Source: an uncultured Candidatus Saccharibacteria bacterium (lineage in GTDB: Bacteria; Patescibacteriota; CAZHWT01). Taken from it: 64,000 nucleotides of DNA. Location: positions 15,671 to 79,670 of the forward strand of contig CAZHWT010000001.1 of the NCBI GenBank assembly GCA_964536215.1. The letters are read 5' to 3'. The first letter of the stretch is position 1, and every line of letters starts with the position of its first letter. The position numbers and the translations under genes are program-made. The notes beneath the pieces were generated by a model. The model was not told the origin of the DNA. It saw only the letters and a list, made by a program, of their open reading frames with translations, and did no database searches. This document shows, in pieces, positions 1-64,000 of this stretch.

Positions 1-366
1 GATTTGCAGAGCAGCGCAATCATAGCCGAAGTAAGGCTGACCGATCTATTTACTTTAGCTCAGCCAAAGCAGTTTGTGCCTCTACCAAAATATCCAGCAG
101 TAGAAGAAGATTTATCGCTATTGGTAGATGAAACAAAGCAGCTAGGGCCAGTCCTCGAGCAGATTGCGTCCAGCCAGCCGTTCGTTGAAACTATTGCCGT
201 AGTGGAAGTGTATCGCCACCCATCGCTAGGCGAGCACAAAAAATCTCCGCTCATTCACCTTGCCTACCGCAAGCCAGATGGAACATTATCAGCTAATGAG
301 GTGGCCGAAGTCCGCCAGCACATTATCGCCACATTAACCAAGGAGGATATTCATGTCAGAGAGTAA
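1..366 (+). CDS. pheT: Phenylalanyl-tRNA synthetase beta subunit, C-terminal fragment. Gene starts upstream of the window.
   Basis: C-terminal anticodon-binding (FDX-ACB-like) pattern in ORF 4..366: VEVYRHPSLGEHKKSPLIHLAYRKPDGTLSANEV, typical of PheT C-termini. The ORF has no start inside the window. Confidence 0.55.
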   Translation, partial: DLQSSAIIAEVRLTDLFTLAQPKQFVPLPKYPAVEEDLSLLVDETKQLGPVLEQIASSQPFVETIAVVEVYRHPSLGEHKKSPLIHLAYRKPDGTLSANEVAEVRQHIIATLTKEDIHVRE

Positions 367-1465
367 GTCTCATACCCGCCCGTTAAAAATTGCCATTTTC
401 GTGGGAGGATCTGGTACCCGATTGTGGCCCATGAGCCGAAAATCTTTCCCTAAGCAATTCCAGAAAATTGTAGGAGAGAAGACAATGTTCCAACAGATGA
501 TTGACCACGTTTTAGCTGGCTACTCTCCAGACGACATCTTTATCTCGACCGCTAAAGAATACGTCGACGAAGTAATCCTGCAGGCGCCAATGCTTAACCC
601 GGATCATATCATCGCTGAGCCAATGCTGCGCGACACTACGGCGGCCGTTGGCTATGCGGCTGTTCATATTGCCAAACGCTTCCCGGACAGTCTTATGGCG
701 ACTATATGGGGCGGCGACCACCTGGTTCGTAATCGGGCTAACTTTATAAAATCTTTTGATACGGCCCATACGTTAGTAGAGAAAGAAAACGTGACGGTGC
801 AGATAAACGTCCGGCCCACTTCTCCTAGCACCGCACTTGGCTATGTTGAAGTTGGGACTCCGGCCTTTGCCGAATATGGCAAGAATATCTACCATTTTAT
901 TCGCCAGGTAGAAAAGCCCGATGCAGCTACCGCCCGAACATTTTTGTCATCGGTCAATTATTTATGGCACTCTGGCTATCGGGTTTGGGACCTTCAGACG
1001 CTGATGCAATTGTACAAACAGCATGTGCCCGAGACGTACCAGGCTTTAATGAACATCAAGGCAGCGTTGGATACCGATCACGAGTCGGAAACAGTGGCCG
1101 AAGAGTATAGCAAGATTGTTAAAAAGTCGATTGATTACACTATTTTTGAGCACTTGGATCCAGATGGGCAGGCAGTCATAGCAGCTGACCTGGGCTGGAA
1201 TGATATTGGCACTTGGCAGGTTCTGCATGATGAGCTAGCTGATAAAGTGACCGATAATGTTACGCAGGGCCAAACTGTTTTAATTGATACTGAAGGTAGT
1301 TTGGTCTATGGCCAAGCCAACAAAATAGTCGCCGTGGTTGGCATGGAAGACGTTGTTGTCGTTGACACTGACGACGCTTTGCTGGTTATTCCCAAAGATC
1401 GAGCCAGCGAAGTTAAGCTAGTCATTGAAGAGTTGAAAGAAAAAAAACTGGACAGGTATTTGTAA
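353..1465 (+). CDS. manC: Mannose-1-phosphate guanylyltransferase (GDP-mannose pyrophosphorylase)
   Basis: N-terminal nucleotidyltransferase motif IFVGGSGTRLWPMSR. Length 370 aa. The start overlaps the pheT end. Confidence 0.7.
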   Translation: MSESKSHTRPLKIAIFVGGSGTRLWPMSRKSFPKQFQKIVGEKTMFQQMIDHVLAGYSPDDIFISTAKEYVDEVILQAPMLNPDHIIAEPMLRDTTAAVGYAAVHIAKRFPDSLMATIWGGDHLVRNRANFIKSFDTAHTLVEKENVTVQINVRPTSPSTALGYVEVGTPAFAEYGKNIYHFIRQVEKPDAATARTFLSSVNYLWHSGYRVWDLQTLMQLYKQHVPETYQALMNIKAALDTDHESETVAEEYSKIVKKSIDYTIFEHLDPDGQAVIAADLGWNDIGTWQVLHDELADKVTDNVTQGQTVLIDTEGSLVYGQANKIVAVVGMEDVVVVDTDDALLVIPKDRASEVKLVIEELKEKKLDRYL

Positions 1466-1512
1466 TACTTCCAATATTTTCTGTCTGACTCAATAAGCTC
1501 TGCATCTGCATA

Positions 1513-1540
1513 AATGGCTATTTAAATAGCCATTTATGCC
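1513..1540. terminator. Perfect palindromic hairpin (aaatggctatttaaatagccattt) between the convergent manC and PBP genes. Likely a bidirectional terminator.
   Basis: Perfect inverted repeat flanked by A/T runs, located between convergent gene ends. Confidence 0.45.
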
Positions 1541-1659
1541 AACATTCCCAATAAAGAGGTTGTAGTTAATAAAATTAGACCATCTAGATGGAAGCGGTTG
1601 AATCCATTCACCTAGCAGATGGAAGCAGAAAGTGGTTTTGTCGAGGGCGACTGGATGTT

Positions 1660-4347
1660 CTAACGGGCAGGAAGAGCCTGGATGCGGGGAGCGAGACTGA
1701 TTGGCCAGCTAGTGGGCGCTGGTAGGGCACTCATTGGTTGAGGATTGGCTCCGACACTGCCTTCGCCGCCAAAGTTAATAGTGATAGAAGCGGAGCCTTC
1801 ATTGCCGTTGGAATCAATGGCCTTTACACCCACCGTATGACTACCGCTCGTGCTCTTGGGTAAATTATACGTGTACTCATAGGGTATGGAGGTTGTAGAG
1901 CTGACCGGCACGTCATCTAGCAAGAACGTAACTTTGGTAATGACGCCGGCTGAAGCAACGTTTGCTTTAACGGTAAACTTGGTACCAACCCGCTGCCCGT
2001 TGGTAGGAGAGGTAATAGTAACGGTTGGGACATCGCCGGCCGTGTGGTACAAGGTTGACGTTTCGGTTGGACATCCCCATGGTGCGCCTTGTTTCTGCAT
2101 CCATTCGTTAGTGTACGATTGCCAGGCAGCTACTGGCTCTTCCAGTTGGGTGCAGACGACTGTTTGAGCATTGCCAGTGGCAATTGTGGCAGAGTTGGCT
2201 AGCTTGCCATTATCCTTATCTATCTGAACCTGTTTAGAGAAGGTGTCGACTTGGGTTGGCTCGGTGCCAGCGACAAAGATTTCTTTCTTGGTCTTAGAGT
2301 AGGGGCCAGGTAGCATGCCAGATATAGCGTCAATTGTTACCTCGGTAATGCCTGATGGCCGCTTAAATTGCTCAACCGGAGTCCCATCCAGAGCTCGCTT
2401 CATAAAGCCGTTCCAGATTGGCGTAGCTCCGGTGGAACCTTGAATACCGTTCATAGGCGTACGGTCAAAGTTTCCTACCCATACAGCTGTGGACAGCGAA
2501 GGCGTGTAGCCAATCGTCCAGGCGTCCCAGTTTTCGTCGGTGGTACCAGTTTTGACGGCAGCTGGACGGCCGATTTCCAGCTTGTTATGGGCGCCAAATA
2601 AGCGTTGACGGGCAGCATTATCCGATAAAATATTCGACAGCAAGTAAACATATTTAGAGTCCACAACCTTCTTGCCTTCGCCGGGCTTGTATTCGTCGAG
2701 TACTTTGCCTGACGGATCTTCTACCTTAAGAATAGCAGTTAACGGTTGCTGCACCCCTTGATTGGCAAAGGTGGAGTACACTTGGGCCATGTCAAACGGA
2801 GTGGCTTCGGCTGAACCTAGGGCTAAAGACAACCCGTACGTTTTAGGATCGTTCATTGAAGTGATGCCTAGCTTGTGAGCCAGGTCCAACATGTTATCTA
2901 TACCTACCATGCCCAACATCTTAACGGCCGGAATGTTGCGGGAGTTAGACAGAGCAACTCTGGGTTGCAATGGTCCCCAGAAGTTGTTGGTGGAGTTGCC
3001 CGGACAATACGGTGGTTCGCCGCCAAAACAAGTGGGCACATCGCCCAGATAAGTACCCAAAGTATACCCTTTGGTAAAAGCGGTCAGGTAGGTAATTGGT
3101 TTGATTGATGAGCCGGGTTGACGCGGACGCTGAATGACGTCTACCTGCCCCTGGTGTTCAGTATCGTTAAAATCTTCGGAACCGACGTAGGCTAAAATTT
3201 CGCCAGTTTTGGGGTCAGAGGCGATGAGGCCGGCATTGCTGGCATTAGCCTTAGCTTTAGCCAGATTGGCGATCTGCTTTTTTACTTCTTCCTCGGCGAT
3301 GACCTGTTTATCATAGTCTAACGTGGTGGTAATTTTAAGGCCGCCTTGCTCGACCGTCTTGGTGCCGTACTGAGCCTCGAGTAGCTGGCGGACATACATA
3401 ACAAAGTGCGGCGCCTTTATATTGTTGGTTCGACCATTAACAAAGGCTAACTCCTGCTTCTCAGCTTCTTCTTTTTGTTTAGCCGTAATTTTGCCTTTAT
3501 CTTCCATCTGGTCAAGCACATAGTGCTGGCGACCGTAGGCCGCATCGGGATTAGTGAATGGATTGTAGCGAGTCGGGGACTGCAACATACCAGCCAGCAG
3601 GGCCGCTTCCGGCAGCTTTAACTCTTTGGCCGTCTTTCCAAAGTAATGATGAGCTGCAGCCTCGATGCCATAGGCGGTGCCACCGTAGGGCATTTCGTTG
3701 AGATAGATTTGCAGAATGTCGTCTTTAGAGTACTTGCGCTCAATCTGGATGGCCAGGATAAGTTCTTTTATTTTACGAATGGGCGTCTGCCGAGCGTCTT
3801 CCAAAATAACGTTCTTAACTAGCTGTTGAGTAATCGTCGAACCGCCACCTTCAATAGAGCGGCTGGTAATATCTTTAAACAGGGCCATTAGGATGCCTTT
3901 AACGTCAAAGCCTTGGTGCTGGTAAAAGCTAGCATCCTCTGCGGCAATGGTAGCGTCTTTGACCTCTTTGGGAATATCTTCCAACTTAAGCAGCGTCCGG
4001 TCATGTTCGCCGTCGTAAATATCGTAGAGTAATTTGCCATTACGATCATAAATTTTGGTCGACTGAGCTACTTCGCGCTGCGTCAGTTTGTCTGGCGAAG
4101 GCAGATCTCGAGAAAAATAGGCAAAGACACCAATAACGCCAATGGTCATAGTAATGGCCATTATTAGGGCGACTGTGGCTGTAATTGTGAGAAAGCGGGC
4201 TCGGCGAGTTCGCTGGCGAGACTTAACGGCAGCCGAGCGACGACGCACCGCACCAGTAGTAGACAGGGTACTTAATCGGCGGCGGCGTTTTGGCATAAGA
4301 GAAGTGATAAAAGAGGGGAGAGTCATGCGATAAAGTGAAACAGACAA
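1660..4347 (-). CDS. Class A penicillin-binding protein (bifunctional transglycosylase/transpeptidase, PBP1A-like) with C-terminal Ig-like domain
   Basis: N-terminal basic region plus a TM helix. GT51 motifs (EDASFYQHQG, GGSTITQQLVKN). Transpeptidase SxxK/KTGT region (AVKTGTTDE). C-terminal repeat/Ig-like segment. 895 aa. Confidence 0.85.
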   Translation of the reverse strand: MSVSLYRMTLPSFITSLMPKRRRRLSTLSTTGAVRRRSAAVKSRQRTRRARFLTITATVALIMAITMTIGVIGVFAYFSRDLPSPDKLTQREVAQSTKIYDRNGKLLYDIYDGEHDRTLLKLEDIPKEVKDATIAAEDASFYQHQGFDVKGILMALFKDITSRSIEGGGSTITQQLVKNVILEDARQTPIRKIKELILAIQIERKYSKDDILQIYLNEMPYGGTAYGIEAAAHHYFGKTAKELKLPEAALLAGMLQSPTRYNPFTNPDAAYGRQHYVLDQMEDKGKITAKQKEEAEKQELAFVNGRTNNIKAPHFVMYVRQLLEAQYGTKTVEQGGLKITTTLDYDKQVIAEEEVKKQIANLAKAKANASNAGLIASDPKTGEILAYVGSEDFNDTEHQGQVDVIQRPRQPGSSIKPITYLTAFTKGYTLGTYLGDVPTCFGGEPPYCPGNSTNNFWGPLQPRVALSNSRNIPAVKMLGMVGIDNMLDLAHKLGITSMNDPKTYGLSLALGSAEATPFDMAQVYSTFANQGVQQPLTAILKVEDPSGKVLDEYKPGEGKKVVDSKYVYLLSNILSDNAARQRLFGAHNKLEIGRPAAVKTGTTDENWDAWTIGYTPSLSTAVWVGNFDRTPMNGIQGSTGATPIWNGFMKRALDGTPVEQFKRPSGITEVTIDAISGMLPGPYSKTKKEIFVAGTEPTQVDTFSKQVQIDKDNGKLANSATIATGNAQTVVCTQLEEPVAAWQSYTNEWMQKQGAPWGCPTETSTLYHTAGDVPTVTITSPTNGQRVGTKFTVKANVASAGVITKVTFLLDDVPVSSTTSIPYEYTYNLPKSTSGSHTVGVKAIDSNGNEGSASITINFGGEGSVGANPQPMSALPAPTSWPISLAPRIQALPAR

Positions 4348-4443
4348 TATTATATCATAGTGGTGGGATTATCTGTGATATAATAGAGGAAATTGAATGG
4401 CGAGTACAAAGCTGGACAGCTTTCAAAATGCGGAAATAGAAAT

Positions 4444-4542
4444 TTGAAATACGAAACAAATCCGAAGAGCAAATATCAAAGCAGCACTAATTTTTCTGGT
4501 ATCTGATTTTAAGTTTGTTTCGCATCTCATATTTCGACATTT
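4444..4542. repeat. ~100 nt imperfect palindromic AT-rich element (GAAATACGAAACAA ... TTGTTTCGCATTTC arms) upstream of tyrS
   Basis: Inverted arms ~60 nt apart. A near-identical element is found downstream of tyrS at 5859..5951. Confidence 0.5.
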
Positions 4543-4569
4543 CGTTTTTCGCTTTACCCTCTCCGCTTT

Positions 4570-5799
4570 GTGCTCAGGTTCTATACTATGCCAAATACCA
4601 ATCACCACCAATTAATAACTCGGGCCATTGATACGATTTTACCTACCCCGGCCGCTTTTGAGCAATTGCTGGATAAAGCGGAAGCCGAAGGTCGCCAACT
4701 GCGCGGGTATTACGGGATTGATCCGACATCACCTCATTTACACATTGGCCATACTGTCGGCATGAATGCTTTAGCGCGCTTTCAACAGGCCGGACATAAG
4801 GCTATTTTGCTGATTGGTGATTTTACCGGTAGATTAGGGGATCCGGACAAGCTATCCATCCGCCAGCCATTAACCAAGGAACAGGTTGAGGCTAACATGG
4901 CTACCTACCTAGAGCAGGTTGGAACTATTTTGGATTTTGACGGCGATAACCCAGTGGAGGTGCGTTACAACTCGGAGTGGAGCGACACCATGCGCTTTGA
5001 GGAGATTGTAAAGCTGGCGGCACACTTTACGGTTCAGCAGATGTTAGAGCGGGATATGTTTCAGCGGCGAATTGAGGAGCAGCGGCCAATTTCACTGTCC
5101 GAATTCTTTTATCCGTTAATGCAAGGGTATGACGCAGTGGCTTTAGAGGCCGACGTACAATTTGGGGGTACTGATCAGATTTTTAATATGCTGGCTGGCC
5201 GGACACTTAATCGTGTTTTGGCCGATCGGGAGATGATGGTAGTAGCCGTACCACTGCTAGCGGATGGTAATGGGGTTAAAATTGGCAAAACCATGGGTAA
5301 CGCTATTAATATTGATAATCCGCCTAATGAACTGTACGGCCAGATGATGAGCTTGCCGGACGAAGTAATTGTGCCGGGCCTGACATTACTAACCGAGGCA
5401 CCTGAAGATGAGATCGCTCAAACAGCTACCAGATTAAAGGCTGGCGATAATCCCATGGCGGCCAAAAAGCGGCTGGCCTGGCTGATTATTGAGAAGTATC
5501 ATGGCCAGTCATCGGCGGATAGCGCTCAGTCTCATTTTGAGCATACTGTTCAGGGCGGATCTGCTCCTGAACAAATTGAGGACCGAGTTTTGGATCGGGC
5601 TGATTGGGATATTGTTGATCTACTGGTAGAGCTTGGACTGACTGATAGCAAAGCCCAAGCCCGGCGGTTGTTTGAGCAGGGTGGCATTGAAGTGGACGAG
5701 CAACGCCTAACCGAGCGGCAAGTGCATATTGATGATAAAATTCTGTTGAAGGTAGGGAAGAGGACTTATCTGAATGTGCACGTGTCTAGGGAAGCGTAA
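4570..5799 (+). CDS. tyrS: Tyrosyl-tRNA synthetase. The ORF begins at GTG 4570; ATG 4588 (MPNTN...) is an alternative start.
   Basis: Class I HIGH motif (PHLHIGHTV). KMSKS-like KIGKTMGN. C-terminal S4 RNA-binding domain. Confidence 0.85.
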   Translation: MLRFYTMPNTNHHQLITRAIDTILPTPAAFEQLLDKAEAEGRQLRGYYGIDPTSPHLHIGHTVGMNALARFQQAGHKAILLIGDFTGRLGDPDKLSIRQPLTKEQVEANMATYLEQVGTILDFDGDNPVEVRYNSEWSDTMRFEEIVKLAAHFTVQQMLERDMFQRRIEEQRPISLSEFFYPLMQGYDAVALEADVQFGGTDQIFNMLAGRTLNRVLADREMMVVAVPLLADGNGVKIGKTMGNAINIDNPPNELYGQMMSLPDEVIVPGLTLLTEAPEDEIAQTATRLKAGDNPMAAKKRLAWLIIEKYHGQSSADSAQSHFEHTVQGGSAPEQIEDRVLDRADWDIVDLLVELGLTDSKAQARRLFEQGGIEVDEQRLTERQVHIDDKILLKVGKRTYLNVHVSREA

Positions 5800-5858
5800 A
5801 ACTTAGAGCTGAGAGCGTAAAGCCACAATGCAAAGTAACTAAAATAAGAATTTAGAAA

Positions 5859-5951
5859 ATCGAAATACGAATCAACCTCGAAATCAGAATATTTAAATGA
5901 AAATGTCACATTATACTGTTCGTTTTTCTCATTTGTTTCGTATTTCAATTT
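5859..5951. repeat. Second copy of the GAAATACGAA-CAA / TTGTTTCGTATTTC palindromic element, downstream of tyrS
   Basis: Arms cgaaatacgaatcaacctcgaaatcag and ctgttcgtttttctcatttgtttcgtatttc are reverse complements of each other and match the 4444..4542 element. Confidence 0.5.
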
Positions 5952-6035
5952 TCTAGATGCTATATTTGCCAACTTTTAGCTTTGGATTTGCGCTATACAT
6001 ATTTGCGCTTTTAACTTGCTTGAAAGGATCTTTTT

Positions 6036-6155
6036 ATGCCATCGTCTACACCAAAACATCATCGGGTAATATTCTCAATCGTCCTAGTTATTTCTATTTT
6101 GGCGATTGTTCTCTTTTCATTGTCCCCACTATTTATGGCTCAGAACTATCAATAG
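6036..6155 (+). CDS. Candidate 39-aa small hydrophobic peptide (MPSSTPKHHRVIFSIVLVISILAIVLFSLSPLFMAQNYQ). Basic N-terminus plus a single TM helix, resembling a type I toxin or small membrane protein.
   Basis: ATG preceded by gaaaggatc (SD-like) 8 nt upstream. Uninterrupted 39-codon frame. Below the 60-aa cutoff of the ORF track. Confidence 0.2.
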   Translation: MPSSTPKHHRVIFSIVLVISILAIVLFSLSPLFMAQNYQ

Positions 6156-6292
6156 GTGGTAGCTAGGGGGTGGCAAGAAAACCTCGCTCCTCGTACCCTC
6201 GTGAATGAGTTTGACGCAGGTCAGAACGTCTTTTATACTATGTATATGTCTCTAGTTCGACAGACAGCTTTTTGGTTTTACTTTAACCGGAT

Positions 6293-6376
6293 TCAGTTCG
6301 CGGAGGTAAGAGTGTAGCCTATAAGAAAAGTTAGCAATAAACGGTTTTAACTCTCCCTCCCGGGGGAGTTTTTTAT
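6293..6376 (+). ncRNA. sRNA-like / attenuator-like element E1: conserved 5' motif CGGAGGTAAGAGTGTAGCCTA, AT-rich spacer, GC hairpin (ctccctcccgggggag) plus T-run terminator
   Basis: Paralogous to the element at 7376..7464 (same 5' motif, same spacing, terminator with tccc loop). Sits upstream of the small-ORF cassette. Confidence 0.3.
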
Positions 6377-6656
6377 TGCTACGAACAATGGGGCATCCGC
6401 TTATCCGACATTCCTAACATGCCATTTTCTATGATCACTAGGCACCCCAGGATACCCCGGTATGAGTTAGGAATTATGAATTACGAATTACGAGTTACGA
6501 GGAACGAATAAACGGACGAGTAGGCAAAATTAAAATTGGAATAAGAGCCAAAAACAAAAAACTACTTTTGAGAGGCGGATAGGATGTTGCCCCGTTGAGA
6601 GGCGGGCAACCTCTGTCCAAGGAAGGTTGAGAGAGGAAAGGAAGGGGGAGAGGCGT

Positions 6657-6938
6657 ATGTCATACGCTGAGCTGGCAGAAGTTGGCCTATTATTAGTGGC
6701 AGCAAGCTGGCTAGGCTGGACTTACTGTCGCTGGGAGCCGGGTTGGAGGTGGCATGAGGCGCTGGCCATAGTGATCATAGAGATGCTTCTGGCTCACCGC
6801 ATGGCCCAGTCGCATTCCTGGTCAGACTATCTTACTCGGCTATTCTGGCTAAATACCACACTTTTGTTGGTGTGGCTAACACTCCGCTTGGGCCATCGCA
6901 GTGGTGCACTAGAAGGGGAAGACAATGGGGTTGATTAA
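6657..6938 (+). CDS. Hypothetical small membrane protein (2-3 TM; MSYAELAEVGLLLVAASWLGW...)
   Basis: ATG 6657 is preceded by a purine-rich SD (aggaagggggagagg). Local GC is higher than in surrounding DNA. Stop overlaps the start of the next ORF (ATGGGGTTGATTAA). Confidence 0.35.
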   Translation: MSYAELAEVGLLLVAASWLGWTYCRWEPGWRWHEALAIVIIEMLLAHRMAQSHSWSDYLTRLFWLNTTLLLVWLTLRLGHRSGALEGEDNGVD

Positions 6939-7161
6939 CCAAATAACGTCTAAGGGACGCGAAGCTGAGGTGTTACCGCGACGACCAAGTGACCCAGCTA
7001 ACGTTCAGGCGCTTTGGCGACCAGGGCAGCTTCGCTATCGGGCTATCTGCCCAGATTGCGGACTGACTCAAGCGTCGCCTTCACTCAGATCGTCCGATGC
7101 TGAGGATTGGCTTCAGGCTCACCGTATACAGTGCGGCAGTCTCAGTCCAGCCTGCGACTGA
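6925..7161 (+). CDS. Hypothetical Cys-rich small protein (CPDCG ... HRIQCGSLSPAC), possible zinc ribbon
   Basis: Translationally coupled to the upstream ORF. Four cysteines in a CxxC...C...C arrangement. Confidence 0.3.
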   Translation: MGLINQITSKGREAEVLPRRPSDPANVQALWRPGQLRYRAICPDCGLTQASPSLRSSDAEDWLQAHRIQCGSLSPACD

Positions 7162-7375
7162 GCTATGCCTTATGGCGGAACAGTTTCTGTTCCGCCAACT
7201 TTTATAAAAAAGGATAATGAAGCATAAACATCCCAACCTTACGCCTGCTACCTGGCTACCTTGCAATCTTGCAACCTAAAGTCATTTGACATCTCTCGCT
7301 CAGAGGCGGATAATACGTGCCATGCACCAGCCAGGCATACAAACGATTACCACCATTAAGATTAAGATGACCGGA

Positions 7376-7464
7376 ACGAAAGTTTACGGAGGTAAGAGTT
7401 TAGCCTAGCCATTTTTTAAATTTAGAAATCGACTAAAAGCTCTTCCTCCCGGAAGAGCTTTTTT
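7376..7464 (+). ncRNA. sRNA-like / attenuator-like element E2 (paralog of E1): ACGGAGGTAAGAGTTTAGCCTA ... gctcttcctcccggaagagc plus T6
   Basis: Same conserved motif and the same architecture as 6293..6376. 8-bp stem with tccc loop followed by tttttt. Confidence 0.3.
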
Positions 7465-7602
7465 AATTTGCAGTATGTTGAGGAGGTAGAAATGGGAAGG
7501 TAAGCATAAAGGTAAAAGCGGTTTCAGCTGATGCGCTTTAAGATCTTAGAGCGCATCATTGGCACCGTGGGCACCGAAAGAGACATTCAAAAGGAGACGG
7601 AG

Positions 7603-7914
7603 ATGGCTAGTATTACTGGCCAATCAATTCAAACGTCGCTGCTAGTAGTCAGGACGCAAGCCATGCATCGGATCATTTGCCATTGCCGAGAGAGAGGGCC
7701 GAGAGATGGCCGGCTGAGACCAACTCTGTGTCAGATGCAGCATCGAGACTTGGCTGAAGTCTGCCTTATGCTGCAACAACACTGGCAGGAGAATCATCCC
7801 GAACTGATGATTGAGCCGGTCATGTTTCATAGCATGAGCCGGGCCAAGTTGCTGACATGGCTGAGAGGGTCTGGCTATGACGTCCAGCAGTACCCAGTAG
7901 AGGAGAGAGTCTAG
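7603..7914 (+). CDS. Hypothetical protein (ORF track 7531..7914; probable start at ATG 7603 after aaggagacggag)
   Basis: Good SD before ATG 7603. Followed immediately by a strong hairpin terminator. Confidence 0.35.
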   Translation: MASITGQSIQTSLLVVRTQAMHRIICHCRERGPRDGRLRPTLCQMQHRDLAEVCLMLQQHWQENHPELMIEPVMFHSMSRAKLLTWLRGSGYDVQQYPVEERV

Positions 7915-7915
7915 T

Positions 7916-7943
7916 TGGGGCAAAAACAACGCTGTTTTTGCCC
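7916..7943. terminator. Hairpin ggggcaaaaacaacgctgtttttgcccc (12-bp stem)
   Basis: Perfect inverted repeat directly after the stop codon at 7914. Confidence 0.55.
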
Positions 7944-7974
7944 CTTTCCCTTGACTGGAATGCTACGAATGGGT

Positions 7975-8052
7975 TTTTAGTTTGTGGTTTATAGTTTATA
8001 GTTATACGAATGATACGAATTGCCATAACCCATTAACGATAAACGATAAACG
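7975..8052. repeat. AT-rich short tandem repeats (ggtttttagtttgtggtttatagtttatag ... acgataaacgataaacgaat)
   Basis: Member of the dispersed GGTTTATGG/TAGTTTAT and CGATAAA 7-mer repeat family. Also seen at 32385-32500, 44976-45010, 45575-45620, 47535-47565 and 54634-54720. Confidence 0.6.
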
Positions 8053-8058
8053 AATTAT

Positions 8059-10140
8059 ATGTCTCCAGATACGTCCGTTGCTACTTTGCCATTTGTTGGC
8101 ACTAAATATGAACAGCTTTTAGCCCACTTGGGCATTAAAACAGTGCGCGATTTGCTGTATCACTTGCCGTCACGATATGTGGACTTATCCAAAATGACAC
8201 CAATTGAAGATTTGGTGGAGGGTGAGTTGCAGGTGGTTAAGGCCAAGGTGGAGTCGATTAAAAAGGTTCGACTTAAGGGAGGTGGGCGAGTGATGATTAC
8301 GGCAACGGCTTCGGATGATACTGATCAATTGCAGTTAACTTGGTTTAATCAGCCGTATATGGAAAAGTCGCTCACAGTGGGCCAGGACTACCGCTTTGCT
8401 GGCGAGCCAGAGTTTAAGTTTGGCAAGTTTCAGATGACCAGCCCTACCCATGAACTGGCCAGCAAACCCATGGTCCATACAGGTAGAATTGTGCCTATTT
8501 ACCCACTAACAGCCGGAGTGACATCAAAATGGTTGAGGGCGCGAATTGCTCCGTTATTACCCAAAGTCGAAGTGGTCGTGCCGGAATTTTTACCAGACGC
8601 TATTCTGTCCAAGTATGATTTAGCCTCATTGCCTGAAGCTATTAGACACCTACACGCGCCAGAGACCATGGAGCAGGCTGGCATAGCCAGACGACGACTG
8701 GCATTTAATGAACTGCTTTTATTGCAACTGGCTTCCTTGCAGCGAAAAATGGCCCAGGGTCAGAGTGCCGCAGCGCCAGCACTGAGAGTGGGGAGAAAGG
8801 AGATAAGAGAGTGGGTTATGGGTTTGCCCTTTGACTTAACTGAGGCTCAGCAAAAAGTCATTGATGAAATTACAACTGATTTAGCAAAGAGTCAACCAAT
8901 GAATCGCCTGGTTGAGGGTGATGTTGGTTCGGGTAAAACAGTGGTGGCTGCGGCCGCGGCTTTGGCGGCGGCGTTTAATGGTTACCAGACGGCCGTAATG
9001 GCACCAACATCGGTGTTGGCGCAGCAACACTATCAAACGTTTCAAGCATTACTTGAGGGTGCAAGGGTGCGAGCGGGCGAGGCGGCGAGGAGAGCATCCC
9101 AGACATTGGATGAAGAGACTAAACCTGAGGGCCGAGAGTTGAGACCCGTTAGCGTTGCTTTGCGGACGGCCAAATCCAAGATGCCGCCAGCGGATATTAC
9201 CATTGGTACACACGCCTTGATTGCCAGTGGGGTAGAGTTTGAGGCTTTGGGACTGGTGATTATTGATGAGCAGCACCGATTTGGTGTAGCACAGCGAGCC
9301 GAATTAATGAGCAAGGCTGGGCACGGAGTCCATTTGTTGTCTATGACTGCCACACCAATCCCGCGGACCCTGGCTTTGACAGCTTATGGCGACTTGGATT
9401 TATCGATTATTGATCAGATGCCAGCCAACAGACTGCCTATCAAAACACACGTTGTGCCAGAGCATAAACGAGCCGATATGGAAGACTACCTTGATGCGGC
9501 TATGGCCAGAGGAGAGCAGGTCTTTATTGTCTGTCCGCTTATTGACGAGTCTGACAAGGTTACAGAAGTGCGAGCAGCTACGGCTGAGTTTGAGCGGCTC
9601 CAGCAAGTGTTTGGTCAACGGCGCTTAGCTTTATTGCACGGCCGGATGAAAGCAGCCGACAAAGACCAAATTTTGGCCGAGTTTAAGAATCATCAGTTTG
9701 ACGCTTTGGTGGCTACGCCAGTGGTAGAAGTAGGCATTGACGTACCTAACGCTACAATGCTGGTTATTGAAGGGGCAGAGCGATTTGGTTTGGCTCAGCT
9801 ACACCAGTTACGCGGTCGGGTTGGGCGTGGCGATAAACAATCGTATTGTTTTTTGTTGAGCGACGCTAAAAAGGCTAAGGACATTGCTAGATTGCGCCAT
9901 ATGGAGCATGAGTCAAGCGGCATTGCTCTGGCCGAGCTAGACTTGGCTACGCGCGGTCCCGGTGAAGTCTATGGGCACCGCCAGAGCGGTATTCCAGAGT
10001 TAAAAGCAGCCTCGTTTATGGATGTTGAGCTCACCCAAACTACGCATGAGGCTGCCGAAGGTCTTATTGCTAGCTTGAATAGTTATCCCAACTTAGAGCG
10101 GGAACTGAGTCGCACACAAAAGTTGGTTGAAATGAATTAG
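8059..10140 (+). CDS. recG: ATP-dependent DNA helicase RecG
   Basis: N-terminal wedge/OB region. Helicase motif I (GDVGSGKT), DEQH box (IIDEQHRFG). C-terminal helicase domain. 693 aa. Confidence 0.85.
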   Translation: MSPDTSVATLPFVGTKYEQLLAHLGIKTVRDLLYHLPSRYVDLSKMTPIEDLVEGELQVVKAKVESIKKVRLKGGGRVMITATASDDTDQLQLTWFNQPYMEKSLTVGQDYRFAGEPEFKFGKFQMTSPTHELASKPMVHTGRIVPIYPLTAGVTSKWLRARIAPLLPKVEVVVPEFLPDAILSKYDLASLPEAIRHLHAPETMEQAGIARRRLAFNELLLLQLASLQRKMAQGQSAAAPALRVGRKEIREWVMGLPFDLTEAQQKVIDEITTDLAKSQPMNRLVEGDVGSGKTVVAAAAALAAAFNGYQTAVMAPTSVLAQQHYQTFQALLEGARVRAGEAARRASQTLDEETKPEGRELRPVSVALRTAKSKMPPADITIGTHALIASGVEFEALGLVIIDEQHRFGVAQRAELMSKAGHGVHLLSMTATPIPRTLALTAYGDLDLSIIDQMPANRLPIKTHVVPEHKRADMEDYLDAAMARGEQVFIVCPLIDESDKVTEVRAATAEFERLQQVFGQRRLALLHGRMKAADKDQILAEFKNHQFDALVATPVVEVGIDVPNATMLVIEGAERFGLAQLHQLRGRVGRGDKQSYCFLLSDAKKAKDIARLRHMEHESSGIALAELDLATRGPGEVYGHRQSGIPELKAASFMDVELTQTTHEAAEGLIASLNSYPNLERELSRTQKLVEMN

Positions 10141-10420
10141 TGTCTGTTTTGATACTAATTAAGGAGCTCTCTGAGGGTATGGCCCAATGCGCACATCGCC
10201 CAGTCTGACAACGCCCCTCTTTACAACTGAGAAAAATAGAGTTATAACAAAGGCTCACAGGACTACATTGCCAGCAAGCTGGCTACGCACAGAAGGAGAG
10301 CCTGTCGTGAAAAAGTTCCTGACCGAAGTTTGGGCCAACCTTATTAAGTTGGTTCGGCTCGACGACGATTGTCGGACAACCTCTCGGCGTTCATAATATG
10401 ACGTCGCATGTCCCTATCTT

Positions 10421-10456
10421 AAGCCATCTCTAGCGTCCTAGAGATGGCTTTTTAAT
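10421..10456 (+). terminator. Rho-independent terminator (aagccatctctag cgtc ctagagatggctt plus T-run)
   Basis: 13-bp stem followed by tttttaatt. Confidence 0.55.
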
Positions 10457-10502
10457 TATAGATTTGTCTAACCCCATAATTACCTTAATTGCTTACTATA
10501 GG

Positions 10503-10531
10503 TTGACTTATTATTTAAAGGCGGCTATAAT
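10503..10531 (+). promoter_or_regulatory. Sigma-70-type promoter: TTGACT -N17- TATAAT
   Basis: Consensus -35 and -10 boxes with 17-nt spacing, ~40 nt upstream of ATG 10573, which is preceded by an aagggagggg SD. Confidence 0.5.
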
Positions 10532-10572
10532 AATGATTGTTCGAAATGTTGGCTTTTTAAAGGGAGGGGCAA

Positions 10573-11166
10573 ATGCCTGCTTTCGCATCGCTGTTTTATA
10601 GTCTTGGCGTTGAAATTGGCTGGATCGTCCGTATGCTGACCACCAACAAACGCCATACTTTGGGGTTTGTTTCAGTGGTTGTCACCACCCTAATTATAGC
10701 TTGGAGTGGTTTCATGGATCAGCAATACCCCCAAGCTGAGGTGCACCAAGTCGCTGACGAAACTAGTTTCAGCTTAGCCGGAGTAACTGGATTTCATGTC
10801 GTTTTGAACGATCCTCTGGCGCGATTTAAGATGGATCCAGACGGCTATGAACCGTTTAATCGCTCAGGGGACGGAATATTTCGCAGCCAAGAGCAGTCGG
10901 AGTTGCCCGTCAACTGGGAATCAGTAGTAGTTACTGGCGAAGGCAGCTGGCAAGTCACGCAGCCCTACGCCTTCTGGCAACAAGCTCCTACCACTACGGT
11001 TGAAATGTGGGGACGCGATTCGGGTTTTACATTAACTGTGTACAAAGATAGGGCAGAATATTGGACCCTGCTTTGTGCCGGATATTTCCTGATTCTTTTA
11101 CCTTCCGTAGGCGGATACCTTCTGACCGACCAGAAGCTCCGACGTAGTTGGCACCTGCCATATTAG
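10573..11166 (+). CDS. Hypothetical membrane-anchored protein
   Basis: 197-aa ORF with an N-terminal TM segment, a strong promoter and SD. No recognisable family. Confidence 0.45.
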   Translation: MPAFASLFYSLGVEIGWIVRMLTTNKRHTLGFVSVVVTTLIIAWSGFMDQQYPQAEVHQVADETSFSLAGVTGFHVVLNDPLARFKMDPDGYEPFNRSGDGIFRSQEQSELPVNWESVVVTGEGSWQVTQPYAFWQQAPTTTVEMWGRDSGFTLTVYKDRAEYWTLLCAGYFLILLPSVGGYLLTDQKLRRSWHLPY

Positions 11167-11173
11167 CATTGTG

Positions 11174-11209
11174 CCACAGGAGTAATTTATTGATAAATTA
11201 CTCCTGTGG
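11174..11209. terminator. Perfect 17-bp-stem hairpin (ccacaggagtaatttat tg ataaattactcctgtgg). Bidirectional terminator.
   Basis: Perfect inverted repeat immediately after the stop at 11166. Confidence 0.55.
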
Positions 11210-11359
11210 CAGACCAAATTGCCCAATCCCATCCTGCTCTGTTGCCTCCATTCTTTTCCAAATCTATATCAAAATCGTCCGCACATACCTCGTCGTATAC
11301 ATAGCAATCTACGCATAGTGAGCATATATTTACCGGTAGTTCTCTGATATACTACAGAT

Positions 11360-11944
11360 ATGCGTATAAGCGGTGGTTTTGCGCGGGGGTTACCCTTACG
11401 CGTGCCAAAAATTTCTGATATTCGTCCGGCCCAGGAGATGGTTCGTCAGGCAGTTTTTTCTATATTAGGAGACCGCGTGAAGGATGCTACCGTGCTTGAT
11501 ATTTATGCTGGGTCTGGCGCCTACGGCCTTGAGGCCTTATCTCGAGGAGCGGCTCATGCCACTTTTGTTGATACCAATGTTGAGTCAATTAAGGCTATTA
11601 AAGCCAATCTGGATGTTGGTCGATTTTGGGGCAAGGCGGAAGTCGTACAGCTCGATGCTTTGCGATACCTATCAGAAGAGGCTGGCCAACTACCGTTCGA
11701 CCTTATTTTTGCGGATCCACCATACGAATACGGTCTCCCATCGGGCCTCCTGTTTCACTTAGCCGAAGTCTTGGCTGATGATGGACTAGTTGTTTTTGAC
11801 CACGTTAAGGGTTTGAATTTTGATAGGGGAGAAGACCTAGAGGTAATTGAGACGCGGACATATGGAGGATCAGGAGTAACATTCTTGAGGAAGAATCCAA
11901 GTATCCAAGGACCCAAGCATCCAAAACAAGGTATACGTACTTAA
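11360..11944 (+). CDS. rsmD: 16S rRNA (guanine966-N2)-methyltransferase RsmD
   Basis: SAM-binding motif (DIYAGSGAYGLEAL) and catalytic FADPPY motif. A TATACT -10 box sits 7 nt upstream of the ATG, so the mRNA is possibly leaderless. Confidence 0.7.
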   Translation: MRISGGFARGLPLRVPKISDIRPAQEMVRQAVFSILGDRVKDATVLDIYAGSGAYGLEALSRGAAHATFVDTNVESIKAIKANLDVGRFWGKAEVVQLDALRYLSEEAGQLPFDLIFADPPYEYGLPSGLLFHLAEVLADDGLVVFDHVKGLNFDRGEDLEVIETRTYGGSGVTFLRKNPSIQGPKHPKQGIRT

Positions 11945-12171
11945 ACTATAAAAACACAGAAGTCTTTGACGGTAGATTCTGCTTGCTACGTAATCCTTAT
12001 ATTTTTCCTTGGATTTTTGGGTACTTGGATACTTGAACTTTTAAAGCGCGCTAGCGCTTTATTTGACACTTGTTTACTGATACGCTATACTACGGCCTGC
12101 CTTGGGCACTAGAGTGCATGACTTGCAGTTTAGTCCCACTATTAGTTACACTTATAAAGGATATTTCGATT

Positions 12172-12351
12172 ATGGGAGCACATCCTAAGCGTAAAATTAG
12201 TACCGTGCAACAGAAAACCCGTCGAGCCGCCCAAAAGCTGGTTTTAGAGCGGGTTGGTAGTTGTGACCATTGCGGCGCACCGGTTCGATCACATCGCATG
12301 TGTACAGCCTGCGGATACTACAAAGGTCGTCCCGTAGTAAAAGTAGCCTAA
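12172..12351 (+). CDS. rpmF: 50S ribosomal protein L32. The ORF-track N-terminal extension is rejected.
   Basis: MGAHPKRKIS... N-terminus and a CxxC...CxxC zinc ribbon (CDHCGAP...CTACGYYKGR). ~59 aa. Confidence 0.7.
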   Translation: MGAHPKRKISTVQQKTRRAAQKLVLERVGSCDHCGAPVRSHRMCTACGYYKGRPVVKVA

Positions 12352-12417
12352 CCGCAATATAAGTTTTTCTGACTAGGAGTCAGTAGCACTTTTTTAAGAT
12401 TTAAGCAGGTCGTTTCT

Positions 12418-12849
12418 ATGAAAACACGACACGATCCACGACACGTTGCCCGTCAAATTGCCCTCATGACTCTGTTCGAGTGGAGCTTTCACTCTGACTC
12501 ACTGTCAGAGATTATGGAGCATGTGTTAGAGGCCACTGAGCAGTCTGAGGATGTGGACAGGCAGCTTATCCAAGATCTCACTACGGGCGTGACTGATCAC
12601 CTGGACGAGTTGGATCAGCAAATCACTACCGCTGCTCCAGAGTGGCCACGAGATCAGATTGCCAAGATTGATATCTGCATTTTGCGTTTAGCCGCTTACG
12701 AACTGCGCTACACAGACACCCCGGCTAAGGTGGCAATTGATGAAGCGGTGGAGCTAGCCAAGGAATATGGCGGGGACACCTCCTCAAAGTTTGTAAATGG
12801 GGTATTAGGAACCTTAGTACAATATCAGGCTGAGACAGAGTCAGTTTAG
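12418..12849 (+). CDS. nusB: Transcription antitermination factor NusB
   Basis: 143-aa all-helical NusB pattern ([15 protein letters not shown] ... LRLAAYEL). Confidence 0.7.
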
Positions 12850-12894
12850 TGAACGTTCCGGCAACGATCCGGCGGTTATATATTTGCGCTGCCT

Positions 12895-13140
12895 ATGAAT
12901 GAAATAATCAATCGAATTAATCAACATATTTCCGACTCTTTTGGTGTTGAAGTTGAAGATATTCACCCGGATGACGATCTGCGACAGGATCTTAACGGAT
13001 CAGAGTTAGAGTTAGCTGACTTCATCTCGTTACTAGAGCACGAATTTCATGTCGAGATTAGCGGCGAAGAGATTCGTCAACTTACCACAATATCAGACTT
13101 GTATGATCTACTCCTCGATAAGCTCAATGAAATAGGATAA
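12895..13140 (+). CDS. Acyl carrier protein-like
   Basis: 81 aa. Acidic four-helix pattern with a putative phosphopantetheine Ser in DLNGSELELADFISLLEHEF. Confidence 0.45.
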   Translation: MNEIINRINQHISDSFGVEVEDIHPDDDLRQDLNGSELELADFISLLEHEFHVEISGEEIRQLTTISDLYDLLLDKLNEIG

Positions 13141-13144
13141 ACCC

Positions 13145-13834
13145 ATGGAATTACACACATTAGAAGAACGGTTAGGGGTTACCTTTACTAACCAAGATTT
13201 TCTCCGCACGGCTTTAGTGCACCGCTCATACCTAAACGAAAACCCAGGTTTTAATCTCCCCTCTAATGAGAGAATGGAGTTCTTGGGCGATGCCGTTTTG
13301 GAATTAATCGTATCAGAGCACTTGTACCACACGTACCCGGAATCTCCAGAAGGTGAATTAACCAACTTTCGCTCCAGCTTGGTTAATACTGTCTCACTAG
13401 CGGAAGTATCGGGGCGTCTTGAAGCTGGCGAGTTCCTGTATCTGTCTAAGGGAGAAGAGGGGAGTGGCGGGCGCCATAACCAATACATTCTTGCCAACAC
13501 CTTTGAAGCGTTGCTAGGGGCTATTTACTTAGACCAAGGATTTGAGGCGGCCAGTAAATTTGTTCATGCTCACCTTATGGGTAAATTACCTGAGATTATC
13601 GAGCGACAACTTTACAAGGATGCTAAGAGTAGTTTGCAAGAATTGTCTCAAGAAGAAATTTCGATCACTCCAGTTTATAAGGTTCTGTCTGAGGAAGGAC
13701 CCGATCACAATAAGACATTCACCGTCGGTGTTTATGCGGCCACTAAACAGTTGGCTCGCGGATCTGGCAAGAGCAAACAGCAAGCAGAACAACAGGCGGC
13801 TGCAAACGCACTTGCCAACTGGAAAAAGGCATGA
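13145..13834 (+). CDS. rnc: Ribonuclease III
   Basis: RNase III signature ERMEFLGDAVLEL. C-terminal dsRBD. Confidence 0.85.
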   Translation: MELHTLEERLGVTFTNQDFLRTALVHRSYLNENPGFNLPSNERMEFLGDAVLELIVSEHLYHTYPESPEGELTNFRSSLVNTVSLAEVSGRLEAGEFLYLSKGEEGSGGRHNQYILANTFEALLGAIYLDQGFEAASKFVHAHLMGKLPEIIERQLYKDAKSSLQELSQEEISITPVYKVLSEEGPDHNKTFTVGVYAATKQLARGSGKSKQQAEQQAAANALANWKKA

Positions 13835-13946
13835 TACAATCCCACAAGCCTCTCCAGAGAGAGGATTAAGAGTCAAGCGTCAGTTTTTATGTAACAATTA
13901 CCAACGCTGGTAAGACTACAGTTTATTTTATTCTGAAGGAATTTTT

Positions 13947-14351
13947 ATGACTAAGATTAGATTAGCCAGGACAGGCAGCACTCACCAACCCCACTATCGC
14001 ATTGTTGTGTCTGATAGCCGCAGCCGTCGTGATGGTCGTTTTATTGAAATTTTGGGTTCGTATCACCCGATTCAAGGTGGAGAGGTGGCATTAGACAAGG
14101 AGCGAGCAGCTTATTGGATCTCTGTAGGCGCTCAGCCGAGCAATACAGTCATTGGCCTGCTTAACAAGTCAGGCGTCAAACACGGCTTTAGCGTGCGCCG
14201 CAAGCCTGAGCGTGTTGCAGAAGCACCGGAAGCTACGGAAGCACCAGCTGAAACCGCCGCAGCAGACGTTGTGGCCGAAGCTCCAGTGTCTGATGAAGCA
14301 GCAGAAGCGGCTTCTGAGCAGCCAAGCGATTCAGAAGAAGCGGCTGCCTAA
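13947..14351 (+). CDS. rpsP: 30S ribosomal protein S16 with acidic/Ala-rich C-terminal extension
   Basis: MTKIRLARTGSTHQPHYRIVV... matches the S16 N-terminus. Confidence 0.8.
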   Translation: MTKIRLARTGSTHQPHYRIVVSDSRSRRDGRFIEILGSYHPIQGGEVALDKERAAYWISVGAQPSNTVIGLLNKSGVKHGFSVRRKPERVAEAPEATEAPAETAAADVVAEAPVSDEAAEAASEQPSDSEEAAA

Positions 14352-14394
14352 CCATCACCGCATTTTTATTTATCTATCGGCGGACTGTACCCTT

Positions 14395-14673
14395 ATGGAT
14401 TCTTTGCTCACGTTTATTGTTCAGCACATTGTTACTCACCCAGACGACGTCGCCGTTAGTCAGGTTGAGAGCGAAGACGGCCAGCACCTCACTCTACGCT
14501 TATCAGTTCACCCTGAAGATATGGGCATCGTGATTGGCCGAGAAGGCAATATAGCCCGCAGTCTGCGCAACTTGCTCAAGGTTGCCGCCTTAAAGCGCCA
14601 CCAGCGCGTTTATTTAGATATCTTAGAAGCTGGCTCAGCTGCCAAAGATGTGGTTGACGAAGTCGAAGAGTAA
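14395..14673 (+). CDS. KH-domain RNA-binding protein (YlqC/UPF0109-like)
   Basis: GIVIGREGNIARSLRN KH motif. The ORF-track entry 14152..14673 is an out-of-frame N-terminal extension overlapping rpsP. Confidence 0.6.
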   Translation: MDSLLTFIVQHIVTHPDDVAVSQVESEDGQHLTLRLSVHPEDMGIVIGREGNIARSLRNLLKVAALKRHQRVYLDILEAGSAAKDVVDEVEE

Positions 14674-14799
14674 TATTTTATCTTGTCTTTTTTATAGCCA
14701 GATTGCCCATAATCGCGAATAACTACCAAAACAGCCAGGCTTTTAAATTGCCTGGCTGTTTTTTACGCTAAGGACGGGATTATAATACTCGTTACTAAC

Positions 14800-15501
14800 T
14801 TAGAATGGGTTGTCTTTACCGGTAATAGTTTGAGCCGAGGTTGGAGCGTATGATGCCAAGTGCAATGAATCAATAGCTGTCAATGTTGCTTCTTTAGCTG
14901 ATGTGCGCTGTGGTAGCGGCTCTTCAGCTGGTCCAAGGTCCTCCGGGAACGGCTGGTAAGGGCTAGAAACGTCAAAGGTGGCTACTAATGTCCCATCCTC
15001 GTCGCTCGACGGCACAATATGTAGACTGGTTAACGACACAACCCGAGCCACTGTTTCTGACTGTCGAATAAAGTTAACGATATTGGCATACCCACCCACA
15101 ACTGATAAGTTTGTCTCTACGGTACTGCCTGATTCAGTGTTTTTTACCACGGTTTTGTCCTGACCATATCGTACGCCTTGCGTGGAGGCTCCAGCACCCA
15201 CAGCTACTTGCTCCAGCGTTCCTAATAGACCAGCTGGATCAGCTTGCGAAGGAATGACTGGTTCAACTTTCTCGGTTAGCGTCGCTTTATTTTGTTCTGC
15301 CTGCAATCCTTGCAAAGCGGCCACTTTCTCCTTTAATGCGTCTAGCTTTGTCTGCTTGTCAGACATAGTTTTAAAGCTATCTTGTATATCCCCAACCCAT
15401 GGCAACGCTAAGAGTGGAATAACGGCAATAAGAATGACAGCCGCCGCAACGGGCATAATATATGGCTTAAAGCTATCAACGGTCATTGTAGGCGTGTTCA
15501 T
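14800..15501 (-). CDS. pilO: Type IV pilus assembly protein PilO-like
   Basis: N-terminal TM, then coiled coil, then periplasmic-type domain. Overlaps the pilN stop by 4 nt. Confidence 0.5.
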   Translation of the reverse strand: MNTPTMTVDSFKPYIMPVAAAVILIAVIPLLALPWVGDIQDSFKTMSDKQTKLDALKEKVAALQGLQAEQNKATLTEKVEPVIPSQADPAGLLGTLEQVAVGAGASTQGVRYGQDKTVVKNTESGSTVETNLSVVGGYANIVNFIRQSETVARVVSLTSLHIVPSSDEDGTLVATFDVSSPYQPFPEDLGPAEEPLPQRTSAKEATLTAIDSLHLASYAPTSAQTITGKDNPF

Positions 15502-16127
15502 GATTGGTCTCCGGTAGGGGTAGGGGTTGGTGTAGGTGTAGCACTGGGCAACGCAGCCAACGATTGAGGAGTCAGGCTGAAGGTTACGGTAAAGGCGATA
15601 GTGGAGGACTGGTCATCGCGGCCAATCATGACTAGGGCTGGTTTGGTGAAGTAGGGACTTTCCTCATTGTCTGAGGTAGCTCCTTGGGTGCGCAATTTAT
15701 CGTAGAAGCCGGCCAAGTCAGCATAGGTTGTAACTGTGCCCGAAATGGTGGCTATATCCGAAGCATCGACAGACATATCAGTTAACTGCATAGACGCAGG
15801 CACCGTTTGGCTAAATTGAGTTAGGAAGGTAGAGTAATGCTTTTGTGTCGCAAAAAAATTACTGAGCGATGTTAATTTGGTATCCAAGGCGCGGTAGACG
15901 CCTTCTGCCTCTTTGTACGTCTGCACTTTTTGTGTCTCGGTGTTTATGGAATTATCTATGCTAGTAAGGCTGGCCTGCAGGGCAAGTTTGCCGGCAAATA
16001 AACCGCCAACGGCCACAATCGTTATAATAAGAACGACGACGCTTACTGTAGTGAGCATCTTTTGTTGGCGAACTTTAGGGGTAACTTCGGCAGTTTGACT
16101 TGGTAAAAGGTTAATATCTTGGGCCAT
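15498..16127 (-). CDS. pilN: Type IV pilus assembly protein PilN-like
   Basis: INLLP motif at the N-terminus. Single TM. Sits downstream of pilM. Confidence 0.6.
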   Translation of the reverse strand: MAQDINLLPSQTAEVTPKVRQQKMLTTVSVVVLIITIVAVGGLFAGKLALQASLTSIDNSINTETQKVQTYKEAEGVYRALDTKLTSLSNFFATQKHYSTFLTQFSQTVPASMQLTDMSVDASDIATISGTVTTYADLAGFYDKLRTQGATSDNEESPYFTKPALVMIGRDDQSSTIAFTVTFSLTPQSLAALPSATPTPTPTPTGDQS

Positions 16128-16254
16128 GGACAGAATGGGTTATGTGTCTATTCTAGAGATATGCTTGTCTGCTTGTCAACTACTTAGATTCTGACTTACA
16201 GACTCTACCAGTAGCCTGGTCGCGACGGTGTGTGAATATGCCTCTCGTTATCGT

Positions 16255-17292
16255 TTAGCCTAACTCTTTCATGGCCAAGCCAACGGCAACTGCATATGAC
16301 GTTTCGTCTTCTTTGACCCGCTGCTGCAGCGATGAGGGAATTTCGACGCTTTGCCAAGGGGAGCCGATTTGTACTTCCAAGCCAATTGTCGTGGCCAAAT
16401 AGACCACCATACCGGGGAGATTAGCGGTACCTCCGACCAACACCACCCGCTTGATGGTATCAGAAGGGTGCCGAGTTTGGTAAAACAAAATAGCTCGTTG
16501 AATTTCTGAGGTGATGATGTCGAAGACTGGCTTGATTGCTTGCATAACCTTACCTTCCAGCTGGTCTTCAACTAGGCCATAATTTTTCTTGTATTCTTCG
16601 GCCTGTCCCATTTCAAAGCCTAAATCTTGAGCAATGGCTCTAGCTAGGGCAGACCCACCAGTGGCAATAGAGCGGGTAAAAGAAGTTACGCCACTGGAAA
16701 CGATGGCTAAGTCCGTCGTCGTAGCCCCCACTGAGATAATTAGCGTGGTCGGACCAGCATCCCGTCCATCTACCAGGGCCCGTTTAATGGCGATTGTTTC
16801 TGTTTCAAAAGAAATCGGGTTCAACTTAGCCTGTTTAAGCAGCCCGACATAGCGCTCAATAAGCGTATTGGGAGCGGCTACCAAATAGACGCTCATTTTG
16901 GCTCCAGGCTCTTTAGCCGTCGGCCGACTTAGCACCTGCCAAGAGAGCTTGACATCTTTTAGTGGGAGAGGGATATATTGCTCTGCTTCCCATTGAATGG
17001 CGTTAGCCAGCTCTTTGTCGCCCATGTTGGGGATTTCAATTACACGAGTAAAGATGGCTGACTCAGGAAAAGCCACAGCCACGTTAGTGCTGGTAATTTT
17101 AGCATCTTTGACCAGATTGCGAACCGCTTCGGACAGCGCGCCTTGATCCAATGGGGCATCTGAGGCGAGGGCATTGGGTGGGGTAGTAGCTTTACCAAAC
17201 GCCTGGAGAATAAATCTTTTATTCTCTCGTCGCAATTGGACCACCTTAATACTATGAGAACCGATATCTAAACCAAAATAATCTGAGGGCAT
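16255..17292 (-). CDS. pilM: Type IV pilus assembly protein PilM (actin-like ATPase)
   Basis: GLDIGSHSIKVV actin-fold N-terminus. 345 aa. Operon with pilN/pilO. Confidence 0.8.
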   Translation of the reverse strand: MPSDYFGLDIGSHSIKVVQLRRENKRFILQAFGKATTPPNALASDAPLDQGALSEAVRNLVKDAKITSTNVAVAFPESAIFTRVIEIPNMGDKELANAIQWEAEQYIPLPLKDVKLSWQVLSRPTAKEPGAKMSVYLVAAPNTLIERYVGLLKQAKLNPISFETETIAIKRALVDGRDAGPTTLIISVGATTTDLAIVSSGVTSFTRSIATGGSALARAIAQDLGFEMGQAEEYKKNYGLVEDQLEGKVMQAIKPVFDIITSEIQRAILFYQTRHPSDTIKRVVLVGGTANLPGMVVYLATTIGLEVQIGSPWQSVEIPSSLQQRVKEDETSYAVAVGLAMKELG

Positions 17293-17475
17293 AGGGCAAG
17301 ACGGCCTACTTGCAGGCAGTACTACTGCTACTATACCCGCACCCCGAGCTGAGTGTCAACCGGAGCTGAAGCACAATCGCCTCGAAGGTTGCCTGTGATT
17401 ATCCATTGCATCTACATGAGATGTAGGCGTAGATATATTTCCCTAAACGTCAGGACAGTATTGTATACTAGGAGC

Positions 17476-18165
17476 ATGCCTGATTCTCGCCCGTCATCAA
17501 AGTCGACCAAGAAGACCAGAAAACCAGCCACCCGACGACGAAAGTCCACCGTTGTATCTAAACCAGCTGCTTCACTCCCACCGCTACTAGCCCCGACGCC
17601 AGCGCCGGAACATACCACTGCTACAGCGCCACCACCGTCAGTAGCACCACCTTTACCTCTGGTACGCACTAGCTACAACGCCAACCGCATTAAGCGACTA
17701 AGCTGGGCTGGCGGACTAGCCATTGTCATGCTTATTGGTGCGGTAGGCTGGCTGTATCGAGATCAACTGCTCGCCTTACTGCCAACTACCGACCACTCGC
17801 CAGCGCCAGCGTATCATCTGCAGGTCGAGCCTGAACGTCTTGATGAGGAGAAGCTGTCGCAAGCATTGCAGCAGGCCGGTATTTCGCCCCCTTCGGCTAG
17901 CACTTCGGCTCAAAGTAGTGACTCAGCTACGCCGGCGTATGTGGCCGAATACGCCAACACGACTGACCAGGAGCTGCACGAACGGCTAGAGGCTGGCATT
18001 GCTGCGCTGGATAATACCGAACCATATGTGGGAGTGTTGGCCGCCTACAAGGCCAAGATTAATCAACTTGAATCAACTAATCCGACCAAAGCGCGACAGG
18101 CGTTAATGGAAGCCGTGCAGTTAAGTAAAGAATTTACTGCTCTATATCTCTATGCCAAAGAGTAG
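17476..18165 (+). CDS. Hypothetical membrane protein with basic/Pro-rich N-terminal region (ORF track 17353..18165; probable start ATG 17476)
   Basis: TATACT, then aggagc, then ATG. Single TM (LSWAGGLAIVMLIGAVGWL). No family recognised. Confidence 0.4.
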   Translation: MPDSRPSSKSTKKTRKPATRRRKSTVVSKPAASLPPLLAPTPAPEHTTATAPPPSVAPPLPLVRTSYNANRIKRLSWAGGLAIVMLIGAVGWLYRDQLLALLPTTDHSPAPAYHLQVEPERLDEEKLSQALQQAGISPPSASTSAQSSDSATPAYVAEYANTTDQELHERLEAGIAALDNTEPYVGVLAAYKAKINQLESTNPTKARQALMEAVQLSKEFTALYLYAKE

Positions 18166-18237
18166 AGCGCTACCCCTAGATCACTTTTATCAATAGACCT
18201 CAGGTCTCACTACAGCTAGAGCGATACTGTGTTAGAT

Positions 18238-20187
18238 TTACCACTGCTCCTGCCAGTGGAAATCTGTTCCGCCGCCGCCGTTTAGGAGTCGGGCTAATCC
18301 CTGATTAGCTAGATATTGTGATGGGAACGAAATTACCTCGGCCGGGGTAGTACTGTTATTTGGATTACCCTTGCGACCCAAGTCGCGACCTAAACTTACC
18401 CCTCCTAACCCAATTAACGCGCCAGTGTGAGTGAGGACGGTGCTAGAGGCGCCGGTGTTAATGGTTTTAGCAGCGATAATGATACCGGCGGAAAATTCTA
18501 CTGAAGGCTGGTAGATAACATCGCCAGTAACTAGGAATACAACGGCAGTTTGAGGGTTGAGTGCAAATCTACTATTAATAGCTAAATCGCCGTTAATAAT
18601 AATAACAGCGTTGTAGACACCGGCCTGGAAGCCAGCCGTAAGGGTATTGGAGTCAATGGTAAACTTACCGTCAAAGCCATAAATACCGCTACTACTCGGC
18701 AGGCGACCAGCGGTCAATGGTTGAGCTTTGCGCTGCAGTTTGTCAAGCTGAGGAATGTAGGTTTTAAGCCCGCTAATTGGCGCCATGGGGGCAGGATAAC
18801 GGGTAATGTACCAGGCTTGGGGCGAAACAAGGCCACTAATAGAGTCGCCACTGCCCGTAGCCACGACGCCATCGGCGCTATATTGACCATCTGGAACAAG
18901 GCCGGGAATACTTATGGAGCCGGCCGAATAAACGTCGCCGCCGGTTAAGCGAACCCAAGCACCAAAAATTGCATAATCAGGACTTTTGCTTTCGGAACCG
19001 GCCACGTCGTTGATGCGAAAGTGCACTTCTGGCCGAGTAGCTTTGGCGCTATTGCCGAAGTCGTATGAGTTAATAGTTACTTTGACATACCCGGTATATC
19101 CAGCCGGTGCAGGTTGGCCGTTGTCCAACCTCGTTACCGATGAAACATTTTGCCAACTAGACCAGCAGTCGCATCCGTCCTTATCAAAGGATTGAAATTG
19201 GGCGGTGGTTGGATCAATGCCCGAAGTAACGTCTCTGACGCTTACCCACATTGCGTACGAGTGATTGTTGCCGCTAGTGCTGTAGTCAAAGTTGCGCCAA
19301 TCTTGGGGGGCAACGGTATCAATCTTGACCGGACCGTACGTATGCTGAGGCTCAACGTTACCAGCATTGTCCTCAGAATAATAGTTAAATGAATGAACGC
19401 CGTTATCAACTAAGGAAAACTGGGTGACATTGCCGTTACTCGCATTTAAACTGGCGCCGTCAAAGAAAGCGATACCCAATCCGGCTTTGTCGCCTAATTT
19501 TAAATAAATCTGGTCATACCCACTGGGGACAGTAAACTCAACATTGAGTAGTCGCCAATCCCAGTCTCCTACAACTTTTTCACTAGCTTGGACCAAGATA
19601 TCGGGCAAACTGCTAGAGCTATCGGCCGCCCAAACCTCCATCCAGGCACCCGGACTACCGATGTTTAATGTTTTTACCCAACTGCTGGCAGTATACGTTT
19701 TTCCAGCTTGCACCTGGCTGGCGTAATTAACGTTGGTCCAGTATTGGTATTGTGAAAGAATGGAGAGAACGGCGGCTGAGCCATAATCATATTTTGATGG
19801 GGTACTTGTTTGGTAAAGAAATCCAAAGCCACTGTCAACCCTATCCCAGTTGGTGATGCCAAAAAAGTTGCCGTTTTCGAATGAAGGATTGAGGATGGAA
19901 TTAGTGGTCCCGGTTATTTTTCTCGTAATAGGGGAGAGTGAGTCGATTTGATAGGTGGTCGAAGCTACGCCACTTTCCAAGTCTTTAGCTTGCAAACTCA
20001 CGTCAACCGTGGAGGTATACCAATCATTGTTGCCGACGGTTCCGTCCAGGCGGAGTAGGGTGGTAGCGGGCGGCGTTTTCTCTCCAGCCGCTGCAACCTG
20101 ATGTGGCGCAATTGCGGCTGCTGCGCCAATAATAACAGTAAAAATAAACAGGCGAATCATAGGTATAGCTGCAGCCAAGCCTACCAT
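18238..20187 (-). CDS. Large secreted protein with CBM-like (NPSFENGNF...) and Ig-like domains. Putative pilus-associated adhesin.
   Basis: Signal peptide. GNNDWYTSTVDVSL Ig-like motif. Carbohydrate-binding-module-like segment. Located between the minor pilins and pilM. Confidence 0.4.
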   Translation of the reverse strand: MVGLAAAIPMIRLFIFTVIIGAAAAIAPHQVAAAGEKTPPATTLLRLDGTVGNNDWYTSTVDVSLQAKDLESGVASTTYQIDSLSPITRKITGTTNSILNPSFENGNFFGITNWDRVDSGFGFLYQTSTPSKYDYGSAAVLSILSQYQYWTNVNYASQVQAGKTYTASSWVKTLNIGSPGAWMEVWAADSSSSLPDILVQASEKVVGDWDWRLLNVEFTVPSGYDQIYLKLGDKAGLGIAFFDGASLNASNGNVTQFSLVDNGVHSFNYYSEDNAGNVEPQHTYGPVKIDTVAPQDWRNFDYSTSGNNHSYAMWVSVRDVTSGIDPTTAQFQSFDKDGCDCWSSWQNVSSVTRLDNGQPAPAGYTGYVKVTINSYDFGNSAKATRPEVHFRINDVAGSESKSPDYAIFGAWVRLTGGDVYSAGSISIPGLVPDGQYSADGVVATGSGDSISGLVSPQAWYITRYPAPMAPISGLKTYIPQLDKLQRKAQPLTAGRLPSSSGIYGFDGKFTIDSNTLTAGFQAGVYNAVIIINGDLAINSRFALNPQTAVVFLVTGDVIYQPSVEFSAGIIIAAKTINTGASSTVLTHTGALIGLGGVSLGRDLGRKGNPNNSTTPAEVISFPSQYLANQGLARLLNGGGGTDFHWQEQW

Positions 20188-20197
20188 TCTTGTCAGA

Positions 20198-21169
20198 CTA
20201 CTTAGTCAGTGGGTTAGTGGAGCCGTTAAACAAGGCGTAATCAAAAATGGCTGGCAGAGTAGCATTGGAGCGAACAACTTTGACGGTCCGCTGGTTTTCT
20301 CCAGCTACGGCTGTCGAGGTAATCTCTTGACCCTGCGGAGGGAGAACGTGGCCGCCAACTGGCTGAATGGCAATTTGCTCGGTATCATCGCCGTACATAA
20401 GGCGAATACGGGCCAGCTTTAGGTTGACGCCAGTTGGTAAGTTGATGGTCTTCTTAAACTTATAGTTACCCCGATGGCTACCATCCTGAGTAACCAAATA
20501 AGTGCCGTGTGGATACACGGGTGGGTTATCTATGCCACTGTTGTCGAATCCATTTTGACGGCCAGCATTGGTACATTTATCATAAGCCTGTTTATCCATA
20601 CCATATTTGCCGCTTGAATCGGTATAAATAATACTCACAACAATGGCCGCGGTATGTTGCCCGCTATTGTCGCATGCCCCACCACTATCAAGAGTATCCC
20701 AGAAAATATCTAGTTTATTGCCAGCGTACTTGACTGTATTGCCGTCTGCATCTTGGCTTTCTAGGCTAACTTGAATGACGTCATCGCGCTTAACATCTTG
20801 GAGGCCAAAGGCGTCTGTGGTGCCACCAATAATTTTAGCCGTAACTTTGACAGAATCTACACCGTCAATTTGCAATTTATTGTTATCACTATCAACAAAA
20901 CAACCTTCTGTAGTTTGGCAGGCGGCTGGATCTACATTTAGCTTGCCTAGAGCCACCTCAATGCCCGCCTCAGCAGCGCTAAAAGCCCGGTTGGATTGGT
21001 TAAGGTGGGTAGTATCACGGAGGTTGGAGAGTGTGCGCGAAGCAACAGACAGGCCAATACTCATTCCCACCAGAACAACCAGTAATACGAGAACCAAGAT
21101 CTGTCCGGAGGAAGATGACTGACGTGACATAGTAGTATGATTATGCATGCCTGCTAAAGGCATTGTCAA
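20198..21169 (-). CDS. PilX-like minor pilin (N-terminal hydrophobic helix without Glu5)
   Basis: SSGQILVLVLLVVLVGMSIGLSVASRTL N-terminus typical of PilX_N. 323 aa. Confidence 0.45.
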   Translation of the reverse strand: MTMPLAGMHNHTTMSRQSSSSGQILVLVLLVVLVGMSIGLSVASRTLSNLRDTTHLNQSNRAFSAAEAGIEVALGKLNVDPAACQTTEGCFVDSDNNKLQIDGVDSVKVTAKIIGGTTDAFGLQDVKRDDVIQVSLESQDADGNTVKYAGNKLDIFWDTLDSGGACDNSGQHTAAIVVSIIYTDSSGKYGMDKQAYDKCTNAGRQNGFDNSGIDNPPVYPHGTYLVTQDGSHRGNYKFKKTINLPTGVNLKLARIRLMYGDDTEQIAIQPVGGHVLPPQGQEITSTAVAGENQRTVKVVRSNATLPAIFDYALFNGSTNPLTK

Positions 21170-21181
21170 ACGTGGAGCAGA

Positions 21182-21793
21182 TTACCTGGTGTAGCTGCGC
21201 AATGAAATGCTGGTAATAAACGGTACTTTAATCCGCTTAGCTCGCTGCTGTGCGTCCGCACTCCAGCCGTCAAAGAGATTGAGAGAGACGGTCACATGGT
21301 CGGGTGAAACCTTGGACTCGACAACGTCGAACATGGGCGTGCCAGAAATGGCCTCAACGCTAATACTGCCAGGCCCGTCCGAGGTAAACAGTTCATGCTT
21401 ATCGCCGCAGGAAGTACCGTCATTTCGATACGACTGAACCCAAAGTTTGCCGTTACCGCCATCGGGCTTATTGTAATAATAGTCAACGAGCTGACACCCA
21501 CCATTAGAGTTATATTCAATCGAATCGGTCGGAATAGTTAAATGCAGACAAGCATCGTTAGCTTCCTTACAATTAGTATTTTCGACCACAATAGCGCTGC
21601 GAACACTGCGCTCCAGCCGCTCAAACACAGCCGACCCTTCGGATTGTAGTCTATTAATAGTGTTGGCCTTTACCACCGCTCCGTTAATAATGGCGTAAAG
21701 AGAGATGCCAATTCCAGACATAATACCCAATAGGGCCACGGAGACAAGGATTTCGATGAGGGTAAAGCCAGAGGTTGAGTGTTTTTTATTCAT
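21182..21793 (-). CDS. Type IV pilin-like protein (prepilin motif G|FTLIEILV). Start at ATG 21793 (MNKKHSTSG...).
   Basis: Class III signal peptide with Glu at +5. The ORF-track N-terminal extension is rejected because it overlaps the upstream gene. Confidence 0.6.
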   Translation of the reverse strand: MNKKHSTSGFTLIEILVSVALLGIMSGIGISLYAIINGAVVKANTINRLQSEGSAVFERLERSVRSAIVVENTNCKEANDACLHLTIPTDSIEYNSNGGCQLVDYYYNKPDGGNGKLWVQSYRNDGTSCGDKHELFTSDGPGSISVEAISGTPMFDVVESKVSPDHVTVSLNLFDGWSADAQQRAKRIKVPFITSISLRSYTR

Positions 21794-21794
21794 G

Positions 21795-22352
21795 TTATTG
21801 CCAATCAGAGAGTATAGTTTGGTTGATGAGTCGTCGCGGAGCAGCACTTGTGCCATAGCAAATCACGGCTGAAGCCTCAACTTTGGTGCCATCCGCTAGT
21901 CGGTGCATGACAATTTCGCGGTAAAAATTTGACGAATCTGGGATTTTGTAAGCGCTACTGCTACGAATTTGGCTGCAGCGGTCTTTTCCAGCATCTGAGG
22001 CTGACAGGTTGCCTTTATATTCTAGCGTTGGGTCGCCAGAAGCGTCATTTAAGACATAATGCCGATATGTATCTACCTGCAGCACGGTCGGCGACGCATT
22101 AGACGACTCCAGCAACTTATTCCAGGTATTCTTGTCGCGAATTACTCGCAATGTTTCGATAGCCTGGCGAGAGTATTGGTCGGCAATAGCCTGATTGCGC
22201 GACTCATTAACCGCGTTGAGTGAGGCATTTGTGACTACAACTAATGCCACAATAGCAATACTCACAATAGCAATGGCTAAGACAACCTCTAGCAAGGATA
22301 ATCCTTGCTGGCTAGAAGTACGTGACGTGGACGTTAAGTGTAATTGCTTCAT
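21795..22352 (-). CDS. Type IV minor pilin-like protein (QQG|LSLLEVVLAIAIV)
   Basis: Prepilin-type N-terminal cleavage/methylation motif with Glu5. Confidence 0.55.
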   Translation of the reverse strand: MKQLHLTSTSRTSSQQGLSLLEVVLAIAIVSIAIVALVVVTNASLNAVNESRNQAIADQYSRQAIETLRVIRDKNTWNKLLESSNASPTVLQVDTYRHYVLNDASGDPTLEYKGNLSASDAGKDRCSQIRSSSAYKIPDSSNFYREIVMHRLADGTKVEASAVICYGTSAAPRRLINQTILSDWQ

Positions 22353-22355
22353 ATA

Positions 22356-23102
22356 CTAACAGGCCTGGACTCTCAGGGTGGTTCGAGATATATATAAGCA
22401 TTGGTAAATAGTGGTCCAAAAAGCCTTTGATTGAAATTTTAAAATGGTATGTCCAGCACTTGGAAGATTGGTCCGACCCGTTACTGTATCGTACGTAATA
22501 CCTTCTTCTGCTACTTTAAAGCCAGTGTATGAGCTGTCTTCACCATCTGCCTTCATAATTTTAATTGAGGAGTTAAAATCTCTAGTAATAATTGGATCTG
22601 GAGTAGGATTGGTTTTGCAGGCCGTAACGCCATCAGCGGCGGTGGCGCGCCACTCGGGAACAACCTGGTAGCCAGTATACGCATAGGGGTCGCCAGTGCT
22701 AATGAGGCTAAAGGCGTAGTCATTGATATAGGTAGTGTCACCGTCACAGTCACTGGATAATTCATCTGGGTTTTTACTGGCATCAGCTTGGTCTTGATAG
22801 TTTGAGAGGGCTCTAGCTCTGGCTGTTTTTATGTCGCTAGCCATTTGATTGGCAGCATTGGACAATTGCTGGTGTTGATAGATGCCAAAGAGACTAGGAA
22901 TAGCTATGGCAGCTACGATGCCCATAATGGCAATAGCCACCAATAACTCAAGCAGCGTAAACCCAGCCGGGGGCGAAGTCGAGCAACGATCTGGCTTGCT
23001 TGAACGATGAAGCTTGGCGATTGCTACGATCGACGCAGTTTGCTTCTGATGCTTTTGTATCCGTATCCTGACATTCAATTGATGGGCAGTTAGAATTTTC
23101 AT
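22356..23102 (-). CDS. Type IV pilin-like protein with unusually long basic leader (MKILTAHQLNVRIRIQKHQKQ...PPAG|FTLLELLVAIAIMGI)
   Basis: Canonical G|FTLLEL motif ~46 aa after the first in-frame ATG. ATG 23102 overlaps the pilD stop. The ORF-track extension to 23477 is spurious. Confidence 0.5.
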   Translation of the reverse strand: MKILTAHQLNVRIRIQKHQKQTASIVAIAKLHRSSKPDRCSTSPPAGFTLLELLVAIAIMGIVAAIAIPSLFGIYQHQQLSNAANQMASDIKTARARALSNYQDQADASKNPDELSSDCDGDTTYINDYAFSLISTGDPYAYTGYQVVPEWRATAADGVTACKTNPTPDPIITRDFNSSIKIMKADGEDSSYTGFKVAEEGITYDTVTGRTNLPSAGHTILKFQSKAFWTTIYQCLYISRTTLRVQAC

Positions 23103-23971
23103 AGCAATAGCTGTTGATACCAGGTTGCAATTATGGGCGTTAACCAGAGCGAAAGCAGTGTGCCGACGACCAAAAAGGGGCCAAAGGGGATTGTCTGGCC
23201 GAATGTTTTTTGCTTGGCTGCTAACAGAAGCAATGATAGCACGGCGCCCAAAATAAAGGCAAGATAAATAGCTACAATAATAGCCGGATATCCCAGAAAG
23301 AGGCCCATTAAAAGTGCTAACTTGACATCTCCCAGCCCCATGCCTGGTTTGTGGAGGATTTTTTCCGACCCCCAGACGATGATTAGGAAGAATAGCGCGG
23401 CGGATAGTCCGCTGACCAAAGTAGGCGAGTAGGTGAGTAGGTGAGTAGGTGAGTCCAGGCTGGCTAAGGGTTGCCATGTAAGGGGTTGTTGTAAGATTGC
23501 GGCTAGTATCGCCATGACTAAAGTTAAAGCTGCACCACCTAGGGTCCAGATATCAGGCAAATAGCCCCAGCGAAGGTCGTAGACGAACAGAGCGATGAGT
23601 AACGCAGTCATAACCCAAACGAATACTAGTGTGGCGATTTGCCAAGCGTCTAGCGTGTAGCGTGTAGCGTCTAGTCCATACATATACACAAAGCTAGTCA
23701 CAAAACTAAAGGCAGTTGTTAGCTCGATAGCTATATATTGAGGTGAGATTTTTTTATGACAATACCGGCAGCGGCCGCCTAAGAGAAGGTAGGAAATAAC
23801 CGGAATAAGGTCGAGAGGAGAGAGGGTATGCTGACAATGAGGGCAGACAGAGTGTTTCTCTAGCATGGAGCGGTCATTATAGACTCGCCAAATCCAAGCA
23901 GTTAAGAAACTACCAATCATAGCTCCAAGAATAGCAACAAAAATTATGGTAGCGATGAGGATAAGAAGCAT
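23099..23971 (-). CDS. pilD: Prepilin peptidase (A24 family) PilD, with in-frame tandem-repeat insertions
   Basis: N-terminal CxxC...CxxC zinc-binding domain (CPHCQH...CRYCHKK). Eight TM helices. Repeats GTAGGTGA x4 (23421-23460) and TAGCGTG x3 (23641-23670) are read in frame. Confidence 0.8.
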   Translation of the reverse strand: MLLILIATIIFVAILGAMIGSFLTAWIWRVYNDRSMLEKHSVCPHCQHTLSPLDLIPVISYLLLGGRCRYCHKKISPQYIAIELTTAFSFVTSFVYMYGLDATRYTLDAWQIATLVFVWVMTALLIALFVYDLRWGYLPDIWTLGGAALTLVMAILAAILQQPLTWQPLASLDSPTHLLTYSPTLVSGLSAALFFLIIVWGSEKILHKPGMGLGDVKLALLMGLFLGYPAIIVAIYLAFILGAVLSLLLLAAKQKTFGQTIPFGPFLVVGTLLSLWLTPIIATWYQQLLL

Positions 23972-24170
23972 ATAGTGCTCAGAGTACTGCGATTAATGTT
24001 TTTGCTACTTTACAGAGATAAAAACTGATACGTACGTACACGTATATGTACCTACAATTTTCTATTTTCTATTTTCTATTTTCTATTTTCTATAAATAGC
24101 CTACCAGGCAGGCACTAAAAAAGAAAGCGCCCGAAGGCGCCTTCTTTAAGGTAAAGGACTGCTAAGTCTT

Positions 24171-24683
24171 TTACTTAGGAAGATGGAAAGTTGTACCTTC
24201 CGTAGGAGCATCAGCCGCAGCTGGAGCTGCCCCACACTTGTACCAAGTTTGCCCTAAGCTGGTGTAATACGCAATGTACACATCGCCAGAACATTTAGTC
24301 GAGAACGCGGCTTTAGCGCTCTGAGAGGCCAAGGTGCCGTAGTAGATCAAGTCAGCGCCAGACGAAACTACGATTGGGGTGATGGTCGATCCAGGAGCTT
24401 GCTTGAGGAACCCTCCACCAACGAGACCTGACGTTGAGTCACCAATAGATTGGCAAGATGTTGCATACGTTGTACCACCACCTGTTGAGGTGTAACAAGT
24501 TTCAACAGCAGTTGCTACCTGACCAAGATCACTCTTTACCTTAGAATCGTTGGCCTCGTTTATACGCTCGGCTGGGTTAATGGCGACCAAAACAACAGCG
24601 GCCAAAATACCGATAATGGCGATAACGACCAATAATTCGATAAGGGTGAAACCTTTTTGAATTGATTTATACATGGGTTTCAC
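24171..24683 (-). CDS. pilA: Type IV major pilin PilA
   Basis: MKPMYKSIQKG|FTLIELLVVIAIIGILAAV classic prepilin N-terminus. 170 aa. Confidence 0.8.
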   Translation of the reverse strand: MKPMYKSIQKGFTLIELLVVIAIIGILAAVVLVAINPAERINEANDSKVKSDLGQVATAVETCYTSTGGGTTYATSCQSIGDSTSGLVGGGFLKQAPGSTITPIVVSSGADLIYYGTLASQSAKAAFSTKCSGDVYIAYYTSLGQTWYKCGAAPAAADAPTEGTTFHLPK

Positions 24684-24858
24684 CTCCCTTCACAAAAGCA
24701 AAGATGTATCCGGATGGACATCTTTGCTGGTGTTTTAGATAAGTAAGAGAGAAAAATGCAGGGCAGGGCATAGGTGGTTAGTGGTGGGTAGCGTGTGGTG
24801 AGTAGGTAATAATAGTATTATCTTTTACTATACTGCACCCAATGGAATCGGGCAAGCA

Positions 24859-26064
24859 TTATCCAATACTTCCCAGTACGCCATAGATAGGCAAGAGTAA
24901 GGCGAAGATTAAGAAACCGACACAAACACCCAGCACAATCATAATAATTGGCTCTAGGGCGGTTGATAAGTTTTTCACAGTGTTATTCGTTTCCTCTTCA
25001 AAGGTGTGGCCAACTTTAAGCAAGACCTCGTCCAGCTTACCCGTCTTTTCGCCAATCGAGGTCATTTGGTTAACTAGTCGGGGGAAGATAGGCTGGCGTT
25101 CAAAGGCCGTCGCTAGTGCCGCCCCTTTTTCGACCGATTGAGCAATGCTGGCGGCAGCCTCCTGGAAACGAATATTGGTTAACGTCTCTTTAGAAATATC
25201 CAGAGCATCAAGAATTGGCACACCAGAGCTAATTAGAAGCGCCAGCGTGTCAATAAATTGCGTTAGCTGGACTAAGTGATTTAATTTGCCAAAAATCGGC
25301 ACTTTAGCAAATGTGTCAGAAATGACATACTTACCCTTAAGCGTAGAGGCAAACCAGCGATAGGCCGCAATTACTCCTACAATAAGTAGAATCATAATGT
25401 ACCACTGGCTGGTAAATAGATTTGAAATGCCAACTAAAATGAGGGTGCTTAGGGGTAGATCAACATCCAAACTCTCATAAACCTGCTTCATTTGCGGAAT
25501 AACAAAGACCATCATAACGGCCATAACACCGGCCATGGCAATCAAAATGATAATTGGGTAAATTAGGGCACCTTTAACCTTGGCTCTGAATTCGGCCTGG
25601 CTTTCTAAGGAATCAGCCAGCTTAACTAAAATTTTATCTAGATTACCCGATGCTTCACCGGCCTTAATTAAGCTGATATACAAACGAGGGAAGATTTGCG
25701 GATACTTTTCCAGCGAGCGAGAGAATGACAAGCCACCATCAATATCCCGAACTATTTCTTCAAGGGTTTTTTTGAAAAAGCCAGGCTTTAGCTGAGCGGC
25801 TAACACTTCCAAAGCCTGGGTTAGAGGTAAGCCGGCATTTACCATTGTGGCCAACTGTCGTGTTGTGGTTGACAGCACCTTACCGGACACCTTATTAGCG
25901 CCCAGCATGCCCATTATGTCTGTTTGGCGCTTGAGCTCCAGAGAAGTAATTAACAGTTTGCGATTCCGCAGAATATCGGCAGCTTGGTGCTCATCGGCAG
26001 CCTCGATAAGACCCGATGAAGCGGCGCCGGTTTCACTGAGTGCGGTATAACGATATGTAAGCAT
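24859..26064 (-). CDS. pilC: Type IV pilus platform protein PilC (GspF family)
   Basis: Two T2SSF repeats. Three TM segments. 401 aa. Confidence 0.85.
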   Translation of the reverse strand: MLTYRYTALSETGAASSGLIEAADEHQAADILRNRKLLITSLELKRQTDIMGMLGANKVSGKVLSTTTRQLATMVNAGLPLTQALEVLAAQLKPGFFKKTLEEIVRDIDGGLSFSRSLEKYPQIFPRLYISLIKAGEASGNLDKILVKLADSLESQAEFRAKVKGALIYPIIILIAMAGVMAVMMVFVIPQMKQVYESLDVDLPLSTLILVGISNLFTSQWYIMILLIVGVIAAYRWFASTLKGKYVISDTFAKVPIFGKLNHLVQLTQFIDTLALLISSGVPILDALDISKETLTNIRFQEAAASIAQSVEKGAALATAFERQPIFPRLVNQMTSIGEKTGKLDEVLLKVGHTFEEETNNTVKNLSTALEPIIMIVLGVCVGFLIFALLLPIYGVLGSIG

Positions 26065-26082
26065 AATTTTGTGTACTGCCCC

Positions 26083-27186
26083 TTATGCAGTTGGCGTCTG
26101 AGGCTGAGCAGGTTGATTGCGTAGAATGCGATCCAGCTCGCCAGCTCGCAGAGTGTGCTGCTTAGCTTCTTCTAATGATATTTTGCCGGCTTGAATAAGT
26201 GTGGCCAGTGATCGCTCAAGGCTTACCATGCCCTGGTCGCCACCAGTCATCATTAAGTTATCGATTTGATGAGTCTTGCCTTCGCGAATAACTGATCGAA
26301 TACCAGAGTTGATGGCCAAAATTTCTGTCGCCGCTACCCGCCCACCACCTAATGCTGGGATGAGCCGCTGAGAGACAATACCCTCTAACGAGCCGGCTAA
26401 CTGCGCTCGGACTTGGGCTTGCTGATGCTCTGGGAAAACATCGATAACACGGTCGACGGTCTGAGCGGCTGAGTTGGTGTGAAGTGTGGCAAATACTAAG
26501 TGGCCAGTTTCAGCAATGGTTAGCGCCGCAGAAATTGTTTCATAGTCACGCATTTCGCCAACCAGTACTACGTCAGGATCTTCACGCAAAACAGAGCGTA
26601 GGGCAATGTCCCACGAATGCGTATCTAGATGAAGCTCGCGCTGAGTAATGAGTGAGCGGCGATGCGGGTAAACATACTCGATTGGATCTTCAACGGTAAT
26701 AATGTGGGCGGCGCGCGTTTCGTTTATCTGATTAATCATGGCAGCCAACGTGGTCGACTTACCGTGCCCGGTCGGGCCCGTCACTAGCACAAACCCCTGG
26801 GGAAGAGTAGTGAGGCGCTGCACCGCTTGGGGTAAGCCTAACTCCTCTAAGGTACGGATAGTGGTAGGAATGAGTCGCAGGGCGGCTCCCAAATAGCCTT
26901 TTTGATGGTAAATATTGACGCGGAAACGAGCCACTTCACCAAGAGCAAAAGAGAAGTCAACCTCTTTGTTGGAGATGAGAATATCTTTTTGTTCGTCACT
27001 GGTGAGAGAAAACGATAGGTCTTCCAAATCTTTGGCCGTTAACGGATTTAGCCCCTCGATAGCCACCAACGATCCATCAATTCTGACCATTGGGAGAGCG
27101 CCAACCGTTAAGTGCAGGTCGGATGCCTTACGGCGAATTACCTCTTCGAGCAACTGTTGAATTGTGGGAGTAGCTGTGGTCGGCAT
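26083..27186 (-). CDS. pilT: Twitching motility ATPase PilT
   Basis: Walker A GPTGHGKSTTLAAMI. No N-terminal GSPII_E_N extension. 367 aa. Confidence 0.8.
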   Translation of the reverse strand: MPTTATPTIQQLLEEVIRRKASDLHLTVGALPMVRIDGSLVAIEGLNPLTAKDLEDLSFSLTSDEQKDILISNKEVDFSFALGEVARFRVNIYHQKGYLGAALRLIPTTIRTLEELGLPQAVQRLTTLPQGFVLVTGPTGHGKSTTLAAMINQINETRAAHIITVEDPIEYVYPHRRSLITQRELHLDTHSWDIALRSVLREDPDVVLVGEMRDYETISAALTIAETGHLVFATLHTNSAAQTVDRVIDVFPEHQQAQVRAQLAGSLEGIVSQRLIPALGGGRVAATEILAINSGIRSVIREGKTHQIDNLMMTGGDQGMVSLERSLATLIQAGKISLEEAKQHTLRAGELDRILRNQPAQPQTPTA

Positions 27187-27404
27187 AGTTAAATACTTGT
27201 ATTTCCAGTATTACGTATCAAGCAAGCGATTGCAAGCCCTCAGCTGCTGAGGCAGCCGTTATTGGTTACTTTCCGCCAGAGGCGGACAAGAGCTACTTGG
27301 TGACTTGGTTTAACTGGGTGTCGGGTTTCGACAAAGCTATTCGTAGCATTCGTTGTTTGTGGATTCGAATATACATTCGTAATTTGGACGCTACTTATTT
27401 GTCA

Positions 27405-29123
27405 CTAAGCGATGACTCGGAGCACTTCTTCAAAGGTTGTCAGCCCCTCTAGTACCTTAAGCATACCGTCTTGTTTCATCGTAATCATGCCAGCCGCAAC
27501 GGCTTCGGCCTGAATTTTGTCAGCTGACTCGTGTTGCAATATTAAGCGGCCAATCTTGTCGGTTACTTCCAGCACTTCATAAATACCCGCTCGGCCTTGA
27601 TACCCCAGGTTATTACATTCGGAACACCCTTTTGGCATATACACTACTGGCTGCTTAGAGGCGGCCTCTTTTGGCATAAGCGGGCCAAGAATCTCTTTTA
27701 TCTGCTGCTCAATCTCAGGGGTGATGGGGGTGGGGACACGGCACTTAGGGCAGAGCTGACGAACTAGTCGCTGGGCCATAATGACATTTACCGATGAGGC
27801 TACCAAGAACGGTTCGGCACCCATATCTAGCAAGCGAGGCAGAGAGCCAGCAGCTGAGTTGGTGTGCAGAGTAGAGAGGACCAAGTGACCGGTTAAGGAG
27901 GCTTGGATAGCCAATTCCATAGTTTCACCGTCACGAATCTCACCAACCATTATAACGTTAGGGTCTTGTCGCAAGATAGAACGCAATCCTGAAGCGAAGG
28001 TGAGGCCAGCGGCGGGGTTGATTTGAACCTGATTAACACCGGCTACTTCATATTCGACTGGATCTTCGAGGGTGATTATATTGACCTTGACCGAGTTAAG
28101 CTTGGTAAGAGATGTTCGTAGCGTGGTCGTTTTACCAGACCCAGTTGGTCCGGTTACCAAAATAATACCAGCCGTTTTAGCTAGAGCGGTTTCGAACGTT
28201 TTTAGGGCATTACCTCTAATGCCGAGTTCTGCAAAGGTTGGCACACTGGCATCTTTACGCAATAGTCGCATAACCACCTTTTCGCCCTTAGCGGTGGGCA
28301 AAGTCGAGACACGCAGGTCAATTTGTTGCTCGCCGACCTGAATTTGAAAACGACCATCTTGCGGGACGCGCTTTTCATCAATTTTCATATTGGACAAAAT
28401 CTTAATGCGAGAGACAACCGAGTCGTGGACTTTATTGGGAAGCACCAATCGTTCCTGCAACACACCGTCAATACGATAGCGGACCCGAGTGTTTTCTACG
28501 CCAGGTTCAATGTGCACGTCAGAGGCGCGCGATTTGGCAGCGTATTCGAGCATAGTCGAGACAATGCGGGCCACTGGAGCGTCGCGGATAGCTTCGTCAA
28601 TTTTGCTAATGTCTTTAATTGATTCCTCAATCTTGGTCGTCTCCGTCTGAGCCTCGCGCAAAGCGGCACGGACGTCTTTATCGATTGACTGGGCATAGCT
28701 GGTTTCGATAGCGGCCTGAATTTCTTCCGCCGGGGCCACAAATGGCTTGACTCGCATACCACTCTTGGTTTCGAGGAATTCAATAACCTGCAAATCCAAT
28801 GGATCCGACATGGCTACCTGGATTTGGCCGTTATCAATACCAAAAGGCATGAGCACGTAGTGCTTGGCTACTGCTTCGGGGATTTTTGACAAGACTTCTA
28901 CACTAATAGCCTGTCCTTTTAGAGTAACGTAGGGAATATTGAGGATCTTGGCTTGTGCGCCAAGGATATCTTTTTCGCTAGCCCAGCCTTTGGATAAGAG
29001 AATTTCTCTTACCTGCTTACCAGTGTTAATCTGCTCAACCTTAACTTGAGAGACCTGGTCAGCGGTCAAGACCCCTTGGGCAGCGAGAATATCTTCAATG
29101 GTGTTGGCAGCAACTTCGGGCAT
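27405..29123 (-). CDS. pilB: Type IV pilus assembly ATPase PilB (GspE family)
   Basis: N-terminal GSPII_E_N domain. Walker A GPTGSGKTTTL. Tetracysteine motif CPKC...CSEC. 572 aa. Confidence 0.85.
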   Translation of the reverse strand: MPEVAANTIEDILAAQGVLTADQVSQVKVEQINTGKQVREILLSKGWASEKDILGAQAKILNIPYVTLKGQAISVEVLSKIPEAVAKHYVLMPFGIDNGQIQVAMSDPLDLQVIEFLETKSGMRVKPFVAPAEEIQAAIETSYAQSIDKDVRAALREAQTETTKIEESIKDISKIDEAIRDAPVARIVSTMLEYAAKSRASDVHIEPGVENTRVRYRIDGVLQERLVLPNKVHDSVVSRIKILSNMKIDEKRVPQDGRFQIQVGEQQIDLRVSTLPTAKGEKVVMRLLRKDASVPTFAELGIRGNALKTFETALAKTAGIILVTGPTGSGKTTTLRTSLTKLNSVKVNIITLEDPVEYEVAGVNQVQINPAAGLTFASGLRSILRQDPNVIMVGEIRDGETMELAIQASLTGHLVLSTLHTNSAAGSLPRLLDMGAEPFLVASSVNVIMAQRLVRQLCPKCRVPTPITPEIEQQIKEILGPLMPKEAASKQPVVYMPKGCSECNNLGYQGRAGIYEVLEVTDKIGRLILQHESADKIQAEAVAAGMITMKQDGMLKVLEGLTTFEEVLRVIA

Positions 29124-29242
29124 AAGGCTAGTGTCTGGAATCTAGAAAATAGAAAATAGAATCTTCTAACTTCGCGGATTGACTTGTTTCATTATTCGTT
29201 CTTTGTACGTTATTTAAGGATATAATAGGATTATTCGGAGGA

Positions 29243-29917
29243 TTGTGTCAAATGTTGCAGAGTATAATTTTAATTGATCCAGAGGCGATTTTAGCGGCCA
29301 AGCCAGACAGCAACACGCTGGTCGTTGAGGTGCCGGAGGATAAAAAGGAGATTAGCGTCGATCAAATCCGTTCATTGGTCGCCTGGGCTGGGCAATTTGG
29401 CTTTGCCACGGGAGCCAAACGGGCCATTATCTGCCAAGCACAACATCTGAGTTTGGCTGCTGCCAACACCCTGCTTAAGACGCTCGAGGAACCAACTGAA
29501 CAAACAACCCTCATATTGACGGTCGACACGGCTGGAAGTCTGCTGCCGACTATCCGGTCACGTTGCGCCGTGTATCGAGTAGACGAGCTATCACAGGATC
29601 AACTAGCCGAGTGGGGACTAGAGCGACGACCGCCAACCGAGGCAGAAGTTCCCCTGAGTTGGTCAGACTTTGCCGCTCAACCTGCTTTAGCGCGCTGGCA
29701 AACCGTCGAGGAGTGGCTCAAAGCTAAGCAGGACATGAAGACTGTACTGCGAGCGTGGCAACGGCAACTTCATCAGTCGTTATCCACCGCGGAAGATGAC
29801 ACTTTGGAGCAGGTTATAGCTAGGGCCAGCCTACTAGATAGGTCGCTCCGCGATTTAGAGGCAAATAGCAACCCCAGGCTCGTCTTTGACGAAGTGTTAT
29901 TGGCTATTGAGACATAG
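29243..29917 (+). CDS. holB: DNA polymerase III delta-prime (clamp-loader) -like, lacking the N-terminal P-loop segment
   Basis: ANTLLKTLEEPTEQTTLILT and TIRSRC sensor motifs. Only 224 aa. A stop lies upstream of 29243. Confidence 0.5.
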   Translation: MCQMLQSIILIDPEAILAAKPDSNTLVVEVPEDKKEISVDQIRSLVAWAGQFGFATGAKRAIICQAQHLSLAAANTLLKTLEEPTEQTTLILTVDTAGSLLPTIRSRCAVYRVDELSQDQLAEWGLERRPPTEAEVPLSWSDFAAQPALARWQTVEEWLKAKQDMKTVLRAWQRQLHQSLSTAEDDTLEQVIARASLLDRSLRDLEANSNPRLVFDEVLLAIET

Positions 29918-30017
29918 TTGATTGATGGCTAATCGCTAATCGTTAATCGCTAATCGTTAATCGTATATCGTAAACCCCGATTTAATCGGGGTAAATCGCA
30001 CCTTGCTTTTGAACAAG

Positions 30018-30058
30018 TCAATGTACATACACGTGTACGTACACGTGTATGTACATCG
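30018..30058. repeat. 32-bp perfect palindrome gtacatacacgtgtacgtacacgtgtatgtac (GTAC/ACGT-rich)
   Basis: Self-complementary. Related GTACGTACACGT palindromes occur at 24030-24060, 37205-37240, 44215-44245 and 54855-54890. Confidence 0.6.
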
Positions 30059-30400
30059 GGCATAGGGATTCTCGATCGGGTCGAGAATGACAGGAGGGGG
30101 AAGGTAGAAGTTTGAAGTGCGAGTTACGGGAACGAATAACGAATAGACGAATAACGAAAAAACTAATAGCCAAGTAGCTGATACCTAATCGGAAAGTTTA
30201 AGCGCCAGAGGCAATGGGGGAGACGCTCATTTCGTTACCGAAGAGTGGACGGGAGACCTAGGTTGTGGTACAATACTCTTAAGCGAAATATACCCGAAAC
30301 TATCCCAGATATTCCCTTGTTTTGACTGTCCCCAAAACGGCTTGTGTTTATTGCTTGCTTTACGCATGTGATAAGATTTAATCTGACTTTACTTACTTAA

Positions 30401-32368
<1,968 letters not shown>

Positions 32369-32384
32369 TACGAATGATGATTGG

Positions 32385-32500
32385 TTTATGGTTTTTAGTT
32401 TATAGTTTTTAGTTGCTACGAATAGCCGAAATTACCAATAGCTAATGACCATAAACCATAAACTACGAACTGTAAACCGCAAACCATAACCTAAAAACTA
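32385..32500. repeat. Long imperfect inverted repeat built from GGTTTATGG/TAGTTTAT units between gyrB and gyrA
   Basis: Left arm ggtttatggtttttagtttatag. Right arm aaaccataaactacgaactgtaaaccgcaaaccataacc. Confidence 0.55.
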
Positions 32501-32506
32501 ACCACT

Positions 32507-35218
32507 ATGTCAGAAGAAGCAACTAACAACCAAGACCACATGATTAATAACGCCGGACGAATTGTCGAGGCGCATATTAGCGAGGAAATGAAGAAGGCCT
32601 ATCTCGATTACGCGATGAGCGTTATTGTGGGCCGTTCCTTGCCAGATGTGCGCGACGGACTTAAGCCCGTTCATCGGCGAATTTTGTATGCCATGTTTAA
32701 GGATCTGGGCTTGACCCATGATCATAAATATTCCAAGTGTGCCGGTGTAGTTGGCGAGGTAATGAAAAAATATCACCCGCATGGAGACATGGCTATTTAT
32801 GACACCCTGGTTCGGTTGGCGCAGGACTTTAACATGCGCTATATGTTAGTGGATGGCCAAGGCAACTTTGGCTCAATCGACGGCGACAGCCCAGCGGCCA
32901 TGCGATATACCGAATGCCGCATGCGCGAGATTGCTGAAGAAATGCTGCAAGACATTAATAAGCAGACGGTAGATTTTATGCCTAACTACGACGGCGAGCA
33001 CCAAGAGCCGCTGTATTTGCCGAGCGCGTTGCCAAACTTGCTCCTCAATGGCTCTGACGGCATTGCCGTAGGTATGGCCACCAAAATTCCGCCGCATAAC
33101 CTGGGTGAGGTAGTTGATGCGTTAACGTATACCATTGACCACGGCCGACCAGAGGCGCCCGCTTCCCAAGATCAAGATGATTCAGTCGAAGAATTGCTAG
33201 ATCGCGCTAGTACTAGCGCGGACATGATTGTGGACACAGAAGAAAATAGCGAGACGGGTGGGGTAGAGATTACCAAAGCTAGGGCTCAGTTTACATCGGA
33301 TGTGACCGTTGATGAACTGATGCAGTTTATTCAAGGGCCAGACTTCCCGACCGGCGGGATAATCTATGACCAAAGCGAGATTAAATCGGCCTATGCCACG
33401 GGTAAGGGGCGGATTATTATGCGGGCTATTGCCACTATCGAAGAGGCTAAGAACGGTCGGTTTGCCATTATTGTTACAGCGATTCCTTATCAGCAGAATA
33501 AGGCTCTATTGGTGGCCAAAATTGCTGACTTGGTTAAAGACAAAAAAATTGACGGCATCTCCGACTTGCGCGACGAGTCCGACCGCGAAGGTATGCGGAT
33601 TATGATTGAGCTAAAAGCTTCGGCTAACCCACAAAGTGTTTTGAATAAGCTGTACAAGTACACGCCCATGCAGATGGCCTACAGTGCTAATATGATTGCG
33701 TTGGTTGACGGACAGCCACAGGTTTTAACCCTAAAGACCGCTTTAGAAGAATACATTAAGCACCGTCAGTCAGTGGTGATTCGCCGGACCGAATTTGATT
33801 TGGCGGCCGCTCGCCGTCGCGCTCATATTCTTGAGGGACTCAAGATTGCCCTCGACCACTTGGACGAGGTCATTACCACCATTCGTCAAAGCTCCAGTCA
33901 GGAAGATGCCAAGCAACAATTAATGTCCAAGTTTGGTATGACCGAAGTACAAGCAGTGGCCGTACTTGACCTACAGTTGCGCCGCTTAGCCGCCTTGGAG
34001 CGACAAAAGATTGAAGACGAGCTCAAGGCTACCCTAGCACTCATTGCTGAGCTAGAAGGCATTTTGGCCAGCCCGGAAAAAGTCTTGCAGATTGTTAAGG
34101 ATGAGCTCATCGCCTTGAAAGAAAAGTACATTGACGAGCGTAAGACTAAAGTAATTAAGGGTAAGGTTGGCGAGCTTTCGGATGCTGACCTGGTGGCCGA
34201 CGAAGAAGTGTTAGTAACTCTGACCAAGAGTGGTTACATTAAGCGCTTGCCGCCAGCTACCTATAAATCGCAAAACCGCGGCGGTAGGGGAGTAGCGGGC
34301 ATAAAACTGAAGGAAGAGGATGTTATTTCTCATATTCAAGTTTGTCGGACACATGACGATATTCTGTTCTTTACCAATAAGGGTCGCGTATTTAGTCTAA
34401 AAGTATTCGAGATCCCAGAGAGCTCTCGACAGGCTAAAGGGCAAGCCATTGTTAACCTCATCCAAATTGAACCAGGTGAAAAAGTCACAGCTGTCCTGAC
34501 TCAAACCCAAGAAGGTAAGATTCTGGAAGCCGGTGATGACGCGGCTCAGACGCCGGCGCCAAAATACTTGTTTATGGCGACGTTGCGAGGCACGGTTAAA
34601 AAGACGGCCTTGACCGAGTACAAAAATATTCGCAAGAGTGGCTTGACGGCTATTCGCCTGCTGGGCGACGACGAACTAGCTTGGGTCCGACCAACTTCTG
34701 GCGACGATAATATTATTATGGTTACCCGAGATGGTAAGGCTATCTACTTTAAAGAAAGCGATGTGTCTATTACTGGCCGAGCCACGGTGGGTGTGCGCGG
34801 TATTCGCTTAGCTAGCGGCGATGAGTGTATTGGTATGGATGTGGTGGCAGCCAACACCTCCGGCAAGGAAGCTGCCTTATTGGTAGTATCTGAACATGGT
34901 TACGGCAAGAAAACCTATGTTGGTCAATATTCATTGCAAGGCCGAGGCGGACTCGGTGTCCTCACCTTCCGGATTAGTGATAAAACCGGCAAGCTAACGG
35001 TAGTGCGCTTAATCCAAGCTGATGAAACGGCTGACATCCTGCTAACTTCTGTGCAAGGTGTGGTGATCCGCGAGCCACTCAAGGATATCCCCACCATCAG
35101 CCGCCAAACCAGCGGGGTTAAGATGATTCGACTTGCCGCCGGCGACAGAGTGGCCGCCCTGGCCTATCTGCCCGAAGACCAAGCAGAACAAGTGCCCGTG
35201 CAAGACGTAGTCGAATAA
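32507..35218 (+). CDS. gyrA: DNA gyrase subunit A
   Basis: Active-site region around AMRYTECRM. GyrA box-like C-terminal beta-pinwheel repeats. 903 aa, with an acidic insertion near residue 210. Confidence 0.9.
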   Translation: MSEEATNNQDHMINNAGRIVEAHISEEMKKAYLDYAMSVIVGRSLPDVRDGLKPVHRRILYAMFKDLGLTHDHKYSKCAGVVGEVMKKYHPHGDMAIYDTLVRLAQDFNMRYMLVDGQGNFGSIDGDSPAAMRYTECRMREIAEEMLQDINKQTVDFMPNYDGEHQEPLYLPSALPNLLLNGSDGIAVGMATKIPPHNLGEVVDALTYTIDHGRPEAPASQDQDDSVEELLDRASTSADMIVDTEENSETGGVEITKARAQFTSDVTVDELMQFIQGPDFPTGGIIYDQSEIKSAYATGKGRIIMRAIATIEEAKNGRFAIIVTAIPYQQNKALLVAKIADLVKDKKIDGISDLRDESDREGMRIMIELKASANPQSVLNKLYKYTPMQMAYSANMIALVDGQPQVLTLKTALEEYIKHRQSVVIRRTEFDLAAARRRAHILEGLKIALDHLDEVITTIRQSSSQEDAKQQLMSKFGMTEVQAVAVLDLQLRRLAALERQKIEDELKATLALIAELEGILASPEKVLQIVKDELIALKEKYIDERKTKVIKGKVGELSDADLVADEEVLVTLTKSGYIKRLPPATYKSQNRGGRGVAGIKLKEEDVISHIQVCRTHDDILFFTNKGRVFSLKVFEIPESSRQAKGQAIVNLIQIEPGEKVTAVLTQTQEGKILEAGDDAAQTPAPKYLFMATLRGTVKKTALTEYKNIRKSGLTAIRLLGDDELAWVRPTSGDDNIIMVTRDGKAIYFKESDVSITGRATVGVRGIRLASGDECIGMDVVAANTSGKEAALLVVSEHGYGKKTYVGQYSLQGRGGLGVLTFRISDKTGKLTVVRLIQADETADILLTSVQGVVIREPLKDIPTISRQTSGVKMIRLAAGDRVAALAYLPEDQAEQVPVQDVVE

Positions 35219-35221
35219 ACA

Positions 35222-35989
35222 ATGTCCGTGTGGGGTAGACTACTATTCCGACCTTCCGAAAGCTATCGCTCCTATTTAGGTCCGCTCCTCAAAGCGAGCT
35301 ATTGGCAAGTGCGACTGTGGGCTTATCGGCTGTTAGACTCTTGGCGCTACCGAGCTATTCCAGCCAGGGTTGAAGTTTCTGGCGTTCCGCATTTTGGCCA
35401 GTTTGAATCGGCCAATCTGACTGACCAATTTTTTGACGGCCGCTTACGTGCAGTCGATGATCCTAAATGGGCTACTTCTGGCGCGGCGTCAGCTCAAGAG
35501 TATGCTGACTGGGTGTGGCATATATGCGGCGTAACCTGTTTTAAAATGATTTTAGCTCATGCCACTGGCCAGGTTATTCCGACGATAGCTCTGGCCAAAG
35601 GGTGCCAAGAATTCGGGGGATACGTCAGAAGTAAGTCTGGAGTGATTAATCCCAAAGGATTGCATTACGATGCATTCTGTAGGTTTATTGCTGAACGATT
35701 CGGTTGGACGGGGAGGGTAGTGGCGCCTCTAACCGTTAAACGGATGCAGGCGGAGCTGTCCCAAAGTCATTATGTTATTGCTTCCGTACATCCGTCTATT
35801 CACCAGCCAGCCACTCAGCCACCTGCCCGAGGTGGACATTTAGTCCTAGTTACGGGGTATAATGCTAAGGATAACAGCATAACCTACTCTGATCCTTGTG
35901 GTAGGCCGGGTCGTCAAGACGCTGTTGTGATTAGCCAGGAAGATTTTGGCCGTTTCTTTGCTCACCGGGGCATTGTCTTGTGGCCATAA
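35222..35989 (+). CDS. Peptidase C39-like (C39_2 / papain-fold) domain protein
   Basis: Putative catalytic Cys in WHICGVTCFKMILA and His in GGHLVLVTGYNAKDNSITYSDP, matching the C39_2 arrangement. 255 aa. Confidence 0.4.
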   Translation: MSVWGRLLFRPSESYRSYLGPLLKASYWQVRLWAYRLLDSWRYRAIPARVEVSGVPHFGQFESANLTDQFFDGRLRAVDDPKWATSGAASAQEYADWVWHICGVTCFKMILAHATGQVIPTIALAKGCQEFGGYVRSKSGVINPKGLHYDAFCRFIAERFGWTGRVVAPLTVKRMQAELSQSHYVIASVHPSIHQPATQPPARGGHLVLVTGYNAKDNSITYSDPCGRPGRQDAVVISQEDFGRFFAHRGIVLWP

Positions 35990-36056
35990 GATTTACTATA
36001 GCTGCCCATTTATATACTGGATGCCTCTTTGGCATTGCCAGTCAAAACAGTGTAAG

Positions 36057-37118
36057 ATGAGCACTATGAAGCATATTTCAACCGAAGAAGCTACAAACCA
36101 AGCCACGCCTATCCGACAACTACTAGCGGCATCTAAAGAAGCCGAGCTAGAGGTGGCCGTTGATGACCACATTATTCGCTTGACCGAACTGACCAAGCCT
36201 TTGTGGACCCTGCTAGACGTTCACGAGTCTCGTATTATTACCAAGCGGCAGTTAATTGAATACTATGTGTCCGTGTCGCCTTACCTCTTACCGCTTTTGA
36301 AAGACCGCCCCTTGGCAATTAAACGTTACCCGGATGGGGTGGGGGAGAGTAGCGTGCTGCAGCGGTACTTTGATGAAGTGCCCGAGTTTGTTGAAACAGT
36401 AGAGATTTGTAGCGATGGCGATGGCAACAATCGGCCGCACATCCTAGGGCAGAACTTAGCCACTCTAGTCTGGCTGGCTGACCTGGCGGCGGTCGAACTC
36501 TACCCCTGGAGCTCTCGTGTCGATGCTGCAGGCACTAGCTTGCCGACTATTTTTATCAATTCTATGGGTACGCTAGAAATGAGTGTACTTAACTATCCGG
36601 ACTGGTTAGTTCTTGATGTTGATGCGGCTGAGCCGGATCCAACTAAAGCCTTTGAGCGATCTCAACAGGCAGCTTTATGCTTACATGAACACTTGAGCTC
36701 GTTGAATTTAAGGCATTATGTCAAATTAAATGATCAAGCCAGCTTGCAGGTAATTGTCCCAATTGTCCGGCAATACTCCTACGACCAGGTGCGACAAGCT
36801 GCGAGGCGGATAAGTGAGATAATGGCCGAGCAATATGCAGATATTTTTACCAATGAGTGGCACGTCGAGCGACGCCAGGGTAAAGTCTTACTCGATTGGC
36901 AACAAAACACTCGAGCTAAAACCCTGGCCTCGCCGTATTCAGTACGAGCTACTGAGATAGCCACTGTTTCGCTGCCACTCGACTGGGACGCTTTAGCCAC
37001 AGTTAATCCGACTGAGCTGAGTCTTGACCGTATTCTGGCTAAGCCAGCTTTACTTACACCTCAACCGTGGTCCGACATTTTATCTCATCCCCAACAATTA
37101 CCTGCCGACTTGCTCTGA
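36057..37118 (+). CDS. Stand-alone LigD-type primase-polymerase (AEP superfamily PolDom) domain protein
   Basis: Motif I WLVLDVDAAEP (DxD). Motif III GKVLLDWQQNTRAKTLASPYSVRA. C-terminal ...VSLPLDWDAL..., equivalent to the LigD PolDom C-terminus. No ligase or Ku domain is attached. Confidence 0.55.
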   Translation: MSTMKHISTEEATNQATPIRQLLAASKEAELEVAVDDHIIRLTELTKPLWTLLDVHESRIITKRQLIEYYVSVSPYLLPLLKDRPLAIKRYPDGVGESSVLQRYFDEVPEFVETVEICSDGDGNNRPHILGQNLATLVWLADLAAVELYPWSSRVDAAGTSLPTIFINSMGTLEMSVLNYPDWLVLDVDAAEPDPTKAFERSQQAALCLHEHLSSLNLRHYVKLNDQASLQVIVPIVRQYSYDQVRQAARRISEIMAEQYADIFTNEWHVERRQGKVLLDWQQNTRAKTLASPYSVRATEIATVSLPLDWDALATVNPTELSLDRILAKPALLTPQPWSDILSHPQQLPADLL

Positions 37119-37431
37119 TACTGTTTGTTTTGTCGGGCATATCGCTATCCAGTGCCCTCAAGCAGAATCGACTGCGGCCAATCTGAACATCTCTATCTAC
37201 CAGCATCAACTGAAGTACGTACACATGTACGTACATGTGTACGTACTTGCGCAAATTACAAAACTCCTACTTTCAGTGCTGTCATTCAATACGATGGATT
37301 TTAGTTTATTACTATGATAGCTAAATATTTATCATTCCTTGCCGCTAAAAGTATGTATCGAACGGCTACTTAAGCCGATGTATACACCACTTGCAAAAAC
37401 CATAAAATTTTAGGTCGATTTGAGCAGAAAT

Positions 37432-37461
37432 TTGACAAAATAGGGGAGAGTATTGTATACT
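37432..37461 (+). promoter_or_regulatory. Sigma-70-type promoter TTGACA -N18- TATACT
   Basis: Consensus hexamers. Followed ~15 nt later by an intrinsic terminator at 37476..37497, which would give an RNA only ~30 nt long. Confidence 0.35.
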
Positions 37462-37475
37462 ACTTATATCTTGAT

Positions 37476-37497
37476 GCCGCTAACCAGCGGCTTTTTT
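37476..37497 (+). terminator. Rho-independent terminator gccgctaaccagcggc plus tttttt
   Basis: 6-bp GC stem followed by a T6 run. Confidence 0.5.
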
Positions 37498-37756
37498 CGT
37501 GCCTTTTTGCATCTGCTTATTTTATCTCCTTTCTGACCTTACGCAAATCACAGAATTATAAAACTTCTTCGGAATTGCCTACATTTACAGCCACTAAGAC
37601 TTATCGGTATAGCTAGATTAACCGTCAACCGAGGGGAGGATGATTGAACGGTAAGAAGTGAGCAGGCGTGGTGGCGATGAGCCCGTGTTGTGGTCTGTGG
37701 TGGGACAGGTAGGTGCCGATCAGGAGAATTAGTCAAAGGGGGACATGGGTCATCGC

Positions 37757-40381
37757 CTAGACTTTGACATTGTCTGTGGTTAACTCAATTGTTGCACCTT
37801 TTTTAATCGACTTGGTCAGGAGCTGCTTAGCCAAGGCGTTTTCAATTTTGTCTTGAATTAGGTGGCGCAATGGGCGGGCGCCGTAGAGCGGGTCATAGCC
37901 AGCCTCGGCTAGTTTGCGAATCAAATCGTCTGACACGGTTAGCTGAATGTCTTTCTCAGCCACTTGTGTAATTACTTTAGCCATCATAAGTTTCGCCACT
38001 TGGACCGACTCTTCGACGTTTAGCTGTCTAAATAGCACTATTTCGTCAAATCGATTAAGAAACTCGGGACGGAAATACCGTTGAGCCAGCATTTCTTTAA
38101 CGGCTGGCATCATTTGTTCGGTGGTGTAGCCTTGGCTAATGGCGTCTTGGATCGAGCGCGACCCGGCATTGGAGGTGGCAATGATAATTGTTTGGTTAAA
38201 CTGAACAGTATGTCCGGCAGAGTCTGTTAATCGGCCATCATCAAATACTTGCAAAAAGAGGTCTAGAATTTGTGGATGAGCTTTCTCCAACTCGTCCAAA
38301 AGCAAGACGGTAAAGGGTCGCTCATGAATGGCGGTGGTAAGATACCCGCCGTTGGGATCGCCAGGTGAACCAATTAGTTTATTAATGGCGGCTGGCTCTT
38401 GATATTCGCTCATATCTAGGCGAACCATTGACTCTTCAGAGCCAAAGTAGCTCTCGGCAATTGTTTTAGCTAGCTCGGTCTTACCCGTGCCTGTAGGACC
38501 AATAAATAGGAAAACTGCCATAGGCTTCTGACTGTCGCGTAAGCCGGCTCGGGAACGCCGCAAGGCATTAGCTACGGCGTCAATAGCGGTGTTTTGGCCA
38601 ACTAGCCTTTGGTGAAGCAGGTCTTCTAGGTGGGTTAGCTTTTCGGCTTCATCTTCGGTAACCTGAGTTACAGGTATGCCAGTTTTATCGGCCACCACTT
38701 TGGCGACGTCCTCGGCGGAGACCGTAGAGTGTTTAGCGTGCGCCGCATAAGCAGCGGCCTCATCGAGCAAGTCAATGGCTTTCTCGGGCAGGACACGATC
38801 ATGAATGTATTGTCGCGATAGCTCGACCGCAGCCTGAATAGCAGGCAGGCTAATCGTGACTTTCTGCTGAGCTTCAATTGCAGCAGTAAACTCTTGTAAA
38901 ATACCGATTGCCGTTGGAGTGTCCGGCTCCTGAACTTCGACAGTTTGAAAGTTATTAGTAAAGGTGGCATTAGGCTGCAAAACGCGACGGTACGATGCTG
39001 GATTAGTTGCGCCGATCACCTTAAGCTGGCCAGCCTCAATAAACGGCAGTAGTACAGCAGATACGTCAATTGTGCCAGCGCCGGTTTGGGCCACTAAATG
39101 CTCAATGTTGTCGATAAAGAGGATTGTTTTTCCAGCAATCAACTCTTTAAGCGCTTGGCTAAAGCGTTTTTCAAGTTCCTGCACATTAGCCGAACTTCCC
39201 AGGACCGCTTCTAAGTTAAGCTGAATTACTCGACTATCCGCCAATCCAGGAGAAGTGGTGGCTTGCAAAATGCCTTGAGCAATACCGTCGACAATTGAAC
39301 TTTTGCCCACGCCTGGTTCACCAATAAGTAGAACATTATTCTTAGTTGTGCGCTCCAAGATTCTCACGACCGCTTCAATCTCTGTTTGGCGGCCAATAAT
39401 ATAAGGGGTCTGCCCAGCCGCCACCTGGGCTGTAATATCGGTCGATAAATGTTTCATGGTTGGCGTCCAGCCACTGGTCCAACCGCGATCAACGCCACCA
39501 GATCGGCGGAAGTATTCGTCCTGCCACCAACGCCACTGCTTTTTGGCCAGAGCCTCTGCTTCTACCCAGCCGCTGGCTCGGCGCAAGTCTTCTAAATGAA
39601 TGCCTAACTCCTTTAGGCTATCGGCGACTGCCGGGCTAACGGCAATGAGGCCAAAGAATAGGTCGGTAGAGGTGATAAAGCGATGCCCATTTTGTAAGCT
39701 GGCGGCTACAGCTGCATCTATGAGGGCTTGCTGACTGATGACCTGACTTTGCTTTATTGAAGCCTGCGTTAGTCGGCTGAGTAATTGCTGATCAGACAGC
39801 TCCATTCGCTTAAACAATTGGGTCATACGGCGAGTAACGGCTAACGTCCGCATGAGGCTGGCGGTAGAGAAGGTGGTTGGTAGCTCTCGCAAAATACGGC
39901 GGGCACTTCCGGCCGTAAAATCCCGCAATGTCTCCAAATCTAGCGGCTCCTCTGCCGCCATGGCTTGATACTGGCGGACGTCATATTTGGGCTGCAACAC
40001 GAAGGCTATCCAATAATAGCCTAGACTAGCTATGGTTACGATTACACCCAAAAGGACATTCCAACCGCCGCGATACAGGCCAATAATAAAACCAAAGGGT
40101 GCCGCTAGCCAAAGGCTAAACGCAAAGAGCAAAGCGCCGGCTACAACCGCTAAGACGGTAACACCAAATAGAATCCAGCACAGCCGGAACAGGACGCCTA
40201 ATCCTCGTCCAACGGCAGTACGATCGTTATGATAAGGACTAAAGAGAGATGTAAGTTGGGGGACAATATTGACCTTATCGCCCAACAGGATAATCGTTCG
40301 ACTAGCAAAGGTCCACCACCATTGCAACTTATCAACATACCACCACCAAGGAAAGTGAGCCAGGTAACTAAGGGCAGACAT
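37757..40381 (-). CDS. Membrane-anchored Clp/Hsp100-family AAA+ ATPase (ClpC/ClpB-like, two AAA+ modules) with ~4 N-terminal TM helices
   Basis: Walker A in D1 (GEPGVGKSSIV) and D2 (GPTGTGKTELAKT). Clp_N-like repeat. ClpB D2-small domain. Hydrophobic Trp-rich N-terminal 130 aa. Confidence 0.7.
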   Translation of the reverse strand: MSALSYLAHFPWWWYVDKLQWWWTFASRTIILLGDKVNIVPQLTSLFSPYHNDRTAVGRGLGVLFRLCWILFGVTVLAVVAGALLFAFSLWLAAPFGFIIGLYRGGWNVLLGVIVTIASLGYYWIAFVLQPKYDVRQYQAMAAEEPLDLETLRDFTAGSARRILRELPTTFSTASLMRTLAVTRRMTQLFKRMELSDQQLLSRLTQASIKQSQVISQQALIDAAVAASLQNGHRFITSTDLFFGLIAVSPAVADSLKELGIHLEDLRRASGWVEAEALAKKQWRWWQDEYFRRSGGVDRGWTSGWTPTMKHLSTDITAQVAAGQTPYIIGRQTEIEAVVRILERTTKNNVLLIGEPGVGKSSIVDGIAQGILQATTSPGLADSRVIQLNLEAVLGSSANVQELEKRFSQALKELIAGKTILFIDNIEHLVAQTGAGTIDVSAVLLPFIEAGQLKVIGATNPASYRRVLQPNATFTNNFQTVEVQEPDTPTAIGILQEFTAAIEAQQKVTISLPAIQAAVELSRQYIHDRVLPEKAIDLLDEAAAYAAHAKHSTVSAEDVAKVVADKTGIPVTQVTEDEAEKLTHLEDLLHQRLVGQNTAIDAVANALRRSRAGLRDSQKPMAVFLFIGPTGTGKTELAKTIAESYFGSEESMVRLDMSEYQEPAAINKLIGSPGDPNGGYLTTAIHERPFTVLLLDELEKAHPQILDLFLQVFDDGRLTDSAGHTVQFNQTIIIATSNAGSRSIQDAISQGYTTEQMMPAVKEMLAQRYFRPEFLNRFDEIVLFRQLNVEESVQVAKLMMAKVITQVAEKDIQLTVSDDLIRKLAEAGYDPLYGARPLRHLIQDKIENALAKQLLTKSIKKGATIELTTDNVKV

Positions 40382-40486
40382 GAGTTAAGTATACAGTATG
40401 TAGTAGTGGATAGCGTAGGGCGGGTAGCGGGTTGACGCGGATGCAATCTTAAACGCTAAGCGCTAATCCCTAAGCATACCCCCATT

Positions 40487-41104
40487 CTACAGCAGAAACT
40501 TTAGTTTAAAGCTGGTTCGATGGATGTCGGATAATCCATATTGTTTGATAGCTTGCTGATGCTGCGCCGTGCCATATCCTTTGTGTTGATCAAGGTGGTA
40601 ATTGGGGTATTGGTTAGCTAGCTGCCGCATGAGATTATCGCGAAACTCTTTAGCCACGATCGAAGCGATGGCAATTGATAGACACCTAGCATCTCCTTTA
40701 ACAATGGCCTGCTGAGGTAGCGTAATGCTAGGATGTTGAAAGCCATCGATGAGACAATACTCTGTCATTGGTAACTGCTCTAGCGCTCGGCTCATGGCTA
40801 AAAACGCGGCGGCGGCAATGCCGTTGTGGTTAATTTCTACAACTGAGGCCTGCCCAATGGCGGTAGAAATGCCCGACTGGTCATGAATAAACTGACAGGC
40901 TTGTTGTCGCTGGGATGGCGACATAGTCTTAGAATCCCTAACGACGGCCATACTATTAGACCAGGCAAAATCAGACTTGACGACCGCAGCTCCTGCCACC
41001 ACTGGTCCGGCCCAGCAACCCCGACCGACTTCATCAATACCAGCAATAGACCGATAGCCTTGCTGCCAAAGAGAGTGTTCATAGTCGAGGGTAGGAAGCA
41101 TCAT
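40487..41104 (-). CDS. rnhB: Ribonuclease HII
   Basis: GIDEVGRGCWAGPVV catalytic motif. 205 aa. Start overlaps the PBP stop. Confidence 0.85.
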   Translation of the reverse strand: MMLPTLDYEHSLWQQGYRSIAGIDEVGRGCWAGPVVAGAAVVKSDFAWSNSMAVVRDSKTMSPSQRQQACQFIHDQSGISTAIGQASVVEINHNGIAAAAFLAMSRALEQLPMTEYCLIDGFQHPSITLPQQAIVKGDARCLSIAIASIVAKEFRDNLMRQLANQYPNYHLDQHKGYGTAQHQQAIKQYGLSDIHRTSFKLKFLL

Positions 41105-43035
41105 CTCGGCCGCCGGTCGATGTAGGTGTGGGCACTATCGAGCGTTACATTCTGATATTCTGGGAATTGCTCGATCGGTGTATCCTTGGTCAGATAATCC
41201 ATTAAGTCATGCCATATTGGCGCAGCCACATTAATACCGTCGGCTTTAGTATTCATGCTTTTGCCAGAAGTATTGCCGGTCCAAACAGTGGTTAAGTAGC
41301 TGGGCGTGTAGCCGATTGTCCACGTGTCTTTGGGCCCAGAGGAGGTGCCCGTTTTGGCGGCTACCGGGCGATTATTGGGCAGTGTGTAGTCTTGTAGGTA
41401 TTGGCCGCCATATATACTACGCTTAACTTTCGGGTCGCCAATTATCGCATTAATACCTGCTACTGCATTGGCGTCCAGAATCTGCTTGGACTCTTGTTCT
41501 TTAGTGTTGTCCAGCAAAACTTTGCCATGCCGGTCCACTACCTTGAGCAACGGCGAGACGACAACATCTTTACCACCGCTAGCCAGCGTTGCAAACGCTT
41601 GGGTCATTTGGAGTGGCGTTACTTCAACAGCGCCCAAAGCTAGGGGTAGCGTGTAGTGGTAATCATCGACAATAGGGAACCCCATGCTGGCAAGGTTCTT
41701 GGTTGCGGCCGGAATGCCAACCCCGCGCAATACGCGCACAGCGGGAATGTTAAGAGATGATGCGAGAGCTGTTTTAAGCGACACATACCGGCCACTGGCT
41801 CTGCCGCCATAATCGGTCGGCCGATACCCGCCACCAAAATCTTCAACCGCATCTAATACTCTCGTATTGGGTGAATAACCACTGGCTAGAGCAGTGTAGT
41901 AAATTAACGGCTTTATGGTGCTCCCTGGTTGACGGCGTGAATCTAACATATTTACTTGAGAGGTGCCGAAGTCTAGTCCGCCAACATAGGCTAATATTTG
42001 ACCATTCCGGGGATTGACGGTCAGTAAAGCAGCATTATCGGCTTGCCATTTAGTTGCGTTTTCTTTAGCATGCTGCTGCATTACATTAATAGCATTGTCC
42101 TGCAACGTAGCGTCTAGGCTGGTCAGGACATATAGCCCCTCATCGACTACTTCCTGCCCAAACTGCTGTTGTAATAGTTGCCGAATATAGAATGAGAAGA
42201 ATGGATAGCGTAGTGTAGATTTGCGGGCTAGAAACGCCACCGTATCATCCTTAGCCTCCTGGTACTGCTCTTCAGTCAAAAAGCCAAAGTTGCGCATGCG
42301 CTCTAAGACAAGCTGCTGGCGAGAGGTAAGCCCAGCCAGATTGTAGTATGGGTCTAGGGTTGATGGGGCATTGATAAGGGCGGCAATATAGGCGCCTTGA
42401 GCCGTAGACAACTGCGATACTGGTACGCCAAAGTAGGTTTGGGCGGCTGTAGCTAAACCAATCAGATCGCCACCAACCGGCACTTCGTTTAGATAACGCT
42501 CTAGAATCTGATCTTTGCTATAGCGACGAGTTAAAACCATTGAGACGACCAATTCGCGAGCTTTGCGCCAAATAGTATCATCCTTGCTTACCACAATTAG
42601 CTGAGCTAGCTGCTGAGTGATGGTTGATCCACCTTGCGTCAAGGTGTCGCTGCCAACATCAACATGAGCTGCCCTTATAAGACTTTTTATAGAAAACCCA
42701 GGGTTGGTATAGAACGACTTGTCTTCGGCCGCCAAAAAGGCGTTTTTAACCGACTCTGGAACTTGATCAATGGTGGTAACTTCGCGGTGGACTGACCCTA
42801 TTTCATACAACAAGGTATTATCCCGATCGTAGATTTTGGTGGTTTGAGTTGGCGTTTCCTCTAGGTTTGGGAGCGGTGCCGAAGCTAAGGTAGCATCTCC
42901 AACGGCTTCGACTGCCTTGCCAAGGACAACATAACTAAGCCCCACGCCGAGGCACAACAAGCCAACCAAACAGGCAATAATGATAGGGCGACGAACGTTA
43001 GAGGTCATTTCAGATGCAGGAAGGTTTGGCCACAT
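41101..43035 (-). CDS. Class A penicillin-binding protein (second copy)
   Basis: N-terminal TM. GT51 motifs (EDKSFYTNPG, GGSTITQQLAQ). Transpeptidase KTGT. 644 aa. Confidence 0.8.
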   Translation of the reverse strand: MWPNLPASEMTSNVRRPIIIACLVGLLCLGVGLSYVVLGKAVEAVGDATLASAPLPNLEETPTQTTKIYDRDNTLLYEIGSVHREVTTIDQVPESVKNAFLAAEDKSFYTNPGFSIKSLIRAAHVDVGSDTLTQGGSTITQQLAQLIVVSKDDTIWRKARELVVSMVLTRRYSKDQILERYLNEVPVGGDLIGLATAAQTYFGVPVSQLSTAQGAYIAALINAPSTLDPYYNLAGLTSRQQLVLERMRNFGFLTEEQYQEAKDDTVAFLARKSTLRYPFFSFYIRQLLQQQFGQEVVDEGLYVLTSLDATLQDNAINVMQQHAKENATKWQADNAALLTVNPRNGQILAYVGGLDFGTSQVNMLDSRRQPGSTIKPLIYYTALASGYSPNTRVLDAVEDFGGGYRPTDYGGRASGRYVSLKTALASSLNIPAVRVLRGVGIPAATKNLASMGFPIVDDYHYTLPLALGAVEVTPLQMTQAFATLASGGKDVVVSPLLKVVDRHGKVLLDNTKEQESKQILDANAVAGINAIIGDPKVKRSIYGGQYLQDYTLPNNRPVAAKTGTSSGPKDTWTIGYTPSYLTTVWTGNTSGKSMNTKADGINVAAPIWHDLMDYLTKDTPIEQFPEYQNVTLDSAHTYIDRRPR

Positions 43036-43065
43036 GGCTACAAAATGCCCGCAGTGCTCCTCCGT

Positions 43066-43290
43066 CTAGCTGAATAATGTTGGGAATTTTGAGTAAATAA
43101 TAAACCCAATAAAAGCGAGGAGAAGCAGGAAGGAGATAAGGAAGCCAATAGCAAACCCAACCCCCAGAGCAATCCCAAACCAAACCCCGTGAGTTAGCTT
43201 GACAGTCAGGTGAGAGCTAGGAAATACTGGTGCGCCTGGCCGCTCTTCAGCCAACTCTTGCCAGTGATTGGATTTTTTAGATTCGGGCAT
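43066..43290 (-). CDS. Small membrane protein (74 aa)
   Basis: One long hydrophobic segment. Immediately upstream of the PBP gene on the same strand. Confidence 0.3.
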   Translation of the reverse strand: MPESKKSNHWQELAEERPGAPVFPSSHLTVKLTHGVWFGIALGVGFAIGFLISFLLLLAFIGFIIYSKFPTLFS

Positions 43291-43441
43291 GGGACTATTG
43301 TAGCGACAAACGGCTAGACTAGCAACAGGGGGAGGGGGTGAAGGGTGAAGGATAATAATTTAGCACCCTTCTCTTTCACCTTTAACCTTCAACCTGTAAC
43401 CTTCACCCTTCTCACTGGCGCAATGCTGTATACTGCATCAG

Positions 43442-44071
43442 ATGTCCACTCTTACTATGGCTCAACGTCATCTACAAACCGACCCGGTTATGGCCGACTT
43501 AATCAATCGGTACCACTTATCGCCGCTCAAGCAACCGGATGAGGTGGATGTTTTTGCTCATTTAGTTGGGTCAATTATCAGCCAACAACTATCAGTCAAA
43601 GTGGCAGATGTGATTGAAGCGCGCGTCTACGCGCTATTGCCCCATAAAAAGGTCACTCCTCAAGCTATTTTAGACCTCGATACTGAAGCAGCCCGAGCCT
43701 GTGGTATGTCGTATGCCAAAGTCCGCTATGTTAAATCGGCCGCCGATGCAGCTTTGTCTGGATTAATTGATTTTACTAATTTAAAAAATATTTCTGACCA
43801 GGAGGCTATAGCCGAGCTGGTCCAAATTGCCGGAGTAGGGCAGTGGACCGCCGAAATGCTGCTCATTTTTAGCTTGGGACGTCCAGATGTCTTTTCTATC
43901 GGCGACATGGGCTTGCGTAATGCTGTGGCGGCGTTGTACGGATTAGACAAGAAGGATTTGCCAGCCATAACTAAACTGGCCGAACAATGGTCGCCTTATC
44001 GGTCCCTCGCCTGCCGCTACCTTTGGGCCAGCCTAGAAAATACACCAAAGACTGGACTGGCCGAAGCGTAA
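43442..44071 (+). CDS. alkA: HhH-GPD DNA glycosylase (AlkA / 3-methyladenine DNA glycosylase II-like)
   Basis: Helix-hairpin-helix GPD motif IAGVGQWTAEMLLIFSLGRPDVFSIGDMGLRNA with catalytic Asp. Confidence 0.7.
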   Translation: MSTLTMAQRHLQTDPVMADLINRYHLSPLKQPDEVDVFAHLVGSIISQQLSVKVADVIEARVYALLPHKKVTPQAILDLDTEAARACGMSYAKVRYVKSAADAALSGLIDFTNLKNISDQEAIAELVQIAGVGQWTAEMLLIFSLGRPDVFSIGDMGLRNAVAALYGLDKKDLPAITKLAEQWSPYRSLACRYLWASLENTPKTGLAEA

Positions 44072-44369
44072 TCCATGCCTAGAATGAGTAGCATCGTCAT
44101 GGCTAGCGCATTCTACTCCCGTTCTGAGCCCTATGCTCACTGGCACAGGGCGATGAATCTTTCAGCATATCAAGCATCCTGACCGTAATCCTCCATTAGC
44201 TTTACAGAGATATATTACCGTATGTACGTACACGTATCAGTACATCCATCCCGACCTTCTCTGAGTTACCATGTTCCGAAAGTTTGTCAGAACTGCTGAC
44301 ATTTGCTACAATCCCGAACGAGTAAGCGTTTAAGGCTTGTGCGTCTGCAATTCATAGAAAGGTCTAAGC

Positions 44370-44921
44370 ATGTGCCAGACAGACCAGCCCTCCAACTCCA
44401 CTGAGAGAGACGAGGCAACACTTGCTACGTGGGCATCTTACCGCAGTCAGGTGCAAGTGGTACCTGGGTTAATTTTTGTTGACCCTCTGGGCACCTCTTA
44501 TCGCGTGGCCCGGATTTTTCAGTTAGCTACTTTAACCGATGGCTATGTAGTTAATGCCAGGCTAGAAAAACTGTCCGTCTTAGGCCAAGGGACAAATGCC
44601 GCTACATTTATCGAGATACCTAGTCCCGATGGGGCAGTGGCAGTTGATACCCTGACTCAATCTCTCTGGTGGGGGGCCGTGAAAGTAAAGCATGCACCAA
44701 ACCTGCACGGACTGACTTGTCCAAGACCCGGCGCGCGCTTAATAGAACGAATAGAACTGGCTACGCCGAGATATAGCGTTATACAAACTCAACGCTACGC
44801 AGGCGTGGTGGAAGAAGACATTTTTGTGGAATTGTCGGATCATGTTAACCGTCAACGCTTTAGCCTGACTCTGCGACAATACCACGCGTTTTTGCAGCAA
44901 CATAACCTGTACGAACTATAG
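44370..44921 (+). CDS. Hypothetical protein
   Basis: 183-aa ORF with a TTGTCA-N17-TACAAT promoter upstream (44286-44314) and a terminator downstream. No family recognised. Confidence 0.4.
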   Translation: MCQTDQPSNSTERDEATLATWASYRSQVQVVPGLIFVDPLGTSYRVARIFQLATLTDGYVVNARLEKLSVLGQGTNAATFIEIPSPDGAVAVDTLTQSLWWGAVKVKHAPNLHGLTCPRPGARLIERIELATPRYSVIQTQRYAGVVEEDIFVELSDHVNRQRFSLTLRQYHAFLQQHNLYEL

Positions 44922-44941
44922 AGCTATCGAGCTCACTACCA

Positions 44942-44975
44942 GACGCCACAGCACCGTGGCGTCTTTTTTCATTGC
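44942..44975. terminator. Hairpin agacgccac agcaccg tggcgtct plus T7
   Basis: 9-bp stem followed by ttttttt. Sits between convergent genes. Confidence 0.55.
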
Positions 44976-45012
44976 GTTTATTCAATCAACGATAAACGAT
45001 AAATGATACCCC

Positions 45013-45532
45013 TTAGGCTTCGAATTCAACCAGGATAGGAAGATGATCAGAGACTTGGGTAGATATAATTTGACTATTGATAATTTTCCAGGTCGCGCTG
45101 CGGAGTGGCCATAAACCGATCAGTGTACGAAGCATGAGTAGTGCCAACGCACAACGGCTGGTCAGCCCCGATATTGAGCTCAACTTGGCTATAGGCGCGC
45201 GTTTCGCTAGCAAAATCGCTAGAGCTAGTGGCCGTTTGCGTTTCGACATGTGATGGCGAGGAGAGAGGGTATCGGCTAATAATGGCATTGCCTTGCTCTC
45301 TATCGATGTTGCCCTGCTGATTAATCCATTGCTGAGCAGCAACATAGTACCCCCGATACGGTTTGCCCAGTTTTTGCATCACACTATCTGCGCTTGTTAC
45401 ATACGGGCGGAAGGACGTGGCGACGACTTCCTGCAGGCACATGATGTCCGGCCTGATATCAGCAATACATTCAGCAACCTTTTGCGGATCTTCTTTATAC
45501 CAAATGTTCCATTGCAGTAAGATTATTTTCAT
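45013..45532 (-). pseudogene. Endonuclease/exonuclease/phosphatase (EEP) family gene, split by a frameshift in an A4 homopolymer near 45079-45086
   Basis: N-terminal EEP part (LQWNIWYKEDP...DIMCLQEV) lies in ORF 45074..45532. The C-terminal SDHLPILVEFEA signature is in a different frame (ORF 45013..45345). Deleting one A in ggaaaatt would fuse ...RDLE to IINSQIISTQVSDHLPI. Confidence 0.5.
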
Positions 45533-45615
45533 CTAAAAAGGACGTATCCGTGCTAGCATCGTCTCAAATCTGCCAACTATAAACTACGAACCATAAACCA
45601 TAAACTCATTCGTAT

Positions 45616-46584
45616 CTACTCTTCATCCTGAGTAGAGGAGAGGTCTTTGTTGCCGCTATGGAAGGATGAGTGAATGTCTTTGAGGTGTTTATTGGTGACG
45701 TGAGTATAGATTTGGGTGGTGGCAATATTGGAATGGCCGAGCATTTCCTGGACGCTGCGTAGATCGGCGCCGTTAATTAATAAATCTGTAGCAAAGGAGT
45801 GGCGCAGTGTGTGCGGCGTAGCTTTGACCGATAAGGCTTGTTGCTTAACGTACTTTTCAACCATACGAGCCACCGAGCGGGGAGTGAGACGTAGGTCTTC
45901 CCCATCTTGGTCTTCCGGATTATGTTTTTTGCCGTTGTAGCGGATAAAAAGCGGTTTATGCTTATCTTTTCGTAACTGGAGATATTTGGCCAGCCAATCA
46001 ATGGCTTCATCTGATAAAAAGACTACTCTAGCCTTGCGCCCTTTGCCAATTACGCCAAATTCGCGGCGCTCCAGATTAATTTGATCTCGGTTAAGCGAGG
46101 TTAGCTCGGCCACCCGTAAGCCGGTCGAAAATAACGTTTCTAAGATAGCTCTATCCCTAATTCCCTCGATAGTAGTCGTATCTGGGGCCTCGATAAGCTG
46201 TTCTAGCTGCTGCTGATCTAAAAACTTGACCGTACGGTCCCCTTGTTTACCCAGCTCCACCTGATCTGGCGCCAGGGTGGTATAGCCTTTTAAGATTAAA
46301 TATCTCAAAAAAGCTCGCAGTCCGACCATAAAATAATTCTGATAGGAGCGCTTTAGTTCGTGCTTAGTCACTTCGCTCACCTGTCGGGTTAGGTGGAGGC
46401 GATATTTTTTGACCATCTCATAGGTTAAACCCTGTGGCTCGACTGGGCCGTAATTCTCAGTTAGCCACTGAGCAAAATGCCGCAAATAAAAGTCATAAAT
46501 GCGGACGGTGCCTTGCGACAGGTTCTTCTCTAGCTCGCTGTATTCAATAAAATCGGTTATAAGGTCATTCAATGGCTTGGACAT
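45616..46584 (-). CDS. xerC: Tyrosine recombinase XerC/XerD family
   Basis: N-terminal SAM-like core-binding domain. C-terminal catalytic R...HxxR...Y (HTLRHSFATDLL ... GHSNIATTQIYTHV). 322 aa. Confidence 0.8.
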   Translation of the reverse strand: MSKPLNDLITDFIEYSELEKNLSQGTVRIYDFYLRHFAQWLTENYGPVEPQGLTYEMVKKYRLHLTRQVSEVTKHELKRSYQNYFMVGLRAFLRYLILKGYTTLAPDQVELGKQGDRTVKFLDQQQLEQLIEAPDTTTIEGIRDRAILETLFSTGLRVAELTSLNRDQINLERREFGVIGKGRKARVVFLSDEAIDWLAKYLQLRKDKHKPLFIRYNGKKHNPEDQDGEDLRLTPRSVARMVEKYVKQQALSVKATPHTLRHSFATDLLINGADLRSVQEMLGHSNIATTQIYTHVTNKHLKDIHSSFHSGNKDLSSTQDEE

Positions 46585-46602
46585 GGTTTAAGGGTACAGG
46601 TT

Positions 46603-46672
46603 GAAGGTTGAAGGTTCAAGTGTTTTGAATTGAGCTGCACTCTAACCTTTAATCTTCAACCTACATATACCC
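46603..46672. repeat. Inverted repeat aggttgaaggttgaaggttcaag ... cctttaatcttcaacct immediately upstream of xerC
   Basis: ~17-nt arms built from GTTGAAG heptamer units. A related gtgaagggtgaagg / ccttcaccctt structure sits at 43338-43410. Confidence 0.45.
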
Positions 46673-47930
46673 AATCCTGGCATATCCTCTTGTCGAAAAA
46701 ACGTTTTGAAGGGGTAAACTGTCATCTTTTCCGCGTCCATCGCTTCTAGGGCCCTTGTAGGGCTTCGTATATGTTTTTTGCTTTTGCAGCAATAAATACT
46801 TACTTTTTAGTATCTACCCCCTATCTATAGCGTGGGCGACAGGGGAGTGGTAGGCAGGGAAATTCGACTATATCTGAGTATATTGAGCCATCTAGCATTC
46901 ATTTAGGCGGGAGAGGCTGTGGGGGAGACAATTGGCTGCATTTTTTAAGACATTTTCAACACGATTGTGCGCAAGCATGGCTGAAGGGGAAAATTTTGGC
47001 AAATTATTTGAAATATATTTTAATTGTCTATCAACGCATGGATGGCAGGAGGGGAGAGGAAAAATAATAATACTAGACGTCTTTAAATGTATCTTTAGAG
47101 ACGTCTAAGAGGAGTGAAACAGCCGGGGAAGAGGTGCGAGAGAGGGGCTTAGCTTTGAAGATGTGGTCATATTTTTATTAAATATGGCACTTGTATTGTT
47201 TGTTTTACGCTCAAGTTTGCTGAATTTGGCGAATCTTTCGGCCTGTCTTGGCTGGTTTGACTTAGGCTAACCGATTACCGCTTGTCTTTGAGGTCAGCAA
47301 CGGAGATATCTGAGTAAATCTGTGCTACGTATGCATGAATTAAGGCTTATCCACATAGCTTATTAGCAATCATTGTTAGTTGGTGTTAATTTTGGCATAT
47401 TTTTCAGCAAATTTTCCCTTTATTTTCCCCACAGCTTTGTGATGCTAGTTTGAGCAAGTGAAATTTTTTGAAATTTTGGTGAATTTTTTATGAGACCGGG
47501 GAGATGCTCTACTCTGGGGTGAGTGTGGACTTATGGTTGGTAGTTAATGGTTTATGGTTCGTAGCTTTTTATGACATGTGTGTAGTTGGAGAAAACTGCA
47601 TCAGACTAGATCATACCTTATTTTACTATAGGTCTCTTTATATGCTATAGTTTCCATATCTATGTTTCCATGTATATCCTATAGTTTTTTGTTATCGGTC
47701 TTCCCTCTTCCTTGCTAAGTCTCCCTATCTCACTCCCCTTTCTCTGAGGTCTGACACCAAATTCTTGGGCCAAGGTTTAGGTTAATTGGGCTATTTTGAC
47801 CCTATTTGTTGTGCGCCTGCGCCCAGCATGCAGGTAGTGTTTGATTGTTTTTCAATCTGATGCAGCTACTTGAGCTTCTGCATGCATTATACTACTATAG
47901 GCTTTTTTCTATGCGCCTCTCGCCTACTCT

Positions 47931-48707
47931 TTAGGTCCAGGCGCTTACAAAGTACAACACGACAATAATGATTCCACTGATAAATAAATACTGCTGTTGC
48001 ATGGCGCTTGAGAGCTGGCGGGCCTGTTGGTAATGAATGAGGCCAATGATCATGCTTATGCCTCCAGCTAAGCACAGACTAGTCATAAAACTTACAGGCC
48101 AAAATGCTAGGATGGCGGCTAGTTGAGCCGCTAGCAAGGCAACTAAGAACGACCAACCAATGCTATGGGTACTGCTGCGAGATAGTTTGGCCGCCCATAA
48201 TAACGGCCAACTTACCATCCAAGAAATACCCGCCACGGAGATAATCCACTCTCCTATATTCGGCAGCATGGACAACACGAGGTAAATTAAAGCGAATACA
48301 TATACCATGCCCATTAGGCTCATGACGGTTAAGGCTTGCCGGGCTAATGGGAGCGGCCTAACTGTGGCAACATTGAGAATGTTGAGGGTAAGAATTATAC
48401 CGTAATACCCCAAACTAAAAAGACCTACACTGGTCCAAACTAACCATGACGGTACGTGAAGCCAGTGCAGCCCCCAGTAGGCGGTTAGACTGAGTAACAG
48501 AGCATACAACGGAACAATGGCCCACTCCTCTGCTCTAAGGTCAAAGTCTAGCACCCAGACGGTAGCCAGGTACGTTATGATGAGGAAAGGGATGAGACTC
48601 CAGCCACCTAAAGGCCACATAATAGTGGCAGCGAGACAAGCACTCAAGCCAATAGCGCTGATAACAAATTTTTGTCTTTTAACGGAACGTAGGTCGAATG
48701 AGGACAT
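47931..48707 (-). CDS. Hypothetical polytopic membrane protein (~8 TM)
   Basis: 258 aa, Trp-rich hydrophobic helices. No family recognised. Confidence 0.45.
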   Translation of the reverse strand: MSSFDLRSVKRQKFVISAIGLSACLAATIMWPLGGWSLIPFLIITYLATVWVLDFDLRAEEWAIVPLYALLLSLTAYWGLHWLHVPSWLVWTSVGLFSLGYYGIILTLNILNVATVRPLPLARQALTVMSLMGMVYVFALIYLVLSMLPNIGEWIISVAGISWMVSWPLLWAAKLSRSSTHSIGWSFLVALLAAQLAAILAFWPVSFMTSLCLAGGISMIIGLIHYQQARQLSSAMQQQYLFISGIIIVVLYFVSAWT

Positions 48708-48775
48708 GATGCTGTATAGTAGCGCCTGGCGCGAAGAGTGCTATTGTATTCGACTACCGGAACTGCGGTCGATCG

Positions 48776-49501
48776 TTACTCTTCGGGTAGCGTAGCGTTG
48801 GTGTATACGCGTTGAATATCGTCGTGATCGTCCAAGGTCTCAATCAACTTGAGGACTTTTTGACTGGTTTCTGTATCCACAACTAGGGAGTTTGCGGCGA
48901 TCATGTGCATTTGCGCCTCTATCTGGCCATATGGCTGCAAGGCTTGAGTTACGGCCGACTGGGTCGCTGGGTCGGTAATGACGGTCAGGACATGATTATC
49001 AGGATCGGCATCCAGGTCAATGGCTCCTGCTTCTATGGCAGCCAGAGAGGCTTCATCGGCGTCACTCCCCCCTAGCGAAACCTCCAGAACCACCTGCGGA
49101 GTAAACATCCAAGCAACTGAACCAGCTTCGCTCATAGAGCCACCCAGTTTATTAAAAATGCTGCGAAGTTCGGCGATAGTCCGATTACGATTATCGGTCA
49201 TAGCCTCGATTAGCAAAGCTGCTCCACCTGGACCATACCCTTCGTAGGTGATTTCTTCAATGTTTTCAGCGCCTGGGCCATTAACTTTGTCGATGGCCCG
49301 ATTAATATTATCTTTAGGCATGCTGGCTGCACGAGCGGCTTCGATAGCCATCTTAAGCCGTGGGTTGCCTTCTGGGTCTGGACCGCCTAGTTTAGCTGCT
49401 ACGGTAATAGCTTTGGATAGCTTGGAAAACTGCTGGCCTCGCTTGGCATCAGCAGCTCCCTTGGCGCGTTTAATTGTAGACCATTTACTGTGACCGGACA
49501 T
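48776..49501 (-). CDS. yebC: YebC/PmpR family transcriptional regulator
   Basis: MSGHSKWSTIKRAKGAADAKRG N-terminus is diagnostic. 241 aa. Confidence 0.85.
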   Translation of the reverse strand: MSGHSKWSTIKRAKGAADAKRGQQFSKLSKAITVAAKLGGPDPEGNPRLKMAIEAARAASMPKDNINRAIDKVNGPGAENIEEITYEGYGPGGAALLIEAMTDNRNRTIAELRSIFNKLGGSMSEAGSVAWMFTPQVVLEVSLGGSDADEASLAAIEAGAIDLDADPDNHVLTVITDPATQSAVTQALQPYGQIEAQMHMIAANSLVVDTETSQKVLKLIETLDDHDDIQRVYTNATLPEE

Positions 49502-49597
49502 ACTTTATTATAATTCAAATTTCAAAAGTCAAAATTGAGTATTTGAGCAGATGCCTTTGTTGTCTTTGATGGCAAGGTGATTGTACCTAGCTTGTTA

Positions 49598-49626
49598 TTG
49601 ACAAGCGGATGGGCGGCCCTTATTAT
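49598..49626 (+). promoter_or_regulatory. Sigma-70-type promoter TTGACA -N17- TATTAT
   Basis: Consensus hexamers ~115 nt upstream of ATG 49743. Confidence 0.45.
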
Positions 49627-49742
49627 AGCAAAGATTGTCTGAGTCAGCCAGTCGGGTCATATATCGAACCCCCTATGAATCATTTCCCGTACATATTTTG
49701 ACGGTTGATACCCATTAGTAGCACAAGGAGCGTTATAGAATT

Positions 49743-50567
49743 ATGAAAACTGTTCTTGAATTAGAGGATTTGGCTGCTAGAGCAGTTAAGGCTGCCTTAG
49801 CCCAGCAATGGCAAGAAGCCGAGGACTTAAACCAGCAGATTCTGGACGAAGACGCCAGCAATATTGAGGCAACTAACCGCTTGGCTCGAGCTTACACCGA
49901 GCAAGGTCAGGTAGATAAGGCTAAGCAGACGTATCAGCGCGTGCTTAGCCTTGATCCTTATAATGCCATTGCCCAGAAAAATCTGACTAAATTGGAACAA
50001 GGCGGTGGTCAGAGCGCTCGCCAAGTGAGCCAAGAAGCTTTCCTAGAAGAGCCCGGCAAGACTCGTAGCGCGCCACTAGTTGGTTCGCAAAAGAAACGAC
50101 TAGAGCAGCTTTCTTCGGGTGAGAAGCTAGACCTAGAAGCTCGTCACGGTCGCCTGGCTGTTATTACTGGCCAGGGAGCGCTGGTGGGCTATTTGGAAGA
50201 TGATCTTTCTACCCATCTGCTTAATCTGATCCATTTGGGCAATACTTATTCTGCCCACCTCATGTCAACGTCTGATACTCCACAGGTATTCCTGCGCGAA
50301 GTTAGTCAGTCGCCGCAGGCGGCCAAGTATGTGTCTTTTAGCCGAAGCCACTCTCTCCCATCGCCCGCTTCGGTTAAGTCAGGTCTGAATGACGACGTAT
50401 TTGAAACAACTTCCGACGAGACCGATGCCTGGGATAATGATGGCCTCAATGACGAATCGGCTGATGCTGACAGCGATGATGAATTTAATTCTATGTCGCT
50501 AGAGTCTATGCGCGATGAAGAAGAGAACGACTATGACTCCTCGTCTCGATCCCGAGGAGACTATTAA
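49743..50567 (+). CDS. TPR-repeat protein with acidic C-terminal tail
   Basis: TPR-like helical repeats (ARAYTEQGQVDKAKQTYQRVLSLDPYNAIAQKNL). DDE-rich C-terminus. Confidence 0.45.
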   Translation: MKTVLELEDLAARAVKAALAQQWQEAEDLNQQILDEDASNIEATNRLARAYTEQGQVDKAKQTYQRVLSLDPYNAIAQKNLTKLEQGGGQSARQVSQEAFLEEPGKTRSAPLVGSQKKRLEQLSSGEKLDLEARHGRLAVITGQGALVGYLEDDLSTHLLNLIHLGNTYSAHLMSTSDTPQVFLREVSQSPQAAKYVSFSRSHSLPSPASVKSGLNDDVFETTSDETDAWDNDGLNDESADADSDDEFNSMSLESMRDEEENDYDSSSRSRGDY

Positions 50568-50695
50568 GTAAATTGTACCGTGATTGTTTCAAGAGAGCGG
50601 ATACGGCCATGTCGTATCCGCTCTCTTTCGTTACAATTCCCGCATAATTCCCGCACCCAAGCTGGGTAGCTACCATAGAGGCCAGCTAGTCGCTT

Positions 50696-51613
50696 CTAGG
50701 TTAGGTCGTCATCATCCATGGCAGCTGGGATAGAAATTTCGCCTTGTGTAGGCGGCAGGTCGGCTGGCGCCGGCTGCGGCGCGGGAGTAGCTTTAGCTGC
50801 TGGGCTGCTTGGCTGGCTAGCCGTGCGTGTGGGCGTGGTTGAGGACTTTGATTTATTCCGTGATGAACTAGCCGGCTTTTTGGTTCTGGCCTTATTGGTA
50901 TCTGGCCGATGAGACTGACGTGGCTTATTGGACTCGGTCTCTGTGGCTGCGGCTGGCTGAGCTGTGGCGGCGACTAATGGCTCAGGCTTAAGATCTACCG
51001 CGGGGGCAGGAGCTGGAGTTGAGGTAGTCGCTAGGGTGGGTTGTGGCTCAGGTATGGGCTGTGGGGCGTGCGAAATGACGGCTGGGCCAGTCGATAGGCT
51101 GGATGGCTGAGCTGCTGGAGTCGGGGCCGCGACGGTCGATTGGTCGGCGGCTTTAATAACCTTCTCGACAGCCGCCCAACTGCCCTTAACATGATTCTTA
51201 GCAAACTGGATGGTAGCTTGGTCGCCAGGCTCACCCTCGTAGTGCTTAACCGCAGCCGTGAGCACCTTAAAGGATCCTTCTTCGCAGATTACTTCAAACT
51301 TACCATCTTTACGAGTCAACAGCCCAGTTGACTTGGCTCGCTCGACCTTAGCAATTTGCTTAAATCGGGGCTGGTCCCCACCTTTAGGATCATCGGTCAT
51401 CCGTAAGGTGTCGCCGGCTACTAGCATGGATTTAGAAGCATAGTTGGGAGGGACGATATAGCGCTGACCGTCTTCTGTCACCATTGCTTCTCCATCAAAC
51501 AGACCGACTGTCCCCTCTTCTTTTATGCCTAAGGCATTAAGTTCTCGTTTAACGATTTCTAACTGCGCCTCCATAACTTGAACGGCTTTTAGTAATTGCT
51601 CTGCTGATGCCAT
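50696..51613 (-). CDS. Hypothetical protein: ~170-aa folded N-domain plus Pro/Ala/Thr-rich basic C-terminal tail. Co-operonic with the T4CP-like ATPase.
   Basis: Start 4 nt after the stop of the upstream ATPase gene. Low-complexity C-terminal 130 aa. Confidence 0.4.
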   Translation of the reverse strand: MASAEQLLKAVQVMEAQLEIVKRELNALGIKEEGTVGLFDGEAMVTEDGQRYIVPPNYASKSMLVAGDTLRMTDDPKGGDQPRFKQIAKVERAKSTGLLTRKDGKFEVICEEGSFKVLTAAVKHYEGEPGDQATIQFAKNHVKGSWAAVEKVIKAADQSTVAAPTPAAQPSSLSTGPAVISHAPQPIPEPQPTLATTSTPAPAPAVDLKPEPLVAATAQPAAATETESNKPRQSHRPDTNKARTKKPASSSRNKSKSSTTPTRTASQPSSPAAKATPAPQPAPADLPPTQGEISIPAAMDDDDLT

Positions 51614-51616
51614 TAT

Positions 51617-54532
51617 TTATTGTCCTCCTTTAGGTATCGGTTTATCTTGGCTGGTTAAAATAATCTCTCCACTAGATTGCGAAGTAGCTATGTGGCGAAT
51701 CGGCGTGTGGCCAATGCCGCCTGGTATGCCATGGATGGTCGTGGGGGAAGGGTGAGCTACGCGGCGAGGCTTCGGCTTGGGGTTAGCTTGGGAGTTACTG
51801 TCTGATTTGTGGTTATCCGACTGTACCGAAGCGTCAAAGGTTGGAATGACTCGAGTATGCGCTGGTTGGACGATTGGACGCGATTGATGGTCAGGGTGGC
51901 CAGCAGGCTGATCTGGCGCATGAACCTCTGCCCTACTCTGGCTACCAGTAGCGCTTTGTCCCTGACGTTGTGTCGGTGATTGGGATGAGGCAAGCTGCTG
52001 CTCTGCTACTACAGTTGACTCTGTACTACTCTGCTGTTTGGCTTGAGTACCTTCGAGGTAGGAAGCGTCGCGCTGTTGATCGCGTAGGCGCTGGATGGCA
52101 ACGTCGTCGACGCCAAGCTGAAACTTTTTGAGCGTCCATTTAGCAATTTTCTCTTCGACTTGGGCTTTTGTTTTAGGCGCGTATTGACGTCGTGAGGCTT
52201 CTATAATGGCAGCGCGATGCCCCTCGTGCCGGGCAATTGGTGGTAGGGTGGCGGCGCTAAATGGTCGCGATTCCATGCCGTCAATCATTAGTTTAAGGTA
52301 AATGTGATGTTTTTCCAAAGCGACCATATCTTCGGCGCTTAAGGCAGGCGCGAATTGCTGGGCCAAGATGGAAGCATCATTGGGTCCAACAGTAAAACTA
52401 ACGGTCGTGCCAACGTTACCAAATACAGCCGTCCTGACTTCCTCTGGTAGTTGGTCAATATACTGGTGAGTAATAATTAAATTGAGACGGTATTTACGAG
52501 CTTCGGACAGAATAGTGGCAAATGAGCTGGTGGCAAAGTTCTGGAACTCATCGGCATAGACATAAAAGTCCCGACGTTGCTCTTCCGGCATGCGCACCCG
52601 GGTCATGGCAGCGTTTTGCATCCGAGAGATAATCATAGCTCCCAGCAAGGACGAGTTATCCTCTCCTAGCTTACCTTTGGATAAGTTAATGAGGAAGATC
52701 TTGCCATTATCCATTATCTGGTCAATGCGGATTGTCGATTTAGCTTGGCCCACAATATTACGGATGGTCGATGTTTGTAAAAATTGACCGACTTTGTTCT
52801 GAATTGGCGCTACGGCTTCGGTAATTAATCGATCATTGGAGGCCATAGCGGCGTATTCTTTGTTCCAGAAGTTGCGCAGTTGCTCATCCTCAATAGTGTT
52901 CACAATCACTTTGCGATACTCTTTGTCGGTCAGTAGCCGGTTGACACCGAGTAGCGTAGAGTTAGGTACTTCAACTAAGGTTAAGAAGCAATTGCGTAGA
53001 ATGTACTCCAACCGGGGACCCCAGGAATCAAACCGTCGCTTGAACACGTCCACTAGAGCCGAGGCAGTCAGATTGCCTTGGGTGGGATCGAACAGTTCGA
53101 GCATGTTTAAGCTAACTGGATTATTAGCATCGGCCGGGTCAAACAATACAACATCATCAATGCGGCTTTCGGGGATGTTGTCCAAAAGCCGGTCGATGGT
53201 ATCGCCGTGCGGGTCCATAATGGCTAAGCCTTGGCCAGCCAAAATGTCTTTCATGATCATATTTTCCATTAAGGTGGACTTACCCGTACCCGTCTTTCCA
53301 ATCATATACATGTGCCGGCGGCGGTCTTCTGGCTTAATGCCAAAATAGACATTGCGACTGCGGAAGGCTGTCTTGCCAAACACAGTATCCACGTCGGTCG
53401 GCAGGTTGAGCGGCGGCTCCAATTGCTTGGCTTTACTCCAGGCAATGGTCGGCGTTTCGACGGTCAGGTTGGGGAGGTGGTAAATAGAAGCCAATTCTTC
53501 GGCATTGAGCACAAAGTAGCTCTCATCCTCGACTGGAAATGCCCGCAGCTGGTAATCGTGAAAAATGTCCTCGGCTTTACGCTCGACTGGCGAGATGGCA
53601 AAGCTGTTCAGATGAGTCATGGAAAACTGCTTAAACGAAGCTATAATTGAGGCCAGGGCCTGCTGCGATGACTGCTCTGATTGACCAATAGACACAATAC
53701 GGAGGGCTGTTTCGAAGCCAGGCTTGTTCATCTTATTCTCGATAGCCTTAAGTTCCAGATCCTGTCCGGCGGTTAGCTCCACCTTCTCCTCTTTTTTGGC
53801 TTTTTCTGGTGGTGCAGTAGCTGGGAAAACTGACTGAATCATAAAAGCTGGCAAGGAGGTAAACTCTTTTATGACATCATTAACCATTTGGACGATAAAA
53901 TTTGTCTGTTCGGGCTTGGATAATTCACCCTTTCTCACTTTGCTGACGTATTCATAGCCAGCATCCTGCCAAATGTCTTCTAACGGCCGGACTATTAACT
54001 GCATCCAGACCTGCTCCTCATGGTTTAGGCGTTCCACGGAACCAGTGATGGCTGCCAAAGGGTCGACTTGGAAATCAACAAAGGTTTTAATGGGGTGGTA
54101 ATATTCGCGGGTCAGAGCCATTTCAGCGGCCGTAACAACGGTGTGTCCGGCTGGCAGCTGATTGATATAATCTGTATCTACTTCGGAGATATTGGCGTTG
54201 GGATATTGGGCGTAAATTTGACCCTCGACGAAAGTGCGGAAATAGGTTGGAACGTGAACAAAGAAACGAATACCTTCGTGCGTAGCGACGAGCTCAAAGC
54301 TTAAGTGCTCTTGCAATCCGGGCGTTTTGGATAGCATGCCGTGCAAGGCCGTAAACATAATCTCGGCCGAGAGCGACGTTTTGTCGTTCATTTTGGGGAC
54401 TAAAATAGACAATAGTGTCCCCGCCTCCGGTTGCTGAGGCTCAGGGGGTGTTTCTTCTAATCCTTTTCCAGCGATTGTCCAGCCTAGCACCAAGGTTCCA
54501 GTAATAAACAGGACAATAATGAGCAACAGCAT
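51617..54532 (-). CDS. TraG/TraD/VirD4-like P-loop ATPase (type IV secretion coupling-protein-like) with N-terminal TM and Q/S/P-rich C-terminal tail
   Basis: Walker A MIGKTGTGKST followed by DPHGD. Walker B YVYADEFQNF. ITHQ sensor motif, typical of TrwB/TraG-family AAD. 971 aa. Confidence 0.55.
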   Translation of the reverse strand: MLLLIIVLFITGTLVLGWTIAGKGLEETPPEPQQPEAGTLLSILVPKMNDKTSLSAEIMFTALHGMLSKTPGLQEHLSFELVATHEGIRFFVHVPTYFRTFVEGQIYAQYPNANISEVDTDYINQLPAGHTVVTAAEMALTREYYHPIKTFVDFQVDPLAAITGSVERLNHEEQVWMQLIVRPLEDIWQDAGYEYVSKVRKGELSKPEQTNFIVQMVNDVIKEFTSLPAFMIQSVFPATAPPEKAKKEEKVELTAGQDLELKAIENKMNKPGFETALRIVSIGQSEQSSQQALASIIASFKQFSMTHLNSFAISPVERKAEDIFHDYQLRAFPVEDESYFVLNAEELASIYHLPNLTVETPTIAWSKAKQLEPPLNLPTDVDTVFGKTAFRSRNVYFGIKPEDRRRHMYMIGKTGTGKSTLMENMIMKDILAGQGLAIMDPHGDTIDRLLDNIPESRIDDVVLFDPADANNPVSLNMLELFDPTQGNLTASALVDVFKRRFDSWGPRLEYILRNCFLTLVEVPNSTLLGVNRLLTDKEYRKVIVNTIEDEQLRNFWNKEYAAMASNDRLITEAVAPIQNKVGQFLQTSTIRNIVGQAKSTIRIDQIMDNGKIFLINLSKGKLGEDNSSLLGAMIISRMQNAAMTRVRMPEEQRRDFYVYADEFQNFATSSFATILSEARKYRLNLIITHQYIDQLPEEVRTAVFGNVGTTVSFTVGPNDASILAQQFAPALSAEDMVALEKHHIYLKLMIDGMESRPFSAATLPPIARHEGHRAAIIEASRRQYAPKTKAQVEEKIAKWTLKKFQLGVDDVAIQRLRDQQRDASYLEGTQAKQQSSTESTVVAEQQLASSQSPTQRQGQSATGSQSRAEVHAPDQPAGHPDHQSRPIVQPAHTRVIPTFDASVQSDNHKSDSNSQANPKPKPRRVAHPSPTTIHGIPGGIGHTPIRHIATSQSSGEIILTSQDKPIPKGGQ

Positions 54533-54633
54533 GCTCGTCTCCTTATGAGGGGTTCAAAAGCAGTCAGGTATTTTTATCGGCCGCTCTTGGTTTATGTGCG
54601 TATTGTATCACATATAGGGAGAAGGTGGAGATT

Positions 54634-54720
54634 TTGTTAAACGTTAAACGTTAAACGTTAAACGTTAATCGTTTATGATTAGCGATTAGCGATTAGCGAT
54701 TAGCGATTAGCGATTAGCGA
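54634..54720. repeat. Two adjacent heptamer microsatellites: (TAAACGT)x4-5 then (GATTAGC)x6
   Basis: Perfect tandem copies in an intergenic region. Confidence 0.7.
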
Positions 54721-54904
54721 TTAAGGGGATTTTAGCACGAGGTGGTATTTGTTTATTTTGCGTCTTGTGACTTGGTTTGGCATTTGGATTCTTGTGCCTT
54801 GGCATTTACCGGTGAGTTTGAATATTTCATAGTCGCCTGATTCCATTCCTTTAGCCCGATTATACGTATATGTATATGTATACGTATACCTTAGGATACA
54901 AAAA

Positions 54905-54930
54905 TACCGCCTAATTTGGGGCGGTACTTT
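54905..54930. terminator. Hairpin taccgcc taatttgg ggcggta flanked by A-run/T-run. Bidirectional terminator.
   Basis: 7-bp GC-rich stem with aaaa upstream and tttt downstream. Confidence 0.45.
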
Positions 54931-55083
54931 TGCATCCTGAATAAATTCAGGATAGAAAGGAGAGAGACATGGTTATTATAGTATATGCCGCACGGTTTGT
55001 CAAGCTTTGTGGTAAGTGATGGGTGATGAGTAGCAAATAGGGAAAAAACACTACCTCCTCTCCCCTGTTCCGCTACTCAGTAG

Positions 55084-56112
55084 CTAACGTGGTTGTCCCA
55101 GCCGGTTAAGGACGTCTACACCGACTACCAATTCAACATCAGCCCTTTCTCGGCCGGTTTTGGCGGCTACGGTTAAGGGGACGCCCAGCAAATTAGTAAG
55201 TCCGGCGGTTAGCCGGGTACTTTTTTCGGCAGTCATAGTGGTGTTAGCCTGTCCGGAGTCGGCTGGCTCTACAGCGACCACTTCCCCACCTAGATGGTGA
55301 GCGTATCTGGCAGTTAAAGCGGCAAGCCCCGGTACATCGGTAGCGTTCTTAACCACAATGCTCACCCCTTGGTTGACTGCCTGCTGGTCAACGAGTGTTC
55401 GTTCGACGAGCGGATCGAGTTGGTCAGTTTGACCTACCGTCATCCCCTTGTCGGTGCGACTAAAGGCCGCAGCGTCGATAGACTGAATGGTGATGCGACT
55501 ATCGTCGGCATCTCGGACTAGCCATACCGTTTGAATAAATTGCCAAGGTGACAGATTGGTACGAACCTCTGGCTGGTTTAAGAGCCACCACGGGGCCGAA
55601 GCGGTTGTCTGCCACCAGCTAGGCTTGGGCTGGCGGAGGAACAAGGCCGACCAGCTCTGTGCTTCTGGCAATACTGCCCCCGATGGTTGAATAATATACC
55701 CATTTATAGGTAGAGCTAGCGTTTGCTCGACTAATTGCTGCAGTTCTTTATAGTAGCCATTTTGCAAATAGTCGGCTGCTGTAGTCTGACCGTCTGATAG
55801 GTCGGTTGGCAATTGCAGAATTGAGAAGCCACGGTCTTCGGTCCAGACCCTCATAATGGCTAGCGATTGGAGCTGAGCGGCGTCGGAAGCAGATTGCTGG
55901 GCAATCAGGTAGACTGGGTTATCCATTGTGGAAGTAATGAAAGAATGAGGAGTGCTAGTAGGATAGGTCTTGACCGCATGACTAACCGCCAGAGCAGCGG
56001 TCACCCCCCACCAGCCGAACAAGCCAATACAGGCTATGCCAACGAGGCGGAATAGCCAGACTTTTAGACTCGACCTAGAGCGACTATGCCGCTTAGTGTG
56101 ACGGCGCTTCAT
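55084..56112 (-). CDS. Hypothetical membrane-anchored extracytoplasmic protein (possibly LytR/LCP-like)
   Basis: Basic N-terminus. Single TM (LFRLVGIACIGLFGWWGV). 342 aa. Family assignment is weak. Confidence 0.35.
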   Translation of the reverse strand: MKRRHTKRHSRSRSSLKVWLFRLVGIACIGLFGWWGVTAALAVSHAVKTYPTSTPHSFITSTMDNPVYLIAQQSASDAAQLQSLAIMRVWTEDRGFSILQLPTDLSDGQTTAADYLQNGYYKELQQLVEQTLALPINGYIIQPSGAVLPEAQSWSALFLRQPKPSWWQTTASAPWWLLNQPEVRTNLSPWQFIQTVWLVRDADDSRITIQSIDAAAFSRTDKGMTVGQTDQLDPLVERTLVDQQAVNQGVSIVVKNATDVPGLAALTARYAHHLGGEVVAVEPADSGQANTTMTAEKSTRLTAGLTNLLGVPLTVAAKTGRERADVELVVGVDVLNRLGQPR

Positions 56113-57359
56113 GGTACATACTCCTGTTTTAAGGCTTGAAAAGCAGCTGGACCATCTTCTAACGCGGTTCGAACTTTTTGCATGAGACCAAGCATGGTAT
56201 AGACATTATGGTACGAGGCTAAGCGAGCGCCGAGGATTTCACCAGCCCGGCAGAGGTGGTTAAGGTAGGCACGGGTATACGTAGTGCAGACCCAGCAGCG
56301 ACAGGTCGGATCCGGTGGTGAAAAATCCTGGCGATATTTGCCATTGGTAATAATTAAACGATAGGGGTTGGCTGAGCCTTCAGCTTTGGCTGTTTGCGGA
56401 TGAACGATAAGGGTGCCGTTGCGAGCCCAGCGGGTGGGAGTAACACAGTCGAACGTGTCTATACCCCGCTCTACGCCCATAAAAATGTCATCTATATCCC
56501 CTACTCCCAGCAAATGGCGTGGCTTGGCTGGATTGAGATGAGGCGTGCTCCATTCAACGGCTTGGCGCATTTGGTCCTTGCTCTCCCCCACCGAGACGCC
56601 GCCGACGCAATACCCGTCAAAATCGAGCGTATCAATATATTTGGCAGATTGTTGGCGTAAATCCTGATAAACGCCGCCCTGAGTAATGCCGAATAGATGT
56701 TGATGCGATTGGCCGTGCTGCTGATGATAGTCTAGGCCCCGCTTGGCCCAGGCGTGAGTACGCTGCATAGCCTCCTGAGTGTATTCATGGGTGGCTGGAT
56801 GTGGGGCACATTCATCAAAGGACAGAATAATGTCAGCGCCGATTTTGTGCTGAGTGGCTAAGGAGATTTCGGGAGTAAAACGATGAATAGAGCCGTCCAA
56901 GTGAGAGTGGAAGGTGACGCCGTCATCGTCAATGCGGGCCAGGAGGGGTGAGTTTCGAGTTTCGAGTTTCGAGTTTCGAGTTTGGGATTGGAGGGCGAGG
57001 GACGAGTCTCTTGCTGCCTTGCTGCCTTGCTGTCTTGCTGCTTTACCTAATCCAAGACTAAAAACCTGAAAACCACCGGAATCCGTAAATAAGGCGCCGG
57101 GCCAGGATTGAAATTGATGCAGCCCGCCAGCCGCGGCGATAGTGTCGGCACCCGGACGCATGTATAGGTGATAGGTGTTGCCGAGAATGAGGCGGGCACC
57201 CATATCCCATAATTCTTGCTGGGACAAGGTTTTAACCGTAGCTTGAGTGCCGACTGGAAAAAAGGCTGGCGTTTCAATGGAGCCATGGCTGGTGTTAATG
57301 CGACCACGACGAGCAGCGGTACCCGGCAGCGTTTGCAGTTGTTCAAAAAACGGCGTCAT
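56109..57359 (-). CDS. tgt: Queuine tRNA-ribosyltransferase (tRNA-guanine transglycosylase) carrying an in-frame microsatellite insertion
   Basis: Tgt motifs (LILGNTYHLYMRPG; zinc site CRCWVC...H). 416 aa. Extra ~40 aa (KAARQQGSKAARDSS...TRNSKLETRNSKLETRNSPL) are encoded by the repeats at 56950-57041. Confidence 0.85.
   Translation of the reverse strand: MTPFFEQLQTLPGTAARRGRINTSHGSIETPAFFPVGTQATVKTLSQQELWDMGARLILGNTYHLYMRPGADTIAAAGGLHQFQSWPGALFTDSGGFQVFSLGLGKAARQQGSKAARDSSLALQSQTRNSKLETRNSPLLARIDDDGVTFHSHLDGSIHRFTPEISLATQHKIGADIILSFDECAPHPATHEYTQEAMQRTHAWAKRGLDYHQQHGQSHQHLFGITQGGVYQDLRQQSAKYIDTLDFDGYCVGGVSVGESKDQMRQAVEWSTPHLNPAKPRHLLGVGDIDDIFMGVERGIDTFDCVTPTRWARNGTLIVHPQTAKAEGSANPYRLIITNGKYRQDFSPPDPTCRCWVCTTYTRAYLNHLCRAGEILGARLASYHNVYTMLGLMQKVRTALEDGPAAFQALKQEYVP
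56950..57041. repeat. Intragenic microsatellites inside tgt: (GAGTTTC)x5 at 56950-56984 and (CTTGCTGC)x4 at 57010-57041
   Basis: Perfect or near-perfect tandem heptamer and octamer copies, translated in frame as KLETRNS repeats and AARQ/GSKAAR. Confidence 0.8.
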
Positions 57360-59047
57360 TGATACCCCCTGGCGGCCAGATGTTGTAAGTGGTGCAGCTT
57401 AGCTTCGGACAATTCTTGTAAGTTTTGCCAATGATCTTTGACTACTTGGGCAATCGCATGGTTACCCAATAGATATGGCAGGATAACATAACTAGCCCCC
57501 TGGCGGTAATAGATGAGGGCATCTTCAACATTAGTAGCGGTTAAAACTAGTGGAGTGTTGGGGGCTAGTTGATTGCGTAAATGCATAATCTGTAGGTTAG
57601 CATGGTGCTGATCTATGGAGGAGACGATCAATTTAGCCCGACTAATACTAGCCTCTTCTAAGACTGTTTCGTCGGTGGCATCGCCAAAAATAGTTGGATA
57701 TCGATCGCCATCCAAATCCACTACTCGCTGCGGATTGTATTCAACCACGACTAGGGGTACGGAAAGTTGCTTGAGGAGGTGCAAAATGTCTTCGCCCAAA
57801 CTACTAGCGCCAAGGATGACTACGTGATCCTGCAATGAATGAGTCTTAATCTTATCACGACGCGATGAAGTTTTTTCCAAACGATTAAAGAGGGGTCGCA
57901 GCCAACGATAGACGGCCTGTTGGTGCTTTAGAACATAGCTCTGGCCTAGAATGGTGACTAGCACTACGGCCGTGATTAAAGAGGCAACCCGAGGATCTAA
58001 CTGATGTAAATTAAGGCCTAGCGACACCACTAGTAGGGAGAATTCACCGATTTGGCCGAATAATTGTGAGGTAAAGAAGATAGTATGCCGCTTGTACCCC
58101 AGGCGACCCAAAACAAAGGCAACACAGAACTGATTAAGAACGATAACTAATAGGCTTAGGATGACAATTGGTATGAGTAGCGAACCGATGGCTGTCAGGG
58201 ATAGTTGTAGGCCAATGACGATAAAGAACAGGGCGATAAAAAAATCCCGAAGGGGCTTAATACTAGCTACGATCTGGTAGCGATAGGCTGAAGCGGAGAG
58301 ACATAGTCCAGCCAAGAAGGCGCCAATCTCCAGAGAAAAGCCGGTCCATTGAGCAATGGCGGCCATAAAGACGCATAGTCCAATACTGCCTAAGAATAGT
58401 AGTTCGGCCGACGAAGCGAGAGCAAAGAAAAGCTTGGGAACGACGTAGCGGCTAAAGGCGAAACTACCAACTAGTAAGGCTGCACCTTTCGTGAGCATTA
58501 GCGCTGTTTCGATCACCCCTAATTGGCCGGCAGCTCCAGAGCTAATACTAGTGAGGAAAATGAGCGCTCCAACGGCTAAAAGGTCCTGGACGAGTAAAAT
58601 ACCTAAGCCTAAGCGACCATGAAGGGAGAAGACGGCATTTTGGTCGTTTAGCCATTTGACGGCAATAATGGTGGAGGTAAGCGGCAGAGAAAGAGCAATA
58701 AATAGAGAAACGGTCGGGCTAAATCCTAAAAGCTGGCTGGCTAGCCAACCGGCCGAACCAACTACGGCGACTTGAGTAATGGCTACAATAGTAGCGGTTT
58801 TACCCATTTTTTTAATTTCGGTCAGGCTCAACTCTAGGCCAACCAAAAACAATAAGAAGGCAATACCAAGTTCGCCTAAAAAGGCCAGCGTTTGTGGCGA
58901 AGTTATATGAACGGCGCCGGCGTTAGCGACTACCATACCGGTAATCAAGTAGGCGAAAAATAGTGGTTGTTTAAGACGGTAGCAGATGAGGCCTAATAGT
59001 GTGGCCAGAGTCAGAATACCGCCCAGCTCGAAGAATAGTTGATCCAT
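57356..59047 (-). CDS. kefB: CPA2-family cation:proton antiporter with C-terminal RCK/TrkA-N domain (KefB/KefC-like)
   Basis: 12-13 TM Na_H_Exchanger domain. Rossmann-fold RCK domain (HVVILGASSLGEDI). 563 aa. Confidence 0.75.
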   Translation of the reverse strand: MDQLFFELGGILTLATLLGLICYRLKQPLFFAYLITGMVVANAGAVHITSPQTLAFLGELGIAFLLFLVGLELSLTEIKKMGKTATIVAITQVAVVGSAGWLASQLLGFSPTVSLFIALSLPLTSTIIAVKWLNDQNAVFSLHGRLGLGILLVQDLLAVGALIFLTSISSGAAGQLGVIETALMLTKGAALLVGSFAFSRYVVPKLFFALASSAELLFLGSIGLCVFMAAIAQWTGFSLEIGAFLAGLCLSASAYRYQIVASIKPLRDFFIALFFIVIGLQLSLTAIGSLLIPIVILSLLVIVLNQFCVAFVLGRLGYKRHTIFFTSQLFGQIGEFSLLVVSLGLNLHQLDPRVASLITAVVLVTILGQSYVLKHQQAVYRWLRPLFNRLEKTSSRRDKIKTHSLQDHVVILGASSLGEDILHLLKQLSVPLVVVEYNPQRVVDLDGDRYPTIFGDATDETVLEEASISRAKLIVSSIDQHHANLQIMHLRNQLAPNTPLVLTATNVEDALIYYRQGASYVILPYLLGNHAIAQVVKDHWQNLQELSEAKLHHLQHLAARGYQ

Positions 59048-59253
59048 GGCAGTGTAGCCCCAGGAAGGGCTTATATTATACTACCTGATTTATGATGATA
59101 TGAAAAGAAAAACGACAGGCAAGGGAGAGATGGGTCGTTCGTTATTCGCTTTTGGTGTTAGTTGATGGAGGGAAGGGGCGGCGAGTTACGCTTTCTTTTG
59201 GACTTCTCTCCTCCGCCAGCGGCTGACCAGTCTTGGTCGAGGCTCGGGGTAGA

Positions 59254-59943
59254 CTAGCCTTCTTCTTTGAGGCTGGCGAGAAAATTAGACAGGTCTTGCG
59301 GGAGGTCGGCGTGAAACTGGACGGGTTGACCAGTGGTGGGGTGAGTAAATTGTAAGGTTTCGGCGTGGAGAAATTGGCGGATATTGGAACTGTCTTTGCG
59401 GCGGCCGTAAATTTTATCGCCAATAATAGGCAGTCTAAGGGCGGCTAGGTGAACGCGTATCTGATGAGTGCGACCGGTGTGGGGCGCAACTTTGAGTAAG
59501 GTGACGTGCTGGTCTTGAAAGCGGTAGGTTTGGCGCTGCCAGAATTCGGTTTGGGCCTCTCTTCCACCTTCGGTAACGACATATTTGTAACCATAGACCG
59601 GATGCCGAGCAATGGGAGCGTCGATAATGGCGTGCTGGTCAGGACAATTGCCCCAGACCAACGCGGCGTAGTGTTTGTGGACGTGGCGAGTTTTAAATTG
59701 ATCCTGGAGGTTGGCTTGAGCCTGAGGAGTTTTGGCAATAACCATTAGGCCAGAGGTGTCTTTGTCGAGACGGTGGACGATACCTTTGCGCTCTACCCCA
59801 TCGTGGTCTGGCAAGGCTTGCTCAAGCGTTTGTTGGCTATGGGTATGGGAATCCTGAACAATGAGGCCGGCCGGTTTGTCGATAACCATTATAGCCTCAT
59901 CCTCAAAGAGGATGGGTGGGAGTTGCGGAGATTGACTGGACAT
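59254..59943 (-). CDS. RluA-family pseudouridine synthase
   Basis: Catalytic motif HRLDKDTSGLMVIAKT. 229 aa, no S4 domain. Confidence 0.8.
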   Translation of the reverse strand: MSSQSPQLPPILFEDEAIMVIDKPAGLIVQDSHTHSQQTLEQALPDHDGVERKGIVHRLDKDTSGLMVIAKTPQAQANLQDQFKTRHVHKHYAALVWGNCPDQHAIIDAPIARHPVYGYKYVVTEGGREAQTEFWQRQTYRFQDQHVTLLKVAPHTGRTHQIRVHLAALRLPIIGDKIYGRRKDSSNIRQFLHAETLQFTHPTTGQPVQFHADLPQDLSNFLASLKEEG

Positions 59944-59948
59944 TAGAT

Positions 59949-60326
59949 TTAGGCGTGATTGGCAGCTAGGAAGTTGCGAACTTCGTTGAGGACTTGGTCG
60001 GGGGCCATGGCAGATTTTATAAGATAGCCGACGGCTCCAGATTCGGAGGCTTCTTTAATTAAGGCCTCTTGTCCCAAGTTGGTCAACATGACAATTTGAC
60101 CAGCTCGCTTTTTGTCATCTGGAGACAGCTCCTTTAATACAGCTATGCCGTCTTTTTTGGGCATCATAATGTCCAATAGCACCAGGTCAAATTTGCCGTT
60201 GCGAATAGCGGCGATGGCCTCCTCCCCATCCACTACCGTGGTAATCTGATAATCTTCTTGGGAGAGGATATCTTGATATAGGTCGCGTAAAAATTGATCG
60301 TCTTCAACAACTAGAATGTGAGCCAT
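59949..60326 (-). CDS. Stand-alone response-regulator receiver domain (CheY-like). Start at ATG 60326 (MAHILVVEDD).
   Basis: Phospho-acceptor Asp in LVLLDIMMP plus the conserved K. No output domain. The ORF-track N-terminal extension is rejected. Confidence 0.7.
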   Translation of the reverse strand: MAHILVVEDDQFLRDLYQDILSQEDYQITTVVDGEEAIAAIRNGKFDLVLLDIMMPKKDGIAVLKELSPDDKKRAGQIVMLTNLGQEALIKEASESGAVGYLIKSAMAPDQVLNEVRNFLAANHA

Positions 60327-60387
60327 GACTATAGTGTAGCATATCACTGTAAAGATTATAAGACCCGAGGAGAAAGGTGCAAGGTTC

Positions 60388-60545
60388 AGGTGTCCAAATG
60401 CCAAGTTAGGTAAGCGTCAAGATTCAAGAGTTCAAATGTCAAAGGAAGGTAGAAGAAGTAAGGTATACGTAATTTTTACGACTTGAAGCTTACGTCTTTG
60501 TTTGGTATTTGGACTCTTGAATCTTGGCATTTGGATTCTGGTGGC
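60388..60545. repeat. ~160-bp imperfect palindrome built from TCTTGGCATTTGGA(C/T)TCT-type units between the kinase and regulator genes
   Basis: Left arm gtccaaatgccaag...gattcaagagttcaaatgtcaaagg. Right arm tttggtatttggactcttgaatcttggcatttggattct. The same ttggcatttggattcttg motif occurs at 54770-54800. Confidence 0.5.
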
Positions 60546-60555
60546 TTACGTCTTT

Positions 60556-62742
60556 TTATATTGGATGGTAAATGTGAGGCTTGGTGGATGATGGAGCGGT
60601 TTTGGCTTCGGTAATGGGTAGGCTAAAGAAAAAGGTGGAGCCCTCCCCTACTTGGCTGTCGACCCAAATCTTACCTTTGGATAGGCTGATAAATTGCTGA
60701 CAGAGGTATAGGCCAAGGCCAGTGCCCGGGATGCCAGCGGTGCTGGCTAAGCGGCTGAATTTTTGGAAGAGGCGCTTTTGGTCTTCTGGGCTTATGCCAG
60801 GCCCGGTGTCAGTGATAGCGGTGACGAGGTGTTTTTTATCTGAGTAAAACTGAATGGTGATGCTACCGCCGGGTGGGGTAAATTTGAGGGCGTTGCCAAT
60901 AAGGTTGGTGAGGACTTGGTGAATCTTGTCTGGGTCGCACATGACTTGAGGGAGACGGCTGGCGGCTTTAATGGTTAATTTCTGTTGGTTTTCTAGGGCT
61001 TTGGGGGTTAACTCCTCTACTACTTGTTTAGTTAAGGCTGGCAATTTGGTTGGCTCGGGGTTGAGCTGTACTCTCCCCGATTCGATGCGAGAGATGTCGA
61101 GCGTATCATTGACCAGGCCAATCAATCGCTCCGAGGATATATAGGCGCGGTCCATGTACTGCTTAAAGTTCTCATCTCGGCGCTTGGCGTGCATGGCCAT
61201 CCACAAATAGCCTCTGATGGCAGTTAGTGGAGTGCGCAATTCATGAGAAGTGACCGAAATAAACTCATCTTTCAGCTTGTCCAGCTGCTCTAGCTGATGA
61301 TTCTTGCGCGTTAATTGCTCGTTAGCCGCCTGCAACTCCTTAGTCGCCTTATTTACTTCACTACGCAACGTCTCGTTAAACTGACTTACTTGCTGGTAAC
61401 TAAGCGCATTTTCAATTGCAACAGCTAACTCAGGGCCAAGTATCTCCAGAACTTCAAGATCTTGGGTAGTGTATACGTCGCCAGATTGCTTATTGCCTAA
61501 CACAATCAAACCGCTGACGGTTTGATTATTAGCAAAGGGCACAATGACGGCTATTTCTTTCTGTTTCATTAGTTCAGACAGCTCACCATCTTCAGCGTCT
61601 GATGCATACGTATCTCGGGCAGTTAGAAACTGTGCCATCGTCTTGGTGTCAAGTTGACTAATCTCCTGATAATCCTGTTGGGCTAATAGTTGAAGCTTTC
61701 CTTCGCTGGTTATAAAGATGGCGGCTTTTTGAATATGAACTGTCGTAATGAGTTCATTTAAAACTGATTGAGTCAGGGTGCGGATATTTAATGTGCTCGA
61801 TATTAGTCGGGACAAGTTAGCCAGTAGGGCGCTAGAGCTGTAGTGATCTTTAAAAAATATCCTCTCGGTAACATGATCAAAAAAGTGTTTGACTGGCTGG
61901 AAAGTAAAGGCCATAAAAACAGCCATAATTGTATAAGCTACTTGCTGTGGTATTGTGCTCTGAGCATGCGGAAAGAAGCTGTCAACTACGCGAAAAACAA
62001 TTAAGCCATACGCTAGCCCCATAGATGTAATAACTAGTACATAGGCTAGTAATCTTGCAACTACCAATCTTATATCAAATAGACCATGTTTTATGATGGC
62101 ATAGGCAACTGATCCTGTAAAAAACACCGTTACTAGAGGACCCAGTTTGGCAATTTGCCAATCATTAATAGCTACGGGGATAATAACATTTGTCAACAGG
62201 GCGATACCTACGCTGGCGATAATACCCAGAGAGATAAGCTTAGCTTGTGTAGATATAATTGGACTGGATGCTTTTCTTAATTTGTTTAAATTATAGGTGA
62301 TTAAAACTAAAGAGCCGCCCAATAGTGCCACATATAAATAGTATAAAGGTCCGACCAAAATATTAGTTATGCTCCCTTGTATACTTACTCCCTCTGTTAC
62401 TAGCGAACTGGCGGAAAAAATGGACCCAATGAACCACAAGGCAATATAGGAAACTTTTTCCCGTAGAGTACTTGTTTTTCTTGTCTCGAAATACCGTGTA
62501 AATATAGCCAGCCAGTATAGAATGTTAAATCCTGCAAGCAAGGTTACCTTGGTCGACGCAAGCCTTAAATTGGGGGTGGCTGCGTGGTCGATAAGATAAT
62601 TAAATAGCGACCATACGACTATCGAGATACACGCTGCAAAGAAAATCTTTGTCGTAGATACTTTTGTGTTACGCAAAAAAACAATCAGACCCAAGCTGAG
62701 GTTAATACTTATAGCTATTGCAAGTATAGCGATATCTATCAT
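60556..62742 (-). CDS. Sensor histidine kinase with polytopic N-terminal membrane domain, GAF-like domain, HisKA and HATPase_c
   Basis: H-box SHELRTPLTAIRGY. G-boxes (DTGPGISPED, GTGLGLYLCQ). ~8 N-terminal TM helices. 728 aa. Confidence 0.8.
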   Translation of the reverse strand: MIDIAILAIAISINLSLGLIVFLRNTKVSTTKIFFAACISIVVWSLFNYLIDHAATPNLRLASTKVTLLAGFNILYWLAIFTRYFETRKTSTLREKVSYIALWFIGSIFSASSLVTEGVSIQGSITNILVGPLYYLYVALLGGSLVLITYNLNKLRKASSPIISTQAKLISLGIIASVGIALLTNVIIPVAINDWQIAKLGPLVTVFFTGSVAYAIIKHGLFDIRLVVARLLAYVLVITSMGLAYGLIVFRVVDSFFPHAQSTIPQQVAYTIMAVFMAFTFQPVKHFFDHVTERIFFKDHYSSSALLANLSRLISSTLNIRTLTQSVLNELITTVHIQKAAIFITSEGKLQLLAQQDYQEISQLDTKTMAQFLTARDTYASDAEDGELSELMKQKEIAVIVPFANNQTVSGLIVLGNKQSGDVYTTQDLEVLEILGPELAVAIENALSYQQVSQFNETLRSEVNKATKELQAANEQLTRKNHQLEQLDKLKDEFISVTSHELRTPLTAIRGYLWMAMHAKRRDENFKQYMDRAYISSERLIGLVNDTLDISRIESGRVQLNPEPTKLPALTKQVVEELTPKALENQQKLTIKAASRLPQVMCDPDKIHQVLTNLIGNALKFTPPGGSITIQFYSDKKHLVTAITDTGPGISPEDQKRLFQKFSRLASTAGIPGTGLGLYLCQQFISLSKGKIWVDSQVGEGSTFFFSLPITEAKTAPSSTKPHIYHPI

Positions 62743-63593
62743 GATTGAGGTTTCATATCAGGACTAAAATCAACCACCTGGTCTAGATCTTTACCGTTAA
62801 TGATTTTCTGGAAGTAATATTCGCTTTTTTCTTTAAATGAATCTTTTAAGCGTGTAACATCCACAATAATGGGAGTACTGGCATCCGACCCTAAATAATA
62901 TTTAGATTCGGCTATTGGATGGTAGTCAAATCCGATATGCTTAAGATATCTCAATACAGTGTCATCAATGACTGCTACCCAGTTTTTTATATCATTGTTC
63001 ACAGAGTGTTTGCAAAGACTATAATACAGTGATAGAGAGGTCTTACGATGTTCTTTAGTGCCTCTATATTCAGGAGCCACTGCTAACGCGCCGATATCCC
63101 AAGTCCGATCCAAATCTAAGCCATATGTACCACAGATTTTATCAATAGGTATATTCCATTCATTTTCTATATCCACAAGCGATTTTAGGCCTACTTCTGA
63201 ATTTTTGATAACTCTAACAACACCTTCGGGGAGTTTTTCCTGCTGATCTATAGCAGTAATAAACTGACTAGAATTCTCATACGCTCCATACTCTTCATCG
63301 AGCTGATTGGCTGTATTTTCAAACTTCTCATAGAATACACTGCTTTCTACAGAGCGCGATAGGTTGGAATATTTACTTTGACCGTCGATCAGATATATGC
63401 CTGAAGGCTTAGGGTTAGCTGGATTAATGCTGTGCCGCTCTAGGAATTGAGAGACTTCTTTCTGAATATCACTCTTCTCACGTATTTCATAGCTTGGCAA
63501 AAACTTTTGGTCGGAGCGATCTTCGCCTTTTTCCTCTCCCCGACCGGGAATATTAAAGTCTGAGCCCATGAAGCCTGATTCACCGAACGGCAT
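62739..63593 (-). CDS. Hypothetical protein with GNAT-like motif (ALAVAPEYRG). Possible acyltransferase.
   Basis: 284 aa. AT-rich coding sequence. Only a motif-A-like V-x-P-E-Y-R-G segment is recognisable. Confidence 0.3.
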   Translation of the reverse strand: MPFGESGFMGSDFNIPGRGEEKGEDRSDQKFLPSYEIREKSDIQKEVSQFLERHSINPANPKPSGIYLIDGQSKYSNLSRSVESSVFYEKFENTANQLDEEYGAYENSSQFITAIDQQEKLPEGVVRVIKNSEVGLKSLVDIENEWNIPIDKICGTYGLDLDRTWDIGALAVAPEYRGTKEHRKTSLSLYYSLCKHSVNNDIKNWVAVIDDTVLRYLKHIGFDYHPIAESKYYLGSDASTPIIVDVTRLKDSFKEKSEYYFQKIINGKDLDQVVDFSPDMKPQS

Positions 63594-63595
63594 GG

Positions 63596-63970
63596 CTAAA
63601 AGTCCTTAAACGCAATATCGGTTGTGTTAAAAAACTCTTGCGTAAAACTGACCGCGTCTTGGCTGGAAAATTCTTTGCAAGTATAAATGTCTACACTGAA
63701 GAATACAAAAGGTTCATCCCAGGCGTAGAAATGAGCTCCAGATGTCTCCCAATGTATCCATCCCGCCCATCCGAAGCGGTCAGAACGATGGGTGATTGGC
63801 TCAATAAGAGTTTTCATCTTTAAAACACTCGACAACTCAGAAAGATATCTCTTTATATCACTATCTTCAATACGCTTATTACAGGTACCTTCTACTACCA
63901 TGCGTTGACGGTAAATGCTGGGCGCTAAATCTCTCATGTTTATGGTCTGATTATGACCAGAATTGGTCAA
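63596..63970 (-). CDS. S-adenosylmethionine decarboxylase (SpeH/AdoMet_dc family)-like small protein, divergent
   Basis: Alignable core WETSGAHFYAWDEPFVFFSVDIYTCK versus SpeH [24 protein letters not shown]. The processing Ser is conserved but the preceding Glu is replaced by Thr. 124 aa. Confidence 0.35.
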   Translation of the reverse strand: MTNSGHNQTINMRDLAPSIYRQRMVVEGTCNKRIEDSDIKRYLSELSSVLKMKTLIEPITHRSDRFGWAGWIHWETSGAHFYAWDEPFVFFSVDIYTCKEFSSQDAVSFTQEFFNTTDIAFKDF

Positions 63971-64000
63971 TTCAAGATTATTTTTTTGTTTGTTATTTTT

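Follow-up and report, generated by a model that had tools for sequence, protein, structure and literature searches.

What do the two repeated elements between tyrS and recG do, and which genes do they serve? In the window analyzed here (the whole stretch of DNA, 64,000 nucleotides), a sequence-only reading had described this interval as a high-GC cassette of small proteins without conserved genes, bracketed by two elements of about 85 nt that resembled an attenuator or a small regulatory RNA. Our analysis indicates that the two elements, E1 and E2, are probably paralogous ribosome-mediated (leader-peptide) transcription attenuators, new as a family and classical in mechanism. The genes of the interval and the terminators that close its two units are the following.

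6036..6155, + strand: predicted gene for a 39-aa single-pass membrane peptide, directly 3' of tyrS
6657..6938, + strand: ORF A, encoding a small membrane protein of 93 aa and preceded by a purine-rich ribosome-binding site of some length
6925..7161, + strand: ORF B, 78 aa, overlapping ORF A by 14 nt
7173..7197, + strand: terminator closing the E1-ORF A-ORF B unit (terminator scan)
7603..7914, + strand: ORF C, 103 aa, an orphan, with the Shine-Dalgarno sequence AAGGAG and an alternative start at 7531 that lacks one
7917..7944, + strand: terminator closing the E2-ORF C unit, 5' of recG

The possible 39-aa peptide with a single transmembrane segment turned out to be encoded by a real gene, kept after tyrS in eight related genomes, with M1, H9, R10, I21, L26, F27, P31, and L32 invariant in the alignment. 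It is also found in relatives without the small-protein module and is a conserved core gene outside that regulated module. The families of ORF A and ORF B likewise have homologues in relatives, so that ORF C is the sole orphan of an interval that had been thought to hold no conserved genes. Nor is the interval GC rich as a whole, with a value of 0.484 for 6036 to 7920 against 0.479 for the window; GC is raised only in the ORF bodies (0.552 for ORF A and ORF B together and 0.529 for ORF C, with tyrS at 0.491 and recG at 0.500). The three small ORFs said to follow the elements are all present. Instead of bracketing a cassette, each element heads its own transcription unit, E1 leading into ORF A and ORF B and E2 into ORF C, each unit closed by its own terminator, with recG (8059) lying 3' of the second. 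The tyrS-recG interval varies among relatives, being empty in L034, L037, and L039 and holding other inserts in L033 and L038.

The repeated motif of 21 nt (CGGAGGTAAGAGTNTAGCCTA) occurs on the + strand at 6301-6321 and 7387-7407, exactly two copies where shuffled sequences lead to an expectation of none, and no further copies with up to three mismatches were found in the 64-kb window. A 27-nt repeat between E1 and E2 is identical at 24 positions, and the two elements are direct repeats with a spacing of 1,086 nt. Both copies are followed, as had been noticed before, by intrinsic terminators (6349-6370 and 7435-7462) with a TCCC loop; both have a T-run, and a compensatory change is seen in the stem. 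The paralogy of the elements thus stands, but their size was underestimated: with a promoter and a short ORF 5' of the motif included, the units measure about 165 to 185 nt (E1, approximately 6211-6376; E2, approximately 7286-7468). The E1 unit and the sequence behind it are composed as follows.

6211..6239, + strand: E1 promoter, TTGACG-17-TATACT (sigma-70-like consensus scan)
6246..6317, + strand: E1 leader ORF of 23 codons, MSLVRQTAFWFYFNRIQFAEVRV and a stop, sharing frame, C-terminus, and stop position with L033, L035, and L041
6287..6303, + strand: E1 apical hairpin within the leader ORF, CCGGA-UUCAGU-UC(G)CGG (RNAalifold consensus of five units)
6301..6321, + strand: conserved motif, "region 2," in which the E1 leader ORF ends with its last codons and TAG (6315-6317)
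6349..6376, + strand: E1 intrinsic terminator, "regions 3:4," with its stem at 6349-6370, a TCCC loop, and then a T-run
6379..6560, + strand: extra sequence of about 180 nt between the E1 terminator and a conserved 5'-UTR element, present only in this genome and not in relatives

The E2 unit has the same order of parts.

7286..7314, + strand: E2 promoter, TTGACA-17-GATAAT, matching the consensus at 11 of 12 positions
7322..7408, + strand: E2 leader ORF of 28 codons, MHQPGIQTITTIKIKMTGTKVYGGKSLA and a stop, with the motif at 7387-7407 and the apical hairpin at 7371-7389
7435..7468, + strand: E2 intrinsic terminator, with a 12-bp stem, a TCCC loop, and a T-run
7529..7558, + strand: perfect-type palindrome with 15-nt arms, 93% complementary, in the 5'-UTR between E2 and ORF C

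The two promoters are the best sigma-70-like sites on the + strand between 4300 and 8200. Among the 24 strong promoter-like sites of the 64-kb window, E1 and E2 alone have an ATG at +7/+8, the A of the leader ATG lying 7 nt past the -10 box in E1 and 8 nt past it in E2. The E1 leader contains an aromatic codon run, F-W-F-Y-F, at 6270-6284. The E2 leader is read in a different frame, because 2 extra nt lie between ACCGGA and CGGAGG, and its newly arisen stop, TAG at 7406-7408, is 5 nt away from the old position. Its peptide is unrelated to those of the E1 type and has a single aromatic residue, with a Thr/Ile/Lys-rich run encoded at 7337-7366. The E2 apical hairpin has a longer stem and a GAAA loop, and the E2 promoter spacer holds a copy of CAGAGGCGG at 7297-7309. 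E2 was seen in one strain only and could be a decaying copy.

The sequence-only reading had made its proposal depend on further conservation in related genomes, and this is what we observe: complete homologous units occupy the tyrS-recG locus in at least three distant relatives, L035, L033, and L041 (RecG identity of 62% for L035 and 67% for L033, given for these two relatives only), and terminator-only remnants are found at the contig ends of L040 and L045. Homologous units were recovered at nhmmer E values of 5e-20 to 1e-35 and with covariance-model scores of 112 to 149 bits. In L035, L033, and L041 the unit is single copy and heads an operon. Together with E1 and E2, these three make up five full units, and all leaders except that of E2 are referred to as E1 type. 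The promoter pattern TTGAC(A/G/T)-16/17-(T/G)ATA(A/C)T and a leader ORF of 23 to 28 codons are present in all five, as is an ATG whose A lies 7 to 9 nt past the -10 box, a position that implies a leaderless mRNA. Leaderless translation in Patescibacteria is not documented in the literature that we searched.

The four E1-type leader peptides, FWFYFNRIQFAEVRV, FYFYFNRIKFTEARV, FYYWFNRIQFAEARV, and LYYWFNRIQFAEARV, each followed by a stop, have frame, C-terminus, and stop position in common and contain an in-frame length difference of 6 nt. Their N-terminal halves vary but stay open, while the C-terminal 11 residues are almost invariant, giving the consensus ...F-Y-[FY]-[YW]-F-N-R-I-[QK]-F-[AT]-E-[AV]-R-V-stop. 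The final Val is encoded by GTG, GTT, or GTA, the stop is TAG or TAA, and the Ala/Val codon is GTA, GCA, or GCC; nearly all synonymous sites of the codons for N-R-I-x-F-x-E-x-R are invariant. By this comparison the leader ORF is conserved as coding sequence, and its stop lies in or adjoins the motif. GGAGG sits within codons 19 to 21 of this conserved ORF of 23 to 25 codons, which starts at the predicted transcription start. What had been taken for a Shine-Dalgarno sequence followed by a GTG-TAG or GTT-TAG start-stop frame is therefore the tail of a leader ORF: GTT is not a start codon, and the triplet is the last Val codon, which also appears as GTA in relatives. For the annotation of small ORFs in metagenome-assembled genomes this means that an apparent "GGAGG plus start-stop" may mark where an unannotated leaderless ORF ends.

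Intrinsic terminators are present in all units, with stems of 9 to 12 bp, a T-run, and compensatory changes. In each of the five units, no other upstream part of the transcript pairs as well with the terminator 5' arm as the motif does, the duplex having a predicted energy of -14.5 to -18.7 kcal/mol that 0 to 5 of 300 shuffles equaled. Folding further predicts two alternative partners for GGAGGUAAGAGU (6302-6313), namely the upstream codons (1:2) and the terminator 5' arm (2:3, the antiterminator). For the antiterminator fold, computable in four units, the energies are -12.8 to -18.6 kcal/mol, and for the terminators -14 to -16.7. In the minimum free energy fold of each of the five leaders, the motif is paired to the codons 5' of it, the register of this 1:2 hairpin differing between lineages. 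Whole-transcript folds have z-scores of -3.4 to -4.9 in four of the five units but only -1.3 in E1, and when 5' and 3' halves were swapped, the native combination was the most stable in only three of five units. Because the bases proposed to form 2:3 do not vary, there is no compensatory change to prove this pairing. The terminator 5' arm and loop, CUCUYCC.UCC, are conserved beyond the need of a plain terminator, which fits an arm that has to pair with two partners. In addition, all five pairs of the apical hairpin are kept in all five sequences, with one change from G-C to G-U (RNAalifold); this hairpin may be an RNA polymerase pause hairpin.

The geometry of the leaders suits such a switch. 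In the four E1-type leaders, runs of 4 to 5 consecutive Phe/Tyr/Trp codons end 20 nt 5' of GGAGG, so that GGAGG would be free when a ribosome stalls there, and the stop follows 13 to 18 nt after the start of GGAGG, so that a terminating ribosome would cover the motif; in E2 the run is Thr/Ile/Lys. Pairing with a purine-rich motif itself demands U-rich codons, and the aromatic richness may thus in part be a by-product of RNA structure. As modeled, the 1:2, 2:3, and 3:4 layout is that of a classical attenuator.

The genes behind the units are rare. ORF A shows weak similarity (24%) to small membrane proteins of the same module in L040 and L045 and has no match in Pfam, PHROG, or PADLOC. ORF B belongs to a very rare family of small Cys/His proteins with the pattern Y-x-x-x-C-x(1,2)-C-G ... 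H-x3-C; for it, AlphaFold2 gives a low-confidence model (pLDDT 59) that has no fold match. A search for ORF C among 5.8 billion proteins returned only ORF C itself, and its comparison with the ORF B family, with ORF C left out of the profile, was not significant (hhalign E = 0.15). No connection was detected between the regulated genes and aromatic amino acids, or between them and any known function.

Between unit and genes lies a further conserved element.

6566..6618, + strand: conserved 5'-UTR element, homologous in L033, L040, L035, L041, and L045

It comprises two GAGAGGCGG repeats (6566-6578 and 6593-6605) and the tail CUCUGUCC (6611-6618), as well as a hairpin, GUUGCCC...GGGCAAC (6586-6610), whose 7-bp stem is 100% paired across homologues. 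Two of its pairs are changed on both sides (CG/GC/UA), and the observed covariation score was reached in none of 500 shuffles. In relatives the first downstream ORF begins about 80 to 100 nt past the terminator, the gap being filled with conserved hairpins, compared with 281 nt for E1, where the extra sequence at 6379-6560 bears AT-rich repeats of the TACGAAT type; no other copies of it were found within the 64-kb window. Between the terminator and the first ORF, no promoter-like site was found on the + strand in L033 or L041, and L035 has one, which overlaps the ORF's own start codon.

Taken together, promoter, terminator, motif, and the frame and stop of the leader ORF are conserved in the sequence comparison, and the three alternative pairings are predicted from folding. 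On this basis, a near-consensus and presumably constitutive promoter would yield a leaderless mRNA starting at the A of AUG, and the leader ORF (23 codons in E1, 28 in E2) would be translated during RNA synthesis. The upstream codons and the terminator 5' arm plus loop (CUCU..CCUCC) are predicted to be alternative partners of region 2 (GGAGG..AGAG). A ribosome that reaches the stop would cover region 2, leaving the 3:4 terminator to form and ending the transcript at about 130 to 145 nt. An earlier stall, presumably at the Phe/Tyr/Trp codons in E1-type leaders and perhaps at the Thr/Ile/Lys run in E2, would free region 2 to sequester the terminator 5' arm, and RNA polymerase would read through into ORF A and ORF B after E1 or into ORF C after E2.

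Of the earlier choice between an attenuator and a small regulatory RNA, the attenuator half holds, with duplication favored, and the Shine-Dalgarno rationale falls away; a free-standing sRNA is less likely because the ORF is conserved, because the genes lie 80 to 100 nt 3' in relatives, and because no usable promoter was detected between unit and module in the three relatives scanned. We regard it as unlikely that the units are free-standing small genes, that is, a micropeptide of 23 to 28 aa and/or a trans-acting sRNA of about 130 to 145 nt, with the downstream ORFs served by promoters that a consensus scan misses. The completeness of every unit from promoter to strong terminator and the conserved peptide C-terminus would suit them, promoters of this phylum may depart from the sigma-70 consensus, and trans-acting attenuator RNAs and leader peptides are known, such as rnTrpL and peTrpL of Sinorhizobium meliloti (PMC6614838, PMC7298713). 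Against this, a trans-acting sRNA would be marked by a unit without a conserved frame, whereas here a conserved ORF is present and what directly follows the unit is always the same small-protein module in the same orientation. Moreover, the motif is an antiterminator partner that a plain terminator does not need, and the unrelated E2 peptide means that peptide sequence is not what the paralogues share. Similarly doubtful is antitermination without a ribosome, in which 1:2 or 2:3 is stabilized by a ligand or by a protein that binds the RNA (perhaps the downstream Cys/His protein, in feedback) and the ORF is incidental or secondary. The alternative pairings apply equally to such a switch, which could also account for the near-complete invariance at synonymous sites in the four leaders and for the apical hairpin being kept even in E2 despite the different frame, and the GAGGCGG repeats in the 5'-UTR and the E2 promoter spacer could be protein-binding sites. 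It does not readily explain why an ATG stands at the predicted start in all five units, why the indel is in frame, why a TAG or TAA stop is kept in place with third-position variation in the last Val codon, or why E2 gained a new stop so near the old one; no Rfam riboswitch or leader family matches either.

Leaders of the TnaC and SpeFL types offer a comparison for a reading that we find quite improbable, in which a small molecule triggers ribosome stalling by the C-terminal FNRIQFAE(A/V)RV and the stalled ribosome selects terminator or antiterminator. The almost invariant C-terminus behind a variable N-terminus in the four leaders is what arrest would predict, but E2 keeps the RNA elements in another frame and hence not the peptide, synonymous sites are equally conserved, as an RNA constraint predicts, and a ribosome held at the stop or close to it would occlude the antiterminator strand, favoring only termination. 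That E1 and E2 are att-like direct repeats ending an inserted mobile cassette is very improbable. The variability of the interval among relatives and the direct repeats 1,086 nt apart speak for this idea, which is effectively refuted by the single copy heading an operon in relatives. Furthermore, no Pfam or PHROGs family, and hence neither an integrase nor a transposase domain, was detected in the four small ORFs, comparisons with phages, plasmids, and viral contigs showed no similarity, and the repeats have diverged with compensatory terminator changes, each having its own promoter and ORF. Type I toxin-antitoxin systems were considered separately, and the evidence speaks against them: the leader peptides have no membrane span (about 7 consecutive hydrophobic/aromatic residues with charged ends), and no minus-strand promoter-like site is reported in the E1/E2 region.

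Within the attenuator reading, we put forward as speculation, and at rather long odds, that specificity was reprogrammed by the 2-nt frameshift, which set an aromatic-rich E1 leader and a Thr/Ile/Lys-rich E2 leader on the same RNA switch. Sensing of charged tRNA in a host-dependent, biosynthesis-poor Patescibacteria cell would then turn on a private module of Cys/His and membrane microproteins when particular amino acids that the host supplies become scarce. A further layer is possible.

54970..54899, - strand: CU-rich trans sRNA that could mask the ORF A ribosome-binding site

The genomes of Patescibacteria are small and have few known regulators, and the lifestyles of these bacteria are largely uncultivated; our literature searches found no report of leader-peptide attenuation in this group (candidate phyla radiation). 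The proteins presumably controlled by the attenuator family form only a handful of sequence clusters among billions. A family conserved at a RecG identity of 62 to 67%, with such rare cargo, therefore provides a concrete and testable handle on the sensing of translation or of amino acid supply in these bacteria and on the roles of their microproteins.

Leader-peptide attenuation is textbook biology, and the proposed family can be set against several known systems. In an Rfam covariance-model scan of the window no family reaches its gathering score, in line with the earlier remark that no described RNA family is recognizable. The best hit, Phe_leader (RF01859; gathering score, 55 bits), reaches 33 and 20.5 bits, with the alignment falling mostly on the terminator and on the short hairpin that precedes it; the units of the relatives likewise give only sub-threshold matches to leader families. 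E1 and E2 are thus not members of this nearest curated model by sequence or by covariance model. They resemble trpL, pheL (pheA), pheM (pheST), and thrL of Proteobacteria in several respects: a short ORF in the leader in which codons for one amino acid class are clustered, a stop just before or in region 2, predicted 1:2, 2:3, and 3:4 hairpins that exclude one another, an intrinsic terminator, and a presumably constitutive promoter. The E1-type leaders are comparable to pheL and pheM in their aromatic richness, and the Thr/Ile-rich E2 leader to thrL. A difference from these attenuators is that a leaderless mRNA is predicted in place of one led by a Shine-Dalgarno sequence; another is that the genes encode tiny proteins of a Patescibacteria-type host and not biosynthetic enzymes or an aminoacyl-tRNA synthetase.

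In Corynebacterium glutamicum, small leader peptides precede the trpE, leuA, ilvB, and aroF operons together with terminator, antiterminator, and anti-antiterminator hairpins, and a three-hairpin model has been described for ilvBNC (PMC3890552, PMC11857589). The aroF leader is of an aromatic type, like the E1-type leaders; however, the C. glutamicum leaders govern amino acid biosynthesis operons and have no sequence relationship to the units described here, for which no functional link between leader and cargo was detected. In the mycobacterial "Cys ribulon," a leaderless polycysteine short ORF is the first cistron, and the paused ribosome remodels the downstream RNA and switches on the operon (10.1101/834739). 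That system acts on translation, by unmasking a ribosome-binding site, and uses Cys codons, whereas E1 and E2 are predicted to switch a terminator by way of aromatic or Thr/Ile/Lys codons. Finally, the terminated product of the S. meliloti trpL attenuator is the abundant sRNA rnTrpL, which encodes the peptide peTrpL (PMC6614838, PMC7298713), and by this precedent the terminated E1 and E2 leaders could also act in trans.

The sequence-only reading had described a motif, an AT-rich spacer and a terminator with a TCCC loop, occurring twice, and this description is borne out. Around the 21-nt motif CGGAGGTAAGAGTNTAGCCTA, the likeness of E1 and E2 reaches 27 nt, with 24/27 identical, and their terminator stems differ by a compensatory C-G to U-A change. 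No further motif copy is found within the 64-kb window with up to three mismatches allowed, and dinucleotide shuffles expect 0. Both units are larger than had been noted, as they include a promoter and a leader ORF. The features observed are as follows.

6211-6239, + strand: E1 promoter, TTGACG-17-TATACT (sigma-70-like scan)
6246-6317, + strand: E1 leader ORF, 23 codons, stop inside the motif
6301-6321, + strand: motif copy of E1
6349-6370, + strand: intrinsic-terminator hairpin of E1, with TCCC loop and T-run
7173-7197, + strand: terminator after ORF B (6925-7161)
7286-7314, + strand: E2 promoter, TTGACA-17-GATAAT (sigma-70-like scan)
7322-7408, + strand: E2 leader ORF, 28 codons, stop at the motif end
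7387-7407, + strand: motif copy of E2
7435-7462, + strand: intrinsic-terminator hairpin of E2, with TCCC loop and T-run
7917-7944, + strand: terminator after ORF C (7603-7914)

The two promoters are the best sigma-70-like + strand sites in 4300-8200, each immediately 5' of its element. Counted from the -10 hexamer, the ATG begins 7 or 8 nt downstream, at the expected transcription start; of the window's 24 strong promoter-like sites, those of E1 and E2 alone have an ATG at that spacing. At two other strong promoter-like sites, on the minus strand at 23905 and 21169, an ATG follows the -10 box at a distance of 10 nt and opens a long ORF (255 and 310 aa); these may mark further leaderless or near-leaderless mRNAs of this genome. 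Since the terminators after ORF B and ORF C close two separate transcription units, E1 and E2 each head their own operon and, contrary to the earlier proposal, do not bracket a cassette. Nor is the region a high-GC cassette: GC is 0.484 over 6036-7920 versus 0.479 in the window, and is raised in the ORF bodies only (0.53-0.55).

RecG places the organism in Patescibacteria of Microgenomates type, with the RecG of its nearest relatives only 59-67% identical; the window's own strain was found again, unchanged, in several Logan assemblies. The conserved gene order is PBP1 (minus strand), tyrS, a 36-39-aa membrane peptide gene, a variable interval and recG. The 39-aa ORF at 6036-6155, previously called a possible transmembrane peptide, is a genuine core gene, alignable across 8 genomes, encoded directly after tyrS in 8/8 related genomes examined and specifying a single-pass membrane peptide with the consensus MAS.PKHHRVIF.IVLVLSILSIILFALAPLFTAQ.YQ. 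The interval from this gene to recG is empty in three contigs (L034, L037, L039) and is occupied by unrelated genes in L038 and, in part, in L033; it is a hot spot with different small-gene inserts per genome. AT-rich, partly palindromic repeats occur on both sides of tyrS (4425-4541, 5841-5958), both as direct copies (D1, D4) and as an inverted pair, 4437-4461 and 5931-5955 (96% over 25 nt). TACGAAT-rich intergenic stretches lie at 6474-6500 and at 7960-8050, the latter resembling 45575-45614 and 32384-32407.

The units are conserved in related genomes, with homologues at the tyrS-recG locus of three contigs (nhmmer E = 5e-20 to 1e-35; covariance-model scores 112-149 bits), and contigs L040 and L045 start within the terminator of a further unit.

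L035, 7307-7490: homologous leader unit
L033, 7331-7499: homologous leader unit
L041, 1099-1280: homologous leader unit

Beyond these, nhmmer and the covariance model of the unit (R1) turned up no additional copy, either in the 64-kb window or in 11 loci. The earlier statement that no described RNA family is recognisable holds: at permissive thresholds, Rfam gave only sub-threshold matches to terminator-containing leaders, in the window and its relatives, and E1 and E2 belong to no Rfam family. An exact-motif scan with GGAGGTAAGAGTNTAGCC gave 11 matches in species-representative genomes and 13 in JGI metagenomes, which we attribute to chance because each falls in coding or GC-rich sequence that is unrelated and lacks the terminator. 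Contig L009 was likewise discarded as a homologue, its weak nhmmer match (E = 2e-4) lying on an unrelated, GC-rich contig. By these searches the leader unit family is narrow.

Five full units can thus be compared: E1, E2 and those of L033, L035 and L041. All five (5/5) have a near-consensus promoter, with TATAAT in three and TTGACA in three, and in 5/5 the A of the ATG follows the -10 box by 7-9 nt. Four units share one common frame, and the difference in their ORF lengths, 6 nt, is in frame. The predicted leader peptides, each ending at a stop codon, are listed here.

E1: MSLVRQTAFWFYFNRIQFAEVRV
L033: MQLTKSFSFYFYFNRIKFTEARV
L035: MLHNVSTTFSFYYWFNRIQFAEARV
L041: MLHNIGTTSSLYYWFNRIQFAEARV
E2: MHQPGIQTITTIKIKMTGTKVYGGKSLA

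In the four same-frame leaders, the last Val is encoded by GTG, GTT or GTA, the Ala/Val codon by GTA, GCA or GCC, and the stop is TAG or TAA. The N-terminal halves have freely diverged, without stops gained. The third positions of codons F, N, R, I, F, E and R are wholly invariant, which points to a constraint acting on the RNA in addition to the coding one. In E2 the RNA elements are retained, but the spacing from ACCGGA to CGGAGG is 2 nt longer, so its ORF runs in another frame to its own TAG, 5 nt past the E1-type stop. Comparative sequence evidence thus supports that the leader ORF is real. The motif had been taken for a Shine-Dalgarno sequence plus a start-stop mini-frame; we reject this, since the frame, the Val-codon variation and the stop position common to four units identify GGAGG with GTG/GTT-TAG as the tail of the leader ORF (Glu-Val/Ala-Arg-Val-stop).

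Three mutually exclusive pairings are predicted, of the leader codon stretch with the motif (1:2), of the motif with the terminator 5' arm (2:3, the antiterminator) and of the terminator itself (3:4). In single-sequence folds of 5/5 leaders, the motif and the codon stretch 5' of it form a long imperfect hairpin that has a small conserved hairpin (CCGGA...UC(G)CGG) at its tip; the terminator follows. Whole-transcript fold z-scores are -3.4 to -4.9 in four units and -1.3 in E1. When a stalled ribosome was mimicked, by folding the leader without the terminator 3' arm and with the upstream part blocked, GGAGG..AGAG paired with the terminator 5' arm and loop (CUCU..CCUCC) at -12.8 to -18.6 kcal/mol in four units. 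For L041 the terminator boundaries were mis-set and no antiterminator fold resulted; for E1 they were mis-set too, and part of the 3' arm was retained, the antiterminator nonetheless being predicted (-18). Terminator hairpins by themselves reach -14 to -16.7 kcal/mol. With every 18-nt window of the upstream transcript scanned, the best partner of the terminator arm is the motif in 5/5 units, with duplexes of -14.5 to -18.7 kcal/mol equalled by only 0-5/300 shuffles. The geometry of leader codons, GGAGG and stop fits the classical attenuator model: with 20 nt between the end of the aromatic run and GGAGG, a ribosome that stalls on the run would leave the motif free, and the stop lies 13-18 nt after the GGAGG start, so a terminating ribosome would cover it. 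Three observations limit the pairing evidence: the 2:3 pairs show no covariation because they are invariant, the 1:2 register varies among lineages, and swapping 5' and 3' halves to probe 1:2 co-evolution gave a mixed result, the native combination being best in 3/5 units.

The best-supported reading, which we regard as probable, is that E1 and E2 are duplicate copies, in this genome, of a leader-peptide transcription attenuator whose leader ORF is leaderless. Initiation would be leaderless, the signal would be a ribosome stall, in the E1 type at Phe/Tyr/Trp codons and in E2 at Thr/Ile/Lys codons, and the output would be terminator read-through. Sequence comparison shows promoter, ORF, stop position, motif and terminator to be conserved, and the position 5' of the module to be fixed.

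Less probable rival readings are factor-dependent antitermination, sequence-specific nascent-peptide arrest, a free-standing micropeptide or sRNA gene, and mobile-element repeats. In relatives, the first ORF starts ~80-100 nt past the terminator, with no + strand promoter-like site in that interval in L033 or L041, while the sole such site in L035 overlaps the start codon of the ORF itself. With no usable promoter there, downstream expression appears to need terminator read-through. As for mobile-element repeats, an att-site or mobile-cassette reading was rejected, relatives carrying a single copy that heads an operon; a blastn comparison of 6200-7950 with phages and plasmids was negative, and a viral-contig scan with AACCGGATTNAGTTCNCGGAGG gave 0 matches.

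Between the attenuator-like leader and the first ORF, a second conserved element was observed in the 5'-UTR.

Window, 6566-6618: 5'-UTR element
L033, 7510-7562: 5'-UTR element
L040, 36-86: 5'-UTR element
L035, 7496-7531: 5'-UTR element
L041, 1285-1320: 5'-UTR element
L045, 58-97: 5'-UTR element

In its general form, a 7-bp hairpin stem (GUUGNNN/NNNCAAC) carries a GAGAG-containing loop, and a YUCUGYCC tail follows. The window copy consists of two GAGAGGCGG repeats together with the hairpin GUUGCCC...GGGCAAC (6586-6610) and, as its tail, CUCUGUCC. The stem is 100% paired in six sequences, positions 5 and 6 having changed on both sides (CG, GC, UA), and its covariation score is reached by 0/500 shuffles. 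A second GAGAGGCGG copy lies 5' of the hairpin in three genomes, and a further CAGAGGCGG copy lies within the E2 promoter spacer (7297-7309). The element could mask the ribosome-binding site or be a protein-binding site. The window has ~180 extra nt (6379-6560) between the E1 terminator and this element. Past the E2 terminator, a strong Shine-Dalgarno sequence (GAGGAGG) precedes a 3-codon mini-ORF, ATG GGA AGG TAA (7482-7504), and a 30-nt near-perfect palindrome (7529-7558) lies just 5' of ORF C; neither is seen in relatives, as E2 and ORF C are strain-specific.

ORF B belongs to a small Cys/His family (Y-x-x-x-C-x(1,2)-C-G ... H-x3-C) with only 7 HMMER matches in an exhaustive search of 1.84 billion representative proteins, mostly from the same locus. 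ORF A (6657-6938) weakly resembles the small membrane proteins that the module encodes in L040 and L045, and ORF C is an orphan, without homologues among 5.8 billion proteins. Its assignment to the ORF B family was rejected as circular with ORF C in the query profile (hhalign E = 0.15 without it). The small proteins have no match in Pfam, PHROGs or PADLOC; one protein from the family look-up, P0127, has a sub-threshold match to Pfam DUF7848 (E = 0.02). The AlphaFold2 model of ORF B (7-sequence alignment, pLDDT 59) is of low confidence, and a Foldseek search of the PDB with it was uninformative (best E 0.59). In P0129, a larger (228 aa), compositionally different protein from elsewhere, the Cys/His motif (C-x-C-G...P-G-S-R...H-x3-C) occurs twice, which suggests an independent mini-domain.

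A perfect-consensus promoter on the minus strand (TTGACA-17-TATAAT, 55003-54975) precedes a candidate sRNA.

54970-54899, minus strand: candidate sRNA, 72-nt predicted transcript

Its CU-rich 5' tail (AUGUCUCUCUCCUUUCUA) is single-stranded; the RNA also has a 9-bp hairpin plus a 13-bp terminator (MFE -28.4 kcal/mol, z = -8.4), and matches no Rfam family. Over both strands of the window, its own antisense excepted, the best duplex of the tail (-27.4 kcal/mol; next best -22.3; background mean -5.2, sd 3.2) is with 6640-6656, from the Shine-Dalgarno sequence through position -1 of the ORF A start. These predicted duplexes are consistent with an sRNA that may repress ORF A in trans, though any CU-rich seed would pair well with a purine-rich ribosome-binding site. 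Approximately seven tandem CGCTAAT units lie downstream of the candidate sRNA (54680-54730, minus strand).

The literature searched yielded no account of either leader-peptide attenuation or leaderless regulation in Patescibacteria. The proposed working of the E1/E2 unit is that of the trp, phe and thr attenuators of Proteobacteria and of the Corynebacterium leader peptides (PMC3890552, PMC11857589), and leaderless sensing ORFs are common to it and the mycobacterial polycysteine system (10.1101/834739). Unlike these known systems, however, the E1 and E2 units have as cargo tiny proteins without known function.

Follow-up and report, generated by a model that had tools for sequence, protein, structure and literature searches.

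Heptamer and octamer tandem arrays within two loops of a prepilin peptidase from a Candidatus Saccharibacteria bacterium

The pilD gene of an uncultured Candidatus Saccharibacteria bacterium contains two tandem arrays whose units, 7 and 8 nt long, are not divisible by three, and its reading frame passes unbroken through both. The arrays encode segments lying between transmembrane (TM) helices of the prepilin peptidase, as a preliminary description of this DNA had proposed and as translation and an AlphaFold (AF2) model uphold. We consider it probable that they are slipped-strand microsatellites that have been filtered by the reading frame and by the tolerance of the protein. The analysis was made on a stretch of 64,000 nucleotides (the window), in which the features around pilD are as follows.

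23099-23971, minus strand: pilD, prepilin peptidase / N-methyltransferase, 290 amino acids (Pfam, alignment, AF2 model, pilus context)
23420-23454, minus strand, in pilD: 8-nt tandem array, 4.4 copies (TRF score 63, 96% matches)
23645-23674, minus strand, in pilD: 7-nt tandem array, 4.3 copies (TRF score 46, 91% matches)
21182-21856, 21795-22352, 22356-23102 and 24171-24683: proteins with a Pfam N_methyl match near pilD
22356-23102, minus strand: pilin-like gene, 248 amino acids (Pfam N_methyl, 1.3e-08), its start overlapping the pilD stop (ATGA)
23103-23477, minus strand: spurious N-terminal extension of ORF 22356-23477, overlapping pilD in another frame; not a gene
24057-24093, no strand assigned: perfect intergenic (ATTTTCT)x5.3 array (TRF score 74), flanked by the major pilin gene and pilD

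The identity of the gene, already given as pilD in the preliminary description, is borne out by both Pfam domains and by the invariant catalytic residues. The product matches A24_N_bact (7e-29, 100.1 bits, cut-off 23) and Peptidase_A24 (3e-11, 44.3 bits, cut-off 26.5). In an alignment of 26 sequences C43, C46, C68 and C71 are invariant and make up the four-cysteine motif; D132 and G212-x-G214-D215, containing the two catalytic aspartates with the second in GxGD, are also invariant. The gene lies within a type IV pilus cluster, and PilC, PilT, PilB, PilM, PilN and PilO are encoded too. From its sequence the protein is predicted to cleave and N-methylate prepilins. PilD processes all pilins to maturity, and the catalytic Asp residues of the family are on the cytoplasmic side. 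No solved structure resembling PilD was matched by sequence; the AF2 model, with a mean pLDDT of 91.7, places helices at residues 77-100, 109-135, 140-159 and 177-204. Because of this model, taken with the cytoplasmic location of the catalytic Asp residues, the TM2/TM3 and TM4/TM5 loops would face outward.

The 8-nt array reads GTAGGCGA, followed by GTAGGTGA three times and GT, on the forward strand, and (CTCACCTA)x3, then CTCGCCTA and CT, on the coding strand. It is translated as DSPTHLLTYSPT (residues 173-184), and in the model it forms the end of the TM4-TM5 loop (160-176, loop 2) and continues into the opening turns of the helix that follows. The 7-nt array reads AGCGTCT AGCGTGT AGCGTGT AGCGTCT AG on the forward strand and CTAGACG CTACACG CTACACG CTAGACG CT on the coding strand. 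Its translation, LDATRYTLDA (residues 100-109), corresponds to the entire TM2-TM3 loop (101-108, loop 1). Each array consists of at least three head-to-tail copies of a unit within the 5-11-nt range, and each is frame-neutral alone, such that the A24_N domain, the D132 helix and the GxGD motif align in a single frame. Both had been reported before at 23421-23460 and 23641-23670; the arrays are real, but their exact ends are those given above, and TRF finds 4.3 copies of the 7-nt unit rather than three. Among the homologues of the 26-sequence alignment the two loops differ in both their length and their sequence. That comparison had been named as the one that could overturn the original claim, and it shows the array residues to be non-conserved in the A24 family, so the claim stands.

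Two other proposals fared less well. A shared motif family had been seen at 24775-24812 and 40395-40440, but these matches are at chance level and we reject the connection. Double-unit 13-mers with up to two mismatches match at 1 and 2 sites beyond the arrays, compared with about 1.1 expected, and a degenerate 8-mer has 38 matches, the arrays themselves included, compared with 26.7 ± 5.2 expected. The two arrays have no unit sequence in common with each other or with those of relatives. The long frame of ORF 22356-23477 had been ascribed to the repeats; it exists, but its extension of 125 codons is an ordinary frame overlapping pilD, in which the pilD repeat accounts for 35 of the 375 bases. 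The true start of the pilin-like gene is at 23102, with which independent gene calls on public contigs agree, and its N_methyl motif occupies residues 46-68 of the 248-residue product.

Tandem arrays are abundant across the window. There are 49, compared with 6.4 ± 2.8 in dinucleotide shuffles; period-7/8 arrays number 31 against 1.7 in shuffles, and those scoring ≥40 number 21 against 0.63 per 64 kb. Two of these 21 share one 873-nt gene, pilD. The units are dozens of unrelated sequences, none of them dominant. A genome-wide process seeding repeats into coding DNA had been suggested; the excess of 7-8-nt units is confirmed, but the aim at coding DNA is not, as the majority of the arrays are intergenic though intergenic DNA makes up about 15% of the window. 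The few strong arrays within genes lie in the PilD loops, in an insertion in Tgt, and in the tails of RsmD and PilN.

56109-57359, minus strand: tgt, queuine tRNA-ribosyltransferase, 416 amino acids (Pfam TGT, 2e-131)
56940-57050, minus strand: repeat-built Tgt insertion of 37 residues (amino acids 104-140), replacing 2 residues of Z. mobilis TGT
56950-56983, minus strand: (GAGTTTC)x4.9 array in tgt (TRF)
57010-57041, minus strand: (CTTGCTGC)x4.0 array in tgt (TRF)
11891-11924, plus strand: 8-nt array, 4.2 copies of AAGAATCC; host gene: RsmD-like methyltransferase (11360-11944), C-terminal tail
15513-15541, minus strand: 6-nt array, 4.8 copies, translated as (PT)n; host gene: PilN (15498-16127), C-terminal tail

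The earlier observation that tgt also bears repeats was correct, two arrays forming the 37-residue insertion. This is missing in all solved TGT structures, and the PDB matches (about 1e-100) are split at query residues 103/141. The RsmD-like array sits beyond the end of the Pfam domain and has an inverted partner at 11998-12042 (pair I5; 76% complementary, 62 nt apart); a further inverted pair near gene ends is found at 60418/60496. All the intragenic period-7/8 arrays of the window with at least three copies (starting at 11891, 23420, 23645, 56950 and 57010) have 4.0-4.9 copies. The coding arrays thus look like survivors of a filter, occupying tolerant positions with about four copies. A rule of 3n+1 copies, taking the integer part of the TRF value, is clean in the window and blurred in other loci, which show both 3.4-3.9 and 4.0-4.9 copies, probably through decay of the end units; we therefore rejected it. 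The one copy rule with statistical support is the absence of five or more copies inside genes, reached by 0 of 21 high-quality intragenic arrays vs 4 of 11 intergenic ones over all loci (Fisher p = 0.009).

We also examined pilD in other Patescibacteria. The four relatives with PilD identities of 52-65% (L085, L086, L087 and L001) have 0-1 period-7/8 arrays per locus of 11-21 kb, and none in pilD. The window arrays are therefore young and lineage-specific. No PilD protein between 100% and 65% identity was found in the databases searched. Among 83 other Patescibacteria loci the density of arrays per 10 kb is 4.5 in pilD, 0.13 in pilC and 0 in pilM, so that pilD exceeds pilC 35-fold. The density in these loci is 20.7 per 10 kb in loop 1 and 7.7 in loop 2, with 0.66 in ORFs and 6.0 in intergenic DNA. 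Loop 1 contains 17 arrays vs 4.9 expected at the intergenic density (p = 2e-5), for loop limits that were set after the data had been seen. The presence of heptamer arrays in the same two loops of many Patescibacteria indicates that pilD is a recurrent, not an incidental, host.

The repeats of different lineages are unrelated in sequence. The repeat peptides are LDATRYT and SPTHLLTY in the window, and IFNFQFS, AISNIKYQ, VTIYDLRF and QHTIYNI in other lineages. The unit likewise differs by lineage yet stays homogeneous, for example ATACCAA in L216 and ATACGAA/TACGAAC in L212/L053. In a Parcubacteria PilD subfamily the conservation of synonymous sites is 86% in the arrays vs 52% elsewhere in the gene. 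Such near-perfect synonymous sites indicate probable concerted evolution, and point to ongoing homogenisation or selection on DNA rather than passive decay. No peptide-level periodicity was detected at a strict threshold among the first 121 PilD homologues retrieved. Such a search is blind to these arrays, because four DNA units yield only about three repeated residues, and the DNA is required. As a candidate pilD-specific unit, (AATTTTC)n was rejected. A metagenome scan requiring four exact units placed 3 of 126 sampled sites in pilD (L124, L131 and L140), marking it as a general simple sequence repeat (SSR); on a rough estimate of the gene's share of the genome, pilD is over-represented.

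A search for length variants was uniformly negative. Of 14 Logan contigs that carry the window PilD, four were retrieved (sequencing runs in the range SRR11843816-SRR11843838), and these match the window at 100% identity where they cover it (up to 13099-24086). Nine clusters of PilD at 90% identity contain no loop-length variants, and within clusters of several members the sequences differ solely in start-codon calls, contig-end truncations and C-termini. None of 82 full-length orthologues is interrupted. Apparent split genes in L208 and L215, considered as OFF alleles, proved to be scaffold gaps of N. With no copy-number variation in the retrieved contigs or clusters, slippage is deduced, not seen; with no OFF allele either, phase variation is unproven.

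In the explanation that we favour, a slipped-strand or template-switch process would make heptamer and octamer arrays throughout the genome, the pilD pair included. PMC4692102 and PMC4679880 cite heptamers as the commonest long-unit SSRs of bacteria (Mrazek et al., 2007) and polymerase slippage as their proposed origin. Arrays in coding sequence would persist only if the net gain is a multiple of three bases, and only where the new peptide lands in a dispensable segment of the protein. With units of 7 or 8 nt and a frame to be kept, three extra units would be required, hence about four copies. These could be reached in one multi-unit event, or by a frameshift followed by compensating slippage. 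PilD would supply two dispensable segments, the TM2/TM3 and TM4/TM5 loops, in which the arrays would turn into added loop sequence of 7-8 residues each, leaving the enzyme intact. We infer slippage to be the generating step, and the new loop peptides to be near-neutral. Four observations count against this account. The retrieved contigs and clusters show no copy-number variation, and the arrays of the Parcubacteria subfamily are much better conserved at synonymous sites than the remainder of the gene. Subtraction of three units from loop 2 gives 11 residues, below the 14-21 of every close relative, so that a simple history of a seed plus three units is conjectural; reconstruction of the loops before expansion from the 52-65% relatives is ambiguous, since the loops are too variable. 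Moreover, pure tolerance does not predict a density in loop 1 above that of intergenic DNA.

The arrays might instead be contingency loci, in which a gain or loss of one unit would frameshift pilD and reversibly stop the maturation of all pilins. Attachment, twitching and DNA uptake would be switched off too, allowing for example escape from pilus-specific phages. We regard this as improbable. Contingency loci are known as tetra- to heptanucleotide SSRs in surface genes of Haemophilus, Neisseria and Moraxella, and pilD is like them in having non-triplet SSRs within an ORF that governs a surface structure. Many Patescibacteria have live, near-perfect arrays in the same two loops. Array homogeneity, here maintained despite lineage-specific units, and synonymous conservation are typical where frequent slippage keeps tracts mutable, and the loop 1 density, higher than the intergenic rate, is also in keeping with this idea. 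However, the tracts are short (4.3-4.4 units), where contingency loci have long ones, and the data sets examined contain neither ON/OFF nor copy-number variation: the orthologues are uninterrupted, the retrieved contigs identical and the nine clusters invariant, and both apparent split genes are N gaps. Similar arrays occur in tgt and rsmD, housekeeping genes that are implausible contingency genes, and the closest relatives of the window have none.

Selection for rapid change of the surface loops, by three units at a time, or for specific peptides (IFNFQFS, GIWYLVS and YEILNTI), is likewise unlikely. On this view the repeats would serve adaptation by supplying fresh loop sequence. Both loops are extracytoplasmic according to the model-based topology, the cell lacking an outer membrane, and loop 1 exceeds the intergenic density. 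IFNFQFS-type and GIWYLVSGI-type peptides are common to at least 30 distinct PilD clusters, but this count is inflated because the search selects candidates by words in common with the query. Set against this, the repeat peptides are wholly different between lineages, in-frame length polymorphism is absent within species-level clusters, and the conservation of synonymous sites favours a cause at the level of DNA over one at the level of peptide.

The tandem repeats of Borgs invite comparison here, as extracellular and membrane proteins are also where they are enriched (PMC9879509). The Borg aaTRs are recent, genome-specific repeats that add new, probably flexible segments, preferentially to such proteins, and have independent origins in homologues (PMC9879509). 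The pilD arrays are similarly recent and genome-specific, add protein segments and have arisen independently in homologues. However, Borg repeat units within ORFs are always divisible by three (PMC9879509), whereas those of pilD are of 7 and 8 nt, so that the frame is kept solely by the number of units. A pilD array of 7-nt or 8-nt units yields a peptide with a period of 7 or 8 residues, the same number as the nucleotides in its unit, unlike the aaTRs.

A broader proposal combines switching and diversification. Across the Patescibacteria the PilD loops would be actively slipping, concertedly evolving heptanucleotide microsatellites, serving as a heritable and reversible master switch over all functions of the type IV pilus in these episymbionts and as a diversifier of the loops. 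A change of one unit would give the OFF state and a change of three units a changed loop, and in the window pilD one such system would have only just arisen. We assign this, too, a low probability.

It is very unlikely that the arrays are DNA or RNA signals in pilD, such as sites of binding or pausing, or a regulatory element inside the gene that acts on the minor-pilin genes downstream of it, in which case the peptide would be a by-product. The synonymous-site conservation of relatives' arrays would fit, as would the intergenic arrays beside pilus genes, at 24057-24093 upstream of pilD and its reverse-complement partner at 29138-29168 upstream of pilB, and the inverted pairs around gene ends at 11891/11998 and 60418/60496. 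But no unit sequence is common to the window's two arrays or to those of relatives, the closest relatives are entirely without arrays, comparable arrays occur in the unrelated tgt and rsmD, and neither Rfam families nor tRNAs were found across the whole window. Chance low complexity or an assembly artefact is essentially refuted: the four retrieved contigs all end within the perfect intergenic array (at 24086), and public scaffolds have N gaps in relatives' pilD, one of them at loop 1, but shuffles yield far fewer high-scoring arrays than observed, assemblies from separate sequencing runs contain the same arrays of 35 and 30 nt, each shorter than one read, and the frame is intact through both.

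Returning to the microsatellite explanation, the arrays resemble the long-unit SSRs of other bacteria, such as the cyanobacterial STRRs, GGGAATC of Xanthomonas, GGGGA(C/T)T of Nostoc and TAACTGA of Beggiatoaceae (PMC4692102, PMC4679880). They share head-to-tail units of 7 nt (and, in the window, also 8 nt) at many different loci per genome and a strong excess over expectation. In both, the arrays are clearly biased towards intergenic DNA, now and then lie at the edges of coding sequences or form inverted pairs, and are patchily spread among related genomes. The window differs in having dozens of unrelated units in place of a dominant one, in its host being a Patescibacterium, and in having arrays deep inside the conserved pilD and tgt genes, read in all three frames. 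In addition, the PilD family has been struck repeatedly, in the same two loops and in distant lineages. As an A24 (PilD/PulO) peptidase the protein is conventional in its domain pair, four cysteines, two catalytic aspartates and pilus context; unlike the usual members, its TM2/TM3 and TM4/TM5 loops are microsatellite-encoded.

In practice, arrays of this kind break short-read assemblies and can go with misleading long ORFs. More generally, non-triplet microsatellites can add loop sequence to conserved proteins in three-unit steps, and pilD offers a concrete and datable mechanism of loop growth in reduced genomes. Type IV pili are the Patescibacteria's main means of host attachment, movement and DNA uptake (PMC12206443). 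The recurrent use of the PilD loops may reflect either an unusual tolerance of inserts or a mutational switch of piliation in these ultra-small symbionts.

The open reading frame at 23099..23971 is pilD, as judged from its Pfam matches, invariant residues and surroundings. It encodes 290 residues that match A24_N_bact (7e-29) and Peptidase_A24 (3e-11). Aligned with 25 homologues, the protein shows no variation at its four cysteines, at D132 or at D215, the aspartate of the GxGD motif, and a complete type IV pilus cluster surrounds the gene.

Pilus genes and intragenic arrays in the window
14800..17292, pilM, pilN and pilO
downstream of pilD, several pilin-like genes
23099..23971, minus strand, pilD
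24171..24683, major pilin gene
24859..26064, pilC
26083..27186, pilT
27405..29123, pilB
23420-23454, minus strand, 8-nt array in pilD, 4.4 copies, 96% matches
23645-23674, minus strand, 7-nt array in pilD, 4.3 copies, 91% matches
56950-56983, array in tgt (queuine tRNA-ribosyltransferase), 4.9 copies
57010-57041, array in tgt, 4.0 copies
11891-11924, array in the tail of the RsmD-like methyltransferase gene, 4.2 copies, beginning just past the Pfam domain end
PilN tail, hexamer array encoding (PT)n

If the pilin-like gene at 22356-23102, downstream of pilD, truly begins with the ATG at 23102, its G/FTLLE cleavage-methylation motif is preceded by some 45 residues, which is unusually long.

The preliminary description placed in-frame tandem repeats within pilD, and Tandem Repeats Finder (TRF) bears this out; their locations were essentially right, with coordinates a few bases off and copy counts slightly low. 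On the coding strand the 8-nt array reads (CTCACCTA)x3-CTCGCCTA-CT and encodes DSPTHLLTYSPT (aa 173-184), while the 7-nt array reads CTAGACG-CTACACG-CTACACG-CTAGACG-CT and encodes LDATRYTLDA (aa 100-109). Since neither unit length is a multiple of three, successive units use all three frames, which gives the peptide a period of as many residues as the unit has nucleotides. In an AlphaFold model (mean pLDDT 91.7) derived from the alignment, helices run at 77-100, 109-135, 140-159 and 177-204. In this model the 7-nt array encodes the whole of the TM2-TM3 loop (loop 1), and the 8-nt array the end of the TM4-TM5 loop (loop 2) plus the opening turns of the helix that follows. In the A24 family the two catalytic aspartates, like the cysteine motif, lie on the cytoplasmic side, and thus both repeat loops should face outward.

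One frame runs through the A24_N domain, the helix with D132 and the GxGD motif, so that each array must be frame-neutral by itself. Copy numbers in the window's five strong intragenic arrays all fall between 4.0 and 4.9, as expected if three units were added to one original; among intergenic arrays the spread is 2.3-6.7. With the window and 83 other Patescibacteria loci pooled, five or more copies occur in 0 of 21 high-quality ORF arrays vs 4 of 11 intergenic ones (Fisher p=0.009). Intragenic copy numbers of 3.4-3.9, probably the result of decayed end units, also occur at other loci, and the copy rule is therefore less clean than the window suggests.

Chance levels were taken from 30 dinucleotide-preserving shuffles of the window. 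TRF finds 49 arrays in the window vs 6.4 ± 2.8 in the shuffles, and 21 vs 0.63 at scores of at least 40. Heptamer and octamer microsatellites are thus abundant in the source genome. With 31 arrays of period 7 or 8 vs 1.7 in shuffles, the earlier proposal of a genome-wide repeat-forming process reaching into genes holds in outline. Its emphasis on the seeding of coding DNA does not, for intergenic DNA holds most of the arrays, although long ORFs leave only some 15% of the window uncovered; nor did we find support for recurrence of the pilD repeat motif elsewhere in the window. The few intragenic period-7/8 arrays with at least three copies comprise two in pilD, two in tgt and one in the RsmD-like gene. 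Residues 104-140 of Tgt, corresponding to both arrays and the spacer between them, stand against just two residues in Zymomonas TGT; the other solved TGT chains listed, the Thermotoga and eukaryotic enzymes among them, likewise have nothing that matches this stretch. The intragenic sites in pilD, tgt, the RsmD-like gene and PilN all lie outside conserved cores.

Intergenic heptamer families recur at distant window loci, often reverse-complemented, which suggests that whole arrays spread or share a common origin, beyond local slippage alone. GCTAATC x5 pairs with GATTAGC x6.7 (29922-29975 and 54671-54724; 85-90% complementary over 41-54 nt), a GTTTATA/ACCATAA family occupies four loci (7964-8003, 32381-32489, 45575-45614 and 47531-47569) and AACGATA arrays two (8035-8053 and 44988-45008). 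Inverted array pairs straddle the rsmD-like stop codon (11891-11935 / 11998-12042; 76% complementary, 62 nt apart), lie within the 60404-60556 spacer (60418-60448 / 60496-60526) and flank the entire gene 4570..5799 (4437-4473 / 5919-5955). Such pairs could form long hairpins, or could be the product of template switching. A dispersed intergenic motif, CTTTACAGAGATA...TGTACGTACACGT, has two long and six core copies (24008-24056, 44200-44248, also 30022-30057, 37214-37249 and 54861-54889), one of them between pilD and the major pilin gene. Its core is a (TGTACGTACACG)n near-palindrome, perfect at 30022-30055 with 17-nt arms, and could be an operator, promoter or cruciform site. A 1.35-kb AT-rich stretch at 46585-47930 (GC 0.42 in the 2-kb bin 46001-48000) carries six tandem arrays; none of its ORFs exceeds 62 aa, and searches for Rfam families and tRNAs gave no match.

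Fourteen public contigs encode a PilD that is 100% identical to the window's. In DNA, the four contigs that we retrieved match the window at 100% where they cover it (the longest over 13099-24086), with no copy-number variants of the pilD arrays. All four are short-read contigs that end at 24086, within the perfect (ATTTTCT)5.3 array 24057-24093; evidently such arrays fragment k-mer assemblies of the source organism. The next-best proteins among 5.8 billion are only 65% identical, and PilD of the nearest species representative 52%. Related loci of 11-21 kb (L085, L086, L087 and L001) keep the gene order. Each has 0-1 arrays of period 7 or 8, none of them in pilD, so the window's pilD arrays are lineage-specific and young. 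Loop lengths in relatives are comparable (14-21 residues for loop 2, vs 19 in the window), and reconstruction of the pre-expansion loops from them was ambiguous. Nine PilD clusters at 90% identity show no loop-length variation. The only two split or truncated pilD genes, in L208 (1157-2043) and L215 (330-1129), were rejected as frameshifted alleles; the cause is a scaffold run of N, which lies in loop 1 in L208 and towards the 5' end of pilD in L215. Such N-gapped records could pass for frameshifted alleles.

Heptamer arrays occupy the same two PilD loops across many distant Patescibacteria (L002, L008, L010, L012, L021, L023, L026, L042, L043 and L053, where pilD mostly lies near 10001-10800, and L212-L214 and L216). 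Of the 70 intragenic period-7/8 arrays with at least 2.8 copies in the 83 loci outside the window, 32 lie in pilD, which accounts for 4.6% of the DNA.

Arrays per 10 kb
pilD, whole gene: all arrays 4.5
pilC: all arrays 0.13
pilM: all arrays 0
pilD loop 1 (equivalent of window aa 91-127): all arrays 20.7, high-quality 7.3
pilD loop 2 (aa 149-191): all arrays 7.7, high-quality 5.1
rest of pilD: all arrays 1.8, high-quality 0.2
ORFs in general: all arrays 0.66, high-quality 0.21
intergenic DNA: all arrays 6.0, high-quality 1.36

Array density in pilD is 35-fold that in pilC (Fisher 1e-9). Loop 1 exceeds even the intergenic rate (17 observed vs 4.9 expected, p=2e-5), with loop limits that were set after the data were seen. 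Perfect arrays include (AATTTTC)4.6 in L043, a Daviesbacterium, (AATTTTC)4.4 in L053, a Parcubacterium, (TTACGAT)4.9 in loop 2 of L012, and (AATATCA)4.7 in L042. None of 82 full-length orthologues is interrupted. The AATTTTC unit (peptide IFNFQFS) lies in loop 1 of PilDs mutually only 34-55% identical; it is not pilD-specific, as a sample of 126 metagenomic sites that carry four exact copies of it has only 3 in pilD. Paired heptamer arrays also occur in the spacer between two pilus ATPase genes (L012 6123-6200, L044 2424 and 2871, L028 5665-5740), with reverse-complementary units in L012 and L044 (TGTAACC / AGTTACA; AATTTGA / TTCAAAT).

A second search, seeded with L053 PilD, returned loop peptides of IFNFQFS type in at least 30 distinct clusters, GIWYLVSGI type in 30 and YEILNT-like in 28, counts inflated because candidates were chosen by words shared with the query. 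In one Parcubacteria subfamily the arrays are near-perfect in DNA, with (GGTATCT)3.9-5.1 in L053, L212, L213 and L216, though the proteins are mutually only ~60-77% identical. The adjoining array is homogeneous within a gene and differs between genes (ATACCAA x4.7 in L216 vs ATACGAA/TACGAAC in L212 and L053). Where residues are identical between genes, the third codon base is the same in 86% of cases within arrays (65/76) vs 52% elsewhere (295/568; Fisher 7e-9, the compared pairs not being independent). Concerted evolution of a live microsatellite leaves such a pattern, as does selection on the DNA itself; a decaying relic does not.

The best-supported reading, and probably the correct one, is that a slippage-type process makes arrays genome-wide, selection filters coding DNA, and PilD loops tolerate them. 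Slippage, which favours 7-nt units in many bacteria according to summaries of Mrazek et al. (2007) in PMC4692102 and PMC4679880, would generate arrays throughout the genome. Selection would purge those in coding DNA unless the number of added units restores the frame and the peptide falls in a dispensable segment, such as the two PilD loops may be. Each array would then become 7-8 new loop residues, leaving the enzyme intact. The three-unit gain was perhaps a single multi-unit event; alternatively, a frameshifting single-unit gain may have been rescued by further slippage, easier once a tract exists.

Tracts that persist family-wide and stay homogeneous would also suit a true phase-variation switch in pilD, which we consider unlikely given that the tracts are short, that no OFF or length variants were seen, and that tgt and rsmD carry the same kind of arrays. 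It is likewise doubtful that the arrays exist because selection favours diverse loops or certain repeat peptides. A DNA or RNA signal embedded in pilD seems improbable, and artefact or chance is scarcely credible.

Bacterial long-unit SSRs (cyanobacterial STRRs; heptamers of Xanthomonas, Nostoc and Beggiatoaceae) are the closest known kind: they too consist of tandem 7-mers, are biased towards intergenic DNA, occur patchily among taxa and occasionally lie at the edge of an ORF. Unlike them, the window arrays have no single dominant unit, and some lie deep in conserved genes, read through in three frames. At the protein level Borg aaTRs are alike, as they form new segments particular to one genome, are enriched in extracellular and membrane proteins, and recur in homologues, but their units are always multiples of three (PMC9879509), whereas those in pilD are not. 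Classical contingency loci share a non-triplet SSR inside a gene; the ON/OFF variation that defines them was looked for in pilD and not found. In a limited literature search we met neither PilD loops encoded by microsatellites nor heptamer SSRs of Patescibacteria, an absence that is no proof of novelty. The finding is of moderate interest, in that the PilD loops of Patescibacteria carry recurrent and apparently live microsatellites.

Follow-up and report, generated by a model that had tools for sequence, protein, structure and literature searches.

The 64-kb stretch of DNA analysed here (the window) carries gyrB and gyrA, followed on the same strand by two further genes, one for a C39-like cysteine peptidase and one for a LigD-type polymerase domain (PolDom) (Table 1). 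The C39 ATG (35222) lies behind the gyrA stop codon with a 3-nt gap, and the C39 stop at 35989 is separated from PolDom by 67 or 76 nt, depending on whether PolDom starts at 36057 or 36066; an earlier reading of the locus, made from the sequence only, had put this distance at about 65 nt and described both open reading frames as they stand in the ORF list. Both lie inside a block of conserved housekeeping genes, holB-gyrB-gyrA-...-clpB-rnhB-pbp, in which no compositional anomaly is seen (GC 0.47–0.50), and neither an integrase nor repeats were found flanking the pair. An Rfam scan of the long spacer 3' of PolDom gave only chance matches of miRNA models on a palindrome.

Table 1 Features at the gyrase-PolDom locus, in window coordinates
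Feature	Position	Strand	Basis or remark
gyrB	30404..32368	+	ORF; Pfam HATPase_c/DNA_gyraseB/Toprim on the identical gene in L001
gyrA	32507..35218	+	Stop codon 35216-35218
Peptidase_C39_2-type papain-fold cysteine hydrolase, 255 aa	35222..35989	+	PF13529
-10-like element AAAACAGTGTAAGAT, conserved, just upstream of the PolDom start	36044..36058	+	Similar elements in relatives
Stand-alone LigD-family primase-polymerase (AEP) protein (PolDom)	36057..37118	+	PF21686, PDB matches, AF2, Foldseek
Insertion of ~22 aa (…LPTIFINSMGTLEMSVLN…) right before motif I	36528..36593, boundaries approximate	+	Alignments
Motif I, D184-V-D186, metal ligands, intact	36615..36623	+	Alignment
Motif II, K220-L-N-D-Q-A-S-L-Q228	36723..36749	+	Family form K-x-[ST]-G-x-x-G-x-[HQ]
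Motif III, Asp277 (LLDWQQN), intact	36894..36896	+	Alignment

PolDom genuinely belongs to the family of LigD polymerase domains (Prim-Pol/AEP), as the sequence-only reading had proposed. The PF21686 profile (LigD_Prim-Pol) matches with an E value of 2e-61 and 208.2 bits over positions 1–245 of 254, and both Pfam profiles named in that reading, PF21686 and PF13529, score above their cutoffs (27.4 and 24 bits). With the NCBIfam model TIGR02778 (ligD_pol) the protein reaches 178.9 bits, which is under the equivalog cutoff of 214.7. Sequence matches in the PDB are Prim-PolC 6sa0 (1e-34), 5dmu, 2fao and 2iru. The AF2 model (pLDDT 95.2, pTM 0.92) retrieves 6sa1 and 5dmu with Foldseek at E values of about 2e-26 and TM scores of 0.76–0.90, and the top PDB fold matches are all LigD POL, Prim-PolC or archaeal NHEJ polymerase (TM 0.64–0.90), with CAPP structures as remote matches. 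The stand-alone architecture also held up; the full-length ORF contains neither a LIG nor a PE domain. Counted from 36057, the start chosen in the sequence-only reading and parallel to that of the L007 orthologue, the product has 353 aa; public gene calls use 36066 and a 350-aa form, and an exact look-up of the 353-aa product among public proteins gave no match. The insertion before motif I is a subfamily marker common to PolDom and some full-length LigD proteins, and is also present in P0009-P0012. Related loci were retrieved with the patterns MSV[LA]NYPD and LPTIFINS.

The motifs quoted earlier for PolDom are all in place: DVD (D184/D186), LLDWQQN (D277), PYSVRA and PLDWDAL. All 80 aligned family members share the Asp residues corresponding to D184, D186 and D277, and the window protein has all three, together with Q280 and N281 around motif III and with R270, Y291, S292 and R294. 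In the POL domain of M. tuberculosis LigD the metal-binding Asp triad is D137, D139 and D227, and Ser172 and His178 bind the incoming nucleotide (PMC8656161). PolDom K44 and K60, conserved in 99–100% of the family, align with Lys16 and Lys26 of the M. tuberculosis domain. Together with Asn13, these two lysines form the 5'-phosphate-binding pocket of that domain; at the Asn13 position the window protein has Glu41 and its lineage relatives have His or Ser.

Motif II is abnormal, as the sequence-only reading stated, but not for the reason it gave. Its H-to-Q explanation is rejected because Gln is an ordinary variant at that position (36/230 homologues); what is lost is Ser/Thr222, Gly223 and Gly226, which turns S-G-x-x-G into N-D-Q-A-S. 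Both glycines are invariant in 80/80 aligned family members and in 7/7 lineage members, in contrast to the window protein. The motif II pattern is matched by 230 of 233 homologues and, by pattern and by eye, the two further exceptions retain S/T-G-x-x-G, which leaves S222N, G223D and G226S unique to the window protein. The changes are five independent in-frame single-base substitutions and six independent assemblies agree on the protein sequence, for which reason a sequencing error or frameshift is rejected as their origin.

It is unlikely, in our judgement, that PolDom is catalytically dead in this species and now either an acquired LigD fragment in decay or a protein kept solely to bind DNA ends or gaps or to act as a scaffold. 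The three losses in motif II fit such a view, as does the score under the equivalog cutoff, and D-x-D has become N-L-S in a sister lineage (L020/P0006), so that catalytic motifs are eroded in two of about ten PolDom lineage members; the L007 orthologue (P0004) has intact motifs. Relic decay, however, normally brings frameshifts or stop codons, whereas this ORF is full length, encodes the same protein in all six assemblies, retains the three metal-binding Asp and other invariant residues, is predicted to fold with high confidence and does not evolve at an accelerated rate relative to its orthologues. Taken together, the rewritten motif II, the retained Asp triad and pocket lysines and the unaccelerated evolution suggest that polymerisation is probably weakened or altered. 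The loss of the Ser and two Gly may even abolish nucleotide binding, in which case ‘polymerase’ would misdescribe the window protein, and what selection maintains may in part be the binding of DNA.

The upstream protein matches PF13529 (Peptidase_C39_2; E 3.5e-9, 37.8 bits), which bears out its earlier assignment as C39_2-like with a papain fold. Q60, C102, G103 and H206, the invariant columns in 33 homologues, are all kept, and Gln60, Cys102 and His206 are the predicted catalytic residues, as read from the papain/C39 pattern. The family sequence HNPSG reads SDPCG here, an Asn-to-Asp change. The AF2 model has a pLDDT of 92 and finds only remote papain-fold matches in the PDB (TM 0.5 or less), and no signal peptide or TM segment was seen by eye. 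The protein is an apparently intact, cytoplasmic papain-fold cysteine hydrolase. Its family, of about 200 aa, is uncharacterised and scattered through Actinobacteria and Proteobacteria.

To place the locus, a lineage was collected through GyrA homologues, comprising six genomes: the window, L021, L007 (a 179-kb JGI contig), L008, L020 and L022/L023 (L022 being assembly GCA_964554805.1). The relatives were read over about 20 kb or less around PolDom and the window over 64 kb. GyrA identity is 73–86% inside the lineage (73–100% over all six genomes) and drops to 57% or less for other Patescibacteria; the best matches outside it are 55–57% identical and, where named, are Patescibacteria/CPR. Judged indirectly from these GyrA relatives, a reduced genome is plausible for the organism. 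GyrB identity is 77–88% across the five genomes that allow comparison over its full length. In all six genomes gyrB, gyrA and PolDom lie on one strand, and PolDom is fixed as a free-standing gene directly 3' of gyrB-gyrA in this one small Patescibacteria lineage; a metagenome scan found one locus, L020. Descent alone, without a functional link to gyrase, can suffice for the gyrA-PolDom order in so narrow a lineage. PolDom identities across the lineage are 41–62%, within the range of holB (46–52%) and slightly under rnhB (55–61%) in the same genomes. At protein identities of about 50%, saturation affects the synonymous sites; Tajima-type relative-rate tests against orthologues detected no faster evolution on the window PolDom branch. 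We count the identity range and these tests as support for PolDom being under purifying selection.

The neighbours of PolDom are less stable. Genes for a lipase and an HD hydrolase have been inserted in L008, and L022 has other upstream genes and a 1625-aa ORF downstream. The C39 gene lies between gyrA and PolDom in only two of the six genomes, the window and L021, whose copies group as sisters when 121 homologues are placed in an NJ tree. The gene is an insertion specific to this lineage, made in one sub-branch between gyrA and PolDom's promoter-like element, and not a conserved partner. Some AEP Prim-Pols occur in mobile elements and defence systems, and the sequence-only reading had proposed that C39 and PolDom may form a two-gene accessory module of an anti-phage system or mobile element. 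Their tight packing would suit this, with a 4-nt overlap in L021 in place of the short spacer, and the CAPP structures are among the remote fold matches. Yet PolDom stands without C39 in 4/6 genomes although gyrA-PolDom is kept in 6/6, so that the pair is not conserved, and C39 homologues elsewhere have unrelated neighbours, PolDom never among them. PADLOC-DB and PHROGs gave no family for either protein at E 0.01 or better, no relative of the PolDom clade was found on IMG/VR contigs, and these negatives give defence or a mobile element no support as the setting. With the housekeeping block, its even GC content and the lack of flanking integrases or repeats, the module is largely refuted, and we give it a nearly negligible probability.

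PolDom may have its own promoter. The -10-like element before it has similar counterparts (AAAAGCCGTATAAT or AAAACGTGTAAGAT) 5' of PolDom in L007, L008 and L021, and a consensus scan placed TTGGCA-18-TAAGAT at 36029-36058 with 9/12 matches, 3' of the C39 gene, the -10-like part being at 36053-36058. This conserved promoter-like element suggests that PolDom need not share a transcript with gyrase.

Outside the lineage, the nearest PolDom relatives (35–38% identical) are the POL domains at the C-terminus of full PE-LIG-POL LigD proteins that have Ku as a neighbour. A scan of genome contigs found only LigD proteins of this identity in high-GC MAGs and recovered neither the window's genome nor any close relative of it; the closest relatives correspond to residues ~530–890 of 896–897-aa PE-LIG-POL proteins, with Ku adjoining in L009, P0010 carries ligase domains and P0012 sits in a Ku-PE-LIG-POL operon. 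Most top PolDom matches among 1.84 billion representatives are likewise proteins of 500–990 aa, aligned in their C-terminal part. From these relatives we infer that PolDom goes back to the C-terminal POL part of a LigD with all three domains (PE-LIG-POL).

Bacterial NHEJ combines Ku (PF02735) and an ATP-dependent ligase (PF01068/PF04679) in one genome, usually as adjacent genes. The ligase, nuclease and Ku partners reported missing from the window were indeed not found: Pfam scans of all window ORFs of at least 130 aa, except those identified by synteny, and tblastn with Ku, LigD and PE queries detected no Ku, ATP-ligase or LigD phosphoesterase in the 64 kb. Ku, LIG and PE were also not found within about 10 kb of PolDom in five related genomes. 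We nevertheless weighed ordinary split NHEJ, on the models of Streptomyces, mycobacteria and Methanocella, in which a Ku homodimer and an ATP-dependent ligase of the LigC/LigD-LIG type, the product of a separate gene elsewhere in the genome, would be the partners of PolDom, and regard it as somewhat unlikely. PolDom belongs to an NHEJ polymerase family, its nearest outgroups lie in Ku-LigD loci, the 5'-phosphate-pocket lysines are conserved, and split NHEJ genes are well documented (PMC7719229, PMC5124664). This has to be set against the two negative searches and the erosion of catalytic motifs in two lineage members; moreover, NHEJ presence correlates with large genomes (PMC7719229), while this lineage is Patescibacteria-like. 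A search of the literature on NHEJ in CPR/Patescibacteria or on a link between PolDom and gyrase found nothing relevant.

The account that we tentatively favour is that of a LigD-derived PolDom, fixed 3' of gyrBA, with a rewritten motif II, that acts as a Ku-independent repair polymerase and has no conserved partner in C39. We infer that such repair is most likely its job in this lineage. In a working mode modelled on mycobacterial Prim-PolC, PolDom would dock on the 5'-phosphate of a short gap or of a recessed end at a break, fill in a few nucleotides, probably ribonucleotides, and leave a nick for a ligase encoded elsewhere. A more specific role, suggested by gene adjacency, would be that of a dedicated helper for gyrase-generated damage in organisms without canonical NHEJ. 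PolDom would then bind the 5'-phosphorylated, 4-nt-staggered ends that remain when gyrase cleavage aborts, and keep them together or fill them in until they are religated, and in the sub-branch with the inserted C39 gene its enzyme would degrade covalently trapped GyrA, as a bacterial counterpart of protease-assisted DNA-protein-crosslink repair. A role of this kind that tolerates the loss of catalysis would explain why motif II is eroded in the window protein and DxD in L020, but we consider it highly improbable.

The window holds a known protein family in an unusual, gyrase-adjacent setting, apparently as an orphan. Stand-alone LigD-type polymerases are known but, to our knowledge, almost all belong to organisms whose genomes are large and contain genes for Ku and ATP-dependent ligases as well. 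PolDom has been kept across substantial GyrA divergence, and in two branches despite the erosion of catalytic motifs. If the lineage lacks Ku and a matching ligase, the POL module alone would be worth keeping in a minimal genome; its retention would then point to a Ku-independent, possibly partly non-catalytic role, and the window protein would offer a natural ‘motif II knockout’ with which the functions of PolDom other than polymerisation could be dissected. Should genes for Ku and a ligase turn up in another part of the genome, PolDom would be no more than a split NHEJ gene of the ordinary kind whose active site is an odd variant.

Among known systems, the C39 protein shares its papain-like fold with PF13529 proteins such as B. 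anthracis 3ERV, with the peptidase domains of ComA and PCAT1 and with the phytochelatin-synthase-like Alr0975 of Nostoc, and its invariant Gln, Cys and His would fit the catalytic Gln-Cys-His-(Asn/Asp) pattern expected of the group. It differs from them in reaching a TM score of only 0.5 or less over the query, in having no transporter fusion and, by eye, in lacking a signal peptide.

The three-domain LigD proteins (M. tuberculosis Rv0938, P. aeruginosa LigD and the 896–897-aa LigD of L009-L012) share PF21686 and the three-motif AEP core with PolDom. Its alignment with residues ~530–890 of the L009 LigD (36% identity) covers the pre-POL linker as well as the pre-motif-I insertion. Unlike these proteins, PolDom lacks LIG and PE domains and a neighbouring Ku gene, has lost S-G-x-x-G, and lies next to gyrBA in Patescibacteria. 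The archaeal NHEJ polymerase of Methanocella paludicola (5DMU; Foldseek E 1.9e-26, TM 0.78/0.90) is also stand-alone and of similar size. The Methanocella genome, however, encodes separate Ku, Lig and PE proteins, a complete NHEJ set, whereas neither the window nor the ~10-kb flanks in its relatives showed partners of this kind.

The closest comparison is with mycobacterial Prim-PolC (PolD1; PDB 5OP0, 6SA0/6SA1), a LigC-associated, stand-alone LigD-type Prim-Pol and the best PDB match of PolDom (E 1e-34, Foldseek 1.7e-26, TM 0.76–0.81, 30% identity). Prim-PolC is a stand-alone PolDom homologue that fills 5'-phosphorylated gaps of 1–3 nt with rNTPs and does not bind Ku (PMC5663958), and its C-terminal Loop 3 (Msm residues 313–333) is required for gaps longer than 1 nt (PMC7442782). 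The alignment of PolDom to 6sa0 stops at chain residue 298, with five query residues (346–350) remaining. Because it ends where residue ~300 of Prim-PolC aligns, the window protein is without the subfamily-defining Loop 3; hence membership in the Prim-PolC subfamily is rejected, the window also containing no ligase gene, and the gap-filling analogy is only partial. PolDom differs further in its lack of an adjacent LigC, its extra insertion of ~22 aa before motif I and its broken motif II. What the two have in common is a free-standing PolDom fold with the Asp triad and the lysines of the 5'-phosphate pocket.

The gene under study encodes a stand-alone LigD-type primase-polymerase domain protein (PolDom) of the LigD_Prim-Pol family. 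In its 350-aa form it matches PF21686 over almost the whole profile (E 2e-61, Pfam search), and the gene between gyrA and PolDom matches Peptidase_C39_2 (PF13529, E 3.5e-9), so both family assignments of an earlier sequence-only reading stand. An NCBIfam search returned LigD models only, with ligD_pol at 178.9 bits, below its equivalog cutoff of 214.7. The best PDB sequence match is the mycobacterial Prim-PolC 6sa0 (E 1e-34); other top matches are the Methanocella NHEJ polymerase 5dmu and the LigD polymerase (POL) domains of P. aeruginosa and M. tuberculosis (Mtb). Structure prediction, which that reading had proposed, agrees: the AlphaFold2 model (50 homologues as input) reached a pLDDT of 95.2, and Foldseek recovered the same proteins (E about 2e-26, TM 0.76–0.90), with primases and CAPP as merely distant matches. 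PolDom is a member of a known protein family in an unusual setting, and its atypical feature is a broken motif II.

Features of the gyrase–PolDom region and other window loci (window positions unless a locus is named)
Feature	Position	Strand	Remark
Type IV pilus cluster	14800-29123		pilO, pilN, pilM, several prepilin-like genes, prepilin peptidase, pilC, pilT, pilB
gyrB	30404-32368	+	ORF
gyrA	32507-35218	+	ORF
C39 gene	35222-35989	+	ORF, 255 aa, PF13529 match
-10-like element	36044-36058; L007 about 9986-10000		upstream of PolDom
PolDom	36057 or 36066 to 37118	+	ORF, 353/350 aa, PF21686 match
Post-PolDom spacer	37119-37756		640 bp, non-coding
Palindrome	37213-37248		36 bp, perfect
Sigma-70-like site	37432-37461		TTGACA-18-TATACT
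Terminator-like hairpin	37476-37491		followed by T6
ClpB-like AAA+ gene	37757-40381	-	ORF, convergent, next after PolDom
Exo_endo_phos (AP-endonuclease-like) ORF	45074-45532	-	152 aa, profile positions 1-86 of 225
Tyrosine recombinase gene	45616-46584	-	adjoins Exo_endo_phos ORF
VirD4/TrwB-HerA-like coupling ATPase	51617-54532	-	971 aa

In an alignment with 80 family members and 8 lineage members, PolDom keeps motif I (D184 and D186), D277 of motif III, and Q280, N281, R270, Y291, S292 and R294. By profile alignment, K44 and K60 correspond to Lys16 and Lys26 of the 5'-phosphate pocket defined for the Mtb POL domain (PMC8656161), and Glu41 to pocket residue Asn13. Motif II reads K-L-N-D-Q-A-S-L-Q, against a family form of K-x-[ST]-G-x-x-G-x-[HQ], in which both glycines are invariant (80/80 family and 7/7 lineage members). 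Of 233 homologues 250 aa or longer, 230 match the pattern, and the two exceptions other than the window protein retain S/T-G-x-x-G, making this lesion unique among the homologues compared. The sequence-only reading was right that motif II is abnormal, but the His-to-Gln change it counted as degenerate is an ordinary variant (36/230); what is lost is S/T-G-x-x-G. Compared at the DNA level with the orthologue at lineage locus L007 (AAT GAT CAA GCC AGC TTG CAG in the window versus AGC GGC CAA GGT GGT TTG CAT), the changes are in-frame point substitutions, and six independent assemblies all carry exactly the same window protein. In Mtb LigD POL, Ser172 and His178 of motif II form hydrogen bonds with the incoming nucleotide's phosphates (PMC8656161); nucleotide binding is probably impaired in the window species.

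Catalytic motifs are damaged in two of about ten lineage members. The other is the sister-lineage protein P0006 (locus L020, 2050-3204), in which N-L-S replaces D-x-D with motifs II and III intact, a second and independent erosion. The homologue P0408 likewise carries N-L-D, plus an altered motif III. PolDom identities within the lineage (41–62%) are similar to those of holB (46–52%) and slightly lower than those of rnhB (55–61%) in the same genomes; relative-rate tests, taking either L022 or L020 as the outgroup, gave no significant excess of changes on the window branch, bar one marginal case; and the window protein departs from 13 family-conserved columns, against 8–15 in relatives. Judged by these values, the gene is maintained and shows no obvious decay.

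GyrA homologues form a tight group at 73–86% identity, followed by a gap to 57% or less, where the named proteins are from Patescibacteria (Daviesbacteria, Microgenomates, Dojkabacteria); the window lineage is therefore an under-sampled one of Patescibacteria/CPR. We compared the window with five lineage genomes, at loci L021 and L007 (GyrA identity 86% each), L008 (84%), L020 (76%, fragment) and L022/L023 (73%). PolDom follows gyrA on one strand in all six, a position conserved in the lineage, whereas the C39 gene occurs only in the window and L021. The remaining neighbours differ between genomes: L008 has two additional genes before ClpB, and L022 differs in its upstream genes and carries an ORF of 1625 aa downstream.

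The C39 gene is an insertion in a sub-branch. Its ATG lies 3 nt after the gyrA stop in the window; in L021 it adjoins that stop, and its end shares 4 nt with the start of PolDom. No remnants were found by tblastn in the 40–184-nt gyrA–PolDom spacers of the other four genomes. The two C39 proteins share 38% identity and are sisters in a neighbour-joining tree of 121 homologues, consistent with one insertion event. A -10-like element, AAAA(C/G)C(A/G)T(G/A)TAA(G/T)AT, stands just before PolDom in four genomes (window, L007, L008, L021); in L021 it falls within the 3' end of the C39 ORF. Its conservation suggests that PolDom probably has its own promoter, with C39 inserted upstream of it, and this weakens the case for obligatory co-transcription with gyrase. 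Public gene calls start PolDom at 36066, and the alternative at 36057 corresponds to the way the L007 orthologue begins ('MSM…'); the two are alike possible.

The sequence-only reading had proposed that C39 and PolDom form an accessory module, possibly of defence or mobile-element type. The limited distribution of C39 speaks against such a pairing; neither protein has a PADLOC or PHROGs match, no PolDom-clade relatives were found on IMG/VR contigs, and GC content around the pair is unremarkable, leaving the proposal unsupported. C39 homologues form a large uncharacterised family of about 200 aa (Serratia, Rahnella, Ensifer, Halomonas, Amycolatopsis and many metagenomes) with invariant Gln, Cys-Gly, Gly-Gly-His and HNPSG, the last being SDPCG in the window. 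Inspection by eye gave no obvious signal peptide or transmembrane segment. The AF2 model (pLDDT 92) has only remote papain-fold matches (phytochelatin-synthase-like Alr0975, the ComA and PCAT1 peptidase domains, 3ERV). Elsewhere the family has unrelated neighbours, with ASCH in Serratia, Ddl next to the homologue on a small contig, and assorted genes in Amycolatopsis. On that small metagenomic contig (L016, 4889-6699), a homologue with 38% identity and a similar N-terminal helix directly follows the D-Ala-D-Ala ligase gene, with a HEPN_AbiU2 gene nearby, which hints at a cell-wall-related or other setting. One further homologue, 40% identical, comes from a contig that is classed among the viruses (IMGVR_UViG_2751185817_000002).

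The rest of the window consists of housekeeping genes and the type IV pilus cluster (Pfam, synteny), without tRNA genes or Rfam families. The cluster immediately precedes holB-gyrBA and is kept in L007 and L008. The post-PolDom spacer, 40 nt in L021 and 178 nt in L007, has no Rfam match; its sigma-70-like site is the strongest of a 9-kb scan, with the hairpin 15 nt beyond. The ClpB/ClpC-like double-AAA+ protein, whose PADLOC matches are generic AAA+, starts with a hydrophobic stretch of ~130 aa, rich in Trp and kept in relatives, that looks membrane-embedded. GC dips to 0.42 at 46–48 kb, by the tyrosine recombinase and the probably truncated Exo_endo_phos ORF; a recombinase is also at the edge of the L008 locus. 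The coupling ATPase, possibly a DNA-transfer or uptake component, is flanked by ORFs without Pfam match (50696-51613 and 47931-48707). Towards the window end (62001-64000), GC drops to 0.39 and the GC skew becomes negative; a 284-aa ORF (62739-63593) has no Pfam match.

An exhaustive search of 1.84 billion representatives returned just a few close relatives of stand-alone form (P0002, P0330, P0331, P0006); weaker matches are mostly proteins of 500–990 aa aligned in their C-terminal part. Genome-collection matches at 35–38% identity are 896–897-aa LigD proteins with phosphoesterase (PE), ATP-dependent ligase (LIG) and POL domains, with Ku adjoining in locus L009, and P0012 (38%) lies within a Ku-PE-LIG-POL operon. 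PolDom shares with these relatives a ~22-aa insertion before motif I. Taken together, these matches make it appear to be a POL domain that was split off from a multidomain LigD of this subfamily.

There are no NHEJ partners near PolDom, in line with the earlier description of a gene lacking ligase, nuclease or Ku partners: Ku, ATP-ligase and PE were found neither in the 64-kb window (Pfam on ORFs of at least 130 aa unassigned by synteny; tblastn) nor in the flanks, up to about 10 kb, of five relatives. NHEJ is statistically associated with large genomes (PMC7719229), so its absence in this lineage would be unsurprising; PolDom may be an orphan or belong to a split NHEJ system. PolDom possibly has a DNA-binding role that needs no catalysis. 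Loop 3 (residues 313–333) defines Prim-PolC and is required for filling gaps >1 nt (PMC7442782); PolDom ends where Prim-PolC residue ~300 aligns and is therefore without it. By analogy with Prim-PolC (PMC5663958), PolDom would act in Ku-independent gap or end processing.

Follow-up and report, generated by a model that had tools for sequence, protein, structure and literature searches.

The 64,000-nucleotide stretch of DNA analysed here (the window) contains a long ORF-free region between a gene for a Xer-family tyrosine recombinase (xerC) and a gene for a DUF5656-like membrane protein. No ORF of 80 amino acids or more lies in its 1346 nt (46585-47930), and with a threshold of 60 amino acids the gap runs from 46585 to 47886. 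At all thresholds tried, no other ORF-free gap in the window is as long (1302-1346 nt; the runner-up measures 551-827 nt). A preliminary description of this DNA had called the region free of ORFs, low in GC and rich in purine tracts, and it was right on all three points: GC content is 0.41 in the gap (0.39 in 47001-48000) compared with approximately 0.48 elsewhere, and the purine-rich tracts are largely GGGGAG-type motifs. Between 47 and 48 kb the + strand is rich in G+T. The coordinates of all features are collected in Table 1, where the conserved blocks are described in the sense of xerC, i.e., the minus strand of the window.

The recombinase has the complete set of catalytic residues (R, K, HxxR, H, Y). 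It scores 234-239 bits against the XerC and XerD models, under their equivalog cut-offs, and 118 bits against XerS, which marks it as a generic XerC/D rather than a XerS. The next gene beyond the DUF5656-like gene encodes YebC, a syntenic regulator of the YebC/PmpR family. A truncated EEP-family ORF adjoins the xerC region, and gyrB-gyrA are found 10-15 kb from the gap. A scan of the whole window found no tRNA or tmRNA, and a scan for promoter and terminator consensus patterns gave no enrichment over shuffled sequence. We searched ten small ORFs of the gap against Pfam at E < 10 and obtained chance-level matches at most; among eight genomes no small ORF keeps its position or frame, and the few BLASTP matches are translated conserved DNA blocks. 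A protein-coding gene or pseudogene is therefore rejected.

Is the gap shared with other genomes? Scans of genomes and metagenomes with XerC gave relatives of at most 63% identity, without shared synteny or a gap beside xerC; nearer relatives were obtained from a protein collection. Nine Daviesbacteria-related CPR genomes have a homologous gap of 1.0-1.6 kb behind the same membrane-protein gene (approximately 260 amino acids): the window and L031, L032, L034, L039, L040, L041, L043 and L009. The gap is immediately upstream of xerC in seven of the nine, and the gene order TPR, YebC, DUF5656-like, gap (1.1-1.6 kb), xerC is seen in L031, L032, L034, L040, L041 and L042/L043. In L039 (gap of 1138 nt) and L009 (a named Daviesbacteria genome; 1036 nt) the DUF5656-like gene still precedes the gap, and three genes intervene between the gap and xerC. 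The flanking xerC DNA is just 67-74% identical. In addition, eight metagenome contigs that encode this XerC match the window at 100% identity across the region, with zero rearrangements, and metagenome contigs frequently end within the gap. The comparison with related genomes that had been proposed as a check thus shows both gap and gene order to be conserved: non-coding as it is, the gap is a chromosomal locus that this clade of Daviesbacteria-related CPR bacteria has conserved. Because it is kept in nine genomes, we regard it as a stable inherited unit and not as a decaying remnant.

Table 1. Features of the xerC-DUF5656 intergenic locus (window coordinates; for core types 2 and 3, the genomes that carry them)
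Feature	Position	Strand	Remarks
Xer-family tyrosine recombinase (xerC), 322 aa	45616-46584	-	Phage_integrase, E=1.6e-44
Conserved non-coding locus, DUF5656-like gene to xerC	46585-47930	-	largest ORF-free gap; alignments; ~12 conserved blocks
Heptamer-periodic hairpin, GGTTGAA x3 and complement, at xerC start	46598-46662		genome-specific insertion
Block 12: AAGCCCTACAAGGGCCCTAGAAG after TTAnTn-N16-17-TAnAnn pattern	46738-46800	-	third in conservation
Block 11: local hairpin/inverted repeat CCCCTGTC...GATAGGGG	46816-46848		only conserved pairing found
Three GGGGAG copies (46842, 46922, 47051), xerC side, facing core	46842-47056	+	in xerC sense: conserved pyrimidine blocks 7, 9/10 and 11
Block 8: A/T-tract, second copy of block 4 motif, other side of core	46987-47014	-	conserved in alignment
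Dif-like core (type 1), ACGTCTTTAAA-TGTATC-TTTAGAGACGT (11-6-11)	47077-47104		most conserved 28-nt stretch of the eight-genome alignment
DnaA-box 9-mer TTATCCACA (TGTGGATAA in xerC sense), perfect	47347-47355	+	only perfect copy in 64 kb
Block 5: ...AATGATTGCTAATA	47361-47388	-	conserved in alignment
Block 4: A/T-tract AAATTTCAAAAAATTTCAC; TGAAATTTTT x3 phased ~10 nt on + strand	47461-47488	-	period 10
Heptamer element, TTATGGT-type	47531-47568		window-only insertion, alignment columns 701-770
Block 1: TTAGCA...AGACCGATAA...ACTATAGG...ATGGAAAC x2...CTATAG	47642-47718	-	second in conservation
GGGGAG copy, far side of core, facing core	47733-47738	-	
DUF5656-like multi-pass membrane protein, 258 aa	47931-48707	-	gap invariably after its stop codon; PF18900 match in L039
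Type 2 core, ACGTCGTCTAA-TATACA-ATATACGACGT	L032, L040		
Type 3 core, ACGTCGCACAA-TGTATC-TTATGCGATGT	L039		

An alignment of eight gaps (that of L009 is outside it) consists of about 12 conserved blocks on a weak background, with a mean column identity of 41%. When sliding windows over the eight gaps are ranked by conservation, the palindromic core comes first, block 1 second and block 12 (46738-46765) third, followed by the two A/T-tract blocks (8 and 4) and block 5. The preliminary description had noticed a palindrome containing AGACGTCT at 47075-47105. The palindrome is genuine and extends over 47074-47107: its arms (47074-47087 and 47094-47107) are complementary at 13 of 14 positions around a 6-nt centre. 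In the 28-bp core, 10 of 11 arm positions are complementary. Two imperfectly inverted arms of about 11 bp around a centre of 6-8 bp are the architecture of dif, and the core has its imperfect dyad in the 11-6-11 layout (PMC5357621). The core is intergenic and occurs once in 64 kb, where no copy is expected by chance.

Each of the eight aligned gaps has a version of this core, and three types can be distinguished. The window, L031, L034, L041 and L043 share one and the same 28-mer, type 1. The DUF5656 proteins of these five genomes are only 42-56% identical (42-55% for L031, L041 and L043), and XerC identity, 72-85% in the three genomes measured, is 85% to the window for L031 and 72% for L034. 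From one type to another both arms change jointly; the outer ACGTC and the centre are retained. In seven genomes the core is located 330-710 nt upstream of xer. From 18 proteobacterial dif sites given in PMC2731167 we derived a position weight matrix, with which all loci were scored on both strands. The best match is the homologous palindrome in L039 (22.1 bits; next best 8.5), L040 (13.1 bits; 9.8) and L032 (12.6 bits; 9.4). The unaligned locus of L009 has its best match, of 21.3 bits (next 11.9), at ATGTCGTACAA-TGTATC-TTATGCGACAT. A 20.0-bit site is found 552 nt upstream of xer in L027 (next 6.6), and in L011 and L012 weaker sites precede xer by less than 100 nt. Type 1 sites score -1 to -3 bits, the window's own core -1.6 bits (rank 282), so the tie of the window core to dif rests on its positional homology. 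Across the types, the scores therefore describe a series within one clade, from classical dif to the diverged type of the window, at one homologous position. A survey of 6-nt-spacer palindromes near xer in distant loci is by itself no evidence, because such palindromes arise by chance about once per 4 kb. We also sought the type 1 and type 3 cores in viral contigs and found neither; no viral or mobile contig bears the site.

KOPS motifs are polar oligomers that guide FtsK to dif. We made an unbiased scan, with no motif preselected, for k-mers whose strand bias flips at the core. GGGGAG flips from 20:4 to 7:58 when the eight loci are pooled (p=1.6e-10; 832 hexamers tested), from 12:1 to 6:37 in the seven relatives alone (p=3.8e-7), and from 18:3 to 5:43 outside the gaps; the pooled p-values are inflated by the shared descent of the eight loci. 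The window alone gives 8:3 vs 1:21, with a p-value of about 1E-4 that fails correction for 2001 hexamers, and L009 has no polarity (7:5). At control breakpoints other k-mers flip as strongly as GGGGAG or more. The composition-matched hexamers GAGGGG and GGAGGG show no flip at the core, and the maximum-likelihood strand-switch point of GGGGAG in the window is 47,500. The 21 copies on the + strand left of the window core are divided among coding strand (7), template strand (6) and intergenic DNA (8), so the bias is no consequence of gene orientation; right of the core, the bias opposes GC skew. Close to the core, the copies listed in Table 1 face it from either side, with GGGGAG at 47498 (+) as the sole exception, and in the relatives homologous copies approximately +50, +175 and +255 nt from the core are aimed at it. 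The convergence of polar oligomers (KOPS/AIMS-type) that marks dif is thus found at this core, weakly in the window alone and not in L009. AGAGTA was rejected as a part of the polar motif: its switch is at 37.4-40.8 kb and the relatives are without polarity. We did not find FtsK in the window, only a syntenic TrwB/HerA-type ATPase, four genes away.

GC skew gives a different picture of the position of the terminus. Whatever the gene orientation, the + strand is richer in G than in C all the way from 1 to 66.5 kb, a span that covers 47 kb to the left of the core and 19 kb to its right; in L034 the skew is strongly positive on either side of the gap. An apparent turn of the skew at 62-64 kb was abolished by extending the sequence 2.5 kb past the right end of the window. 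There is, then, no skew switch at the core of the kind that marks a dif by its terminus position, and the GC-skew check that had been suggested for the terminus places none here. Offsets between published dif sites and the point where the skew shifts are within about 1.4% of genome length, or 3% for outliers (PMC3025954), so a switch could lie more than 19 kb from the core. In one relative xerC is found approximately 839 kb along a 1.05-Mb contig, a position that is uninterpretable without that of the origin.

These findings lead us to propose that the 28-bp palindrome is probably the dif site of the adjacent Xer recombinase. The preliminary description had offered a dif/terminus region as one of its candidates. 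The dif part gains from the architecture of the core, its conservation, its positional homology with classical sites and the convergence of GGGGAG, and the neighbouring gene supplies a candidate cognate recombinase whose catalytic residues are complete; the terminus part finds no skew switch to go with it. We suppose that XerC would bind both arms of the core and exchange strands across the 6-bp centre, and that this exchange would resolve chromosome dimers, so that xerC and the core would form a xer-dif module. The GGGGAG motifs on both chromosome arms, aimed at the core, might guide a DNA translocase as KOPS do with FtsK.

The dif-like core covers 28 of approximately 1350 nt and leaves about 1 kb of other conserved blocks unexplained. 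A perfect TGTGGATAA is present in the same orientation in seven of the eight aligned gaps and in L009, and is unique in each of four loci examined whole. In the window it is missing at the homologous position, and another copy occurs 270 nt away; this loss at the ancestral position and regain elsewhere suggests selection for its presence. A -10-like hexamer adjoins TGTGGATAA in several genomes. Within block 1, ACTATAGG and ATGGAAAC are nearly restricted to the gap, and TTAGCA forms an inverted pair with TGCTAA of block 5, approximately 380 nt apart, in which the first five positions are invariant. The hairpin of block 11 has 12 pairs, a few of them changed on both sides. In four genomes 334-335 nt of near-random sequence separate the core from block 12. 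Block 12 itself is 128-190 nt upstream of the xerC start and, judging by the sequence pattern ahead of it, probably holds the xerC promoter and possibly the start of its leader. The TGTGGATAA box, the phased A-tracts, the TTAGCA/TGCTAA pair and the 334-nt spacing suggest a DNA-protein architecture around the core, and our best guess is that the remaining 1 kb or so of conserved blocks is DNA bound by accessory or regulatory proteins. DnaA-trio-like and parS-like readings of blocks 1-2 were rejected upon inspection.

Several repeats in the gap are specific to this genome. The heptamer-based inverted repeat that the preliminary description placed at the start of xerC (46603-46672) does exist, with arms at 46598-46622 and 46638-46662 that are 84% complementary; the hairpin is missing from every relative aligned. 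A 26-nt inverted repeat (45581-45606 and 47542-47567, 92% complementary) has its right arm within the TTATGGT-type heptamer element, which is resembled by copies at 7980 and 32384-32477. Period-7 repeats form a genome-wide class, some 20 arrays of which occur in 64 kb, and both heptamer repeats of the gap are members of it. A 7-bp repeat (catattt/aaatatg), earlier given as 47167-47190, can be located at 47168-47186, but it is not conserved in the relatives and is probably a chance occurrence.

The palindrome could instead be the operator of a dimeric transcription factor, e.g., of the YebC family encoded two genes away, and the gap a regulatory region of xerC or downstream genes, with no recombination involved. 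A perfect-dyad layout fits a dimeric regulator, the YebC/PmpR gene is syntenic, and the -10-like hexamer next to TGTGGATAA in several genomes, together with the promoter-like block 12 ahead of xerC, would suit a regulatory region. We nevertheless consider an operator unlikely. The homologous sites of L039 and L009 fit published dif at 21-22 bits, compared with at most 12 elsewhere in these loci, the promoter model does not account for the switch in GGGGAG polarity, and the gap is kept in L039 and L009 despite the three genes before xerC. Could the locus control replication rather than recombination, as oriC or as a DnaA-titration site resembling datA or DARS, with the palindrome incidental? 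The DnaA box is perfect and fixed in orientation in nearly all of the gaps, is the sole perfect copy in four whole loci, and has been replaced in the window by a new copy; moreover, the DNA is AT-rich with repeated A-tract 10-mers, and gyrB-gyrA are not far off. However, each gap has a single strong box and no cluster, and relaxed boxes are enriched only 1.7-fold (5.3 vs 3.2 per kb). A scan of 29 window ORFs found neither dnaA nor dnaN, the sign of the GC skew is constant, and convergence of GGGGAG is expected at a terminus, not at an origin. We rejected oriC on the single perfect box, the constant skew and the lack of dnaA and dnaN among the scanned ORFs, and find a DnaA-binding replication-control locus of any kind very unlikely.

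A large structured RNA had been another candidate of the preliminary description, and we judge it very improbable that the gap encodes one large non-coding RNA, or several small ones, with the conserved blocks as RNA motifs. It is true that the blocks are numerous and conserved in spacing, that the pairing of the block 11 hairpin survives changes, and that the + strand is G+T-rich in this part of the window. Yet the proposed Rfam check (Rfam 15) returned no match at gathering score in the whole window and only chance-level matches at E < 10 in 45400-48100. Most 150-nt tiles fold like shuffled sequence on both strands (z-scores -0.3 to +1.3), the exceptions being tiles with the palindromes and, at -1.7 to -2.2, a few with local hairpins. 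Consensus folds of both gap halves are no more stable than -5 to -10 kcal/mol over 356-674 columns, and their pairs are mostly invariant, with no useful covariation. The mismatches of the core arms are not G-U compatible and so give no specific sign of RNA pairing, and the phased A-tracts are a DNA-level feature. Least of all do we believe in a mobile-element remnant or an invertible segment, in which the 26-nt inverted repeat would enclose 950 nt of the gap together with the recombinase gene, to be flipped or moved by the recombinase. The high complementarity of the repeat that brackets xerC, the truncated EEP-family ORF next door and the frequent ends of metagenome contigs within the gap all invite such a reading, which is extremely improbable all the same: both repeat arms are window-specific insertions of the genome-wide heptamer class, the eight metagenome contigs compared are identical in a single orientation with no inverted form among them, and locus and gene order are conserved across nine genomes. 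The decayed element next to its integrase that was first envisaged is likewise at odds with this conservation and with the nature of the recombinase, a Xer orthologue in conserved synteny.

How does the proposed dif locus compare with known systems? In streptococci and lactococci the xerS gene is genetically linked to its site, difSL (PMC5357621, PMC1914069), and the location of the core a few hundred nucleotides upstream of xer is a linkage of the same kind. Unlike difSL, which has 31 bp with an 11-bp centre and is directly beside xerS, the core has 28 bp in an 11-6-11 arrangement and lies midway along some 1.2 kb of conserved non-coding DNA; unlike XerS, the recombinase scores as a generic XerC/D. 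The archaeal XerA/dif system of Thermococcales has a near-perfect dyad with a 6-bp spacer, strong interspecies conservation and conserved AT-rich flanks; its dif matches the bacterial consensus at only 14-18 of 28 positions and was located by skewed short words, not by GC skew (PMC2958812). Our core is similar in its dyad arms, in its strong conservation, in having conserved AT-rich flanks and in its dependence on skewed words over GC skew. The archaeal dif, however, is away from xerA and has flanks of about 23 bp, whereas the conserved flanks here span hundreds of base pairs.

With classical XerCD/dif the locus shares the 11-6-11 layout and, in L039 and L009, sites that fit proteobacterial dif at 21-22 bits. 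It is also like KOPS-guided FtsK in that GGGGAG (compare GGGNAGGG), polar and rich in G, converges upon the core. It differs in the arms, which in the window read ACGTCTYTAAA and have moved away from the inner CATAA/TTATG, in the lack of a GC-skew switch, and in that the window yielded a TrwB/HerA-type ATPase but no FtsK. At the plasmid site cer, ArgR and PepA bind to 280 bp of non-coding DNA (PMC5357621). A Xer core flanked by non-coding DNA with a length constraint is reminiscent of cer and psi, by analogy only, and the conserved 334-335-nt spacing suggests that comparable geometric constraints may act here. However, cer and psi are on plasmids and have approximately 180 bp of accessory DNA on one side, whereas here a locus on the chromosome has about 0.35-0.6 kb on either side of the core and no accessory proteins known to act on it. 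Judged by its sequence, the locus appears most like a xer-dif module that combines the linkage of XerS/difSL, a dyad of the archaeal type and, in the relatives, classical dif.

It is tempting to go further and to see in the dif and its scaffold of fixed geometry (DnaA box, phased A-tracts, TTAGCA/TGCTAA pair, 334-nt spacing) a new chromosomal terminus organiser, in which accessory proteins gathered on the scaffold would control Xer recombination, much as the accessory sequences of cer and psi do on plasmids. We hold this to be speculative and rather unlikely. If true, it might couple recombination to DnaA or to the TrwB/HerA-type ATPase, which would replace classical FtsK. Apart from an organiser, a length-constrained conserved kilobase with a DnaA-box motif is unusual for a chromosomal dif and could indicate accessory control of Xer recombination.

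CPR bacteria have tiny genomes and an unusual cell biology. Our literature search found no work connecting Patescibacteria with dif or XerC and, as far as we could find, chromosome dimer resolution in CPR has not been described before. The locus supplies a testable dif candidate together with GGGGAG as a candidate translocase-guiding motif, and the graded series of palindromes in one clade, from classical to diverged dif, should be useful for studying the co-evolution of recombinase and site. For annotation, the locus accounts for a recurrent empty region that is also a frequent contig break point in CPR assemblies.

AGAGTA is a second strand-polar word besides the KOPS-like hexamer GGGGAG, whose strand preference switches at the dif-like core. 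Between positions 360 and 63289 of the window, the ratio of its plus- to minus-strand copies is 22:3 in the part that ends at 37.4 kb and 1:12 in the part that begins at 40.8 kb, irrespective of gene strand (p ~2e-6). This switch is located 7-9 kb away from the core, and the relatives have no AGAGTA polarity. GC skew on the plus strand, in contrast, is positive throughout the window (1-64000) and its extension past the right end (L037), whatever the gene orientation; its highest values, 0.1-0.25, fall at 54-61 kb, a stretch with minus-strand genes only. The uniformly positive skew is in conflict with the strand switch of both words.

Near the dif-like site lies a gene for a TrwB/HerA-type ATPase (see the table), a candidate DNA translocase. 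It matches conjugative coupling proteins weakly, and likewise CedD, an ATPase that translocates DNA. Its synteny with the ORF-free gap is kept in four relatives' loci (L031, L032, L034, L040). Because the profile match of the endonuclease/exonuclease/phosphatase-family ORF is partial and a 110-aa ORF overlaps it in a different frame, this ORF is probably a frameshifted pseudogene. The ORF calls here differ in some metagenome contigs.

Features across the window (window positions)
Feature	Position	Strand	Detail
Contig end points in the gap	46635, 47583, 47861		
GATTAGC tandem array	54677-54723		x6.7
GCTAATC tandem array	29928-29963		x5.1; complement of GATTAGC
Perfect 28-nt palindrome	30025-30052		ACATACACGTG-TACGTA-CACGTGTATGT; in 486-nt gap
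Perfect 28-nt palindrome	37217-37244		ACGTACACATG-TACGTA-CATGTGTACGT; in 638-nt gap
Endonuclease/exonuclease/phosphatase-family ORF	45013-45532		only profile positions 1-86 of 225 matched
TrwB/HerA-type ATPase	51617-54532	-	971 aa
Period-7 arrays (examples)	6461-6500, 7973-8003, 24057-24093, 29928-29970, 32384-32489, 43373-43411, 54636-54723, 56950-56983, 60417-60526		
Inverted period-7 pair	4437-4473 and 5919-5955		encloses tyrosyl-tRNA synthetase gene

The intergenic DNA of this genome is rich in period-7 tandem arrays (approximately 20 in the 64 kb of the window), which are frequently paired in inverted orientation, giving long hairpins. Those of the gap have no counterpart in the gaps of the relatives, an indication that this repeat class is lineage-specific and expanding. 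The GATTAGC and GCTAATC arrays carry the same heptamer as the conserved inverted pair in the gap, GATTAGCA / TGCTAATA; this heptamer may be a protein-binding motif common to both. The two TACGTA-centred palindromes are almost the same in sequence, and the intergenic gaps that hold them enclose a block of gyrB, gyrA, a C39-like peptidase gene and a LigD primase-polymerase gene.

Metagenome contigs from this and related species frequently terminate within the ORF-free gap (L004, L007, L008, L033, L035, L036, L044 and L045), which hints at an assembly problem or at strain-level variation there. Two relatives' loci, L039 (3712-4242 and 6165-10000) and L009 (2529-5980), differ in layout: in both, three inserted genes separate the gap from xerC, and the centre of the core, TGTATC when read in xerC sense, is flipped compared with the other genomes. 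One of the three genes in L039 encodes a cohesin domain, and in this locus RuvC is placed between YebC and the DUF5656 gene.
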